Source: Phyllosticta citribraziliensis (taxonomy: Eukaryota). Taken from it: DNA of 64,000 bases. Each line of letters starts with the position of its first letter. Within the stretch, counting starts at the first letter, position 1. The stretch spans positions 1,116,001-1,180,000 of the forward strand of contig NW_027117341.1 in NCBI RefSeq assembly GCF_038025025.1, in the 5' to 3' direction. The position numbers were made by a program, and so were the translations under genes. The notes under the pieces are model-generated. The model was not told the DNA's origin. It did no database searches and worked only from the letters and a program-made list of their open reading frames with translations. Of this stretch, positions 1 through 64,000 are shown one piece after another.

Positions 1-343
1 GGCTTAGCCGCCATGCGTGCTGGTGAGGAAGCACGTCAGATCATTGACCCTTGAGTCTATTCGGCACGGGAAAAGAAAAGCAGGGACTCCAAGGGGTGCA
101 AAATGTCAAACAATATCACGGCTAGCGTGATGTCATTTGTATTTTTTCTAGCAGATGATGATCCGACTCCGAATCGGCGCGGGGGATTGATGTAAAATAC
201 ATGAGGTGTTGGTACTATTAGTGCATTCTGCTAGCCAGTTGGAGGAGGCGCTAGAGTAGGCCTGCGGTATATGATGGAAAAGCAGAAATCAGGACCGAAA
301 ACAGGAGCGAATTGACAGAGTGGTAGAGCGGATCATCATCCCT

Positions 344-772
344 TTACAAGAGACCAAGGGCCAGGACACCAGCGCCAAAGATGCTGCCCAGGGCAGGGAC
401 GATGCCGTTTGCGGCGTTGGTGGGGGAGGCGGTGGCCTGGCTGGCGGCAGAAGTGGCCGAGGCGAGCTGCGAAGAGGCGCTGCGGGTGACGGAGGCAATC
501 TCAGAAGAGAGGCTCGAAGCGTCGGCACCGGTGGCAGTGGCAGCAACGGAGGAGAGGCTGCTGAGCTGGCTGCTGAGCGAGGCCTGGTCAGAGGTGGCCG
601 AGGCGAGAATCGAAGATGCGTTCGACGAGGCCGAGGCGAAGACGCTCGAGAGAGACGAGCTGATGGAGCTGGCGTCAGAGGCAAGCGAGCTGGAGATGGA
701 GCTGACGGCCGTGGTGTTCTGAGCAGCGGCAAAGGCACCGAAGCCAGCGATGATGACGGGAGTGAAACGCAT
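344..772 (-). CDS. Small Ser/Ala-rich secreted, probably GPI-anchored cell-wall protein (142 aa)
   Basis: Signal peptide MRFTPVIIAGFGAFAAA, S/A/T-rich body and hydrophobic C-terminus (NAANGIVPALGSIFGAGVLALGLL) typical of a GPI signal. Probable 5'UTR intron at 827-881 (GTGAGT..GCTAAG..CAG on the minus strand). Confidence 0.8.
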   Translation of the reverse strand: MRFTPVIIAGFGAFAAAQNTTAVSSISSSLASDASSISSSLSSVFASASSNASSILASATSDQASLSSQLSSLSSVAATATGADASSLSSEIASVTRSASSQLASATSAASQATASPTNAANGIVPALGSIFGAGVLALGLL

Positions 773-1401
773 GTTGAAGGTGTTTTGGTGGGACTTGAAG
801 TCGGATTGTCGAAAGATTTGAGGATGCTGTGGTAGTCTTAGCCGGTGGTCGATGGCAGCTGAATGTAGTGGTAGGACTCACCTTTTGTGTTGATGTCGAG
901 GAGCGAATGGATGAAGAAAAAAACCGGCAAGGCAGCAGTCGGTGTCGACTCTTATACCTATAGTGCTACGTCATGGCCTGACTGTAAGCAGAGCGTCGGA
1001 CTCAGCTAGGCATGCCGGGGCAACGTGGAGGCGTAGAGGTCTCCTTGGAGGATGCGGGTACGATGGTGTTCCTGACTTGGCTGGTGGATTCGCAGTCCTA
1101 TGGGAGGTGGCGCAGGACCACCACAGAGGTGGATGCGTTGCCGAGGATTACAGGCAGCCTCGAACGGCCAACAAGAACAATGAAACAGCGTCAGGGCGCA
1201 GCGCCATGGCCTCGTTGCCACTGATGGATACACAGGTGATGACAAAGGATGATGGTCGCGTTTGGGGGTCGTCGAGAGGTGATCCCGTGGTACCAACGCG
1301 CGTCCTTGGTAACGCCTCAGCCGTGGCGCATCATCATCGTCCAGTCCTTCTTTTGCGTTTGTCAAGTTGTGCTGTATCCAGCATCTTGCCACGCTCCCCC
1401 T

Positions 1402-2670
1402 CTAGTCGGCTCCGCGGACCCGGACTACCCCATTGCCGTCATGGCCTCGACCATCACTGCTGTCGGATCCGCAAGCGCTTCCATGGCCAACTGCCCTTTT
1501 CCAACGTTTCTGCATCCTTCGACGGACAAACTCTGCCCTCAGCCTGTTTCGTCCTTGATAGTCCGACGCTATGCTGCTTGTGTCGCTGAAAAACTCGGCC
1601 CACTCCGTGTCCTCGTCAAACGTCGTCGTCGTCGGCTTGCGGAGTCCAAGAAACTGCCTGCCATGCGATTTGACGGGCCAGCATTCCCCGCCACCAAACA
1701 TTTCTACCCGGCTCCAGAACTCCCATGTCCACACGTCTTGGATGAAGCCCATGGGAATGGCGTACTGCGACCTGTAGGCTCTCCTGCTCGGCGCCCGCTC
1801 TTGGCCTTCGTCGCTGTGGCAGTGGGGCCATTTGGACACGAACATGCCATAGTGCATGTGCAGACCGTCGCCAATGCCATCAATGTATCCACCAAAGACA
1901 AACGTCTCCCATGCTCGACCCAGCTCGCAGCGCACTTGGTCCATGAAGAACGGTTCGATCTTGATGCTCACTTCAGGCTGGAGGGAGGCGGGGTTATAAT
2001 TGACGACCGCCCAGTTGAACGCGTGACACAACTCATGCACGAGTGTTTTGGCGAAGTGAAATGACGTGCGCAAATACGAGGCATGCGTTGGCGGGGACGA
2101 GGGCAGCTTCATCTCGCCATGCGGAAGACCGACGGGGGTCTGCTGGAGAATTCGTACATACTCATCGCTGATTTCCGTGTGCGAGCCATGGGTCTCAGGA
2201 GAATGAGGAAGTCCTTGCCAATGCATCATGTGGGTTGTGGCGTCGGCATAGTCGAGCTTTGCGAACCCCCAAGTGTGAACTTGGCCAAGAAATTCCAGGT
2301 CTCTTAATACGTCCATTTTTTGCATGTCATCCAGTGGCCCCATTGGTGGGTCAAACCGCTCTCCCAGGCGGCCGTAGGTATTTCTTAGCAGCTCGTTGCG
2401 AACCAATCGCCTGTTGTGCTTGAGTCCGTACCAGAAGGGTAAGAAAGTTGGCGTCGTGAGCATTTGGCTAGCCAGGCGGAAAACACTATGCAACGATTGG
2501 TGAACCGCGGGATCCATATTCAACCATCTCTCGAATGCAAACACTGGATGAATGGGGCATCGCAGGGTATCACCAACGAAATCTGGAGTCGAGTCAATGT
2601 ATCCTGAGTCGCGCAATTCCTGGAAAGAAATGTGGTTGAACCAAAGAGGCAATCCGTTGGGAGACGACAT
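1402..2670 (-). CDS. Hypothetical protein with HExxH (zincin-like) motif
   Basis: Open frame of about 420 codons containing KTLVHELCHAF, followed by EPFF..CELGRAWE..VFGG. First in-frame ATG is at 2670; an upstream exon is possible. Confidence 0.65.
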   Translation of the reverse strand: MSSPNGLPLWFNHISFQELRDSGYIDSTPDFVGDTLRCPIHPVFAFERWLNMDPAVHQSLHSVFRLASQMLTTPTFLPFWYGLKHNRRLVRNELLRNTYGRLGERFDPPMGPLDDMQKMDVLRDLEFLGQVHTWGFAKLDYADATTHMMHWQGLPHSPETHGSHTEISDEYVRILQQTPVGLPHGEMKLPSSPPTHASYLRTSFHFAKTLVHELCHAFNWAVVNYNPASLQPEVSIKIEPFFMDQVRCELGRAWETFVFGGYIDGIGDGLHMHYGMFVSKWPHCHSDEGQERAPSRRAYRSQYAIPMGFIQDVWTWEFWSRVEMFGGGECWPVKSHGRQFLGLRKPTTTTFDEDTEWAEFFSDTSSIASDYQGRNRLRAEFVRRRMQKRWKRAVGHGSACGSDSSDGRGHDGNGVVRVRGAD

Positions 2671-3072
2671 TTCTGCCAAGTGGCATGGGCCGAGAGATCT
2701 GGTTTGCTAGGAGCTTTCGGGCGCGATTTCGAGTTCGAGTCTCGTGGGTCAGTCAGTTGGATGCATCTTATAGTACAAGGTCCTTTGTCAATATCCAAAG
2801 CGTTCGGGGGTCTCCCTTTGTCAAATCAATTCACACTGTTCGGCGAATCGAAAACGGAAGTCCAGTGTTCTTTGGCAAGTGCCACGCGGCAAAGACGCTC
2901 ATTCTTAATGCTACATTGGAATGAATGTCGTTCAACGCCGACCAATGAAAGAATTGCTGGAAAAAAGAAGCAGAAGCGCCGCCAATGGAAATTGTTCACA
3001 AACCAAAGCCAAAAAGTTTTGTATGTGCGTCCAGGAATAAAATGCTGGGCATTGAAGGATTTGTCCCGAATC

Positions 3073-3846
3073 TCAAACGTGTAGGGCGCTCCTAGCGCTT
3101 GTGCGTGGAGTTCGACCTGAACTGCTGGTCGAACATGTGCTCGATGCTCCTGAGCTCTTGCGTCTTTCATCGATGCGGCTGCTGGCCAGGGTCTCGACGG
3201 ATGCACCTAGTCTCTTGTATGCTTGCAGCGTAAAGTACTCGTCAGGGCTACCAGAACCCTCGTTGGCATTTGGAGTGCGTGCGCGGCTTTGGACTGGCGA
3301 CATGCGAATGGCGTCGGGGCTCCATGAAAATTTCTGGCTTCCTCCGGTAAGGGAACGATGGTGTTTTCTCTGTCTTTCGGGCTTGACGGCGGGCAGTTCT
3401 AGCCTAGAGTTTATTCCAATCCACAGGGCCTCCTCTTGACCATCGCCAGGCATCCGCCATCCCCCGACACCTTCAAAGTCTCGGTTTGGGCCGGCAGTAC
3501 TGAACAGGGACGCAAAACTTTCGCTCTTGGTAGGCGGTTGGCGAGGGGCGGTGAGGTCTTGAGAGAGGCCAAGGCTGGCGGCGCTGCTCCGACGGCTGCG
3601 ATGATGGCGCTGAGGACTGGAGTAGCCGGAGGATGCAGCGACTCTTGGTTTGGGAGGATTGTGGAAGGAAGAGTCGTTGAATAGCCAGGTGTGGAAGAGG
3701 GCGACCCCTAGCTCAAAGTAGACTATGGAGACGCGGAAGAAAAGGGTGACAAAGGCGAGGGTGGTGGTGACAATGGCCAGGGCGATCAGCGGCAGCGAGA
3801 GGAGGATCAAGATGGGCGGGCCAAGAAGATAGAGTGGGTTGAACAT
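3073..3846 (-). CDS. Hypothetical protein with N-terminal hydrophobic/TM segment
   Basis: ATG at 3846 starts MFNPLYLLGPPILILLSLPLIALAIVTTTLAF...; contains RDFEGVGGWR and WIGINSRLELP blocks and a Ser/Arg-rich tail. Head-to-head with the Scn1 gene. Confidence 0.7.
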   Translation of the reverse strand: MFNPLYLLGPPILILLSLPLIALAIVTTTLAFVTLFFRVSIVYFELGVALFHTWLFNDSSFHNPPKPRVAASSGYSSPQRHHRSRRSSAASLGLSQDLTAPRQPPTKSESFASLFSTAGPNRDFEGVGGWRMPGDGQEEALWIGINSRLELPAVKPERQRKHHRSLTGGSQKFSWSPDAIRMSPVQSRARTPNANEGSGSPDEYFTLQAYKRLGASVETLASSRIDERRKSSGASSTCSTSSSGRTPRTSARSALHV

Positions 3847-4103
3847 GGCGTCGGTGCGGCCTTGAGCAGAGGCAGCGATGGACTCGACATATTCTTTGGA
3901 AGAGTTGCACGAGAGAGAGAGCGCAGAGCGGTTGCGGGTGGGGAGAGTAGAAAGGAAGAGAGACAGCGGGCGACTACAGGCCGCCATGGAGCGCGGCGCG
4001 CTCGGCATGTGATCCTGGGGCTCCCACATCCATCTCCACACGACACTCTCCACTCTCACTCCACCACGGCTCGTCGTCAAACTTCTCCCACTGCACGTCA
4101 AAC

Positions 4104-5240
4104 ATGACGGCTTCCTTCCCGTGGCACATTGGCGTCTTTGACGCTCATTGTCACCCCACCGACACCATGTCGTCCATTGCCGCCGTCCCCGACATGAAGG
4201 CTAGGGCTCTGACCGTCATGGCCACTAGAGCACAGGACCAGCAGCTCGTCGCCAATGTCGCCGACGACCTCGGCATCAAGTCGCACCGCGTAGACTCGTG
4301 GGGATCGAAAGAGCGCATCGTCCCCAGCTTTGGCTGGCACCCGTGGTTTGCCTATCAAATGTTCGATGAGGCCGAGTACGGTGGCAAGCAAACTCTGGAC
4401 GACGACGCCAAAGTCTCGCACTACAAGCAAGTCCTCTCTCCCGCACCCGATGACTGCAACTTCATCTCGAGTCTTCCCGACCCAATTCCTTTTTCCGTGT
4501 TTCTGGCGCAGACAAGACAACATCTCGAGCGCTTCCCTCTAGCACTGGTGGGCGAAATTGGCTTGGACAAGTCTTTTAGAATTCCTCAGCCGCCGCTTCA
4601 TGAGCACCATGAAACCCGCGACAGCTCCTTGACGCCAGGTGGACGAGAAGGGCGACGTCTGTCGCCGCACTGCGTCTCCCTGGAGCATCAGAAAGTCATC
4701 TTGACGGCGCAGCTCAATCTGGCCGGCCAACTAAGGCGCGCCGTTTCTGTTCACGGTGTGCAGGCGCATGGGGTGCTCTTTGAAACTTTGAGAGCGACCT
4801 GGAAGGGCCATGAGCGGAAACCGATGAGCAAGCGGGAAAGGAAGAGACGAGGCATCTCTGCCGAAGAAGCAGCTGATGAACGAGACGACTCTCCCAAGCC
4901 CTATCCTCCTCGCATCTGCCTTCACTCGTATTCTGGTCACCCGTCGTCGCTTTCGCAGTACTTTGATGCCTCGGTGCCGGCAGATGTCTACGTTTCTTTC
5001 TCTACTGCCATCAATTACTCGGACAGAGCGGCTTCTACCACGTCTCAGTCCATCAAGGTAGTGCCAGACGACCGAGTGCTTGTCGAGAGCGATCTCCACA
5101 TTGCTGGGGAGGACATGGACAAGTACTTGGAGGACGTGATCCGCAGGGTCTGCGACATTAAGGAATGGTCTCTCGAGGAAGGCGTCCAGCGGTTGCGGAG
5201 CAACTGGGAGCGGTTCGCCTTTGGCGGGGAGCGTCGATAG
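4104..5240 (+). CDS. SCN1: TatD-family metallohydrolase, Cut9-interacting protein Scn1-like
   Basis: Motifs DAHCHPTD, FGWHPW, GEIGLDK, SVHGVQAHG, CLHSYSG and VESD; intronless, 378 aa. Confidence 0.85.
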   Translation: MTASFPWHIGVFDAHCHPTDTMSSIAAVPDMKARALTVMATRAQDQQLVANVADDLGIKSHRVDSWGSKERIVPSFGWHPWFAYQMFDEAEYGGKQTLDDDAKVSHYKQVLSPAPDDCNFISSLPDPIPFSVFLAQTRQHLERFPLALVGEIGLDKSFRIPQPPLHEHHETRDSSLTPGGREGRRLSPHCVSLEHQKVILTAQLNLAGQLRRAVSVHGVQAHGVLFETLRATWKGHERKPMSKRERKRRGISAEEAADERDDSPKPYPPRICLHSYSGHPSSLSQYFDASVPADVYVSFSTAINYSDRAASTTSQSIKVVPDDRVLVESDLHIAGEDMDKYLEDVIRRVCDIKEWSLEEGVQRLRSNWERFAFGGERR

Positions 5241-5537
5241 ACATCCATTGCTATGAAATCGACATGTAGAAGTAAGCCTTGAGGATGCAGAAGCCAAGCG
5301 GCATCTGGGTCTTTTTGTTCCTGCAGGATGAGACCCTGAAAACATGATGATTTTGCAGAAAAAAGTCGTGGTTGGTTCCTTGACCGGCGCGCGAGTCAGT
5401 CGGCATGAGCGGTGAGATCATGGTCGAACAGCATCGCGCCGTCCCGTCCCACAGAGGGAGCCTCCACTAGCTAGTAAACAGGCTCATCATGCGCCCACGA
5501 CAATTCTGCAACTACATGCAGCCATATCCTCGCAACC

Positions 5538-8279
5538 ATGGACCACGGCTTCAAAGCCTGGAATGATACCTCTGACTGGCACGATCTTGTCGGTACCAGA
5601 CGCCCCCGCGACATATCCATCCAAATCGGCCTCTCCGTCGCTCTCGGAGCCACCGCTTTCATCGCCTTTTGCGTGAGTCACGGCTCCATCGCTCGGTGGA
5701 AGCTTTCGACATCGCTGACCGTCGCAGATTCTTCGTCCAAGATGGGAGGGCTTGTATGCCGCGCGCAAGAAGCATAACGACGAAGACACTGCACTCCCCG
5801 AACTCCCCAAGACCCTGTTTGGATGGATACCCGCGCTGTGGAAGATTACGGACCAGCAGGTCCTCGCGTCTGCTGGTCTAGACGCCTTTGTCGTGAGTAT
5901 TTCAGCTGCTGTTGTGGCTTCTCTCTGACGTGTGAACCAGTTCCTCGCCTTCTTCAAAATGGCCATCAAGTTTCTGACCATCACCCTCTTCTTTTCGCTC
6001 GTCGTGATCAAACCTGTACACGACCAGTTCCCCGACACGAGCAAGAAAAAGTTGAAGAATAACGGCACAACCGACGCCACCGACGACTTTGAACTGCGGA
6101 AACGGCACACACCGGCCAACATCACGCTGGACGGGCTATGGATGGTCGAGGACTACTACTCGTATTTGGAAGCGTCAACAGACTACCTGTGGATGTATCT
6201 GGTCTTTGCATACCTCTTTACCGGACTGGCCCTTTACATGATTGTCTCCGAAACGAGGAAGATTATTGAAATTCGCCAAGAGTATCTGGGAAGCCAGGCG
6301 ACCATTACCGACCGGACCATCCGTCTATCTGGCATACCTCCCGAGTTGCGGTCTGAGCACAAGATCAAGGAATTCGTCGAAGAACTGGAGATTGGAGACG
6401 TGGAGAGCGTAACCCTTTGCCGAAACTGGAAGCCACTGGATGACCTGATCGAGAAGAGACTGTTCACGCTTAGGAAATTGGAAGAGGCCTGGACGGTGCA
6501 TTTGGGTCAACGGCGAGTGGAGCGCAGTCTCGAATCTCTACCCGTTTCCCAACCTGCTCCCCCGGGCCCCGTTGTGGAAAGCCACGCTGACAGCGAAAGC
6601 AGTCACCTCTTGGGAGGCCACAGGCGCCGCATGTCGTCCCCATATGCTAGAAGCAGACCCTCGGTCAAGATTTGGTACGGGCGCTTCAAGGTGTGGTACC
6701 GCAACGTGGACGCCATCGACTTTTACGAGGAAAAGCTGCGTCGTCTGGACGAACAAATCAAGGACTTGCGTAGGAGGGAGTTTGAACCAAGACCTCTTGC
6801 CTTTGTCACCATGGACAGCGTTGCCAGTTGTCAAATGGCCGTTCAAGCCGTTCTAGACCCATCTCCTTTGCAGCTTCTGGCAAACACGAGTCCCGCGCCG
6901 GGCGACGTCGTTTGGCCCAATACCTACATGCCCCGCCGCGAGAGGATGATTCGAGCATGGGCGATTACCATTCTTATCACGATACTCACCGTGATCTGGA
7001 CGTCTCTTTTGGTACCGGTTGCCGGTGCCTTGAGCATCGAGTCCATTGGCAAGGTTTTCCCTGGCCTCGCAAAAGCCCTCCAGAGCCAACAAACCCTTCG
7101 GTCCATTGTCTCTACGCAGCTGCCGACCCTCATCGTTTCGCTCTTGAACGTTGCAGTTCCCTATCTGTACGACTGGTTGTCGAACAAGCAAGGAATGATT
7201 GGGCAGGGCGACGTGGAGCTTTCGGTCATTTCCAAAAACTTCTTTTTCGTCTTCTTCAACTTCTTCATCGTCTTTACGATTTTGGGGACCGCCTCGGGGT
7301 TCTATGACCTCTTTAAGAATATTGGCGAGCAACTGAAGGATGCGACCAAGATCACCCACGCCTTGGCCACAGCTCTGCAGTCGCTGTTGAACTTTTACAC
7401 CAACTTCGTCATCCTTCAGGGAGTCGGCCTGTTCCCATTCCGTCTGCTGGAGTTTGGAGCCGTGGTTCTGTACCCTCTTGGATTGATTGGAGCCAAAACT
7501 CCACGGGGTAAGTCTCGGAGCGAGCTTTCCATTGCAGTTTGCTAACATTCACAGACTACGCTGAACTGGTCCAACCACCCGTCTTTAGCTACGGCTTCTT
7601 CCTGCCCAACACGATCCTCATCTTCATCATTTGCATAGTGTACAGTGTCCTCCGCTCGTCGTGGATGGTCCTCCTGGCCGGTCTTATTTATTTCGTGATT
7701 GGGCACTTTGTGCACAAATACCAACTGCTTTACGCCATGGACCACCGGCAGCACTCGACCGGACGCGGCTGGCTGATGATTTGCGACCGTGTCATTGTTG
7801 GATTGATTCTCTTCCAATTGACCATGGCCGGTCAGCTTGCGCTCAAACAGGCTTTCTGGCGTTCAGTCTGTCTGGCCCCGCTCCTTATTGCCACGCTTTG
7901 GTTCTGGCACATTTACTCCAACTCGTACCGACCACTGATGAAATTCATCGCGCTGAAGAGCTTGCGTCGAGCCGAGCGGACAGACCATAGCCTTCACCAT
8001 TTCTTTGGGCATCGCCACGACCAAAGCCCGACTGTCGATGAGGTGCAGGAGCGCGGCCAGGAATATGTCAACCCCAGTCTCATCATGCCGTAAGTTGCAG
8101 TCACCCTGTACACGAAGTGCCAGTGCTAACCAAGGCGCAGGCTCGAAGACGTATGGATTGCCGACAAGAACGCGAGGGCCGTGGCCCAGAGCAATGGACA
8201 CGGAAACGGAAACAGCTCGAGGTCTAGCAGCGGCAGCAGCCGTCTCCAGCGTCTTTTCCGCCGCGGCCATCACGGTTGA
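5538..8279 (+). CDS. CSC1/OSCA/TMEM63 (DUF221) family membrane channel, 5 exons
   Basis: Spliced reading gives ILRPRWEGLYAARK, AGLDAFV/FLAFFKM, APAPGDVVWPN, YGFFLP and HKYQLLY..HSTG. Introns at about 5673-5727, 5893-5940, 7508-7554 and 8090-8140. Confidence 0.9.
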
Positions 8280-9106
8280 TAGTTGTCGCTGTCCTTTTGT
8301 ATCATCATGACGCTAGCCCGCTGTACAAATAGTCGTGCGCGTTCCATATACCCCTTTTGTCCGTTGCGTGTACTCATCGTTTGGCGAGGTTTACCTGCCT
8401 TGGATGCGTGCCCATAGCAATTTACGTCTTTCCAGAGTATATCCTCCAAAGTATCTCCGTGGAAGTGCATCTGCGTGGAGATGCTGCTTTCGACTTGTGT
8501 TGTGAAGGAGGTGATGCTGACCATGAGTATTTTTGTAACGGGGTTGGTGAGTGGGTAGCCTGGGAAGATAGTCGTTGTCTGTTTCCCTCCTCGAGTTTGT
8601 AGAGACTTGGAGCTGTCGAGTTGACAGGTTAGCTGTTGGTGTCTGGTGTTGAGCAATATCCGCTCTCGAAGTTGTCTGCTTACCTCACCTCAGGTCGATG
8701 TCGCCAGAGGCCACTCATCGGTCCACGGTCATAAAAGCCTCCATGCCATTGGACCGTTCAGACTCGCTTCCGCGGCAGTGGCCCTGGAAGTCACTGGCGC
8801 CCAGAGCATCGGGAGTTAAGCTGGAGAGACCTGGGGAATATTGGGATTCAAGCACGTGATGTGCTTCGCCTACCGGCTCACCTCCCGTCCCCCAGGCTTT
8901 AAAACCCCGACCGAGACCTACAGCACGTCAACTCACCTCCTACACGCTTGAATTGACTCTCAACAACGTGGCGGCGAGCTCAACCCCCTCAAAATAGGTA
9001 AGAGAATTCCTCACACTCACTGAGCTCTCACCCCCTCTAACCATCCTTAACAGATCCGCCTTTCTACGTCCCACCCTCCCGAAACCTACCATTAAAAGCG
9101 ACCATC

Positions 9107-10005
9107 ATGTCTTCCTGGTACCCTCCAAACCAGCTGAACAACGGTCGCCAGATGGCGCCTTTGCAGCCGACACAAATGCGTATGCCTTCTCACTGTGCGC
9201 TCCCAGCACCATCACTCACACCCATGCAGGCCCCTACAGGTTTCAAGGCTCTGAACGCGAAGACCTCGTCTCTAGGCTTGAAGCCCTTGTGCTTAGCCAC
9301 ACCGACCCTGCTGCGCGCGCGTTGGACTCCTCCCAGGCTGCGCGCGCGTTCGACTCCTCCCAGGCTGCGCACGCGGTCGACTCCTCCCAGGCTGCGCGCA
9401 TGTTCGACTCCTCCCAAGCTGCGCGCGCGTTCGACTCCTCCCGGGCTGCGCGCGTCTTCGACTCCTCCCCAACGGCACGCAACTTGTATGCCTACTCTCT
9501 CTATCACCATCATCAGCAGCAGCCCATGTACCAGCAGCAGCAATATGCGCAGCCCATCGGTTCCATCGGCCACCCCTGTGGCCCCATCAGCCCGCCTACT
9601 GGTTCCATCGGTCACCCTTCTGGCCCTATCAGTCAGCCCACTGGTCTCATTCACCCTCCTCGGCAGCTCAGCTCTACATCGGCCGCTCCGCTCTACGCGT
9701 CCGCCGCGTCTTCCGCCCAGTACATCCCCAATGCTGCCTCTTCCGCTGCTGCTGTCGACGCTTCGATTGCCGCTGCCACTGCCGCAAGCTACCAGCGCCG
9801 CCACATCATCAAGTGCGGCCGCTGCTACGGAGAGATGAAGCCCAGCGTCTCGTTCCACGGCTGGCTCGGCCACTGCGCTCACGGCCGCACCTTTGCGCCC
9901 AAGGAGCTCGACTACCAGATCTGCAACTGCAACCTGGCTTTCATGACGGCCTACGAGATGGAGAACCACTTGCGCACCCACGGCTGCTACGAACCGCGTC
10001 GTTGA
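9107..10005 (+). CDS. Unrecognised protein with internal tandem repeats and C-terminal zinc-finger-like motifs
   Basis: Exon 9107-9179 joins in frame to 9230-10005 across a 50-nt GTATGC..CAG intron. Contains 6x 9-aa repeat, a Q/H-rich segment, CGRC..HCAH and CNCNLAF..MENHLRTH. Probable 5'UTR intron at about 8998-9053. Confidence 0.65.
9310..9471 (+). repeat. Coding minisatellite, 27 bp x 6 (AARAFDSSQ)
   Basis: Unit gctgcgcgcgcgttcgactcctcccag repeated with few substitutions. Confidence 0.95.
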
Positions 10006-10140
10006 CCGTGCATGGAGATGTGCGTTCAAGGTTGAGATGTGCAAGGCCTTCTGGGCTCGACCCGCACGGGATTATGAGAAGACTGACTTTGCTACTGAGC
10101 TTGTGGAGCTGAACGTTCGAGAACATGTGGTGCGAAATGG

Positions 10141-10281
10141 TCTACTGGTCATCAAGGAGTAATGTGGCGCTCTGTTTGCTTCAAGGGTCTACTGGTCGTC
10201 AGGGAGTAATGCGGCGCTCTGTTTGCTTCAAGGTTCTGCTGGTCGTCAGGGAGTAATGTGGCGCTCTGTTTGCTTCAAGGG
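10141..10281. repeat. Non-coding tandem repeat, 47 bp x 3
   Basis: Unit tctactggtc(a/g)tca(a/g)ggagtaatg(t/c)ggcgctctgtttgcttcaaggg starts at 10141, 10188 and 10235. Confidence 0.95.
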
Positions 10282-11026
10282 ATATGTGGGTGGCATTGCT
10301 CGGATTGGAAAAGGATTTGCTCAATATGGCGTACGAAAAGGTCGGCTCAAGATACAGAGATGCAGAGATACATCCTACCAATGCAAAGAAATCAACCCAA
10401 TCCAGAGCAACATGCTCTACCGCGCCCCAGTCCACCACTTGTTTGAGAAGAAGAGGGAAATGGAGCGGCGAGCCTTTGGTGATTTCAACACCTCCTCTAC
10501 CACGGAGGAACATGATCTGCCCCTTCACTTCCTTGTGACTGCTGCGCTTGCCCAACTATTCCTACACATGGCCACCGGGCTTCCCTTTTGGGTTGGCCCT
10601 GCGCCGTGAGAAGAGGGAGTATATAATCATGCCATTCTACTTCTCTCTTCTCTTCTGCACCTCTCTTCTTCGCCAGCCTCCACGCCTCTCCTCCGCAACT
10701 CGCTTCTGCAACTCGCCTCTGCGCCTCTTTTCAGCAACTCTCTTCCAAGGCTTGCCGCTCGTCTGCATCTCGCCTTTGCGGCTCGCCTTCGCGGCCCTCT
10801 ACCGCACCTCTTCGCCAAATCCCTTTGGGCATTCCTGCTCCGCGCCTCTTGCGCCGCATCTTTTCCACCAGCACATCTCAGATCATACTTTGTCTTTTCG
10901 AAATCCTTCGTCACGCTTCCTGCGGCATCACCTTCTCTCACCTTCGCGGTCAAGATCATTTGCTCAGCAACCTTCTACCGGAAGCCGGCCATTACAACAC
11001 TCATTTCGCAGCATCCACGCCTCAAG

Positions 11027-11761
11027 ATGAACGGCGCTCCCGCAAACGCTGGGCCTGGTGGCAATAACGCACTCAACGATGACTGCCGCGGCCAAAAGAG
11101 GCGAAGATTCGACGACGATGCTGCGCCTCAAGCTCCCCCCGTTGGCTGTCCCGTTGTCCGAGCCGCCAATGTCGTCGACCAAGCTCTTGCTCCTGAGAAC
11201 CATAACCTTCACATTAACATTACTGGTCCATGTGATTTCGATACTGCAATGGGATCATATGCCATCATGAGTTGGGAGCTTGCATGCGGGCAGAAATCCG
11301 CCGAAGACAAGGAAGAAATTCGACAAGTCCTGAGCAGAAACGTGGGCTTCACATTCAACGCTGGTTTCGTCACGTTGGTATCCTTCTGGATGAACTTTTT
11401 CAAGATGAGAAGCTGGCATCGCATTGCTATCTGGGTACTAATGGAGGAGCCAAATCTTTTCGACATTCCCCGACAGGACTGCCGGCACCGCCTACCGGTC
11501 AATCCACGACCAGCATACTGCAACACCAATCTGCGCAGGTTGATCGATCAATTGAGTCGCGAGAATTACGACCACATGGTGAAGACTGGCAATTTGGACT
11601 CACCTCCCAGGACTGCCCTTTGCGCATCCATTGAAAAGGAAAACGCGCGCAGGAAAATCGAGTGGCACGAGAATTATCGAGTCTGGCGGTCTGGTTGGGT
11701 CTTCTACGACGACGAGCACAGATGCCAGGACTGCGACTTTGAAAATCAAAACCGCGGCTGA
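11027..11761 (+). CDS. Cassette gene A, copy 1 (244 aa, unknown function)
   Basis: Intronless ORF with KRRR basic patch and C-terminal ENARRKIEWHE..W..G..FYDDE..CxxC, shared with the ORF at 25.8-26.3 kb. Confidence 0.75.
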   Translation: MNGAPANAGPGGNNALNDDCRGQKRRRFDDDAAPQAPPVGCPVVRAANVVDQALAPENHNLHINITGPCDFDTAMGSYAIMSWELACGQKSAEDKEEIRQVLSRNVGFTFNAGFVTLVSFWMNFFKMRSWHRIAIWVLMEEPNLFDIPRQDCRHRLPVNPRPAYCNTNLRRLIDQLSRENYDHMVKTGNLDSPPRTALCASIEKENARRKIEWHENYRVWRSGWVFYDDEHRCQDCDFENQNRG

Positions 11762-12754
11762 AAAGGCAGGGTTGGGAGTGGTCAGTACACGAGGATTGCA
11801 TCATTCGGCTTGGATATGCCGACACTGGAGATTTGGACAATAAAAAGGTGATAGGGTCAAGGCTTGAGAAGCATACAGAGATTGAAGACCTCCAAGACGA
11901 AAAAAAGAGAGAGGAAAGGCTCGACTGGTACTTGGCACAGATCATTTGGGCCCAGGGGACTCAACGGGCTACGAATTGAAGACGGGGATTCACGACAGAT
12001 CGAGCAAACTCAAAAGGGTTTACTCGAAGGAATTCTGGCATTTGGATGGCTTGGAAGCTCAACTTGCATGGGCAACGAAAACTTGGGACTTGGTTGGATG
12101 AATGGCGTTTTGGGACATTCAAAATGGGACACATGGGATCAAACGGACGACAAATGCTGAGGGAAAATTGGGACGGAAACCTCGGATTTGAGAGGCTCTG
12201 GTTGGTTGGAACTGGGCAATGGGGTGACAGAGGAGCTTGCTTGCTTGGGCACAACAAAAAAGGTCGGACTTGGGTCAGTGAACGGAGTTTTGGGACTTTC
12301 AAAAATTGGGTGGAGCAGACGAAAGGACATCAGGTAGATAGTCCTCACATTTCAAGAGCAATCAATGATTTCATTTGAGCAACGAGGGTCCTGGCGCTTG
12401 ATGTGACCACGAAGCTGATTTAATTGAGTATTATGAATGCGCAGAGAAACTTTTGATTATGCTACCTGCCTCGAGTCGCGAGTGGAAAGAAAAGAAACCA
12501 TAAGCCACTGTCCCTCGTGCCGTAATGGATACCGAATCCAAGGACCAAATCAATAAACCAATCAATCGCCCCTTTTTGCTTGGCCTTGTAGCGGCCAATG
12601 CATAACCATCTTTTCCAGAGTCGCTGTGTCGTCGACATGAAACCAGAGTGAAAAGAAAATGCCAACCCAGCAGCCGCTTTTGCTCGCCTGTCCAGAGATG
12701 TGTCAACTACCGAATTCTGCTATAGTCGCCGTGCCGCCGAATGAGAAGCAGGAG

Positions 12755-12826
12755 TGGAAATGGAAATGGAAATGGAAATGGAAATGGAAATGGAAATGGA
12801 AATGGAAATGGAAATGGAAATGGAAA
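12755..12826. repeat. Microsatellite (TGGAAA)12
   Basis: Perfect hexamer array. Confidence 0.97.
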
Positions 12827-13207
12827 AGAAGCTTGAGCCAATCATGCAGAGAGAAACCAACCCGTCGTCCGCTCTTTGCTCGCCTGTCCTGCCTGTGAAA
12901 ATGTGCCATGTATCGAGCGCAACTTTTGCCGCTGCCGTCGTGCAGCCAGATTGAAAGCAGGGGGGAAGTATGTATGCAAAGGATTCCGCATCAATCGCGC
13001 AGAGTAAACCAATCCAGTCGTCGTGTATCATGCGCCTTTGCAATGGGGCGTCCCGGCATCAACTTTTGTTGGAGTGCTGTGAAGTCGTTCTGATATGGGA
13101 AGAGAGACGTATGATAGGAAATGACAGCCGTGCATGCAGCAAAAAGGCCGATTGGCCATCGATCTCGTTTGGCTGTCCTGTGTTGTGTATTGTGTCCGAT
13201 TTTTGCT

Positions 13208-14763
13208 CTAGATGCTGTATTGTCGAAGAGCGATGAAAAGGAGAAATAACAAACGCCCACCAGTCGTAGTAAAAGTGTCCAAGGAAATGCCCATTTTATG
13301 CTCGCTTTTTCCGCGACATATCGCCAAGGTCGTCATGGACCTGCCCTGTATGTTCGGACTCGAGATCGGACAGAAAGGAACTCCAGTGGAGTAATGTCGA
13401 ACCAGCTGAAAGAAACTCAGTGCTTGTTCGACCGCCTCTGCAGTGTGTCGGATAGCCTCGAGATCTGCTTGCTTCTGCTTGAGTTGGGAATTCGCCTTTG
13501 TTGCATGCCTAGATGATAGAATGCTGGGCATAGATCAAGTAGCTGTGTTGGTTGCTGAAGCCGCTTTAGTCCGTTGGGATTTCAACTTGAAGCCAGAGTC
13601 AACGAACTTTTCGAGACGCAAACTTTCTGTCTGGAGGTTTCCCAGGATGTGAAATCCCTCATTAATTTGAGCTCAAGTTTGTAGTAAGCAAGAAGCTTGT
13701 TGATGCGCTCTTCAACAAGGTCCGTGTCGTCTGTTAGGTATTGTCGGTCAAGTTTGACTAAACCCCATTGCTCTTCCAGCAACTCACTGCTTTGTGTAGC
13801 CGTAGCGGAATTCCAATAACTGTACTCCTCAACTGTGAGGGCTTTGAGAGGGTCGTAAAGTTATTCCCAGAACGGGTTCAAAACGTCATATTGATGTTTG
13901 CCCAATTTCTGGCACTGTTCCATCAACTTTTGGCTGCAGGCTCTGGCTACGTCCAGTCGCTCCAAAAGTTTCTCTCGATTTGCTGCTAATGTTGGCATGC
14001 AAGTCTGGTTGATCATGTCTTGGACGAGAAAAAGCACGCGTCCAACAGGACTTCGAAGCCCTTGGATAATTTCGAGGCATGGCATGAAGGAAGCGTATTG
14101 CACGCTTTTTTGAAGCATGTCGAAATTTCCATGAGGCTGTGAGGCGAAGGCCAAACGCACCAGGCTCACAATATCGTATTGCATCGGAGGAATATCCTCA
14201 AAGGTCGACAGGGGAGAGCCGTCAAAAACTTTGACCAACCTTTCGGGTTTGGTTTGCAAGAAGTTATTGATCCAGTCCAAAGTGTCTATGGTCGCATTGA
14301 TGAGCGAGAAGAGCCGAAGTCGTAGGACCAAACAGACTTTGTTCCGGTTGAAGATATCGCGTGGACGTTCTGTCAGCACATTTTCGTCTGCTACTCTGCG
14401 CCTCTTCTCTGCAGTCTCGGGCTCCGAATCTGGTGAAAGTGATCTTTTGAGGGGTCTTTGAGTCGGGAAGATGAGTCTGTAAGCGAGTTCAAAATTCTTG
14501 TACGCGCTGTTCCTATCTTCCATGCTGTCGAGCTTGATGTCTTCGAAAGGCTCCACCAGAGATACATGTTTGGCAAGTTGGTCCGAGATTTCGAAAGCTT
14601 CCTTGCTAAGTGTGCCGGCATAGATTCTCCCCATGGCTCCGGACCCAGCATCAGAGCCATGCGACTCGTACCAGAGAGGCAGAACTCTAAAATGCCCAAC
14701 AAAAATCCGTCGAAACTCGAGACAGGTGTAAAATAAACCTGTAGGATGATGGAAGTGAGCCAT
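13208..14763 (-). pseudogene. Cassette gene B, copy 1: 300-aa open N-terminal part (14763-13861) with an interrupted C-terminal continuation
   Basis: After the TAA at 13863-13861 the same frame continues (FWE*LYDPLKAL..QWGLVKLDRQYL). A probable frameshift follows near 13665 and a TGA near 13536, before a coiled-coil-like tail. The N-terminus is similar to the ORF at 27451. Confidence 0.65.
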
Positions 14764-15070
14764 CTGAAAGCCTTGGCTTGAGTGATTGAGCCGTCGACAA
14801 CCTGACGGCGAAAGAGGTGATGTGTGCTTGGTGAGACCAAGAGAGGTGAGATGCTTCGGGAGTTAATGGGCCAGAGGGCGGCTAACCACAGACTCAGACT
14901 CGGTTTTGGATTGGAGGTGAGAGAGCAGAGATAGCACAAGTGAACCGTGTGGAGGGGCGACTTCTGTAGTGTTGACCCGCCGGTCTCGATAGTGTTGTGA
15001 TAGTGTCGACTCTCAGCGACCCAGGGAAGAATGCCGTGGAAGACTGGTGGTGAAGAGGAGGGGTAGCAAA

Positions 15071-15120
15071 GAGAGAGAGAGAAAGAGCGAGAGAGCGAGA
15101 GAGCGAGAGAGCGAGAGAGC
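15071..15120. repeat. GA-rich / (GAGAGAGC)n simple repeat
   Basis: Seen directly. Confidence 0.85.
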
Positions 15121-15300
15121 GTGGAAAGTTGAAGGTTATGTGCCGCACCGGAAGGAAGCTATGTAGCCAGATTTGGAACTAACTCGATCTTCGATTCGTA
15201 GTTGAATAATCGCCCGTGATGCATCTTTTCTGCGTGGCTTGCCTGCGCAACACACGCTTGCACTGGATGCAGGAGACTCAATTCACTTCCACGACCCCAG

Positions 15301-16300
15301 CTAATTGAAGATGATTCCTCCATCCACCAAGAGAGTCTGCCCAGTGACGTAGTCACTATCTGGACCAGCCAGAAAGCTCACAGCTTTGCTCACATCCGTC
15401 GGTACACTCGTGCGTCCAAGCGCAATGTCGGCGGAGTACTTCTTTATGGTATCGCCCTTCTTGGCACCTGTTTCCTCGCCAAGTTTCTCGTCGATGAGGT
15501 CCCACATGCTGGTGCCAACGATGCCCGGCGCATATGCATTCGCGGTGATTTTGTGCTTCGCCATCTCCATGGCAAAGACCTGGGTCAGGCCGCGGACCGC
15601 AAACTTGGTCGCCGAGTAAGGTCCAAGCATCGCAAAGGGCTTGAAAGAGACGATACTGGAGTATCCAGGGTGAGCGCCTGCACATTTGGGGCTCTGATGG
15701 GATGTGCGTACCTGGCAGCACCAATCAATTTGCCTCCGCTACCTTGCGAGATCATCTGCTTTGCAGCGGTAGAATAGCAGTTGAAAGCACCAAAGACGTT
15801 GATCTCGAATATTTTCCGCAGCTCGTCAGGCGTCGTCTGGAGCAGCGGCTTTACCTGGGCGATTCCAGCATTGGCAACCATGGTGTTGAGAGGACCGAGC
15901 TCTTTTACGGATGTTTGGACAATGTTTTCCACTTCCTCCAGTCTTGAGACATCTCCCAAGCATACCGTGGCCTTTCGCCCAAGCTCTTTGATTTCCGATA
16001 CCAATTGCTCTGCCTCGTCTTTGTTGGCAGGAATGTCGTTGACACCCACGTCGTAGCCATCTTGAGCAAGCCGGAGTGCGATGGCTTTGCCGCTGCAAAC
16101 AGTCAAACCTTGCAATATGGTGCTCATTGGAGATCTTACATCCCCCTGGCAGAGCCGGTCACGATCGCTGTCTTACGTTGCTGCTCTGGGACGCCTATGA
16201 CGGAGCGGGTGTATTTGGGACCAGCAACAGGGGCCCTATACGCCGAAGGCAGCGCGTTTGAATATCCGAGCAAGTTGCGAAGTCCCGAACGAGCTGCCAT
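15301..16300 (-). CDS. Short-chain dehydrogenase, acetoin/diacetyl reductase (2,3-butanediol dehydrogenase)-like, with N-terminal extension; 3 exons
   Basis: Motifs TGSARG(I)GKAIALRLA, VANAGIAQV, YSATKFAVRGLTQ, NAYAPGIVGT.MW and DYVTGQTLLVDGG. Introns at about 16093-16139 and 15656-15711. Confidence 0.88.
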
Positions 16301-16728
16301 GATGCGTTTGACGACGGATTTTGAAAGAGAAGGAGAAAGAGAAGATCTGTGGCTGGAACATGGTAACGAGAGACTTCGGAGGTTTTTGATGCAGCGCTTC
16401 AACAGCTAGTCACTCCATCTCGGGGACTACAACACCGGGAATGCGGAGTCGACACGGTATGGGGTAAGGAAGGGTGTCCTGGTGTGGGGACGAGGATATG
16501 CCATTGACGAATCATGGAGGCATCGGACATGCGGAGACATGGCAAAGCAATGCTCAAAAACAAGGCTGAGCTGCAGGAGCAAGGTCACGAAGGGCTGGAG
16601 AAAACGAGGGGAAGTTGAGCGTCAAGGGTTACCCAAAAAAGCAAATCCTACACGCGGGGGAGACTGACTAAGCGGTGTTGACATTTTGCCGCAGACACGT
16701 CCACCACCATCGACCAAGCACACACGTC

Positions 16729-18208
16729 ATGTCGCGCCCCAGTAGCATGATGGCACAACGCAACCTCACCCTGACCGAAGAGCTGGAAAGGCTGGAGCAG
16801 TCCATTACGCTCACGCTTCAAGGTGCGCAGTCTTGTCCTGTTCATGCAGTATTCGGCTAATGACGACACAGAAATCGACCACAACTTTAGTCGCGCCCAT
16901 CGCATCGTTACTGGAAGCATTCTCCCAATCGTCGAAGGATACGCGAAGCATTCTGAAGCTGTATGGGAGGGATCAAAAGTATGGAATCTCGACATCTACT
17001 TGGGCAAAAGGGTCTGACATACGATACAGTTTTGGAAGCAATTCTTCGAAGCCAGCGCAAACGTTTCTCTGTCCGGCTACGAAGAGCCTTCAGGAGGCGA
17101 AGACACCACTATTCAGCATGACGAAATGACGCAAGAATCCTCATACGATGAAAGCCCATCAGTCCGCGACACCACCATCCATTCGAATGCCGATCGTACC
17201 AGCAAATTCGACGACAGCGCAGACCTCGAGGCTGACGACTCGATTCTCTCCTCTCCCTCCCTTACAAAGACTCCCCGCAACCCGCCCACCATGACCGCAG
17301 CCGCATTCGCCGATTACGGCTCTCCATACGAAGCTCTCAGACGGGAACTCCGCGGCGGCGACGGCGATACCAAGCAGGAGGGCAGCGCCAAACAAGCGGA
17401 GAATGACACCGATGGATTCTCTTCTGACGGCGCTGGAGACTTGGACGAAGGCACCGTCATGAATCTTCCAACAACCCCTGGCAGACCTTCGACCTCGGGG
17501 CTTCCGGACATGTCGATGACGCCCCAGTCCTCGCCTTTCGATCAACACACACAAACACACCGGCCAACAGGGAACCAGGACCCGCTGCTGCACCGCATGT
17601 TGGACAGGACATATCGTATCGCAGCGACGCCGCACACGGCCCGCAAGAACCAGCAGTCGCAACAGCAGCAGCGGCGTCCTGACGCGACCCCAGGAACCGC
17701 AAACCGCACGAGACGCCTGACCGCGCTGGACTCGAGCCCTCTCTCATCGCCCGAGGGTGCAGCGCCTCAGTTACGCGCAGAAATGTTTTCTTCCCCCATG
17801 AAGTCTCCTGTGAAGACGCCGCGCACACCCGGCGTCAGCGTGCTGCACCAACAACGACAACAGCACCACACCCCAGGCACCGCCGCCGCAAGCAGCAGCA
17901 AGGGCAAAGGCAAAGCAAGCGAGCAGCCGGTCGAGCGCACCCTCGACTTCACGCGCGACGACCTCGTGACATGGGACTCGGACAGCGAGGATGGCACGCA
18001 GGCCATGAGCCCGCCGAAGACGCTCCAATTCCACGTGCCGCAGAGCCGGCTGCTACAGACGCCGGCGCGCGAGGCCAGTCGGCGCATCGTCGAGGACCTG
18101 CTGCTGACGGCGGGCGGCGGCGATGCGTTGACGGATTCGAATGTTGGCGTGGGCGAGGTCAGCCCGAGCGTGGTGAGGAGACATGAGATGCTTGATGATA
18201 GCTTTTGA
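16729..18208 (+). CDS. ASK1: DASH/Dam1 complex subunit Ask1
   Basis: Spliced N-terminus EELERLEQSITLTLQ/EIDHNFSRAHRIVT..ILP..WEGSK/FWKQFFEASANVSL. Introns at 16823-16871 and 16979-17029. Confidence 0.92.
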
Positions 18209-19001
18209 GCGGCGTGTTGTCCACATTGCGTGCATAGAGGCGGCTGCCTGATTCGTGACGAAGTCGATATACCCGGGGCAGTCCGTCGTTTTCTAGAGAA
18301 CCACATAGACTCACCAACCAAATTTCCTTCCAAACCCGAAAAAGCGCAAGAACGCTGACCCTCCGTGCGCTTACTCGTGCTGTCCGATTTGGCTCGCTTG
18401 CGTGGATGCACGCGGCTGACCTGTCAACAAGTCAGGCCGAGCGAGCGGCGTAGGGCTGGCAGGCTGTCACTTTCACATGTCAAACTCGCCAGCCAGCCAG
18501 CTGGAAGCTCCGTCTGACATCGGAGCATCCCACAGCGCGCGCACGTCAAAAAGCTACACGTACATGGACCTACCGTAGAAAAATTCAGGTACCTGCCGCG
18601 TGACAGCCAGCGCGCCCCGCGTCCCGTTCGCGCGAGCAATCACAAAACACACAGCGTTGGCAAAATGGAACGGACGCAAATTATTTCAAAGCGGCTCTGC
18701 ATGCCGCGCGATTCTGGTAATACTGTACATCTAAAAGTGTAGGTAAATAGATAGATCGATGCGTCGCCCAGCTCTCCCTCTTCTAGATATCTGGCCAAAG
18801 CAAATCAAGTGCCCAGCAGCAGACGACAAACAGATCCAACAACTCGCATCAAACAAGGGTCAACCGGTAGGATGAGGGGGTAACCGAAGGACAGAGGGGA
18901 CGAAAGATCATGAAGCGCAGAAAACGGACTGCGAGGGGTGGCGAGAAATTTGAGGTGTGTGCGGGGGTGGGTGTCTGGTTGCAGGGAAGGGGAGGAAAGA
19001 T

Positions 19002-21122
19002 CTACAACTTCGCCTTGGTTTCGAGAGTAGGCACCATGAGATCTCTGATGTCGCCGGCGGCCTCGTTGAGGTAGAAAGACATGCGGTCCGAGCCGAGGTG
19101 CTTGGAGACGACGTTGAACTGGATGCTGTTTTCGTTGATCATGTAGGCAATACTGCGGCATCACATTAGCTCCGCGTGCTCACCGAGACAGAATTAAAGA
19201 AAGACGCCAAACTTACCCCCACCCATCGTCGAAAACCTGGCTCCAGCCGTAGCCGTTGAAGTACTCGGAGCTCAGCTGGCTGGAGCTGATGAACCAGTGG
19301 CTCGAGTAGCTGAACGTCGGGTCCTTGTAGATGCTGGGCACCTCCTCTCCTTCCTTGAGACACTTCTTGAGGCCGAACAAGTGGCGGTCGACGCCGCGCC
19401 CGTCGCTGGCGTCGGTGATGTATGCGACGTGTGCGTTCAGCGCCTTGCGGAAGAGGTCGCGCGTCTGTTCCGGGCTCGCGCTCGCGTCGGCCATGGCGTT
19501 GCAGAAGGCTACGCTCTCGTCCGACACGGAGCGGCAGGTCTCTGTGCGGCCTTGCTGGAAGCGGCGCGTTGCTGCCGACTCGTACGTGGGTCGGTTCTTG
19601 CCGTAGAACTTGTGGTAGGCGAGTTGGATGATCATTTGCACGTAGGCGTCGGGGCTGCACTTGAACTTCTTGATCAGGCCCTTGCCGTAGCCCTGGTAGG
19701 CCTGTACACGGAGTTCGTGGGCACCAATCTGGCCCTCGAAGTGTTTTTGAGCCGCAGTGATATCATCTTGCAATTCCTTGTTGAGCTTGAAGTTGAGAGG
19801 CGTGGGGTCGGGAATGTTGGAGCGGATGGAGGGGTCGTCAAATGGGAGAGCGTTGGAGAAGATGAGCGCGCTGGCGTGGTCATTCAGGCGGTGCGTAGGA
19901 GTGCCATCCATCATGCTGTGCTCGCCCATGAAGCCAGAGGTGCCATTCTCGTTGATGATGAATTGGAGCGGCTTGTCGAACCAGCGGTTCGCGCCGTCGC
20001 CATGCCAGTAAGCGTGAGCGCGCTCTTCCAGAGTAATTGGGGAAGCATCGTCCAGGCAGACAACAAAGGATGCGGATTCAATGGCCTTGAGAATAGCCTC
20101 GTTGGACGGGTGGGCAGCAATGAGGCGCTCGCGGGCCTCGGTCCAGACATCGCGGTTTTGGCTGGTCAGGAGGCCGACGGGGGGCGCCTTTTCGGCCTTT
20201 TGGTAAATTCTCTTGAACTGCTGCTCCAGTTCTGACGTGTTGAGCTGCCTGCCGTCCAGCTCATGATCCACCTTGAAGAACTGGTTTTTCCTAATGACCA
20301 CAATGTGCTTGTTGCCGGCGAAATCGTATTTCTGGGGGTAGTCGCTCGGCTTGGCGGGAATGCGGCAGCAGTTGAACATGAACTCGTAGCTCGACATGGC
20401 AATAGGAAGCTTCTTCATGTACTCGGGCTCCAGCGTCTTGGTGTCGACCAGCTTCTTGAACTCCAAAGCAGCGGTGGTCAGCGCCGCCGCCCGTTTTGTG
20501 GGGTCGCGGCGCTTGCGGTCATCCCGGTGCGAGTAAAAGTAGCTGACGTATGGAACCACAGGATCTCTGTAGGCCAGATACGCGGCCTCATTCCACCATT
20601 CGTAGATCCAGTTCTTGACGTTGGGGTCTTCTCTCCGCGCAATCAAGCGTTTCTGGAGAGTCTCGCCAGCACCGCCGGGCTGAACAAAGTCCTCGACAGC
20701 CTTCTTTGTGCTCTCAAACTCCTGAGTGTTCAGCAGCGGGTGGACGGACTTGAGGTATCGTTTCGCAGTCTCATCGAGGGTCGGTACAGGAAGGCGCGGC
20801 AGCGATTCTTCGAAGCGTAGCATAGGGCCCTTGGTCTTGTCCTCCTTGTAGCCTGTATTGCGGTTAGGACCCGAGTATTGGGGCTCGCAAGGGGAGAGAG
20901 CGAGGCGCACGTACCGGCCGGCAGAGTCGACTGTGTTCTAGCGGACGCCATGGTGATCAACTGCTCGGCGGTGGTCAGAATTCTGCGTCGCACAAAGTAG
21001 ATCTGCAGATGCGGCCCGCGAAACAAACATACCGTGGGGGAGCGGGTGACGGGCTTGGACAGGGCTTGAGCGCGGAGAAGCGAGGTGGAGTTGGGGCGAG
21101 CCCGGCTCAGAGCATTAAACAT
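19002..21122 (-). CDS. CAT2: Carnitine O-acetyltransferase, mitochondrial/peroxisomal (Cat2/AcuJ type); 4 exons
   Basis: Motifs LPRLPVPTL, NRWFDKPLQ, GEHSMMDG and TYESAATRRF..GRTE. Arg/Ser-rich N-terminal presequence and C-terminal AKL (PTS1). Introns at 20961-21032, 20853-20914 and about 19153-19216. Confidence 0.95.
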
Positions 21123-21194
21123 ATCTCTGATGGCAGGCGGATTGAGCAGACGGTCGACGAGCGGTGTAAATTAGTATGGCCGTTCTGAAAAGAC

Positions 21195-21520
21195 CCTCGG
21201 TCAGCGGGAAGAAGGACGGCGGCCATGCCGGTGGGAGCAAGCAAGCTGCACCATGACGCCCTGGGGATGCCGAGGTCCAGCTGCCCCGCCCGATTGGCTG
21301 GCCCAACGCGCCCGCATGCGCACCCCAGACTGTTTGCTTACCTTCACTTCACTTGGGTCTCTCTGAATGCGGTCCTCTGCGTCTATCGCATCACTCACGC
21401 GGCGACGTCTCCTTTTTCAACTTGCTCCTCCACCAACACGCGCCACGATCTCGAAGCGCCATCCGGCTATCCCCCAGCTTTCGGCTCCCCACACATTCGT
21501 CAAAGCCCCACGGGCCGAGG
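21195..21520. promoter_or_regulatory. Three CCTCGG/CCGAGG (FarA/FarB-type) elements upstream of the carnitine acetyltransferase gene
   Basis: CCTCGG at 21195; CCGAGG at 21270 and 21515. Confidence 0.6.
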
Positions 21521-21604
21521 GAAGCCCCACCTCGACCGCGGTCCGAAAATGGCAATGGGCAACTCGAGTACTGCATTTCGTATGTACAATTTAGTGGTGT
21601 AGAA

Positions 21605-22570
21605 TCATCCGCCGACCTGCCGCCTCATCCACTCTTCTGGTGCCGTCGCTTTGCGCCCCAAAATCCATTCAAGCACCCCCGGATTTCCCAGAAGACCGCG
21701 TCTGTTGTAGAATAGGATCATCCTCTCCGGTTCATCTCGAGTTCGCGCGTCGACCTCGGTGGTGGCATACAACCGCTTGCACAACATATCGACCGACTCT
21801 TGAAAGGGGATGCGGGACACCTCGACGTCCTTTCCCAGGACTTTGGCTGCCATGGCGACTAGCGCCGAGTTGGGCATGGGCATAGTTGAGCACGCCGCAT
21901 ACTGGGCCATGTAGTGCTTCTCCCTCTCCTCGATGACTTTTGAAACTGCTTCTGCGAGGTCATCGAGCGCTGTGTAGGAAAACGAAACATTGGTATCCCA
22001 GAGTGCCGGAAAAACTGGCTTTTCTTGCTGCGCCAAATACTTGATGGGAAAGTTGTCCAAGAAAGTACTGGGCTGAAGAATTGTAAAGTTCAATCCAGAC
22101 TCCATCAGATGTTCCTCGACGTGGTTCTTGCAGTCGTGATTCATCAACTTGCGCAATTGAGGACTAAGCACCGACGAGTAAATAAAGTGCTTGAATGTGC
22201 CCCGCTTGGCCTCCTCCACAGCGGCATCAACCATGAAGCAGCCCATCTCTTTCTCGCGCGGATGGAAGGAGGGCCCCACGTGGAAAACAGTTGCGACGCC
22301 GCACATGATGCGGCGCACATGGTCGACGTTGTCCAGACTCGCCCGAACAACCTCCGCTTCGGGGTATCGCGTCTTGAGACGTTCTTCGGAGGCCTGGCTG
22401 TTGACATGTAGGCGAAGGTGTCTCCATTTTCCCTGCAAGAGCGGCAAGAGAGATGAACATTGTTTTCCGCTGGCACAAACCAGTAGGAGCACGTCGTTGT
22501 CGTGGTCGACAGACATTTGGGGACGCAAGGATGAGATGAAAAGCTTGAGGTGACTTGCGCTTTTGGACAT
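21605..22570 (-). CDS. NmrA-like NAD(P)-binding protein
   Basis: Motifs LLVCASGKQC, FHVGPSFHPRE, FIYSSVL..KLMNHDCK..VEEHLMESGLNFTILQP. The true start may be the Met at 22516. Confidence 0.85.
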   Translation of the reverse strand: MSKSASHLKLFISSLRPQMSVDHDNDVLLLVCASGKQCSSLLPLLQGKWRHLRLHVNSQASEERLKTRYPEAEVVRASLDNVDHVRRIMCGVATVFHVGPSFHPREKEMGCFMVDAAVEEAKRGTFKHFIYSSVLSPQLRKLMNHDCKNHVEEHLMESGLNFTILQPSTFLDNFPIKYLAQQEKPVFPALWDTNVSFSYTALDDLAEAVSKVIEEREKHYMAQYAACSTMPMPNSALVAMAAKVLGKDVEVSRIPFQESVDMLCKRLYATTEVDARTRDEPERMILFYNRRGLLGNPGVLEWILGRKATAPEEWMRRQVGG

Positions 22571-23029
22571 TGGCTTTCAGAACGCAGACGGAACTAGAAG
22601 GAGAAGACAGAGCCGACTGACGGCTCATAGGTCATCTCTTTGAAGACATCTCGGATCTGGTTAGCAGTTGGGGAACTTGAAGATCGTTGACTTCGGGATT
22701 CTTTTTCGTCGCGACGGAGGAAATCGCCGATGTGAGGTGATCACAGCAAAGACTTGAAAAGTCACGCTCCACCATGAACAAGATCCGAAGTCTGAGAGCG
22801 ACAGCACGAAGGAGAAATAAATTCTTGTGTCGTCGTCTAGTGATGTAGCGGACGGACGGGCTGACGGCATGGGGACCGGGAAGATAGCTCCGAGATTTTT
22901 GCGCGAGCCCGCTAGCCCGACGCCAGTTTGCCCAAGCTTTCCGGCTCGCTGCTCTCAACACCATACTTCCTCTCACCGTTACTTCATCCATTGCATCTCC
23001 GCTTTGTCCCTCCTACCGCATCCTTCATC

Positions 23030-24326
23030 ATGTTCGCTGCTCGTCAGGTCTTCGGCGCTGCCCAGAGGAGGGCTTTCTCTGTCTCCGCCAGGCAGGTAAG
23101 CGCTTCCTTCACCGCGCCGCAAAAGCCGCAACCGCTCTGTTGCGCCCCGTACCGTGCTAATTGTCACGCCGCAGAACTCCAAGGTCGCTGTCCTCGGCGC
23201 TGCTGGTGGCATTGGCCAGCCTCTTTCCCTGCTCCTTAAGCTTAACCCCCGCGTGAGCTCTCTCGCTCTCTACGACATCCGAGGCGGCCCTGGTACGACT
23301 CCCGAATCCTGCGTGAAGATGTACCTCTGACACGTATCTTAGGTGTTGCTGCCGATGTTTCCCACGTCAACACCAAGAGCATCGTATGCCGGCCCCTTTC
23401 TTTATAATTGGGTTGGAGACTCACAGGTAAACAGGTCAAGGGCTACGACCCGACTCCCTCGGGCCTCAAGGAGTGCTTGGAGGGTGCTGAGATTGTTCTC
23501 ATCCCCGCCGGTGTTCCCCGCAAGCCTGGCATGACCCGTGATGGTAAGCATTCTGTATCACTGTATGTTGCTTCACGGCTGACCATTGGAAGACCTCTTC
23601 AACACCAACGCCTCGATCGTCCGCGACCTCGCCAAGGCCACCGCTGAGGCTGCCCCCAAGGCCAACGTCTTGATCATCTCGAACCCTGTATGGATCTACC
23701 GTTCTTGCTCCTGGCATACTTCTAACACTACATAGGTCAACTCTACCGTCCCCATTACGGCTGAGGTCTTCAAGAGCAAGGGTGTCTACGACCCCAAGCG
23801 CCTTTTCGGTGTCACCACCCTCGACGTCGTCCGCGCCTCCCGCTTCATCTCCGAGATCAAGGGCAGCGACCCCGCCAACGAGAACATTACCGTCGTCGGT
23901 GGTCACTCTGGTGCCACCATTGTCCCCCTGCTGTCGCAGTCCGGCCACAAGCTCCAGGGCGAGCAGCTCGATGCCTACATCAAGCGCGTCCAGTTCGGTG
24001 GTGACGAGGTCGTTCAGGCCAAGGGCGGTGCTGGCTCCGCCACCCTCTCCATGGCCATGGCCGGCGCCCGCTTCGCCGAGTCTCTCCTCAAGGCCGCTCA
24101 GGGTGAGAAGGGTGTCATTGAGCCCACCTTCGTCGAGAGCCCCCTGTACAAGGACCAGGGCTGCGACTTCTTCGCCTCCAAGGTCGAGCTCGGCCCCAAC
24201 GGTGTTGAGAAGATCCACCCCGTCGGCCAGATCACCGAGTTCGAGCAGAAGCTTCTCGACGTCTGCCTCCAGGACCTCTCCAAGAACATCCAGAAGGGTG
24301 TCAAGTTCGTCAAGGAGAACCCTTAA
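23030..24326 (+). CDS. MDH1: Malate dehydrogenase, mitochondrial; 6 exons
   Basis: Presequence [17 protein letters not shown], then [35 protein letters not shown] and [10 protein letters not shown]; five short GT-AG introns. Confidence 0.97.
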
Positions 24327-25745
24327 ATCAACGGTGGGCGAGGATGACGAGTAATGTGCATGGATGGAAGTGGATTTGGTAGCGACAATGATTAGCCCAG
24401 AGAAGGGAGATTCTGCGTATATAAAGATCTCTTTCCCTAAGACCTGTGCACGTAGATTTTGCGGGTTTTCCTCATGTTTGGTCAGGACTTTTTAGGTACT
24501 TGAGGTCAAACGCGGACTCTTGCTAATCAAGCTTTTTTTCTACCAGGAAACCAGTCACGGCCGTCTATGAATGGTATACCATCTCTCTTTCATCAGGGTT
24601 GACTCGTTTTCTTGCTCATGCCAAATGTGTCCTTTCGCCCGACGCCAGCGGCCCAGGAGGTGATGGGTGGCCTTGGGACTGACGCGGTAATGATCATTGC
24701 CATTCTCTGGAGCGGCGCAGCAACATAGAGGTTGACTTGTACCGAAATACTGACGCCAGTAATGCTGCTGCGGCGAAGCGACCACCAAATACCACGACAG
24801 AATCTAAAAGGCATTGCGAAGGCCATGCGGCGCGGGTGGCCAAAGAATGTTCAACTGCTTGAAGCCAATGGAGAAATTGGAGACCGGGAGCTAAAACGGA
24901 CGGTGAAGTCGGCTTTGAAAGGCTTGCCACTCCTGCCGCTGGCCTGGAAGACGTTGACGGAGTTGAACGAGAAGTCCGTCCAGATTTCCACGCGCCATGG
25001 TTCCCGCTAGCATGCGGACATCGAATTGTTGCATCGCTTCATCAAGTTAAAGCAGCAGTACAACTTGTCCTTGCTAGCCACGTATCTATTCTGCTGACAG
25101 TGCTCTCGAGCTTCATTCGTACAGACACGATCGTATAGCCCGTCCCCAAAGGTAGTCGTTCTTCCCTTCCATTTACAACAGAAGTGTCATCATTGATGGT
25201 TCGTGTTGGGGCAGGTAAGCTAGTGGGATGAATATCCATCGTAGTCCTCCACTCCAAAAACACCGACGACAACGATGACAACGATGACGAATTTCCTATT
25301 CGGGTTAGACACCAGAGGAGTAGGTACAAAATCTTGCTTCCACCGCCGTCCTCATCCTCCATCAACCCGGCCGACGACGACGAAGACGACGACGACGACG
25401 AAGAAGAATAGGAGGAGGACGCCGGAACGCCGGAACGCCAGGACGACGACGGACCTTGCTGCCACCAGACTCCCAATCGATCACGTTTGAGGCAATCACA
25501 TTTCCGGCAATCCTTTTCTACCCTTCCAACGGTCTTCTTGTGCAAACCCCTCTTTCCGACAGTCTCCCTCTCGACCATCGAGCCTCTGTGAATTCCCTTT
25601 TTGGACGACTGGTTCAATTGGTCTACAATCGAACATCAACACCTCCAAGCGTCCTGAGCTCGAGACCGAGAACAAATTACGAAACGGCGACGTCGACAAG
25701 ACGAAACTTCGGCTCATTCCTCCTCGTGCTTTCACCAACAGATGA

Positions 25746-26291
25746 CTTCTTACAATCCCATCTGCTCCTCGTGACTACTGTCTCAAGACATGGCAACGCA
25801 ATTCTGGACAGATTTCCGCGGACCAAAAGGAGATTGTCCGGCAGGTGTTCAGCGAGAAGACGGAATTTGTTCTCGAGATCGAGACAATCGAGAAAATGTC
25901 TGAATTCAGGGAGACCCACAAGCAGACGACGTTCTATGCTGCCGCTCGCTGGGTCTTCGGACTCGAACAGACCCGTTCAATCGCTTCTCGTCGCAAGCGC
26001 AAACCCTTTCCGCACCCGCCAGAGAACCTTCGGACTCCAGAGGGCCACATTGTTCTCTCCGAGCTCCTGAAGAGGTACGACGACCACGTTCACAAGTCCC
26101 GGCGCGAGACTTGCCGCTTGGACTGTAAGGACTTCGCTTCAAACTATCGCCTGATGGCCAAAGTCGGACGGGAAAACGCACGCCGCAAGATTGAGTGGCA
26201 CGAGGAGCATGGCTACTGGAGGGATGGTTTCATTTACTACGATGACGAGTTTGATTGCCCCGAGTGTCAAGCAGACCAAGACAACCAGTGA
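25746..26291 (+). pseudogene. Cassette gene A, copy 2 (5' end disrupted or not located)
   Basis: Frame reads RDYCLKTWQRNSGQISADQKEIVRQVFSEKTEF...ENARRKIEWHEEHGYWRDGFIYYDDEFDCPEC, matching copy 1. A TGA at 25743 lies upstream and there is no ATG before the homologous block. Confidence 0.6.
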
Positions 26292-27450
26292 AAAATGGTT
26301 GAAGAGCAGCCACGGTACTAGCGGGCGTCTGCCTGAATGAACCGATTCGATCAGGACAATTTCAACAGCTGAAAAGTGCATCGAGCAAGGTTGACCTCGG
26401 AGGACTGGAGTTTCAGTGGTTTCCGAAAACCACGATTGATGCTACGGGTCATTGGACAGGGACTGCGGATTTGAAGCTTGGACGACCACGATGGAGTGGA
26501 GTTTCAGGGGCAAAACTTGAGCTTTGAGCGTTTGTCGGCGGTTGGGTGGTCAAAATCGGGGACAGGGCCATCACCACAAAAGTTGTTCTTGCAGAGTCAT
26601 TGAGTCTGGAAGAGTACGATTCTTGATGGGGGCTTGCTGGAGGAAAACGATTCTGTCAAAATGAGCAAAGGGCGTCTCAAACGGGACTGGGGAATGGTCA
26701 AGGCCATTGATTCCACAAAACTGTGGGGAAACAGTCAGGGGCCTTACCTAATGAGTGGTTCAAAGTACGCGAGCAGTTTGTTTTTGAGGGAATAGCATTC
26801 GGTGACTGGTCGTTTCGATCTGATTCGATCGAATAACTCTGCCACTTCTTCCAGTCTGTGTACGGTGCAGTCGATTGTATCAATCGCGAGATTGACGCAG
26901 TCATGGAAAACGCCCACTGCGTACTGTTTCTCTCAAACGGCACTGCAGGACGGGCGACCTGACCTACCTGCCAAGGACATCGAATTTCCTTAATCATACG
27001 GACTGGTCAAATAGAAGCACTCGAATTCCAGTGGATTGGTGCAATCATGGCTTCAAGTCGATGGGAATCGGTGATTGCACGGATTGAGCCAATCTGCTCT
27101 CCTTAATTCTCCTTAACCTCCCCATTAGACTTCAGGTCATCGCTCTCCCCACCACGGAGAAGCTTTCTCTGTCCAAATTCTCGTGTTCTGGCCCCTTTTA
27201 GAGAAACCGTTTGCAACAATGACCCTATGGAGATTGCTACAATCTCCTAGTTTGAATCAAACGCGCATGACAGTCAATCCGCAAAGAACTCATCACTTAA
27301 GGCCTTCTGTCCTCCATCAACGAGTGCAGTCCGATCAGAGGAGTTGTGCTCATCTTTTATCAGATCACCATCGCGACCCTATTCTCATACACCCCTGGAA
27401 TTCGCAGCAGTCGGAATAGAAACCCGAATCTCCACTCCTCCGTGACATCA

Positions 27451-28467
27451 ATGTCCTCCGCAAATATGGAACCGGTGTACAAGGACCAGGAGACCGGTCT
27501 TACGTACAGCAAGAGCCCCAAGTACAGAATCCTCGTCGGAATGGATTCAGAAGGACCTTCAGTGATCTGGTCGAGCATGTTGCCCATGTTCTTCGCATCA
27601 CGAGACGGCAACGAGCAAATCGAAGTTTCCGCCCTGAGCAAGGCCTCGGTTCGACTTGTCCCGCCTTTCAACGGCATCAAACTGGAAACGGAAGAAGACA
27701 GGAAGAAAGCCCTGGCACTGTTCCGGCGGATCTGGATTCGCATTTTTCCTGACGTCAAGAATTATCACTTCGATCAATACAGCAACTGTGCTGTGCGTAT
27801 TTCGGAGAAAGAACGAGTGTCGGTTGAGGAGTTCATCAATCGTGTCAGACAGGGCAGGCAGAAGCTGGCGCCTCACCACGAGTGTCTCAGCTTCGACACG
27901 GAGGAGGACGCGCAAGATTCGATGCTCGTGATGTTTGTGGAGTTTTCATCTGTTGTCGTCGAGAGGAACAAGACCCTGCTATACTCAACTCCTTCGACTA
28001 CTCAGAATCTCAGCTCGAGCAAAGCCAGTGGAAAAATTTGATGGCACGATGGGAATTTCTTCCTATCAGAGTCGTGACTTTGTGAGTGGCTTCAAATTGA
28101 TCAACACCCAGCGAAATTGCTCACTATAACCAAATAGGGCCTTTGAGCACGGCGAAAATAGGATGGATGAGACGTGTGGAACACGACCTGAGAGCCGGGC
28201 GTCACTGCAGTCAATAGAATTTAGGCTAGATGAAATCAGGGGGATCTTGGTCATGGTCGCAGAGATGTAATTTTGGAGATTTTCCTCTCAAAACGCTTGG
28301 ATTCACGTGTGCCGGTTGTTGAAAGAAAATGCAGGATACGAGGAGTGAAAAGGCGTCAGAACTGTTCTAGAACATGTAGAGAAGTGGCTGGGAGGGATGG
28401 AAAGAATCCCACAAATAAACCAAACTGGCCAGAGATTTGTTGGCAAACGCTGAGCACGTTGGTTTGA
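27451..28467 (+). pseudogene. Cassette gene B, copy 2: 196-aa ORF (27451-28041) plus frameshifted, stop-interrupted tail
   Basis: ETGLTYSKSPKYRILVG and VRLVPPFNGIKLETEEDRKKALALFRRIWIRIFP match copy 1. A shifted frame gives KPVEKFDGT..RDFVSGFKL and IRGILVMVAEM, which resemble the later part of copy 1. Confidence 0.6.
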
Positions 28468-31400
28468 CGGATTGACACGCGTCTTCCGATCCTCTCCTGC
28501 TGTTAGGCATGCCCAGCAAGAGCCATCAGAGTAGCCCTCTCGCGCGAAAAAGGGAGTGATCCAAGACTCGTCTCGGAGCTGCGGTCGTTTCTCTGCGGCG
28601 AGCCAGTGGTTACTTGTTTGGTTGTTAAAACCGAGTTAGCGCCAACACGGCATCTCAAAGCCTTTCGCGACAACCACGCGATGCCGTACTTCAACACATT
28701 CATCCCATCTTCAAAAAGCTGTGCGTGGGCTAGATGTCGAAAGGCGTCATCAACAGCACTCCGTCGACCCCGTTCCAGCTCGAACCAAGCGACACACCGA
28801 CCAGGGACCCACCCTCCTAGCCACATGAAGCTAAAACAAAACGTACAACAGCCGGGATTCGCTGCTGGTCACCCACGCAACTACTAATCGGCCGCAAGGT
28901 AGCTTATCTATGGAAGAGCGGACGGGGTTCCGAGTTTTCTACCTGCTATGGTCGTACGTGGAATTACCGTCTGCAAATAAGACTTATTATGGCACACTTG
29001 CGTCGCATCCAGCACCAATTTCCCCTCCCCTCTCCGCGCCTCCTCTTGACAGTCATTCGATGGTCCTACGCCCCGCAACGCCTGCCTTCAGCTCAAGACA
29101 GAACTAGCCACCATCTACAGCCGCTCCTGCACACGCTCACTCAGAGCACCAAACCTGCTTGTCCCTCCAAGCGCACAGAAGACTCGGTTCGCGCCGTCCG
29201 CCCCTCGGCTTTCCCCAAACAAGCAACCCCGCGCTCTCCGCGCCCCGGCACCGCGCGGCGTGTCCGCAACAGTCGCATCCAGACCCGAACGAGGCAGCCT
29301 CGCGGCGCGCTCGTTTTCCCCGTGGGGACAGCGCGCGCTTGTGGGGTGGGTACTGTACCTGGATAGGCGGGTGTGTGGGTTGGTGGGTGCTTTGGCGCGC
29401 GTGCTGGGTGCGCCCTCGAGACGAGGGCCTCGTTTCGGCGTTGCGGTACGCACGCCTCTTGTGTGCAGTACAGGACATGCGGGTTGCGTTCTAAGGACTG
29501 TGGCAAAATTGCGGTCGACGCGTTGTTTGACGTTCTTGTGCTGTGATGTGTGCGTTGACAGAGGCGAGAGAACTCTTTTCCGCTGCCGGTGCTGCTACTG
29601 CTGCTACCGTTGAAGCTCTCGCGTAAAGTCAGTCTGTGGTGGAATAACGACGTTCCTGTCCATATAGGCGGCAAAAAGTTGATGCTGGATAGACAGCGGT
29701 GGCATATTGTCTGTATACGATCTGAGTTTGCTATGCCCACGCTCTCGATTTCCTTTGCTCGTTCGAGACGTGTAAGCAAGTAGCAGTGCAAAAAGGAGCG
29801 GCCGCAATCTTGATTGGCTGGCTTTGTTTGTGACGAATGGTTTGTTTCTCTCGTTCTGTGATTGAAAAATGATGTATGTGGTTCAAATGTGATGCTACCT
29901 TTTGTCAAGGGTCAAAACGCGTGAAAGGGCAAATGGTGGTAGATTGACATCCGGCGGCGGTAAATGGCAGCGCTTGCCATGAAAGAATATGTTGTAGATC
30001 GTACTGCCGACCTAATATGAACTACGCAATAAACGCTAGCGTTGACGCCTTGTTCTACGTTTTCCTCCCGTATCTATAAAAGTTGATCTAGAAGCCCCAC
30101 AGGAATAACAGAATCACGAATCCCACGTCATCAACTTGACAGCTACACCCACCGCACGCCATTCATTAGCATCACTCGTCAACCAATCAAATCCGCCGAC
30201 GGAGCCCTCGCGGCAAGCAGGACGAGGAGACTGCAAGAGATCGTGAACTCACCAAAATAGGCCACCCCAGCCAGACTAAGCAGCATGCAGCCAATCGTCA
30301 CCATGACCTGCAGGCCCGGCCCCGTGGCCAGCCGCGTGTCCACCATGTTCTTTTCCTTCTCGTTGTTGCTGTTTTCGGCAGCAAAGCCGCGTGCGTCTGC
30401 AGATGCGAAGGCGGATGTTGCAGTAGTGGCAAAATGTACGTACTTCTTTGAGTCAGGTACGGGGATAAGTGAACCAGTGGCCGCGGGAGGGGGTTGAGGC
30501 TATGCTGCTGATGCTGCTGCTGCAATCCGTCTTGCACCGGCAGTATGTACGCACGGCACGTGTGGTTCACGCACGCTCTTGAAGATTGCAGGAGAGGAGA
30601 ACCACTCTTCGATGAGATAGGTGGACAGGCCGGAGCGTTACACGCCGTAGACGGTGCGAACCGAACGCGTCAAGGCCGTACAGGCCGTACAGCAGGTACA
30701 GCAGGTAGCTGGGCCTTCGGAAGTAGACGGAGATGCGCCAGTTCCCGTCCTTTGTCGTGTGAGGACGTGGGTCAGACAGGGCATCAATCGGGTCAGGGCG
30801 CGTACGAGTAGTTCCGCGAGTCGTTTGCTGCCTTGTCCACCTGCCAGCGCGTTGTCCGCTTCCGTGCGGCAGAAAGGCAGAAAGACAGATGAGTGGATGC
30901 GGCGGCGCGTGAATGTTCGGACGGAGCCGGAGCGTTTCGTCGAACGGGTGGATGATATGGAGAAGTGAGCGGGCACGGGAAAACCTGACGCCTAAGAGGA
31001 CGACGGACAGACCTGCGCATTAGCGCTGCACGATTTGGGTCAAGATGGCGGACGTGGCGCCTGGGGAAGGCTGGGGTATTGGTAGTTGATGCGTAGAAAG
31101 AGAGCAGGCATGTCGGGCGGGTGTGTGCAGGGCTCGCCGTTTGGTTTGCTTCTCCAGCCAGAAAGATCAAGTGCCGTGGCAGGGTTGGGATGGGAAACCA
31201 AGCCGGTGGCCGACACGTGCTCTTCATCCCATCAACCACGTTTGGTTATGCTGTAAAGTAGTGCTGCATGGGTCTAAGGGGACGAGGCGAACAAAGCTTT
31301 GGCTCTTGTCTCCCCGCACTGTGGCATCACGAGGTCCTCGACGCAGAAGGGTCTCGTATAGCGCGCGGCATAACGACGTGGATTGGGAAAAAAAGAACGC

Positions 31401-32611
31401 AAGATCTGGACCAATGCCCTTGCCGAACCACAGAAACGATTCGACGTTGCCGTCGTGGAGAGGGCAACGGGTATCCTTGAGTATGCCAGGACCAGGGCTT
31501 TGCGGCAGCTGCTTGTGTGGGCGCCTCCAGCGGAAAGTTGGGCTGGGAAATCCTGTGCGCAATCAGTGTGCATCGAATTTGAAATCTCCGTGCTGTTCCC
31601 CGCTGGTCGACTTACGACGCGTGCTACGTCACATTAGACATCAACCTGATCTTCGCCAACATTGCGGTTGAACGTGGCCAGACTAATGCGAGATAATGAG
31701 GCCCAGCAGAGTGGCCACTAGCTACCCCGCCATTTGCATTGACTCCAACCTCCTCCCGCTCTTGGACTCGAGCGGAGAGCTTGGCTGGCAAAGTACCCCA
31801 GGCTAGCGTGTCGCATTTAGGTGTGACGTGTCGAGGCGAAGAGAACCACAACGTCGATGAAGCGGTGCCAAGCTTCGTACATGATTCGAGCTGAACGACG
31901 GGGAATTTGGGTACAAACCGTGGCAAATGCCGTCTATTGGTTGGCGATGGCAAGTCTGTTGCCATGAAGGGGAGGTCGCGAATGCTAGTCCTGGTAGACA
32001 GCTCCGATGCTAGTTGAAAGGCCACCTTGGGGTTGGGTGATCTCTATGGTGATTGGCCTAGACTTGGACTGCATTGGAGATGAAGCTTTTTGAACTGCTT
32101 GGTAGATCTTCCGTTGTCGTTACTGTGGCACATTTGGGGTTCGAGACGAGAGCCCTGGTGATCAGGTTGACTAGAATAGACAGCAAACGACTGAGAACCT
32201 GCAGCTAAACCAGACCAAGCATTTAGATCAGCTCGAAGAAGCTTTCCAGTCGATGGACCATCTCCAGGAAATTGGGAATATTGTTACGGGACTTATTCGG
32301 TAGTACAGTGGACGTGAGTAGCAGGGGAGTCGAGGACACATGGAAATCCGCGCGACAGACTGGCCTCGCTCAAACTGAATCGACTGGCCAAAATAATGAC
32401 AGCTTCAACAATTGGGCAGAATCGTGGCCTGGACAATTTTCTTCGATAAAAGTAAAGTACAGTACCAATCAGAACGTTCGCCTCTTGAAACATGGGGTTG
32501 TAGTGTTCAAGGAAAACAGGCTGTTGCACACCATCAACATGATGCGTGTAACACCTGGGTGACGCGAGAAGCTGAAGGATTCAAGTCGCGCAAAGGTGGC
32601 TTGGATGTTGC

Positions 32612-33100
32612 TCAGTAACCCTTGAGGTCAAAGTTCTTGCGCTCGTGCTCCAGAATAGCCTGGACTTTTGATGCCGATGCGCTTTGCGGGTCGAAATGAT
32701 AGCCCAGCCACTCCTTGGCGAGCCTCCTAGCCAGTTCCAGACCCACCACCCTCTCGCCCATGCAGAGGACTTGGGCGTTGTTGCTGAGAACGGCCCTTTC
32801 AACGCTAAAACTGTCGTGCGCTGTTACAGCCCTGATTCCGGGCACCTTGTTGGCACTAATCGCGACTCCAAGGCCTGTGCCGCAAATAAGGAGGGCACGG
32901 TCAGCCTTGCCCTCGCTGACGAGCTTTGCCGCATCGACGGCGACGTGGGGATAGGCAGTCTTGTCTGTGTTTCCGTTGACGCCAACGTCGAACACTTGTT
33001 CTACCCTGGGATCCTTTTCGAGGTCGGCCTTGATGGTGTTTTTGTAGTTGATGCCGGCATCATCGCAGCCGACGACGATACGGAGCTTTTGAGTGGCCAT
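32612..33100 (-). CDS. rpiB: Ribose-5-phosphate isomerase B (RpiB/LacAB family)
   Basis: Motifs [30 protein letters not shown] and [15 protein letters not shown]. Confidence 0.95.
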
Positions 33101-33138
33101 GGCGCAGGGGTTGCGATGATATCACCGGAGTGGAGCGG

Positions 33139-33444
33139 TTACTGAAAGAGAGCGTTGCTGTTGTACTTTTCTCCTTCCTTGGCTTCGTTTTCCGATGTTC
33201 GCGATTCCTTGTCTGACTTTGCGGTCCAAGTGGAATGGTGCTCCGTCTTCCTGGGTTCCGAGGAGCAGTTGTGTTCGAGTTTCAGTGGCCTGGAGGTGAT
33301 GGTTGAGCGAATAGTTCCCGTGACTGGCTGCTGCTGATGGTAGACTTTGGTTTCACCGGTGTTGCCGTTGACGGTCTTTTGATAGTAGCTGTCCGAGTCG
33401 ATTTTGAGCCCCAAGGAGAGCTTTACATTCTTCTTTGGAGGCAT
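33139..33444 (-). CDS. 101-aa hypothetical ORF ending 38 nt upstream of rpiB
   Basis: Good start context (cctccgccATG), MPPKK start and hydrophilic sequence; no recognisable family. Confidence 0.4.
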   Translation of the reverse strand: MPPKKNVKLSLGLKIDSDSYYQKTVNGNTGETKVYHQQQPVTGTIRSTITSRPLKLEHNCSSEPRKTEHHSTWTAKSDKESRTSENEAKEGEKYNSNALFQ

Positions 33445-35089
33445 GGCGGAGGAATGATCTTATACGGCGTGAGGTTCAGCAAGTGTAGGAAACAAGAGCT
33501 ACCCCGCCTGGACTGACATGCACCGGATTGCCTATTTGGGGGGTCCCGTTGGACGGCTTTCGATGCAATTCGGCTCGAGGGCTCACTGGCTCTTTGACTG
33601 ATTTTCGACTTTCCGGGCTGGAACCGACGCGAGATGGGGATTGTCCGGATGTTGTTGACGATGGATGGTTGCGTAAGTTCGGTAAGACGTCAGGGTAGAT
33701 GGAGCGCTTAGCTCAGCAGGCCGAGACCGGCGACCCCACGGAGCGCGTCGACAACTACGGGCACGCCATGGCGACGACACCATCACCATCTTGGGGGGCG
33801 TGAAAGCTGGAAGCGTCACATCCGGCTTGTTTACTTCTTCCTTCGCCAGCCCGCACGCTGACGCCTAGCGCAAAGCACGTTCAGTAGCAGCTCGCCGCCA
33901 CTTTCTTTTTTGACTTTGCTGCGTCCCGGGTAGAGGTGGGCGAGCCTCATCAACCACCGACCCTTTCCCCGTCGAAGGTCCAAGCGTGCAGGCATCCATC
34001 TTGGGTTCCATTTGCGCTGAAGGGAGCGCGGGTCTTGACTTTGCCGGCACGCTGTCGCATTCACCAGTCAATCATCAAACCGTTCTGCAACGACATGCGC
34101 AGTATCGATGACTAGGCCGGGGCGGCAGCGGAGCAGCACCAGCAGCACCAGCAGCACCAGCACGTCTCTACAACCCCAGCGCGTCGACCAAGACTCGACC
34201 TCCAAGTACCCTGTTCCCCCAATCAGGCGGAATATCCCGAAATGGCCTCTGCAGGGCTCTCTGGCTTGGTGGCTCCGTCGCTTCCATGCCAGCAGACTGC
34301 AGCATTAACAATTCTTCAACAAGTCGACAAGGTGACGCAACACGGTGGCGAGAACAACGAGGGAGGAAAAAGTCGTCGTAGAGACAGCAACGAAGGATGC
34401 GACCATGATACAGACCAGGTCAGGCGGGAGTTGTACGGCCGTAGGTCGACCCTGATGGCTGCAGAAGCGGAACAGGGCTGTCCCAGCAGACAAACAAGCA
34501 GTGGAGGATTGCATTGCTCCCGCTGTAGAAGGCCACGACAATGTATCTCACACATTCTGGAAGAGGTCCCTGACGCACCGGCGCACGAGGGCAGTTTGAG
34601 GGCCAGACCATTTCTTTGGATCAGGCGAGGGCCGGGCTGGGTTGTTTGGAGGCGAGGCGAGGCGGGCGCAAACGGGATGGTCCCGCTGCGGGGACAGAAG
34701 CTGGAGATGCAATGGTACAGTGTGGCATGGCATGGCATGGCATTTTGGCGAAGCGTTTGCGGGCCGCCGCGGCCAGCCATTATTAAGGTGGTCTGGTCGT
34801 GTGGGTGGATGGCAACAAGGAGACATGGTCTTCTCCACATTAAGTTATTGCTCGCTCGCTGCATCAAGTGTGATCGGCTACAAGGATCTGATCTGCCACG
34901 ATCGCATTGTGTGTGCTGTGGACAAAGGGCTGCGGTAGGTACCGTGTGTTCAAAACAGCTCCCTCGTCCTCTCACACTTCGGGCAACCAAGCCAAGTCAG
35001 GTCGCTGGTGGTCTGGTTGCTTGTCGGTGAACTTCCGTCCCCGCGTACTCCACCACCTCTCCCCAACCCAACTCTCTCCCCGCGAGACC

Positions 35090-38000
35090 ATGGCACAGGA
35101 GACGTCCTTCATGGCCATGCCCGCCCCGTCTGCCTCGACTACTTCAACTTCGTCCGCCACTCAGCAGCTGCCGCCCGTCGTCGCCTCGTCCACCCAGGCT
35201 CCCGGTCACCCCAGCTTCCGCAGGTACGTCGCAGCCGCCTCGGGGTCCGGGAATTCCACTGACGTAGCCTTCTGCACGGCGACGAAAAGACAGCGTGCCT
35301 CAAGAGCTTGCGAAGTAAGTACATCCTCACTGCAGCTACATTGATGCGCCGCGTGCCGAGGCACCGAGGTCGTTACTTTGGCTAACCCATCCTCCGCGCC
35401 TTACAGACATGCCACGCACGAAAGGTGCGTTGCCTCGCCCAGTCGACCGCATGCGATATCTTCATTCCTATATCATATTGACCTTCGGCGCAGGTCCGCT
35501 GTGACGCCGCGAGCTTGGGCGTGCCCTGTACCAACTGCACCGCCTTTGCCATAGAATGCCGGATTCCCACACCGAAGCGAAAAAAGACAGGAAACAAAAA
35601 GGACTCGGATAGGTGAGTACCTCGTGCGGCCGCCACGACGTAGACTCTGATCCGAACGATCTTCAGTGAACAAGGTCCGCAGCAGGATGCATTCAAGCCC
35701 GCAACGGCGACGACGACCGCCGCCTCAGCCGCCGAGTCGCCAACCACCATAACGAATCCAACTGGGTTGAACTTGGGCCGGGACGAAAAGTCGACGGTAG
35801 TACAATCCTCCGATGGCGTGCCTTCCACAAGCTTTCCTCCTACGTATGCTGCGCAGCAAGACACTCACAGCGGGTCCTACGTACAGTTCATGAAGCCCAA
35901 ATTCGCGCGCGCCCCAATCAAGGAAGCCGGCCGAGTCGCATACCTGGGCGAATCCTCCAATCTATCGCTGCTCGTACACGATCGATATGGAACGACAGAC
36001 GTAGTGCACTACCCTCTGCCAGAGAGTGTCCGAGGAACAAAGGCGCGCGTCAACGAACTCGACGACATGGAAATCAACATTCTACACACGAGGGGGGCTT
36101 TTCTGTTACCACCACGCGCGCTCTGCGATGAGCTTGTCGAGGCCTTTTTCAAATGGGTTGCGCCGGTAGTTCCAGTGATCAACCGGAGTCGCTTCATGCG
36201 CCAGTACCGCGATCCCCGGAATCCACCGTCTTTGCTGCTTTTGCAAGCAATCCTTCTTGCCGGCTCTCGCGTATGCAACAACCCGCAGCTGATGGACTCG
36301 AGCGGCTCCACGACACCCGCGGCCATGACTTTTTACAAGCGCGCAAAAGCCCTTTTCGATGCCAATTACGAGGACGACAGGGTGACGATCGTTCAAGCCC
36401 TCATCCTGATGGGCTGGTATTGGGAAGGTCCAGAAGGTACCGTGGCACGCCGAGGTTGATTGGGCGCTGTGCTGATGAGCGAGTCAGACGTGACGAAAAA
36501 CGTATTCTACTGGAGTAGAGTAGCGATCGTTGTTGCCCAAGGCTCAGGGATGCATCGAAGGTAAAGTGTCACGTTGCAGCTGTCTCGTTCAAGGGACTAA
36601 CGTTGATGCAGTGTCGAGGGCTCGCAACTCAGCCGTGCGGATAAGCGTCTATGGAAGCGAATTTGGTGGACACTCTTCTCAAGAGACCGTTCCGTGGCTG
36701 TTGCACTCGGGAGACCAGTCGCAATAGATCCTGAAGACTCGGACGTCGAAATGATATCAGAGGACGACTTTATCGAGGATGATCCAGATCGGCCGGCCGA
36801 ATTCAACCCAGACCCCGTCCACGTTCAATTTTTCATCAACTACGTCAAACTCTGCGAAATCATGGGACTGGTCCTCTCGCAACAATATTCCGTGGCTTCC
36901 AAATTCCGGCGAACGAATGCCATAGATCTCACCCACAGCGACATGGCGCTTGCAGACTGGCTGCAGCATTGTCCCAAAGAGGTGTATTGGGAAAAGCCGC
37001 GGCATCACTTTTGGTCTGCCCTTCTGCATGCGAATTACTAGTAAGACTTCCTGGGAAGGTGTGGATTCAATTCTCTGACGCTCCCAGTACCACACTCTGT
37101 CTGTTACATCGGGCACACATGCCTCCAGCAGGCTCACCGAGAGCTGAACCCATGGAGCAGACCGCTTACCCGTCTCGGAACATTGCGTACCAAGCCGCTG
37201 GGATGATCACCTCCATCATAGAAAGTCTTCAGAGTCATGATGAGCTGCGGTACACGCCTGCATTCATGTAAGTGGTGATGCGTGTCTCCGTATCAAAACT
37301 GACCACCCGCAGCGTATATTCCCTGTTCTCGGCTTTGATCATGCACGTCTACCAGATGAGATCCTCAAACAAATCCATTGTCGCCGCCACTGAGCAGCGC
37401 CTTACGATTTGCATGAATGCGCTCAAAGACGTATCCAAGGTCTGGCTAGTCGCCAAGATGGTCCACACGCTATTCGAGTCCATCCTCGGTAACAAGGTTT
37501 TGGAAGAACGGCTCCAAAGAGCAGCAGGCAAGAGGCATCAAAAGACCAAACCTTCGGGAGGAGCAACACCTCAATTGCAACAACCAAATGCCCCCAAGGC
37601 CAAGGAAGAGCTCAAACGCAAATTTGACGATATGGAGATTAACTTTACGAATGGTCCACCCGCACCGCAGGTGTCGTACGAGCGTTCTCGACCTCAGACT
37701 CCGGCCGTCACTCCGTCCAGAGACGTCTCAGCTCCTCAGGTCCCCAATCTTGCCTCTGCTTCTCCCGACATGACTCGTCAAAACCGGGATGCGTTCATGG
37801 GACCTTCGCGGTCGGGTACTCGCCCTGGAAGTCCCTTCAACCCATCCTTTTCATATCCTGGTACTCCTCCTGAGTTGTTCCTGGTCACGAGAGATACCCC
37901 TGGCCTCTCGCAAGATATCTGGCAAAATTTTCAGCCTGACCAGTTGTTCCCGGCTGACACCAACTTCTCGTTTCAAAACGTTTCTCCAACACAACAACAA

Positions 38001-38495
38001 CCCCTGGTCGACCCCACGCTCGGGCGGCAGATGGCCGTGCATAATCAAACGACTTCGGGAATGCACCAGCAGTCGCCGCCCCAAGTGGTGCCGAGCCAGG
38101 CAACGATGGCCACCAGTGCGGCGATGCCAATGGCACCAAGCATGCCCCCGAACGACTCTTGGGCGCAGATAGACCTTGTGAACCAGCCGGCCCAAGCGCC
38201 AAACGAGGAAACATGGAGCAACAGTAGTACGGGCCAACCAATCGCACCAACCACTTTGAATGTAGAGGACTGGTACGTCTTCCTCTCTTCGCAGAATGCT
38301 TCTCAAGGCTTCCTCCAGCCAGCCGCCGCTCCTGCGACCTCCCTTCAAACCTCCATGGGTTTTGGATAAATTTCGACTTCGATATCGAAAAGACAATCAA
38401 GATTGTACTGACATTCAGGGCTCTCGCCTCTTAACAACAGGTTCAATTTCTTCGGCATAAATGGCGACGTCAACGGACTTCATGGCGCCTTTTGA
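35090..38495 (+). CDS. farA: Zn(II)2Cys6 transcription factor FarA / cutinase transcription factor 1-alpha; about 10 exons
   Basis: Spliced cluster RQRASRACE/TCHARK/VRCDAASLGVPCTNCTAFAIECRIPTPKRKK, a fungal TF middle domain (RLWKRIWWTLFSRDRSVAVALGRP) and C-terminal TTLNVEDW/FNFFGING. Confidence 0.9.
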
Positions 38496-41400
38496 ATTCG
38501 GCTCCTTGACATGCACGCCTTCTCCATCATCTTTCCTCCTGCACGAAACCCCTCTGCTTCTATCGCATATATGAGTGGTCTTTGTTTCGAACTTGCAGCA
38601 CGGTACACGAACGGCGTTTGTTTTGCTTGCTGCGCTTGCACATTTCTATGGCAGCACGACCAGTGTATAACCAACATTACGAAAAAGCGTTGTTTGGGCT
38701 TCTAGCTGGTATGGTTGTCCAATCTTCCTACAAGTTCTTTCGAGTGGTTTGCAACATGGATAACCCGGCTTTTTGAGCTAAGCGTCTGATTTGACTTTCT
38801 AAACACTTCTCTCTCTCTCTATCGTGAGCCCCGGGCTTTCCTGGACTGCCGGCGCAGCAATATCGCTTCATGCTTTTTTTATTTTTGGCACGATATCTGG
38901 TTTTGACAGGCGCCATGGTTGAGTGGAGCTTGTGGATAGCTGAAACCTTGTTCGGCGATGCATTTCTTGCACACTCTACACAATATGGATAAGCATAACA
39001 CTGATGATGCGCGCGATTTGGGCCCTTGATAGACGCAAGTGGTTAGCCAGGTCAGTGGAAAGAAGGACGTTCCTGTCATATGGCGAGGATCAATCTGTAA
39101 GCTAAAGCGTACGACAGGAGACACGAGAAATGACTGGACCTGCTGCTTTGTTTTGCTCCTGGCTTGCGTATCAGAAGGCTGAATCTGAGACCTCAACACT
39201 CCAACTCTCTGCTCGCTCAACCTTCCGCCTTTATTTAGACCGTCGTCGCCTTGCGCGTCAGCCACAACCTTCATCCATTTCCCAGCGCGCCGAGGTCCAT
39301 TTCTCGTCACCAAAGGACCTGCGCACACGAGACACTGCTCACATAACCCACCATGTACGTCCCATGGAAATTTTCCATTCCGGAGCTGGGACGTTCTTTT
39401 CCGGAACCTGGCAGCGCTTTTGGGATGTCCGCTGGAGTCTGCCGAGAGACTATCGCGTTGCACCGGCACGGGTCGCGCGGACACGCTGCTACCATTCACT
39501 GCCACGGCCGCCGGGGCTCGGCGCTGGTCTCACCATGGAGTAGAGGGGTTGCTTCGTGCTTGGCCAGATGTCGCTTCTTCTTGGGGCGGTTCAACTACTG
39601 CGCATCTACAGGTTGTGCATCATGACGGGTCGCCCAGGTACCGAGTGAGAATAATTGAGGAGGGAGTTTGCTTCGCGCAGACATATGCCCTTTGAGTAAA
39701 GCGTATGCTTATCCATGGCCCTACAACTACACACTTGAACGAGCCAAGAGCACAGGTACTTCCATTTCGACCGCCGTAGCTTGAGGTCCCGGACACGCCA
39801 CACCCCATCGCGAGCTCCGTAAGCTGTAACGGTACATGGCGGATGGTATTCTGGCGGTGAGCACGAGACACCCAGAACCCACAGCCAGGAAGCAGCAACG
39901 GCAAGCGCCGCCACCGCCGCCTCCGCGCCGCTTCTGGCAGCCCCGATGCCGCATGGCAGGGAGCATCCCAACTTTATCATCCTGCAGTCGATCCTTGTCT
40001 ATCCTTCCGCCCGCACAGGACGCAAGCCGGTATTACCCCACAGCCCAGCGTGCCAGCAGAGCGCGTCGACGGGTTTTTGGCAGGGGTACCGGTACTTCTG
40101 CCAGTCTTGGGGCGCGCGTCAGTAAGGAAGGCGATGGGGTTCCAGCACGGCAGATGGACGTACCTCTGCTGTCGCGGGGCTCTCCGTCTGGGATCCCAGG
40201 TGGGCCCGAGAAGGCAGAAGGGAAAGGCCGCGTGTTTGGTGCTGGGCCAGCCTGGACTGTGCGATGGAAGGCTATCGAGGGATAGTGTGTCTGCTGCTCC
40301 AGAATTGCATACAAAGATGGAGAGGGGCAAATCCATTTGGCAGTACGATGGCCTGGTCGCTGTGATGGTGCCCCTTTTGCAATTGGCACGCGCTTGCAAA
40401 AAGGAACTTGGTTGAATGTACCGCAACACAGCAGCTACACGCGGCACATTCCAATGGCAATCTGGAAATGCGGTAAGTGCCTGATGCGGCACCGCGCCGG
40501 CACAACGGTCGCCCGCAATCTATCGCAGCCAGCTAGGAGCCCTGTATCAAACACCAGACTCCAAAAACCAGCGAGACGGTTTCATTGTACGCTAGTCCCG
40601 CTCGCCTAACGTGGAATGACGGCGCGTATTCTGCTTCGCTTTCGCGTTGGCTCTTCTCCTTTCTTTCGTTTACAGGGACTTGACCTGTCCAGTTGTGGAG
40701 CTTGAATTGACTGCACCTGCCTGACCAGCTGTTGCATCATTCGCTGACGTACGTTGAATGCTACATACCCCTCTCGACACCTTTCTGCTCCCTTTTGTTG
40801 TTGTTGGATCGGTACACTTCTTTTTCTCTATTCTTCCGCCTATCTCCCTCACACTGTCACCTCGCATCCACCAGTCACTCTGCATTCATCCAGCCAGTCA
40901 TCCAACCAGCCACTCAAGATATGCGCCAGCCAACAGAGTTAAGGTTGTGGCGCCTTCTTGGTCTTGTCCACTTCAGCGCGTCTGCTGGCCTAGCCCCACC
41001 ACGCGATGGGTGGCGCTGTTTGCTCTTCATCCCGTACCTACTGCTGCCCCTCCACAGCCCCCTCATCCACTAGTTGGTTGATTGGCACGGTAGTAGCAAG
41101 GTCCTGGATGAGACAGAGGCTGCTCGCTCGGACAGATGGATGCTGGACAGGGCTTCCAGTACCACCATCCCCTCCTTCTCTTCTCTCCTATCATGCACTG
41201 CACGGCTCTTCATCACATCTCCGCCTGCAAATGTGCATACCCCTGTCCACTTGCGGTTTCGCAGCCTGCCATCCCGTTGCTTGACGAGGAGAATACTGCC
41301 CACCTACATTTCCCACCAACAGCAAATCTGTGCAAGAGAAAGGCTTGACCCAACCAACCTGGCCGGGGATTCGGGCGCGACACGAGTCACACATCGGGTG

Positions 41401-42881
41401 ATCGGCGTAGGTTGTTTTCCAATGTGTGCCACGAGTCGCTGAGAACACAAAATGTACCACCTGTTCCGCTTCTCTAAGTGTAATGATCGCTATTTCAACG
41501 ACACAGAGACAACAGACGAATACCATCAAAATGGTGGACACCAAAATGATCAGAATGGTGCCAGGGAGTGGAGCAAGACGCAGACTGGACGTGGCGATTG
41601 CAACCTCCAGTCAGCTGGCCACAGCCAGGGCGAAAAACCACATACGCAGAGGCGGCGAGCAGAGACGAGAGGGCGACGCGTGGCGGAGCAAGCCCGCTGC
41701 GATGCTACCATCACCGCGTACCTTGGAGTAGCAATTCACGCACTCAGCACACACATACAGTGCGCAAAGTGTAATACTTCGATGGCCATTCCACCACGCA
41801 GTATCGCGCCACTGCTTCTCCAAACCACCACTCCCACTTTCCACCCCCATCGAAGCGCGCGGGTAGAGCAGCATAGCAGGCGATTAGCCTCGCCTCATCT
41901 GGCATCCTCCAATCACATCCGTAGCTTTGACATCGGCAGCGCGTGCCGGCCGCAGCAGGCGGGCAGTTCCCAGCCAGCATCCCCAGTCCGTCCATTGCTC
42001 ACAGAACCCCTACGCGCGCTAGCCAGTTTGAAATGCCGACATCGTCGTCGGCGTTTGCTGCGGTGCAATTCAGCTCATCTACCTGGCCAGAAAATCGCAA
42101 TTAAGGGTTCTCTTCTTACTAATGCAGTACCTAGCGGCGTGGCTGGAGAGTGGATGGTGGCATTGTACAGACGAAGCTTGTCAGTTTTACAGTACGTGGC
42201 GGCGCGCGCCGCAGAGTAAAAGTTGCGTGACTGCTGGCTGCTCCTGCTCGTCACGTCACGGAGGACTGTTGACCGGCTCTGCAACCGGATTCCTGGTTCT
42301 GGATGTGCCAACAGCGGGGAACTGCGGGGAGCGCAGGTTGATGGAGCAAAGTTAATCAGGAACGCTTTGATCGATGGTAGATTTGATTTTGCGCTGTCCA
42401 ATCGCAGTCGACTTCTCTGGTAGGAGTTGAGAAGGCCAAAACATTGCTGCGAAGTGGTAATTATGGACATTCGAGGCCGGCGAGGCTATTACATCGCTCT
42501 GGAGCATGCAAATCGAGCCTAAATCGGAGATATGGGACTTTGACGGCTGTGATTTTGCTGTGGATGGTTGTGTCCGCCCTTAGCTGGGCAAACGCATCTT
42601 GCAAATTGAAGACGAGCGCCACTGGCAATACCGGATCAGGATTCTTAGTGGCAAGCTGGATTAATCAATTGACCAAGAAGACACTGCATTCAAACGCCAA
42701 ATCTGCTTCCCGAAAACAAAACCGCTTGGTAAATATACCAGTACCTGCAAGACCGGCTCCTCCCAAACAAAAAGAGGTATCATCATGCTTCCAAAGCTAG
42801 CCCAGACGTCGAACTCGTAACGCCTTTGCAAAAAGACCGAACCACAATAGTCTATCCATCAGTCATACCATTTACACGCCG

Positions 42882-44436
42882 TTACTCGTCGACGATCCGC
42901 TTTGTCAAGCACTCGGCAATCTTGGAGTAGAACTTGGCCGCGTTGTTGCGCGGGAAGCAAATCTCCTCAGTCAGGTAGTCGGGTAGGATTTCCAAGAGTT
43001 GGCTGTCCCGGTTTTCGTCGAGGAGCGGGACATATGCAAACTCGGCGTCCTCGTAGCTTTGGCTGGAAGCTTTGTTGCCCGATTCGATGGCCAAATGGAA
43101 GTGAAGAGCTGCATCTGATAAGTATTTATCGACGAATGCTGGCAGAGTTGACTTACTTCCGTTGCGTCCTGTTTGTATGCAATCAAAGACGTCTTCATCT
43201 TCTTCCCGTTTGACGCCTCGGATAATGAGGCCGGTAATGTCCGTGTAGAGATCTTCCTTCAATTGCTGGATGAGTGATGCGTCGCTGTTCCCAGTCATGG
43301 CTGTCCTTTGCGATTTCATGGCACTGCCCGGAGCCTTTGCTTCTGCCACCTTGGCAGACAGCTTTGCATTGAGGGTTTCGATTTTGTTTTCAGCTTCACA
43401 GAGCTGGCCGTGAATCATGGTGTGCTCTTTCTTGATCTGCTCGTTTTCGGTTGACAACTCCTTCACTCGAATTTTGAGGGCCTTGGATTCCGTGGCCTGA
43501 GCACGCTGGGTTGCAAGCTCTTTCTTCAGAGCAGCGATGAGATCGTCTTGGGCTGAAAGAATTGTCAGATCCCAACCATGAGACGGCGTAAATCCACTCA
43601 CCTTTTGATCTCTCGTTCGCGCTGCTCTTCAATCTGTCAAAGTTGCTATCGGCATCGCGCATGCCCACATCCCTCAGATTCTGGTATTTGAGATCCAGGT
43701 TCTCAAGCTTCTTAGTCATGTCTCCTAGCTTCCGCCTAAGAGCTGGACCACCACCAGTTTTTTCCGTATCGGACGCGCTTGCAGCTGGTCTTCCCGGCAT
43801 GGAATTTTGTGGCTGTCCACGAGCGTTTTGCCTGCGCGCTGGTTCAGGTTGCTGAGTTTCTGGGACTTCTTCGATTGACGGCTCCACATCCATGTGGTCG
43901 GGCTCCGGCTGTGTCTCTGGTATGAAGTGAATGGACTCTTCGACCGTCTCCTCTTCCTTTTTGGGCGCCCTTCGGCCTCTCGTAGGTTTCTTGGGGACTT
44001 CAGGCTCTGCCGCCGCAGCGGCAGTCTTCGCCTTGGGCGGACGCCCTCGAGCCTTGGGTTTCGTCGGCGCAGGCTCCGCTGCTTCTTCAAAGTCGTCAAC
44101 TTCTTCAGTGTCGCTTCCATTGGGCTCTGGTCTTTCGGCCAAAGCCTTGCGCTTGGGAGCGGGCTTCTTTGCTTTGGCGACTTTGCCTTTGCCCGCGACC
44201 ACAGAAGCCCCGCTCGCCCGTCGCGTTGTAGCCCTTGCCCTTGTTGTCGTTGTCGCCGGTTCCTCCTTTGCTGTCGTAGTCTTCTTTGGCCGTCCTTTGC
44301 CGCCTTTGGTGGCAGGTGCAGCGTTTTCCGTGGAGGACACCATCACGGCGGCAGTGTCGCGAGCGAATTCGTCTTCCGAAGCGGAGTCGTCGACCAGTTT
44401 GGAGATGGTGGCAGCAGCGGCGCGCCTCGGCGGCAT
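42882..44436 (-). CDS. CSM1: Monopolin subunit Csm1/Pcs1-like chromosome segregation protein; 3 exons
   Basis: Basic disordered N-terminus and coiled coil, then LKEDLYTDITGLII..FDCIQTGRNG/TLHFHL..YVPLLD..LPDYLTEEICF..AAKFY. Introns at 43553-43601 and 43109-43156. Confidence 0.88.
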
Positions 44437-45014
44437 GATGGTGCGATGTGGTTAGATGATTTACGTCTGGAATGTGCTTGGGGTGATGGTAGTTCGCCGT
44501 GGCGGGGGTGAGGTGCACCGCGCGACTGCTTGTTCGGTGGAAATGTATGTAAACAACAGGAATCGACTCGGTCTAGAGAGATCCGCCCGCGTCGGCGCTA
44601 GTCCGAATTGGGACCCGTCCCTTCTCTCAACCCCACCGAGACAAGATCAAGACGTCTCCGCTCCATCTCAACGACCACTACTGATTGAAGGTCATTCCCC
44701 GAACCACCAGCAGAAGCCTCGATCGAGCTCTCTTCTGGCCGTGGATCAAACGCACGCACCACTACGATGCTTTATTTTCTTGCCACTTGACGCATTCTTT
44801 GCTCCACAACTTCGTTTTTTCGTTTTCTACCTATCAGACGAACATGAACAAAAGGGCCCAAGGCCAGCCTTCCCATGTGTGCTCCAAAATACTCGTAATA
44901 CAGAAGCTGCTGTGCCACGAACGCGCTTCTCCCGAATACTTGGCTGACAATACAACTCTCGGCATCTCCGCGCGTCCTATCCAAAACTCCCTGCCCCTAC
45001 TGTGCAATGCCCCA

Positions 45015-45425
45015 TCAAGCTTTCCCCCCGGGTCTGTGAAATATGTTTGCCGGTGGATTACAGTTGGGATTCACCGGATCCTCGCATTGTAAAGGCCGGC
45101 ACGACGATCCTGTACCTTTGGCGCGCAGGCAGTGATACCCTTCCCCATCACAAGCGAAGACTCTGTGCCCCAACATTAGCTTTACTTTCTTCCGTCACTC
45201 AAAAAGTCGATAAAGTCAGACATACGTGGTGTCTCTAATATCGTCGCCGCACCAGACACACTTCGGATTATTGCAGAGCGCGGACAGGCCCCTCTCAGCT
45301 GGTTTAATGCCACCCCCGCACGACCCGCCCGCAGGTATCTTGGAGAATCCGCAAGTGAACCCCGACACAAGCGAGACGACGGAGAGAAGGGCGGCAAAAA
45401 TTGCCCAGAGACTTCTGATCCGCAT
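45015..45425 (-). CDS. Small secreted 10-Cys protein, paralog 1 (115 aa, 2 exons)
   Basis: Signal peptide MRIRSLWAIFAALLSVVSLVSG. Intron 45163-45225 (GTATGT..GCTAAT..CAG) gives a continuous frame ...LCNNPKCVWCGDDIRDTT/VFACDGKGITAC... Confidence 0.8.
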
Positions 45426-45980
45426 GTTGAGGTAAAGGTTTCGCGTTGACTCGGCGAAGCGTTTAGAGGTAGGAAGTGATGGTGATGGGGATTTGAACAT
45501 CTAGTGTTTATGCATCTAATATATCAGCACCGGCCTACACCGTGGTAGCGCAGCTTCCCGCGCAGACCGTCACTGGTTGGTTCTTCCCCAGACCATCATT
45601 CCCGGTAGTCGAAGCTTCGCGGACGAGACCTCAAAGTCTATCGCGGAGGCAGCTTACCAGCCATCCTGATGAAAATCATCTAAAGCGTCTCCCACTTTAC
45701 GGGAAAGAATACTAGATTCAGATTAGCCCTGACAAAGCATGTTGTTCTAATCCGGTAGAATTCGAGTGATGGAAATTCAAGTTAAGAGCCTATTGCTTGT
45801 TCTAGGCTGGTGTCAAATTCATCAGCGAATCATCATCTCTATTTTTCTATGTAAGTTACTAAAATCAGTAAGTCTATTGTGAACTAGGTTTCGGTATCTG
45901 CAGTAGTGCAACCGGTGCGCGTTACTAATCATAACCGGCCGACACCTCTCTCTCTCTCTCTCTCTCACTATACACATGTA

Positions 45981-46150
45981 CAGGGTGTGGACACGCCGGG
46001 AGGGAATCTAACTTCGGTTAATATCCTCGATAAGCCTCTTTACGGGGTTTTGGCGGGCCTAGCAACGAATAGTTTTTGAGAAGCCAAGCTTTGGCTTTAT
46101 AAGGTACTGTTCAGGTTTACCCTCTTCCCTCCCGACGTGCCCACACCCTG
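45981..46150. mobile_element. 170-bp MITE-like element with 26-bp imperfect TIRs
   Basis: cagggtgtggacacgccgggagggaa (45981-46006) matches the reverse complement of 46125-46150 with 2 mismatches. TA lies on the left, and on the right after an extra cctg; the TSD is not clean. Confidence 0.65.
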
Positions 46151-46813
46151 CCTGTATGTACATACTAACAGCCTTTCTTCTCTCCCTAGATAGTTCCAAG
46201 AATGCTCCTATTTCGCAGACTGTGTACCGTCGCCTAACCGGAGAACGTTCTCCTATCCATTGTACCGCGCAGGTGCAATCACCCGCCATATTCAACCTCA
46301 AAACAGACGACCATTGTGATCTTGTAACCTATGCAATACTCTTTCCCACTGTTACTAGAGCATCAACCGAGATCTAACCAAACCAGTAACTTTATTCTAC
46401 ATGGCCTAGGTAAACCTTTCTGTCGGGAAGTGCCTGATCACACCATCTTTAACTTTGGCTCTGGGTGTGCTTGTTGCTACAGTTCTTTGCAGCCGACGAC
46501 GGGAAGCCTCTTCAAGTCTCTGATTCTTAGCATATCACCAGAGGAAAGGCTCGTATTCCGATTGAACACGATTCGGTCCAAAGTGTATTCATTCCAAGAG
46601 ATAAGGTGATGTGCATAACCGTTTCTCTGGGAGTAAAGCTAAGAGATCCGAGGGATCGAAGTGATTGCCGACCAAACCATCCATCTCCCAGACCCCACCC
46701 TGACCAAGACAGCAACGAGATCAGTAACACACCTTTTTGTTCCTTTCCGTCTCTTGACCTATCTTAAGTCCACTGCCGAAAGAGGGACAAGCAAAAGAAA
46801 GTCATGGCTCAGT

Positions 46814-47663
46814 CTACTGACACTTCTCCTCATACCCTTTATAAATACCCCCAAACTCACCATACCCCCGCTCAACAACGTCCATATTCATATCACCACC
46901 AATCGTGTCCTCGCCAGCCACCAGTCTCTTTCCAACCCCATCGGCAAACTCGCATACGCTCAGCGCACCCGGGTTCTTGTTCTTGTTGTTGTAATCCGGA
47001 TCGGCTCTCTCGCGATGCAAATCCGTCGCCACAGTCGGCGGCGCGATCTCGAACACCGCGACGCCCGTCGCCCGCAGCTGCGTCCGCAGGTTCATGCTCC
47101 AGAAATGTAGCCACGCCTTGTGTAGCCACGCCTTGGTGCCGTTATAGATGGGATTGACGATGCTGAACGGCACGAAGCCGAGCACGCTGGACACGTTGAT
47201 GGTTGCGGCGGCGGTGCTGCTGTCGTTGCCGTCTGGGGATTTGGCGTTGGCTTTGGCTTCAGCGCGCCCGCAGGCGCGGCAGCAGCCCGATTGTCAGGTG
47301 CAGCGGGCCCTTGACGTTGATATTGATTTCGTTGTCGGCCTTATCAAGGAAGGCGGCGGGGGCTTCGCGCTGGACGTCGAGTAGCCGCTGCACACCGGCG
47401 TTGTTGATGAGGCAGTCGAGCTCCGGGTGTTCAGCTGTTATTTGGGCGACGAAGGGCGCAATGCTGGCCGTGTCGCCCACGTCGAGCACATAGTAGCCGG
47501 CGGCCCCGATCTCGCGAGCGCTGGCTGAGAGGGTCGATTCTGTCCGGCCGGCAAGAAGGACTTTGATTTTGTGCGTGTTGATCAGGTATGAGGCGAGGGC
47601 TTTGCCGATGCCTCCACCGCCGCTGGTTATGAGCGCGCATGAAAAGGGGAGGGAGCCCGGCAT
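46814..47663 (-). pseudogene. Short-chain dehydrogenase (DltE-like) pseudogene
   Basis: LITSGGGGIG, LINNAGVQ, NVSSVLG and YNGTK are split over two frames near 47262. A 15-nt tandem duplication (47106-47135) gives KAWLH twice. Confidence 0.75.
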
Positions 47664-47970
47664 TATGTGAATTGGTTTCTGAGTCGATTGAAACACCATC
47701 CATCGATGCTGGGAGCTGTGGGTTTACATACCACCGTCCTGTTGGGTGAGTCAACAGCAGCACTACGTCATTCTTCCCTAATGTGGGTCGCGTCAGTGGC
47801 AGCTCAAGCATTGACACTAACAGACACCATCGCTCTAGGCTTTGCCATTCGACATGCCACAACGATCGACATTGGGCTCGAGAGCTTCGTTGATACTGTA
47901 CATTAGAAGATGCTCTCAAAGGGGGCCGACCGAGAAAACTCCTGCGTGTTCAGACGTAGCGTATCGTAAG

Positions 47971-48984
47971 TCATGGATGTCTCTCCAATCTCTCCTCCAA
48001 CTCCTCGTCTATATTCCCCTCGTCTGTTTCACTGCTCGAACCAAGCTGTTCCTCTTTGCAATTGCACACATTGCTTCGGCCGCCTGTCTGAACGACCCAA
48101 CTCTCGAAAATCGCCCCAGCAATCAAGAGCGCAATGACCAGAGCACCAAACACAAGCCATCGAGCCATCTGGTCTGACAGCGTTGTACAATCGCATTGTG
48201 GCTGTAACCATGCGCGGTAGTCATGGGAGAGTCTTCTGTCCAGGAGCGGAGGCATTTTCGGGTCCGATGTTTCTGCGCGGAAGTCGTTCACGTCCTGTAG
48301 CTCCCACCAAACAATCTCAGCCTTCCGGTTGGCGTGATGAAGGAGGTACGCGAGAACCACGGGGATGTTGATGGGATCAGTCGAATCTGGTCCGTTTGCA
48401 AAGCAGAGGCCGTTGATAAATGAGACACGCGTGATATTCCAGTTGAAGCGGTTGGGTATGCTGACGGTCTCAGTAACTACCGGGACGTCCAAGGGAATTG
48501 CGTTGGCGTCGCCGATCAGGTATTCCTCGACAGTGAGTGAAGATGGTCCAATGATGTTGACGCTTGGGTTAAAGGGATTGGCTCCGACAAGAGGTCCGGG
48601 AGAGTGAAATCCTGCGTGGATACCAGGCTCTTGAGGCCTTTCAACGCTCCACCGCAGCTCTCCAGTGGCCTTGTCGAATACGATGAGATCGTATATCTGG
48701 CATGGGTCAGGAATGAACGTAGAATGCAGTTAAAAGCTCCTTACCAGTGTCGCGTCGTTGGTAGCCCACTTGTCGCTGTCCGCTACTCTATCGAGGGGAT
48801 AGTTCGGACAGTCCAATTTCAAAATCAAACGGTGTGGATCGTCAACTCTGCCGTGCTCAGAATCGAAGGCGGAATCTAGGATTTTCCTAGGCTTTCTCAC
48901 ACTTCGAGACGAAAAACAGAACGGCAAAGAGAGGACCGATGGTACGAAAAGGATGAAGAGGACAACGACGATACTTCGTAGCAT
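47971..48984 (-). CDS. Hypothetical type I membrane protein (321 aa, 2 exons)
   Basis: Signal peptide MLRSIVVVLFILFVPSVLS. Intron 48697-48744 (GTAAGG..CTGAC..CAG) joins the frames. TM segment WLVFGALVIALLIAGAIF and acidic tail. Confidence 0.7.
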
Positions 48985-50341
48985 CACTCGGGTTGTTTGT
49001 GAACAACGACGACATGGACAGAAGCAAAGCGGAGAAGGAAGAGCGAGTTTCTCACAGGTCAGTGCTTCCCTTCCCAAAAGGTGTTTCGGGACGGCTTTTG
49101 CGACGGAAACGCGGGACTGACAAGGAAGGAGGATTAACAGCGACAAAATTCGAATCGGAAGGCGAAAGTGAGCCTGCAAATTCAGTGACGACCCCGCTGG
49201 AAGGCTGTAGATTTTGAAGCTTTCGGACCCGGAGTCCAGCCAGGGAAGAAGACACCGCGAGCTATTTCATGAATCGTCGCAGGCCTTTTTGCACGACCGC
49301 AGCAAGCTTATTTCTGGTGTCGGCCCTTGGAACGAGGCTTGGTAGCACAAACAGCCTCCCAATCACCACACTCATGGACGCTTAAACGCTCCCTATTGTC
49401 CATCAGTCATGGTACATGATTACTCCCTATTAAGCATCTGTTACAGCAGCATTCGAATGCTCCTCATCAATCGTCTGCTCGAGTAAACGAATGCTCCCCG
49501 TGCTGATTCCCTACTCCTGTGTGTGCCACGACTTTCGTAACCAAGCCTCGGAAGCCAGAGCGATTAGCAGCGAGAGGCGCCAGCTGGACTGGTTCCTTAC
49601 ATGGGGGCGTATCCCTTTCTTGAGCTCAGCCAAACGTACAAGCCGACATTGTGGTAAGGCGCTGGTGTGAGGGTTGCTCCGCGGGATTTGGTGGCAGAAG
49701 TGTGCGCGACCCCGGCGATAACGTATGAGCCGCTGTGAAGCTGAGGTTTAATGGTATCCAGCCCCCAGAAACGTCGAGGCTGGCTCGAAAGCAAAGAAAC
49801 GGGTGGACGTTTGCCTCGCCGACGGATTGTTGAAAGTCGGGTTGCTCGTGGTGAAGATCAGAAAACGGCCCGGTGGATTAGGAAGACGAATGCTGTCGAC
49901 AGGTCGGCGACGCTGTGGTGAGCGAGCAACAATTTCACGACGCAAGGGCGGTAAGGTTGGTGTTGAAGCAAATTTGGCGGGTTCCTTGTGATGGCCGGCA
50001 GGGGTCCTTATCGATAGGGCGTCCCTGAGTCGTCCCTTCGGCAACCATGTTTACTACCAGGAACGGAAGGCTGCATGTCCCAGCCACCTCCAGCCGCCGT
50101 CTATACCTCTGCATCCACACGACAACCTCGACTGCAATTTTTTTACTTTGCTGCCTTGCCACCTTCCATCACCCCAAGTCCATTTTCTCCCGCTGCTATT
50201 CAGTCTTTTCTGCGCCTCTGCGAGGACCGCCATAGCATCCAGTCGCTCTATACCCCACAAACGTCACAGCGATCCCCCACAGTGCTGCTGAAAATCACCC
50301 GCATTCCGACAACACTGTCCACATTCCGCGCATAGCTGCCC

Positions 50342-53300
50342 ATGGACCCTCATCAACCTCCTGCGGGCTACGGCGCCCCTCCAGGCTATTACGACGACGA
50401 CGAAGAGCGATATCCTCGCGCCCCGAACCAAGGCGGCGCAACCATGCGTTTGTTGACCCATGGCGACGACCTCGAAGAGTTTCCAGCGTCAGTAAACCCC
50501 AACCCTTCCGCGACGCTTCCACCTGAAGCTCCTAGTTTTGCTCCACCCTCTCATTCCTCGCCTCACGGTCCTACCGGCTACCCGGGCATGGAACCCGAGA
50601 CGGCGGTGAATGATGGTATACACCATGACCCAGCAACTTCGCATGCCGAAGATGCCATTGCCGACTTTCTTCGCGAAGTGGAAGAGTCCTTGTCTACAAC
50701 TCAAGCCCCTCAACCTGCTGAGCCCGCTGAACCAAAATCTGCTTTCAAACGCGGCACCGACAAGATCAAAAAGACCGTCAAGCTCAAGACGCGCGTCAAG
50801 CGCAAACCTGTCGACCAAGAAGACTCACCAGATCCTTCTGATAGGCCGTCTCTTGTCCAGCCCACCTACCAATCCTCGACCACCGACCTACCATTCCCCG
50901 GCAGCTCGTCGATTCTGGATGACGCTCCGCAAATGCCTCCACCGGACATGGACGACGCATACATGTCATGGCGAACCGCAAGCCCACTACGCTCTACCTC
51001 TCCGACGAGACCTTGGTCACCGACGCGCCCCACTGACTGGCCTCGTCCACCAGTCTCAAATGTGGGCTTCGAGCCAGTCGACATCAACGGCAGCCCGCGA
51101 CCAGGAACTCCGTCTCGCTACTCGGGCAGTGGCAGGCGCCCGCTGCCTCCACAGCCGCTCTTCCCACGACGACCAGGCTCTTCAGACTCCAAGGCAAGCG
51201 AGGCCACCATCAACATAGACGGCGAAGACGACGTCTTTGGTCCCGATGACGACGAAAAGAGACCCGGTCTGCACAGTGTAGACTCCTTCAACAGCCACTC
51301 GACATTTACCGACGAATTCTATGGCGAAAAGCATGTGGGTCCTGCGCCGGCTGGCAGGCAAGAGCGCCGTGGAGCACGCGAAGCAAGGATGGAGAAGCGT
51401 GAAGTCCGCCTTGTCAACGGTGAACTCATTCTCGAGTGTAAGATTCCGACCACTCTTTACAGCTTTCTCCCCCGTAAAGATGGTACGGAGTTTACGCACA
51501 TGCGGTACACTGCCGTGACTTGCGACCCCGATGACTTTGTAGAAAAGGGCTACAAAGTGCGTCAGAACTTTGGACCGACGGAGCGAGAGACTGAGCTCTT
51601 CATTGCCATTACCATGTACAACGAAAACGAAATTGACTTTACGCGCACCATGCACGGCGTCATGAGGAACATTTCCCACTTTTGCTCCCGCGCAAAGAGT
51701 CGCACCTGGGGCAAAGATGGCTGGCAGAAGATTGTTGTTTGCATCATTTCCGATGGCCGCTCAAAGGTGCATCCTAGGGTCCTCGACGCATTGGCAGCCA
51801 TGGGATGCTACCAAGAAGGCATCGCAAAGAACACTGTCAACGACAAGGAGGTGACTGCTCACGTGTACGAGTACACGACGCAGGTCTCTCTCGACGCAGA
51901 TCTCAAGTTCAAAGGTGCGGAAAAGGGCATCGTCCCGTGCCAGATCATCTTCTGTCTCAAAGAAAAGAACGCAAAGAAGCTCAACTCGCACCGCTGGTTC
52001 TTCAACGCCTTTGGCCGCGCGCTGAACCCCAATATTTGCATCCTGCTCGACGTTGGTACCAAGCCGGGCCCCAAGTCTCTGTATTACCTGTGGAAGGCAT
52101 TTGATACCGACTCCAACGTCGCAGGCGCCGCTGGAGAGATCAAGGCCGGCAAGGGCAAGGGATGGTTAGGTTTGCTCAACCCACTGGTGGCGTCACAAAA
52201 CTTTGAGTACAAAATGTCGAATATCCTGGACAAGCCGCTGGAGTCGGTATTTGGATACATCACGGTGCTGCCCGGTGCCCTGAGCGCGTACCGCTACCAC
52301 GCACTTCAAAACGACGAGACAGGACATGGTCCCTTGAGCCAGTATTTCAAGGGCGAGACTCTTCATGGACAGGACGCCGATGTGTTCACCGCAAACATGT
52401 ACTTGGCAGAGGATCGCATTCTGTGCTGGGAGCTTGTGGCTAAGAGAAATGAGCGCTGGGTCCTCAAGTATGTCAAGCGCGCCACCGGCGAGACTGACGT
52501 GCCAGGTAAGTCACAGAACTTTTCCCACAGCGAATCATAAAACTGACACTTCCCCAGATGCCGTGCCGGAATTTATCTCACAAAGACGTCGCTGGCTCAA
52601 CGGTGCCTTCTTCGCCGCCGTCTACTCGCTGCTCCACTTTAGGCAAATCTGGATCACGGACCACACGCTGTGGCGCAAGGTTCTACTGCACATTGAGTTC
52701 ATGTACCAATTCGTCAGCCTGCTCTTCACGTACTTTTCGCTGGCCAACTTCTACCTCACCTTCTACTTCATCGCGGGCTCCTTGTCGGACCCCAAGCTGG
52801 ACCCCTTCGGACACAACATTGGCAAAGTCATCTTCGTGGTGCTGCGGTACGCGTGCGTGCTGCTCATCTGCACGCAGTTCATCCTGTCAATGGGAAACCG
52901 ACCGCAAGGCGCCAAAAAGATGTTCATGTTCAGCATGATAGTGTACGGCATCATCATGGTGTACACGACGTTCGCATCACTCTACATTGTCGTGACGCAA
53001 ATCAAGGACCCGACAACGACGTTTACGCTTGGCAACAACATCTTCACCAACATGATAGTGTCGACAGCATCAACCATCGGACTCTACTTCCTCATGTCGT
53101 TCCTGTACCTGGACCCATGGCACATGTTCACCAGCTCGGCGCAGTACTTTGCACTACTGCCCAGCTACATTTGCACGCTGCAAGTCTATGCGTTTTGCAA
53201 CGCGCACGACGTGACGTGGGGCACCAAGGGCGACAACGTCGCCAAAACGGATCTGGGCAGCGCGCGGGGCAGCGCCACGGCCGGTGTTGTCGAGCTCGAG

Positions 53301-53843
53301 ATTCCGTCAGACCAGCTCGATATCGACTCGTGCTACGACGAGGCGCTGCGCAACCTGCGCGACCGCATCGAAGTGCCGGGCCCTGGTCTGTCGGAGAGCC
53401 AGGCGCAGGAAGACTACTACCGCGCGGTGCGCACATACATGGTCGTGGTGTGGCTCATTGCCAACGCGGTCCTCGCCATGGCCGTGTCCGAGGCCTACCC
53501 CGTCGGCGATGTCGGCGCCAACTTCTACCTCAAGTTCATTCTGTGGAGCGTCGCGGCCGTCGCGCTGTTCCGCGCGCTGGGCTCGGGCGCTTTTGCCGTC
53601 ATCAACATCATCCAGAGCGTGGCTGAGGGCAAGATGCGCTGGGGCATGCGCTGGGGCTCAAGCAATAGCGATAGTGCGGGCGGTAGCTCGGCGAACGCGT
53701 CGTCCAAGCGCTGGAGCGGCGGCAGCTATGCCAGCTATCGGAGGCGCAACCGTTGGTTTGGTTGGGCGAGGGCGCCGGTCGAGGCTGTTGGCAGTGCGGG
53801 CGCGTGGGTTGGCGATCGGACGAAACGCGTCTTCCGTCGTTGA
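50342..53843 (+). CDS. Chitin synthase, division I (class II-like); 2 exons
   Basis: Motifs [54 protein letters not shown] and QRRRW. Intron at 52506-52557. Pro-rich N-terminus typical of class II. Confidence 0.95.
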
Positions 53844-54159
53844 AAGAGTGGGAGAGGGAGTTGAAGACGTTGGTGAAGAGTTGCGAGTGTGCTAGGCACC
53901 TATTGGCGCACGGCGTAAGAGATGGGTGGAAGTGTTGGATTGCGCGCTTCTTAGGTGCATACAGAATAGGGGGAAAGCAAAGCGTCGGAACTTTTGTATT
54001 TGGAAGAGGAACAGCAAGAGCGAACAAGTAGCGCTGTTGGTTGAAAGTCGGTTGCATGTGGACGAACAAACGAAGAGGTAATTAGGCGCTCTGGCGTGTC
54101 TCTTTGACCTTTCTCATTCTTCTCCCTCTTGTTCTTCCGGTTCTCTTTCTCTTTTCTCG

Positions 54160-54199
54160 TCATCATCATCACCAGCATCATCATCATCATCATCATCAT
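54160..54199. repeat. (CAT)n microsatellite, imperfect
   Basis: Seen directly. Confidence 0.9.
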
Positions 54200-55508
54200 T
54201 ACCATAAAGCAGCCACACGATTCTCTTTTTCCTATTTCTCCTTCTCCCTTTCTCGTACGTATTCCATTTATTCCTCTCTGATCTGCTTGTGTACACGATA
54301 CCTCAGCACTTTTGTTTTACCATTTACCATGGCATGACATGTTCAAAATTCCCGCATCCAATCAAATCTACTTGACGTAACCTCATCTAGTCTCCGCTGT
54401 CGACTGCGGCAGGAGAGACGATCAGATGGGCGGGATCGGACGGCTCGTCTCGTTTCGGGCCGCTTGTTCGCGCATGCACCGCATTCATCTATTCATGACT
54501 GTTGCCGCTGCGTTGGGACAGCGGGCCAGCAGCGTACAGTGCCAACAGTGGTGTACATGTAGTAGACTGGTATCCTGAGCAAAGACGCCGTTGTTGGCGA
54601 GCGGTGCATGTGCCGGTGTTGTCGGTGCCAGACCTACATCCATCGAGCACTCCCCTCGATCGCATCAAGCGCAAAGAGGCCAAACGACAGGTCATCAGCA
54701 AAGCTGGCTGACTAACATCGCAAATTCGTCGCCGAGCAGGAACGAGCAGGAGGCATATGGAGCGCCGTCAAGTACTGTACCCAGGAGACGCAGCGCGGGA
54801 ACAAGTACTCGAGGCACCTCGTGCCAGCATCGCCGTCAGGAGAAGGTAATCCCCTCCTCATCCCCAACCCCTATCCCACATTTTCCCTTTTTCAGCCAAT
54901 ACCTCGAGCGAGGCGGCCGAAAATCGCCCCGACTTTTCGATTGTTCGTCCCTGCGCTCCACCGTTGGCTGGCTGGGACCAGCTCGGATTTTCTTGTTCGA
55001 TGCGGGGATGACCGCTGCGCGAGTGACTAGGTAGGTAGGTGGGTAAGGTAGGTGACTTGTGTGCAGTTCGCCTCAGGCCCCTGGTCGTGTCGTGTTCGGA
55101 TTGCGCTCGCTCGCGCGTCATGAACCTATGTACAGTACAATGCAAATTGGGCGTGCTGTCACCACTGAACTGCTCCTCCTACTCCTCGTGCTCATCGCGC
55201 AGTCGTCTGAGCCCAGTACCTATCGCATACTGTACATTTTGTGAGCTTACTCATCACCGCCCATGGGCTCTTTTGCCGTAGATGCACAGTACATTGGACG
55301 CAGCGGCTGGATCATAGGCACAGCGTCTTGCAGGGGGGCAAATTGATGGGAACGCTTGTTTCGTCCCGTGGCGTTCGCGCCGAGCCTCATGTCGGGGAAA
55401 ACAAGCCTTTTGCAGCTGCGGGACATCGGGTTTGGCGTATGCGAGTGCGAGTGGGATGGCTGGTTTGTGATCAGTGGACGGGTAGGGAGGGAACCGCCGC
55501 GTGTTGGG

Positions 55509-55534
55509 GTGTGTGTGTGTGTGTGTGTGTGTGT
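55509..55534. repeat. (GT)n microsatellite
   Basis: Seen directly. Confidence 0.9.
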
Positions 55535-56427
55535 GGGACCTGAGCAGCAGCCAGCCAGCAGTTGAATGGATGAGGTGGTAGGTGGTAGGTACATGTGTGT
55601 AGAGTACCAGATACGGTGATGGGCTGGCTTGTAGACAGGCGTTCAAGGCGGGACGATCGAACGGATTGCTACTGGCCTGTATGAAAAGCGCAACGGTGAT
55701 CGTCGTACTGTCTGGCCTGGCCTGGCCTGGCCTGATGAGTGTGGACACGGACAGCCGTTTGATGTTTGATGAAAAGATGGTGGTTCGGCGCTTTGCTTTT
55801 CTAATGGGGTCGGTAACTGCATGTTTGCTTTTTCGTGTCGGTAAACGCGTACCTACGTCGCACAACACCTTGTCCAATTGCAGTCTGCTGGCCACGCGTG
55901 TGGCGTTAGGGCAGAGGCGTGCCTGGATGTCTCACTGGGTGGGTTAGGAGTCCTGCGGCGCCGGGGCAGAAAGCTTAGCGCGCGGCGAGTGGTCGTGGTT
56001 TTGCTGTAGTTGCCGCACCTCCCCTCCACCCTTGCCGCTTGCTGGCTGCTTGCTAACTCGTTCAATGCCGGAGCTTCATCCCAGACGACGGGGAGGGGTT
56101 CGCATTGCGGTGCTTTATGCTGGTAGATACCAGGCTTACAAGAAGAAGACTGCCAGGCCGCCCACGCGTACCTTTTCTGCGAGCGGTCGCAGCATCTAGA
56201 CCAGACAGGGCCGTTGGCAGTCTTTCTTTTGCTCTCAATGTGACCCGTCGATCCGTGGATAACTCTGTTCTCTCCTCTGATGTGCGCATCCTTTTGGACC
56301 TGCATGGGTTCCTGAGTCAATCAGCTTAATCTTTCTCCCCAGGCACAGTTTGATTTGTGCCTTGCCTGGCTGCCTGTCTGCATCCTTTCGACCTCTTCCC
56401 ACAACGGTCCGCGGCCGCTCCACTGAA

Positions 56428-57771
56428 ATGGCCCGTATCCCGCGCGAGGGCACTGGGCGGACCCTCTTCACCATCACCGTGTTCCTCCTCTCGCTGTCAT
56501 GGGTCATTGTTCTCATGAGAGTCGTGGTGAGATGGCGCATACGCAGTTTTGGCGTCGATGACATTTTAATGTGTGTTGGGTTGGTACGTTGCGCCCCCGC
56601 CGATGGCGTATTTTGGTGTCTTCACTGGCTTTTCGGTGGCTGACCTTGATGGTGCCAATAGGTGTTCTACACGCTAGCATGCCAGGCTGTAATAACCATG
56701 GCATGCTACGGCGTTGGGAATTACGTCAAAAATGTGACTTCGCAGGCGGACGTCATTAATGCTGCAAAGGTAAGAATGCTTCCCAACACTGTCGACCGTC
56801 AGATTCAAGCCATGAGAATAGGAGACTGACGATTGCGCAGTGGAGCTTCTTCTTCCAGTTCTTCTACGTGCTGGGCACCATTCCAATCAAGGCCAGCATA
56901 TGCGTCACGCTCCTTCGAATCTCCTACAGAGCCCTCCACCGCCTGGCGCTCTACCTTGCCATATTCTTGACGGTTCTTGGTGCACTGTGGTCAGACATAG
57001 CGATCCTAGTCAACTGCAAGCCAGTGTCCGCCTCCTGGGACGCATCAAAAGGTCGATGCCAGGGGCCAAACACGTTGCTTACCGCTTCGTACGTCTTGTC
57101 CGCGACTTCAATATCGAGCGACTGGATATGTGCCGTCATGCCGATTTTCTTGCTGTGGCGCGTACGGTTGATGAAGGGAGTGAAGGTTTCTCTGGTACTC
57201 GTTTTGGCACTAGGCGCGCTGTATGTCAACCTGCCACAGTTGGTCCCGACCAAAACGCTGCTAACACGATCAAATCAGAGCAAGTACCGCGACCATTATA
57301 CGCCTTGCAAACGTCGTATACTACGAGCGCCACCCCGCAGAATTCCTCAGGGAGCTGGGAGCTGGAGCACTGTGGTCCATAATCGAGTCGGGCGTGGGAC
57401 TGACGGCTGGATCGCTTCCAACGCTCCGACCACTCCTGAAGCGGCTCCCCGGCTGCAACAGCGGCGTCGCCGAATTGACACCAACGGATGAGAGTGGCAC
57501 GACGAGCAGGGGACTGCGACGAATTCCCTCGTCGCTCAAGCTGAACAACCTGCGGCATACGTCGAGCCACACGAATTGCACAGCTTGCGGCGGACCAAAC
57601 GAGGCGCACGACCACAAAAGCGCCGTGCACGAGCACGTATCTCCATGTGAGGATAGGATGCACATCCGGCTTGAAACCCAGGTTCATGTGAAACCGACAG
57701 GGCGAGCGAGGCGCTCTCGTCCAGAGGACGAAGAGGTGGATAGTCGAGGGCGGGCGTGTACGATATCATGA
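56428..57771 (+). CDS. Pth11-like (fungal rhodopsin-domain) integral membrane protein without CFEM; 4 exons
   Basis: Motifs RVVVRWRIRSFGVDD, IKASICVTLLRI, NCKPVSASWD, DWICAVMPIFLLW and WSIIESGVGLTAGSLPTLRPL. Introns at about 56584-56661, 56770-56840 and 57221-57278. Confidence 0.88.
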
Positions 57772-58632
57772 CTGCAATGGAAAAGGATTGGCCAGGAGAA
57801 AGACGGAAGAGGGCGACAAGGTATCTGTTCGAGGCATCAGTAGAAGTGGAGTCCCGACCGACGACAGGCCGTTGCCATGGCCCTGGTCATCACGTGGGGT
57901 GATAGCAGACGGGCCGTAGATGGTTTCATGGCCGCCAGATGAAGCCAAGCTCCGACGGCCTATCGTGATGGTGTCGGGGCGGGCGGATGGAAGGAATCGG
58001 GTGAGGGCGAGACTGGCGGCGAGAGCGCTGGATTGGAGAGGTACATCAGCCCATCAGACGATCGAGCGACGAGCAGGCGGGAATTGCTGAGGTGCTGGAG
58101 CAGTGCAATGTACATGCAGTGAAGTGGATCCCCGGTTCTCTCCACACTTGACTTGGCTTGACCCGGGCGACCCCGCGGGCCTACGCCAATCGCCCGCCCC
58201 GCCTCTGCCCGCAGCCCGCGCCTCGCTCGTCTGCTCTTGTACTACTGCCGCGCTCCCTTCGCCCTCCTCTTCCTTCACCTTTGTCTTTCAGCCTCATCGT
58301 CTCTTCACTCTTCGCCGCGCGTCGACGTTGCTGTCCCTCTTCTCTCCGAGCTCCAGTCTCATTCCTGGTGCGTGCTACTCTACTCTACCTACTCGCGTGC
58401 AGGGTTCCGAGCTCTGACCCTGCATCCCCGCATTACCCTACCGTACCGTACCTTGCCGCCGCCTTTGGGCTCACACCACCACGTCTCACTCGTCTTCCCC
58501 AACCATCCCACTTGAACACCGCTCAGTCTTCAAACCGCTGACCACCTTGATCCACAGTTCTCACGCGAGCTTAGTACTCTGCCTGACATATGGTCCCGAC
58601 CATCCCTTCGTCACTCTTCCCCCGTCGCAGCA

Positions 58633-61600
58633 ATGTTACCGCATAGGACCAACAAAGGCGCTGTCAAGAATGCTCTGTCCAAAGCTTCGCAGCCATCCGC
58701 ATACACCCGCAGCATTGGTGGCTGGGGCAGGAACCGTTGGCCGAGATGGAAGGCGGACCCATTCGACGAAGAGTGGCGGCATTTCGAACGGCGCATGGAG
58801 CGCTTCCGGCAAGAGATAGACAAGGACCCGTACGAGGCCATCTTTGGCTGGTCAAACCGCATGCGCCAGGGAGAGTCACCATCACCAGGAATGCGGTCTT
58901 GCCGTCGGTCATCGTCAGTGACCGATGTGTCTGCCGAGTCTGGTCAAGAGGCAGACCGAAACCCATCGATGCTGACCAAGGAAGGGAAAGAAGCTGCACC
59001 AATTCCCACTCAGCAAGCCTCAGCATACGTGTCACCAATCCAGTGTGCATCAGCTTCGAACAATAGTGTTTCCAACTTCGAATATGATCCCATAAGCGGC
59101 CGCATGGTCGCCATGTTTTCAGGAGACGCGAAATCAACACAAGCTGAGCCTCAATCCAATCAAGTGACACCCGAGCCAGCGGCATCCACTCAGAAGTCTA
59201 GCTCAGCTGCGGTGGACTCCCGCGACGAGACATTTGCCTCCTACGATGCGTCCAAATCTTACCGAGACCCTCGTGATGCCGCATTAAAAGCCTTTGATGA
59301 CAAGCAAAAGCAGCAATCTACCACCCGCTTGGATGACTGGTACGCGCGACAAGGCTTGGACCCACCCCCTCCGAAAGAAAGTGCCACAAAGAGGCGGTCC
59401 GTGAACGCACCGTGGATCAAGCCAGAACAAAACCCGGCAAAGCCATTTGCCCCCGCCGAGTCAGTCGAGACCCCTTTTGGCCCCATCCGAAGGAACAAGT
59501 TGCCTGAGGATGACATTGATTTGTTGACTGCTGAGGATATCAGGTCTCGCATGAGGAGAATAGGGAGGGTTCCCAATCAAGAGCTATCGTCCACCCAGAA
59601 AAGGCAGGAACATCTTGATCAAGAATTCAGAAAGATTCAGAACTCAGACTCGTTTGTCGATGAGGATGGCAGTAAGATAGAAGCACCTGTTTCCAAGTCT
59701 CCGCAGGATGGCATCACACAGCCGCCCCAAGGCGTGATCGAGGACCAAAGGAAATCAGTGCAAGCAGAGGTTGCGCAAGAACTGGAAACTGCTTTATCAC
59801 GGCACTTGAAGTCAGGACGCCGGCCAAGTGTCGACGATGGATACTCTCATGAGCCGACTGGACTGCAAACCTCTTACCTGCGGGAAAAGGCAGCTGGTCG
59901 TGACCTCGGCGCCGAAATATCTGCAAAGGAGCAGCCAGAGCAGCTTGACGACGGATATTCTCGAAGACCAACGGGTCTGCAAACATCTTTCGAAAGAGAG
60001 CGCAGGTCGGGAAAATCGCTGGAGGACGAACTGCAGGCAAGAGATCAGCCAGACAGTCAATCGGCAGACGATGGTTATTCCAAAAGTCCCATGGGGCTCG
60101 AGACATCTTACCAACGTGAAATTGAATCGGGAAAGAGCCTGGAGGATGAAATAAGGGCAAGGAGCCAAGCCGAAACCAGAACAGATGACGGCTACTCCAA
60201 GACTCCTACCGGACTGCAGTCATCCTATGCCCGCGAAATGGAAGCTGTTCGAAACGGTGAGAAGAAATCGCTCGCCGAGGAACTCAGGGAAGCACCAACG
60301 GGTGCTGGTTCTTACTCCGACATCTGTCCATCCAAGACGGAGTTCTTCGCCACTCCAAGGTCCATCGAACAGCGCCGCAAAGACGCGTCTCCTGACGTTG
60401 CCAAGGACTGGTATGGCTACTCTCTGCAACCACTTGGTCTCGAGACGTCGTACGAGCGGGAGCTTGAGGACTGCAAGAATGGCAAGCGCAAGTCTTTGGA
60501 GCAAGAGCTTAAAGAACGAAGCTCTACAACGCAGAAAGATACTTCTTTTTGTGGACAGTTTTCCAAAGACACGCCACCCAAGGCGCAAGGGGTCTTGAAC
60601 AATCTCAATGGGCTTCTTTCAGATGCTGCTCTCTCCCGAACACTCCGCGAGGTGTACGAGAAACACTATGGTAAAATCACCTACGACCATCGTCAACCGT
60701 CGACTCCGTTACCCGCTTCTGCCCAGCCTGAGAATGAAGGACGTGTAGACGAGAGTATTCATCAGAGCCTTGTTGAACACGAAGCAAAGAACCCAGACAA
60801 ATACAAGTTCAAGCCCGATACTCTTGAAGCGGAGCTAGCCGCACAAAATCCCATTCCCGAGAAGAAAGATTCGACAACAACAGCTACCGAAGAGAAATTT
60901 CCACATCCCGTACCTTCGGTTAAGGGGGGCACAGATGCCTCGCCGGAAGCATCAGCCGTTGCGAACGAGAGCAGCTCAAAGAGTCAAGTTCGCCACTACA
61001 AACTGCTGGCCTACGACCGCAGTGCGCGGACGGTCGAGACGTCAGAGACATCATCTACCGTCAAGTCCTCTGGTGAAATGCCCATCTCACTTAGCGTTGC
61101 CCTCTCCAAACTTACCAATCCTGTCAAGTTTCTGCCTCATCTCAAGCAGCTCGGCAAAGAAGGGTACGAGCCGGTTGCTAGCACGGCCGATCTACTTGTC
61201 CTTCGGCTTCGCGAAGGGCAACCTTCTCCTACCGGTGCTACCCGCACCAAGCCACTCCGAGCGAACCCCATTGACGGCACCACCATACCCCTTCCCCCAA
61301 CGCCGACAACCATGAGCCCAACGGGTTATGTCAACCTGGATCCCGTTGTCGATCAAGACAGCCGCAGCGAGGTGTTTGAGTCAAACTATAACAGATCCTC
61401 GTCGGAACCGGCCAATGCGTCTGGCAGTTCTCATGGTAACTTTGACCACAACCACCGTGGCAGCAGCGGCAAGAAAGTGCGACGCACCGAGGCCGTCTTC
61501 ACGGGCCAGCAGCGCGCCAGGGCGGAGCAAGAGAAGCATAATCGTCGCCAGGGCGTCCGCACTGTTTTGACAACGCTCATCTGGGCGACGGCTACGTGCT

Positions 61601-61641
61601 ACATTGCTGGCGTCGCCGGCGAGGTCGCCAAGGGCTATTAG
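58633..61641 (+). CDS. Large Ser/Thr-rich hypothetical protein with internal repeats and C-terminal TM segment
   Basis: 1002-codon ORF with DPYEAIFG and EYDPISGRM blocks, five DDGYS..PxGLxTSYxRE-like repeats and C-terminal VLTTLIWATATCYIAGVAGE. The true 5' end is uncertain. Confidence 0.8.
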   Translation: MLPHRTNKGAVKNALSKASQPSAYTRSIGGWGRNRWPRWKADPFDEEWRHFERRMERFRQEIDKDPYEAIFGWSNRMRQGESPSPGMRSCRRSSSVTDVSAESGQEADRNPSMLTKEGKEAAPIPTQQASAYVSPIQCASASNNSVSNFEYDPISGRMVAMFSGDAKSTQAEPQSNQVTPEPAASTQKSSSAAVDSRDETFASYDASKSYRDPRDAALKAFDDKQKQQSTTRLDDWYARQGLDPPPPKESATKRRSVNAPWIKPEQNPAKPFAPAESVETPFGPIRRNKLPEDDIDLLTAEDIRSRMRRIGRVPNQELSSTQKRQEHLDQEFRKIQNSDSFVDEDGSKIEAPVSKSPQDGITQPPQGVIEDQRKSVQAEVAQELETALSRHLKSGRRPSVDDGYSHEPTGLQTSYLREKAAGRDLGAEISAKEQPEQLDDGYSRRPTGLQTSFERERRSGKSLEDELQARDQPDSQSADDGYSKSPMGLETSYQREIESGKSLEDEIRARSQAETRTDDGYSKTPTGLQSSYAREMEAVRNGEKKSLAEELREAPTGAGSYSDICPSKTEFFATPRSIEQRRKDASPDVAKDWYGYSLQPLGLETSYERELEDCKNGKRKSLEQELKERSSTTQKDTSFCGQFSKDTPPKAQGVLNNLNGLLSDAALSRTLREVYEKHYGKITYDHRQPSTPLPASAQPENEGRVDESIHQSLVEHEAKNPDKYKFKPDTLEAELAAQNPIPEKKDSTTTATEEKFPHPVPSVKGGTDASPEASAVANESSSKSQVRHYKLLAYDRSARTVETSETSSTVKSSGEMPISLSVALSKLTNPVKFLPHLKQLGKEGYEPVASTADLLVLRLREGQPSPTGATRTKPLRANPIDGTTIPLPPTPTTMSPTGYVNLDPVVDQDSRSEVFESNYNRSSSEPANASGSSHGNFDHNHRGSSGKKVRRTEAVFTGQQRARAEQEKHNRRQGVRTVLTTLIWATATCYIAGVAGEVAKGY

Positions 61642-61920
61642 ACGATGTTTTCTCCACGTGGTATAATGGATCAACGATTGCAACGCGTGGATGGACATTT
61701 TGGATCGGGTTTATATGGGACGACTGTTTTCCTTTGACACATGGCGTTAGTTGTGACTTATTGGTATTCTTGTTGCCCGTTTTCATTCTGAGTCGGGACG
61801 GGCGGACGGGCGGACGGGCGGACGAATGACCCAGCTGGACGCACCGGGTTTGGAATGGTGGTCTTCTCCTTGATTCTTTGATACTGCTACTCACCACATC
61901 ATCTTCGCTCTCAGAAAGAT

Positions 61921-62338
61921 CAGTGTTGTAAGCAATTCCATAAGATTGCCCTTATTGCTTTATGGCGTTGCGCAACGTTGCGTTGCTCAACGCAATTAGC
62001 CTACTTATAATGTAACGTTAACGTAATCACTTACTCTTATGGATTACCCTTATTGCCCTTATTACTTAAGGGTTAATTCTAGGGAATTCTAGAAAATCCT
62101 TAGTAGATTAGTAAGATTTTTAGGAAATAATTACTAATTTTTTTTAGGTAGTATCAGCTTTTTCAAAATTCTGCCAGGTAATAGGAAAATTATATAGGAA
62201 AGTAAATTAAGGTAACATAAGTAATTCCATACAATCTAACCTCCTAATTGCGCAACGCAATTGGCGTAGCCGATTGCGCTGGGCAATTCCACGCAATTAG
62301 AGTCGATGTTGCGTTGCGTTGCGTTGCTTACAACACTG
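61921..62338. mobile_element. 418-bp non-autonomous hAT-type MITE
   Basis: Perfect 15-bp TIR CAGTGTTGTAAGCAA / TTGCTTACAACACTG, 8-bp TSD AGAAAGAT (61913-61920 and 62339-62346), subterminal GCGTT repeats and a TA-rich interior. Confidence 0.92.
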
Positions 62339-63179
62339 AGAAAGATATATAAGATACATACACATATTCTTCACACTCAGTCTCAGACCGGAAATGCCAT
62401 CATCAGAAACGACGAGGACGCGTAACTAATACCAAGGGACTGAAGGTGCGCCGGGTAGGTAGGCAAGGAGTATGGGCTCGTTTATATTATTCAGAAGGGC
62501 AATGGTTGCGGCAAGACATTCGTATAAACGAAGACGGGTAACCGCCATCTCATGAGTGATCCTCCCTCGGAGGTTTATAAGTTGAATGGCCCGCTCCGAA
62601 CCGCGCTACCGCCTCGCTCCCAATTGAACTTTGCGTCCGAGGTTAGGTAAACATCCGATTCATGGGACAAGGTAACTGTAAAATCTTAAAAGAAAACCTA
62701 AAGCACTAGCATAAGAGTAAAAAGTAGGAACAGCACGTCCACAGTGGATATTCGCTTCTGCTCTTGCCTATTTGCTGACTTAAAGGGAGATAGATCGCGG
62801 GTTGAGCTGCATGCCCGACAAACAGGCTCACGACCGAGGCCCCGCGGGCGAAACCAAGACCTGAGTCTCCATCCGTCCACGGTGGGCGCGCCGGACGAGG
62901 TACCGAAAATGGTCGGAGTTTTCGCGAGCGGCGGCTTGAAGATGGACGGAGCTGCCGTACCAGCAAGTGGACGCTGCTGGGAGGAAACACGACCACGTCG
63001 CTATGACGGCGACCCATTGTAGCAGCGACATGACGGTCATCGCGATGTCGCTATTTAAGAGAGCAAGTCTTTCGTGTCCTCCGCCGGCCGTCAAATCGGC
63101 AGTCGCTCTCTTTCCCGCCTTTGCATGCGCCTTGTTGCAAAAGCCAGCCAATACCCACATTGTTGTCACCATCGTCATC

Positions 63180-63533
63180 ATGAGACTTGGCAGTCTCTAC
63201 GCGGCCATATTGGCTACAGTCCTCTTTTCCATCACTTCGCTCGTCCACGGCCACGCCTGCCTCTCCTTGCCAGGGGCTTGTGACAGCGTCAAAAGCTCCT
63301 CGCAAACCCTTCAATATCTCTGCAATAATTGCGCCACTTGCGGCGACGACGGAGAGGGCTACACGTACGTACCTGATATGACGGTGGGCGGTTGGATGGA
63401 GAGCAAAAACAGAGATCTGACTCGGGGATACAAACGCAGTGTCTTCGCTTGCGACAAGAAAGGAATTGCGTGCGAAAAGGTCAAAGGCTCCGTGTCGGAT
63501 TGCAAGAATTGCCAGAGTCCGTACTGTCATTAG
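63180..63533 (+). CDS. Small secreted 10-Cys protein, paralog 2 (92 aa, 2 exons)
   Basis: Signal peptide MRLGSLYAAILATVLFSITSLVHG. Intron 63365-63439 (GTACGT..CTGAC..CAG) gives LCNNCATCGDDGEGYT/VFACDKKGIAC. Confidence 0.8.
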   Translation: MRLGSLYAAILATVLFSITSLVHGHACLSLPGACDSVKSSSQTLQYLCNNCATCGDDGEGYTYVPDMTVGGWMESKNRDLTRGYKRSVFACDKKGIACEKVKGSVSDCKNCQSPYCH

Positions 63534-63789
63534 CCGCCTCAATGGAAGATGGGAAAACGCGCTGTGGTGGTGGCTCAGGATAGTTTCCTTTTGACAAACG
63601 CGTCTGCGCGCACACCTTCGACTGCAGTCTCGCAGTCATTTCTTGCTTGCTTGTTTGCTTTGGGGTCAGAGACAGTCCTATCGCCCAGACAGTTCTCTTG
63701 TTGGTTATACGTCTTATTATCGCCGTCTTGCGCACTTGGCGCGATGGCCTCAATCAAACTGTTTTCACACCGTCTTCGTCCATCATCAC

Positions 63790-63966
63790 TTCCTTTTGCG
63801 CATGGCGTTAGTTGTGAGTTTATGGTATTCCTGTTGCCGATGTCATTCTGGATTCGGGGGAGCGGACGGACGGACGAATGAGCTGGACTGGTTTTGGACA
63901 GTCTTCTCCTTGATGCATTGATACTTCTGTTCGTGCAATCAGCTTCTTCGCTCTCGGAGAGACATA
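63790..63966 (+). repeat. Diverged direct duplicate of 61730-61920
   Basis: Shared blocks catggcgttagttgtga, tggtattc, tcattctg, cggacgaatga, gtcttctccttgat and cttcgctctc. Confidence 0.85.
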
Positions 63967-64000
63967 GGCTGCTGAATGACTGACCCCCCCCCCCCCCCCC

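Follow-up and report, generated by a model that had tools for sequence, protein, structure and literature searches.

Genes A and B of Phyllosticta citribraziliensis lie close to each other at two places within the 64-kb stretch of DNA analysed here (hereafter the window), each time among conserved genes. Citrus pathogens and endophytes are among the species of Phyllosticta. The question raised by this locus is why the same two genes should be neighbours twice. An earlier note on this DNA had read the pair as a co-inherited unit, such as a toxin/antidote or drive pair, an allorecognition pair or the relic of a mobile or viral element. Our analysis leads to a plainer answer: A and B are probably orphan families confined to the genus that were neighbours in an ancestor, were copied together in a single block duplication and came to differ in orientation through inversion of one B copy.

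Two islands carry paralogous A and B genes

Island 1 contains A1 (11027-11761, plus strand), an intact ORF of 244 aa whose identical protein is present in public protein sets, and B1 (13861-14763, minus strand), an intact ORF of 300 aa, in convergent orientation. Island 2 contains A2 (25746-26291, plus strand), a frame that is open over 181 codons from stop to stop and in which the similarity to A1 begins at 25761, together with the co-oriented B2 (27451-28041, plus strand), an intact ORF of 196 aa. The places and orientations of these ORFs are as the earlier note had described them. Its view that the islands are flanked by conserved genes was borne out by Pfam, which identified a CSC1-like gene (5929-8090), an SDR gene (15304-16172, minus strand), a malate dehydrogenase gene (MDH, 23736-24323) and rpiB (32615-33121, minus strand). 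The intervals also include a transcribed ORF (9400-10005) and a 5S rRNA gene (28840-28959), the latter ∼800 nt from island 2. The G+C content of the islands is 0.48-0.54, compared to 0.54-0.59 in the neighbouring genes.

The similarity between A1 and A2 pointed out in the earlier note is beyond chance: BLASTP aligned the two proteins with E=7e-23 and 59 identical residues out of 183 (32%), and their Smith-Waterman score of 214 was reached by none of 500 shuffled sequences (mean 31.7). The resemblance of B1 to B2 is likewise significant (E=6e-8, 32 of 94 residues identical; score 89, shuffle mean 32.3, 0 of 500 shuffles as high), but it is limited to the N-terminal ∼100 aa, that is, the first third of B1, and the predicted helical C-terminal 200 aa of this protein are not shared with B2. 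Searches by tblastn with all four proteins found exactly two copies of each gene within the window, and comparison of island 1 with island 2 by tblastx and blastn revealed no similarity outside A and B. The sole DNA-level repeat between the islands is a 79-nt block on the plus strand, 73% identical, that spans 11638-11716 in A1 and 26171-26249 in A2 and encodes ENARRKIEWHE...YDDE. The idea that A and B are distant relatives of each other was rejected, since they are unlike both as pairs and as profiles.

Family A is conserved at the protein level and found in Phyllosticta

Both an N-terminal motif (W..GQ...KE..RQ in A1) and a C-terminal motif (ENARRxIEWH..W..G...Y.DE..CxxC) are conserved in family A. 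Across eight family members or gene models, 24 alignment columns are invariant, 15 of them inside the C-terminal motif, which provides a usable signature to find more members. Among the 169 aligned codons of A1 and A2, 58 specify the same residue, and 31 of these 58 use different codons. This comparison was confined to the A pair, since codon counts for B1 and B2 would take in their non-homologous C-terminal parts. As judged from these codons, retention of the core motifs alongside diverged synonymous sites shows long selection on the protein of both A copies. Upstream of A1, a TATATAA sequence (10621-10627, plus strand) is followed by a CT-rich leader of ∼400 nt that extends to 11026, just before the ATG; the whole segment 10621-11026 looks like the promoter and 5′ leader of A1.

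An exhaustive search of 1,835,955,588 representatives with an A1+A2 profile returned four proteins at E<=1e-3, namely A1 itself, a public model of A2 and two further proteins (P0007 and P0008). All named members of the corresponding clusters belong to Phyllosticta (P. citribraziliensis, P. citricarpa, P. paracitricarpa, P. citriasiana and P. capitalensis); for P. citribraziliensis, the protein sets contain no more than two annotated A proteins. PMC9073689 places P. capitalensis farthest from the other species, so family A spans the sampled genus. The A proteins of the citricarpa clade are nearly identical among themselves, and the four A lineages are roughly equidistant (27-32%). A tree of seven family members, built without P0006 and P0012, which are alternative models of genes already included, is a star with long branches in which orthology is not assignable.

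Relatives of B were sought by word-based searches, which returned B1 and a shorter model of it, B2 and one protein of P. citrichinensis, and nothing else. This type of search is weaker than the one applied to A, and with B1 alone as the query it missed B2, so distant relatives of B could exist anywhere. The P. citrichinensis protein (P0005) is the ortholog of B2, with 74% identical and 85% similar residues, both ORFs being ∼195 aa long; P. citribraziliensis and P. citrichinensis are described as closest sister species in PMC9073689. Pattern searches of the JGI metagenomes gave 324 matches for A and 407 for B, none of which was confirmed. The literature on the genomes of Phyllosticta and on lineage-specific duplication contained, among the matches listed, nothing on the A or B genes, and searches with accession numbers and locus-tag stems gave no literature match.

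Predicted properties of the A and B proteins

The earlier note had recognised neither family, and neither did we: no Pfam cut-off was passed by the four window proteins or by four relatives of A and B, and PDB profile searches with A and B found nothing at E<0.28 and no sequence relatives. The ESM Atlas offered no usable match for A1 or B1, its models having a pLDDT of 0.38, and AlphaFold2 with the small family alignments reached a pLDDT of 46.5 for A1 and 38.2 for B1, too poor for fold comparison. The Foldseek comparison proposed in the earlier note was run for the A1 model, with the PDB as target, and gave 0 matches at E<=0.001, a result that is uninformative at this pLDDT. No signal peptide or membrane segment was found by hydropathy, and basic patches resembling nuclear localisation signals are not conserved across members, so we make no claim of a nuclear location.

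Taken together, A and B are best explained as two families with no relationship to each other, whose members are small, soluble proteins of the cell interior. The A1 model consists entirely of helices at low confidence, and A might be an all-helical protein. The His of EWH, the CxxC that follows and the invariant acidic residues of the C-terminal motif may form a small metal- or protein-binding knuckle, a tentative proposal based on three invariant ligand-type residues and the same low-confidence model. Similarly, the ∼100 N-terminal residues shared by the B proteins could constitute a separate small domain.

A single block duplication probably generated both islands

According to the origin that we favour, A would have lain beside B in the ancestor, both being known only from Phyllosticta so far; one old local segmental duplication would have copied the A-B block, giving rise to copies that are now ∼14.5 kb apart; and B would later have been inverted in one of them. 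In agreement with this scheme, the neighbours A1 and B1 have paralogs, A2 and B2, that are again neighbours. Family A also has the attributes of an orphan family, with no homolog outside a narrow clade and neither a curated domain nor a solved structure. If a single block duplication took place, the adjacency seen twice goes back to one event of common descent and not to a mobile cassette, and the co-occurrence of A and B by descent is not evidence for functional coupling. The earlier reading is borne out in part: the pair was inherited as a unit, given that A and B lie side by side in both islands and that A2 and B2 are still linked in a relative (see below), but one duplication suffices and coupling is unsupported.

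As to the extent of the event, a larger tandem duplication followed by loss might have left relics of the intervening genes. None of the five left a visible relic outside the islands: remains of the SDR, carnitine acyltransferase, NmrA and MDH genes were sought downstream of B2 and upstream of A1 without success, a result that speaks neither for nor against such a larger event. Gene order is retained between the copies with B inverted in one of them, but the intergenic regions show no similarity, which is expected for an old event and gives no indication of its mechanism. With nothing left of a larger block, how the duplication came about is something we infer. An older multi-copy family that underwent differential loss could also account for the equidistant A lineages and the star tree.

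Repeat-induced point mutation (RIP) was rejected as a cause of the divergence, the indices being non-RIP-like: no RIP signature was present in any part, with TpA/ApT of 0.32-0.46 and (CpA+TpG)/(ApC+GpT) of 1.08-1.50.

Transcripts and coding state of the two islands

The public gene models of the islands conflict with each other and with RNA-like contigs. In run X1, an unspliced contig of 2317 nt with 0 differences from the window (12835-15061) covers the whole of B1 and ends at simple repeats, and a second unspliced contig, of 1937 nt and again with 0 differences (25119-27031), lies over A2 and spans the 'intron' of model P0006. Two public gene models are corrected here, since the spliced models of B1 and A2 have no backing from the RNA contigs. 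RNA-like contigs over the SDR, carnitine acyltransferase and MDH genes do contain GT..AG or CT..AC joints, in keeping with the earlier note, which had described A and B as apparently intronless genes in an intron-rich neighbourhood. The bins containing A1 (10628-11955) showed zero or almost zero contig cover in runs X1 and X2, and B2 a trace of cover in X1; missing cover of this kind is uninformative on expression or co-expression. Contigs of run X5 represented conserved genes only.

The weak point of island 2 is the start of A2. The frame is as previously reported, but it contains no ATG ahead of the conserved N-terminal part, the first in-frame ATG being located at 25896. A nearby ATG (25742-25744, plus strand) overlaps the TGA (25743-25745) that bounds the A2 frame on its upstream side; this ATG is shifted by one base relative to A2 and opens a frame of its own that ends after 10 codons. 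A2 would thus either encode a protein truncated at its N terminus or be an inactivated copy, and for lack of an in-frame start island 2 looks less constrained and, in this strain, probably lacks an intact pair.

A relative, organism B (run X4), has both islands as well; its A2 and B2 lie on one contig of 3002 nt. Run X4 seems to comprise more than one related genome, as two contigs over 15876-16505 differ in their difference counts. Of the differences from organism B, 20 out of 2045 were listed for A2 and B2, a small and possibly unrepresentative subset in which 10 of 13 in A2 alter the residue, including one at an Ile that is invariant in the other members, and 4 of 7 in B2 are synonymous.

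These observations bear on the alternative that the cassette is partly or wholly non-functional, its genes being decaying remnants, above all in island 2, or transcribed but meaningless ORFs produced by gene callers. The missing start of A2, its residue changes among the listed differences, the very low model confidence for both A1 and B1 and the disagreement of the gene models would all fit such decay. We nevertheless consider it unlikely, given that the ORFs of A1, B1 and B2 are intact over 244, 300 and 196 codons, that the A proteins remained conserved while their codons diverged, pointing to long selection on both copies, that B2 and its ortholog both keep their ORFs with 85% similar residues, and that more than half of the listed B2 differences are synonymous.

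Functional coupling and mobility are not needed to explain the pair

If A and B were the coupled parts of a conflict module, such as a toxin/antidote system, a spore killer or an allorecognition locus, they would have to stay linked, and both copies would keep both genes for that reason. The adjacency of A and B has been retained in both copies despite strong synonymous divergence, and their linkage has been retained in organism B. The distribution is limited to the genus, each species having different, deeply diverged annotated members, and B2 is 74% identical between species that PMC9073689 places as closest sisters. The residue changes in A2 among the listed differences from organism B, a small subset, would point in the same direction. 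The retained adjacency and the identity of B2 would indeed fit a linked conflict pair as well as a block duplication. Yet we regard such a module as improbable: Pfam found no domain of a known kind in A or B, be it toxin, nuclease, pore, HET, NLR or any other, and no fold was obtainable; a single block duplication accounts for the two genes being neighbours twice, with no need for selection on their linkage; in this strain, A2 is without an in-frame start; and A is almost invariant inside the citricarpa clade, unlike an arms-race gene. Pfam and PDB profile searches for killing or recognition domains (HET, NLR, HeLo, nuclease or pore-former) were negative for both proteins, and the toxin/antidote, drive and allorecognition readings of the earlier note gained no positive support. 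A still more doubtful version of the idea is that A and B constitute a two-component conflict system found in Phyllosticta alone, an allorecognition or toxin-antidote module made of two hitherto undescribed protein families, in which selection for linkage, and not descent alone, kept the genes adjacent in both ancient copies. If A and B were coupled, such a private conflict or recognition module would represent a new family of such systems.

The last suggestion of the earlier note, the relic of an unclassified mobile or viral element, would here imply two insertions between housekeeping genes. It would suit the intronless state of A and B in an intron-rich region, the lower G+C content of the islands and the proximity of the 5S rRNA gene, but is very improbable, because a repeat search of 9000-30000 found no TIRs, LTRs, flanking direct repeats or target-site duplication bracketing either island, Pfam found no transposase, integrase, RT, helicase, capsid or viral domain in the A and B proteins or in 106 of the 201 stop-to-stop ORFs of at least 110 codons in the window (the other 95, selected by eye, were mostly overlapping or antisense), there are only two copies in 64 kb with just 79 nt of detectable DNA similarity between them, organism B carries both islands, no RIP signature was seen, and family A has no viral or other-taxon match among 1.84 billion representatives. 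Overall, nothing identifies the pair as selfish or mobile.

Comparison with known systems

Filamentous ascomycetes possess linked two-gene allorecognition loci, such as het-c/pin-c, sec-9/plp-1 and cwr-1/cwr-2. Like A and B, these pairs consist of unrelated adjacent genes that are inherited as a block and whose versions are deeply diverged. Their proteins contain HET, NLR, patatin, SNARE or polysaccharide monooxygenase domains, and their versions are alleles of one locus under balancing selection. In contrast, A and B carry no such domain, and their two versions are paralogs at two loci of one genome.

Among the killer meiotic drivers and toxin-antidote genes of fungi, Spok and wtf are single genes that combine both activities, vary in copy number and often lie in larger mobile regions. 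They share with A and B a lineage-restricted distribution and fast-diverging intracellular proteins of no obvious family. A and B differ from them in being two separate genes in two fixed copies without a mobile context.

The closest parallel to the block duplication that we favour is with fungal orphan families expanded by local segmental duplication. These families resemble A and B in having no homolog outside the genus (in the case of A), no Pfam, PDB or Atlas relative, short intron-free ORFs, low structure-prediction confidence and neighbours that were duplicated together. The A and B duplicates stand apart from them in being very old, with ∼30% identity and many synonymous changes, and in still keeping the two-gene arrangement. 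The locus thus offers a clean, well-bounded case in which members of two protein families restricted to one genus were duplicated together; of the two, A, compared to a young de novo gene, is unusual for its sharply conserved C-terminal motif.

The two islands in their genomic setting

The window is an ordinary gene-dense region of a filamentous ascomycete, and its ORFs match, with identical sequence, proteins filed as Phyllosticta citribraziliensis, an endophyte (P0003 and P0006, the public models of B1 and A2). Pfam, applied to 106 ORFs out of the 201 that measure at least 110 codons from stop to stop, placed a TatD gene (3951-5237), a CSC1-like channel gene (5929-8090), a short-chain dehydrogenase (SDR) gene (15304-16172, minus strand), a carnitine acyltransferase gene (19216-20937, minus), an NmrA-like gene (21608-22576, minus), a malate dehydrogenase (MDH) gene (23736-24323) and rpiB (32615-33121, minus), and more housekeeping genes lie in the window beyond this set. 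Island 1, between the CSC1-like and SDR genes, holds A1 (11027-11761, plus strand, an ORF of 244 aa) and the convergent B1 (14763-13861, minus, 300 aa). Island 2, between MDH and rpiB, holds A2 (25746-26291, plus, an open frame of 181 codons) and the co-oriented B2 (27451-28041, plus, 196 aa).

Both intervals thus contain A and B, as an earlier note had proposed, but not these genes alone. Adjoining island 1, a transcribed Gln/Pro-rich ORF of 201 aa without a Pfam family (9400-10005, plus) starts inside six tandem 27-nt repeats (9272-9487); its Cys/His-rich C-terminal end gives only a sub-threshold C2H2 match (E=0.42), and it may be another lineage-specific gene. Three tandem 47-nt repeats (10136-10281) lie upstream of A1. 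In the second interval, ∼800 nt downstream of B2, there is a full-length 5S rRNA gene (28840-28959, minus; Rfam RF00001, 85.8 bits), whose bin has very deep contig cover in the sets X1, X2 and X4 (described below), as is usual for a gene with many dispersed copies. Elsewhere, a transcribed Ser/Pro/Gln-rich ORF of 360 aa without a Pfam family (17126-18208, plus), preceded by two GT..AG introns (16820-16870 and 16978-17030), lies between the SDR and carnitine acyltransferase genes, and an open frame of 1041 codons without a Pfam family at E<=1e-5 (58516-61638, plus) marks a large uncharacterised gene with internal repeats at ∼59809-60480 by tblastx.

Two unrelated families, each present twice

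That a two-gene pair occurs twice proved to be a real feature of the window. A1 and A2 are 32% identical across 183 residues (E=7e-23) and B1 and B2 34% identical across 94 N-terminal residues (E=6e-8); with the partner sequence shuffled 500 times, the real local score was never attained, for the A pair (z=36) or the B pair (z=10), and a tblastn search of the 64 kb with all four proteins returned exactly two copies each. The B genes are therefore related, but their likeness is confined to the first third of B1. Families A and B do not resemble each other, all four pairwise comparisons being at chance level and a profile-profile comparison giving no match. Besides A and B, tblastx and blastn revealed no similarity between the islands, and at the DNA level they share one repeat only, 79 nt long and 73% identical (11638-11716 and 26171-26249), where the best-conserved A motif is encoded.

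In the A1/A2 alignment of 169 codons, the residue is identical at 58 positions, 31 of them with different codons, which indicates that the duplication is old and that both A copies have long been maintained as proteins. This conservation of residues despite codon divergence also rules out A1 and A2 as chance ORFs.

Taxonomic reach of the families

A word-based search with A1 of 5.8 billion clusters returned A1 alone as significant (1 of 103 candidates). An A1+A2 profile, run with HMMER against 1,835,955,588 representatives, matched four proteins at E<=1e-3, namely A1 itself, P0006, P0007 (257 aa, from a cluster of P. citricarpa, P. paracitricarpa and P. citriasiana) and P0008 (352 aa, from a P. 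capitalensis cluster). PMC9073689 gives P. capitalensis as least related to the other species; with a member there, family A is judged from these matches to span the sampled genus, with no member outside it among the representatives searched by profile. The four A lineages share 27-32% mutual identity, and a maximum-likelihood tree of seven A rows has long branches radiating as an unresolved star, the three citricarpa-clade proteins being almost identical. Within P0007, at residues ∼160-225, a segment of ∼27 residues (KLRAAVS...ERENAR) occurs twice in tandem, directly ahead of the conserved C-terminal motif.

Word-based searches with B1 returned B1 itself and the shorter model P0003, and a B1+B2 profile returned B1, P0003, B2 and P0005, a 194-aa P. 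citrichinensis ortholog of B2 (74% identity, 85% similar residues). According to PMC9073689, the nearest relative of P. citribraziliensis is P. citrichinaensis. Restriction to Phyllosticta is less certain for B, searched with word-based methods, than for A, searched exhaustively. No relative of either family was confirmed in JGI metagenome contigs. Literature searches on Phyllosticta genomes and lineage-specific duplication gave listings with no mention of the A and B genes, although the supplementary orthogroup tables of PMC9073689 might list them, and a search by accession number and locus-tag stem found no paper.

Protein features

No member of either family passes the Pfam cut-off, profile searches against PDB sequences gave nothing meaningful for either, and the ESM Atlas, whose models were of low confidence, offered no usable neighbour. 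AlphaFold2 with small family alignments modelled A1 as all helices (pLDDT 46.5) and B1 at pLDDT 38.2; Foldseek with this A1 model found no match. Hydropathy analysis detected no signal peptide and no membrane segment, and basic patches are not conserved. Across eight aligned rows of family A, 24 columns are invariant; the C-terminal motif ENARRxIEWH..W..G...Y.DE..CxxC contains 15 of them, and an N-terminal block, W...KE..Q, contains others. The invariant His and CxxC are neighboured, where a predicted helix ends, by acidic residues that are also invariant, a weak hint that the end of A may be a small knuckle for metal binding or interaction.

Transcripts and gene models

The contig sets X1 and X2, from organism A, align to the window with 0 differences. 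They contain RNA, as shown by GT..AG or CT..AC joints in neighbouring genes, among them SDR, carnitine acyltransferase and MDH; being contigs, they may include some carried-over DNA. One X1 contig covers the whole of B1 (12835-15061) and a second spans A2 (25119-27031), both without a joint, in agreement with the earlier description of the cassette genes as intronless amid intron-rich ones. RNA contigs stop at a (TGGAAA)n microsatellite in the A1-B1 spacer (12743-12838) and at an AG-rich simple repeat between B1 and the SDR gene (15062-15125).

P0003, a 173-aa model, begins at Met44 of B1 and treats an internal segment as intronic, which the X1 contig over B1 contradicts; given this contig and the conservation in B2 of residues before Met44, the 300-aa ORF fits better. 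A2 stands as a paralog of A1, but its conserved N-terminal part is preceded by a TGA (25743-25745) and by no in-frame ATG. The earliest in-frame ATG is at 25896, and the ATG at 25742-25744, shifted by one base from the A2 frame, meets a stop after 10 codons. P0006 (258 aa) enters A2 at ∼25811, preceded by a short exon and an ORF further upstream (from 24762), and skips the invariant Trp motif of family A. This model is probably wrong, because the X1 contig over A2 runs unspliced through the stretch that it splices out.

The islands in a relative

Contigs from a relative, organism B (X4), show none of the listed splice joints and cover 30 of 30 bins, thus behaving like DNA. They match 11377-12059 (the 3′ half of A1 and beyond) at ∼85% identity and 12836-15060 (B1) at ∼94%, and a single 3002-nt contig matches both 25834-26584 and 26655-28022 at ∼91%, so that A2 and B2 are linked in organism B too. 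The residue is changed by 10 of the 13 listed differences from the window in A2 and by 3 of the 7 in B2, counts that rest on 20 differences out of 2045. In one contig joint of organism B, position 12251 is followed, after 22 foreign letters, by 12100, which points to a small rearrangement of its A1-B1 spacer.

Origin of the pairs

These results are most likely explained by two orphan genes, specific to the genus, having been duplicated long ago as a block. Two unrelated Phyllosticta families would have been neighbours in an ancestor and, in the most economical account, copied together in one event, B being inverted afterwards in one copy. The co-inherited unit of the earlier note survives as adjacency of both pairs and linkage of A2 and B2 in organism B, but the double adjacency would be a single event of descent and alone then says nothing of functional coupling. 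Island 2 seems less constrained, since A2 is without an in-frame start and its listed changes are mostly residue-changing; partial loss of function, chiefly there, is compatible with block duplication.

The idea that A and B form a toxin/antidote, killer or allorecognition pair draws indirectly on their maintained linkage, restriction to one genus and deep divergence, including B2 at 74% identity between sister species, but we consider it improbable, the domains of known systems having been sought in A and B and not found. A mobile or viral relic is very improbable, as neither island is bracketed by an inverted or direct repeat pair and neither the A and B proteins nor the 106 scanned ORFs have mobile-element or viral domains. 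tRNA genes are absent, RIP indices are not RIP-like, no relics of intervening genes were found outside the islands, and G+C is slightly lower in the islands (0.48-0.54) than in neighbouring genes (0.54-0.59).

Comparison with known systems

Other ascomycetes have linked two-gene allorecognition loci and killer drivers, defined by interaction, by killing and rescue, and by population polymorphism. A and B resemble them as a lineage-restricted linked pair only and differ in lacking their domains; interest in the pair is modest unless functional coupling is shown. The A-B case fits taxonomically restricted gene families combined with segmental duplication.
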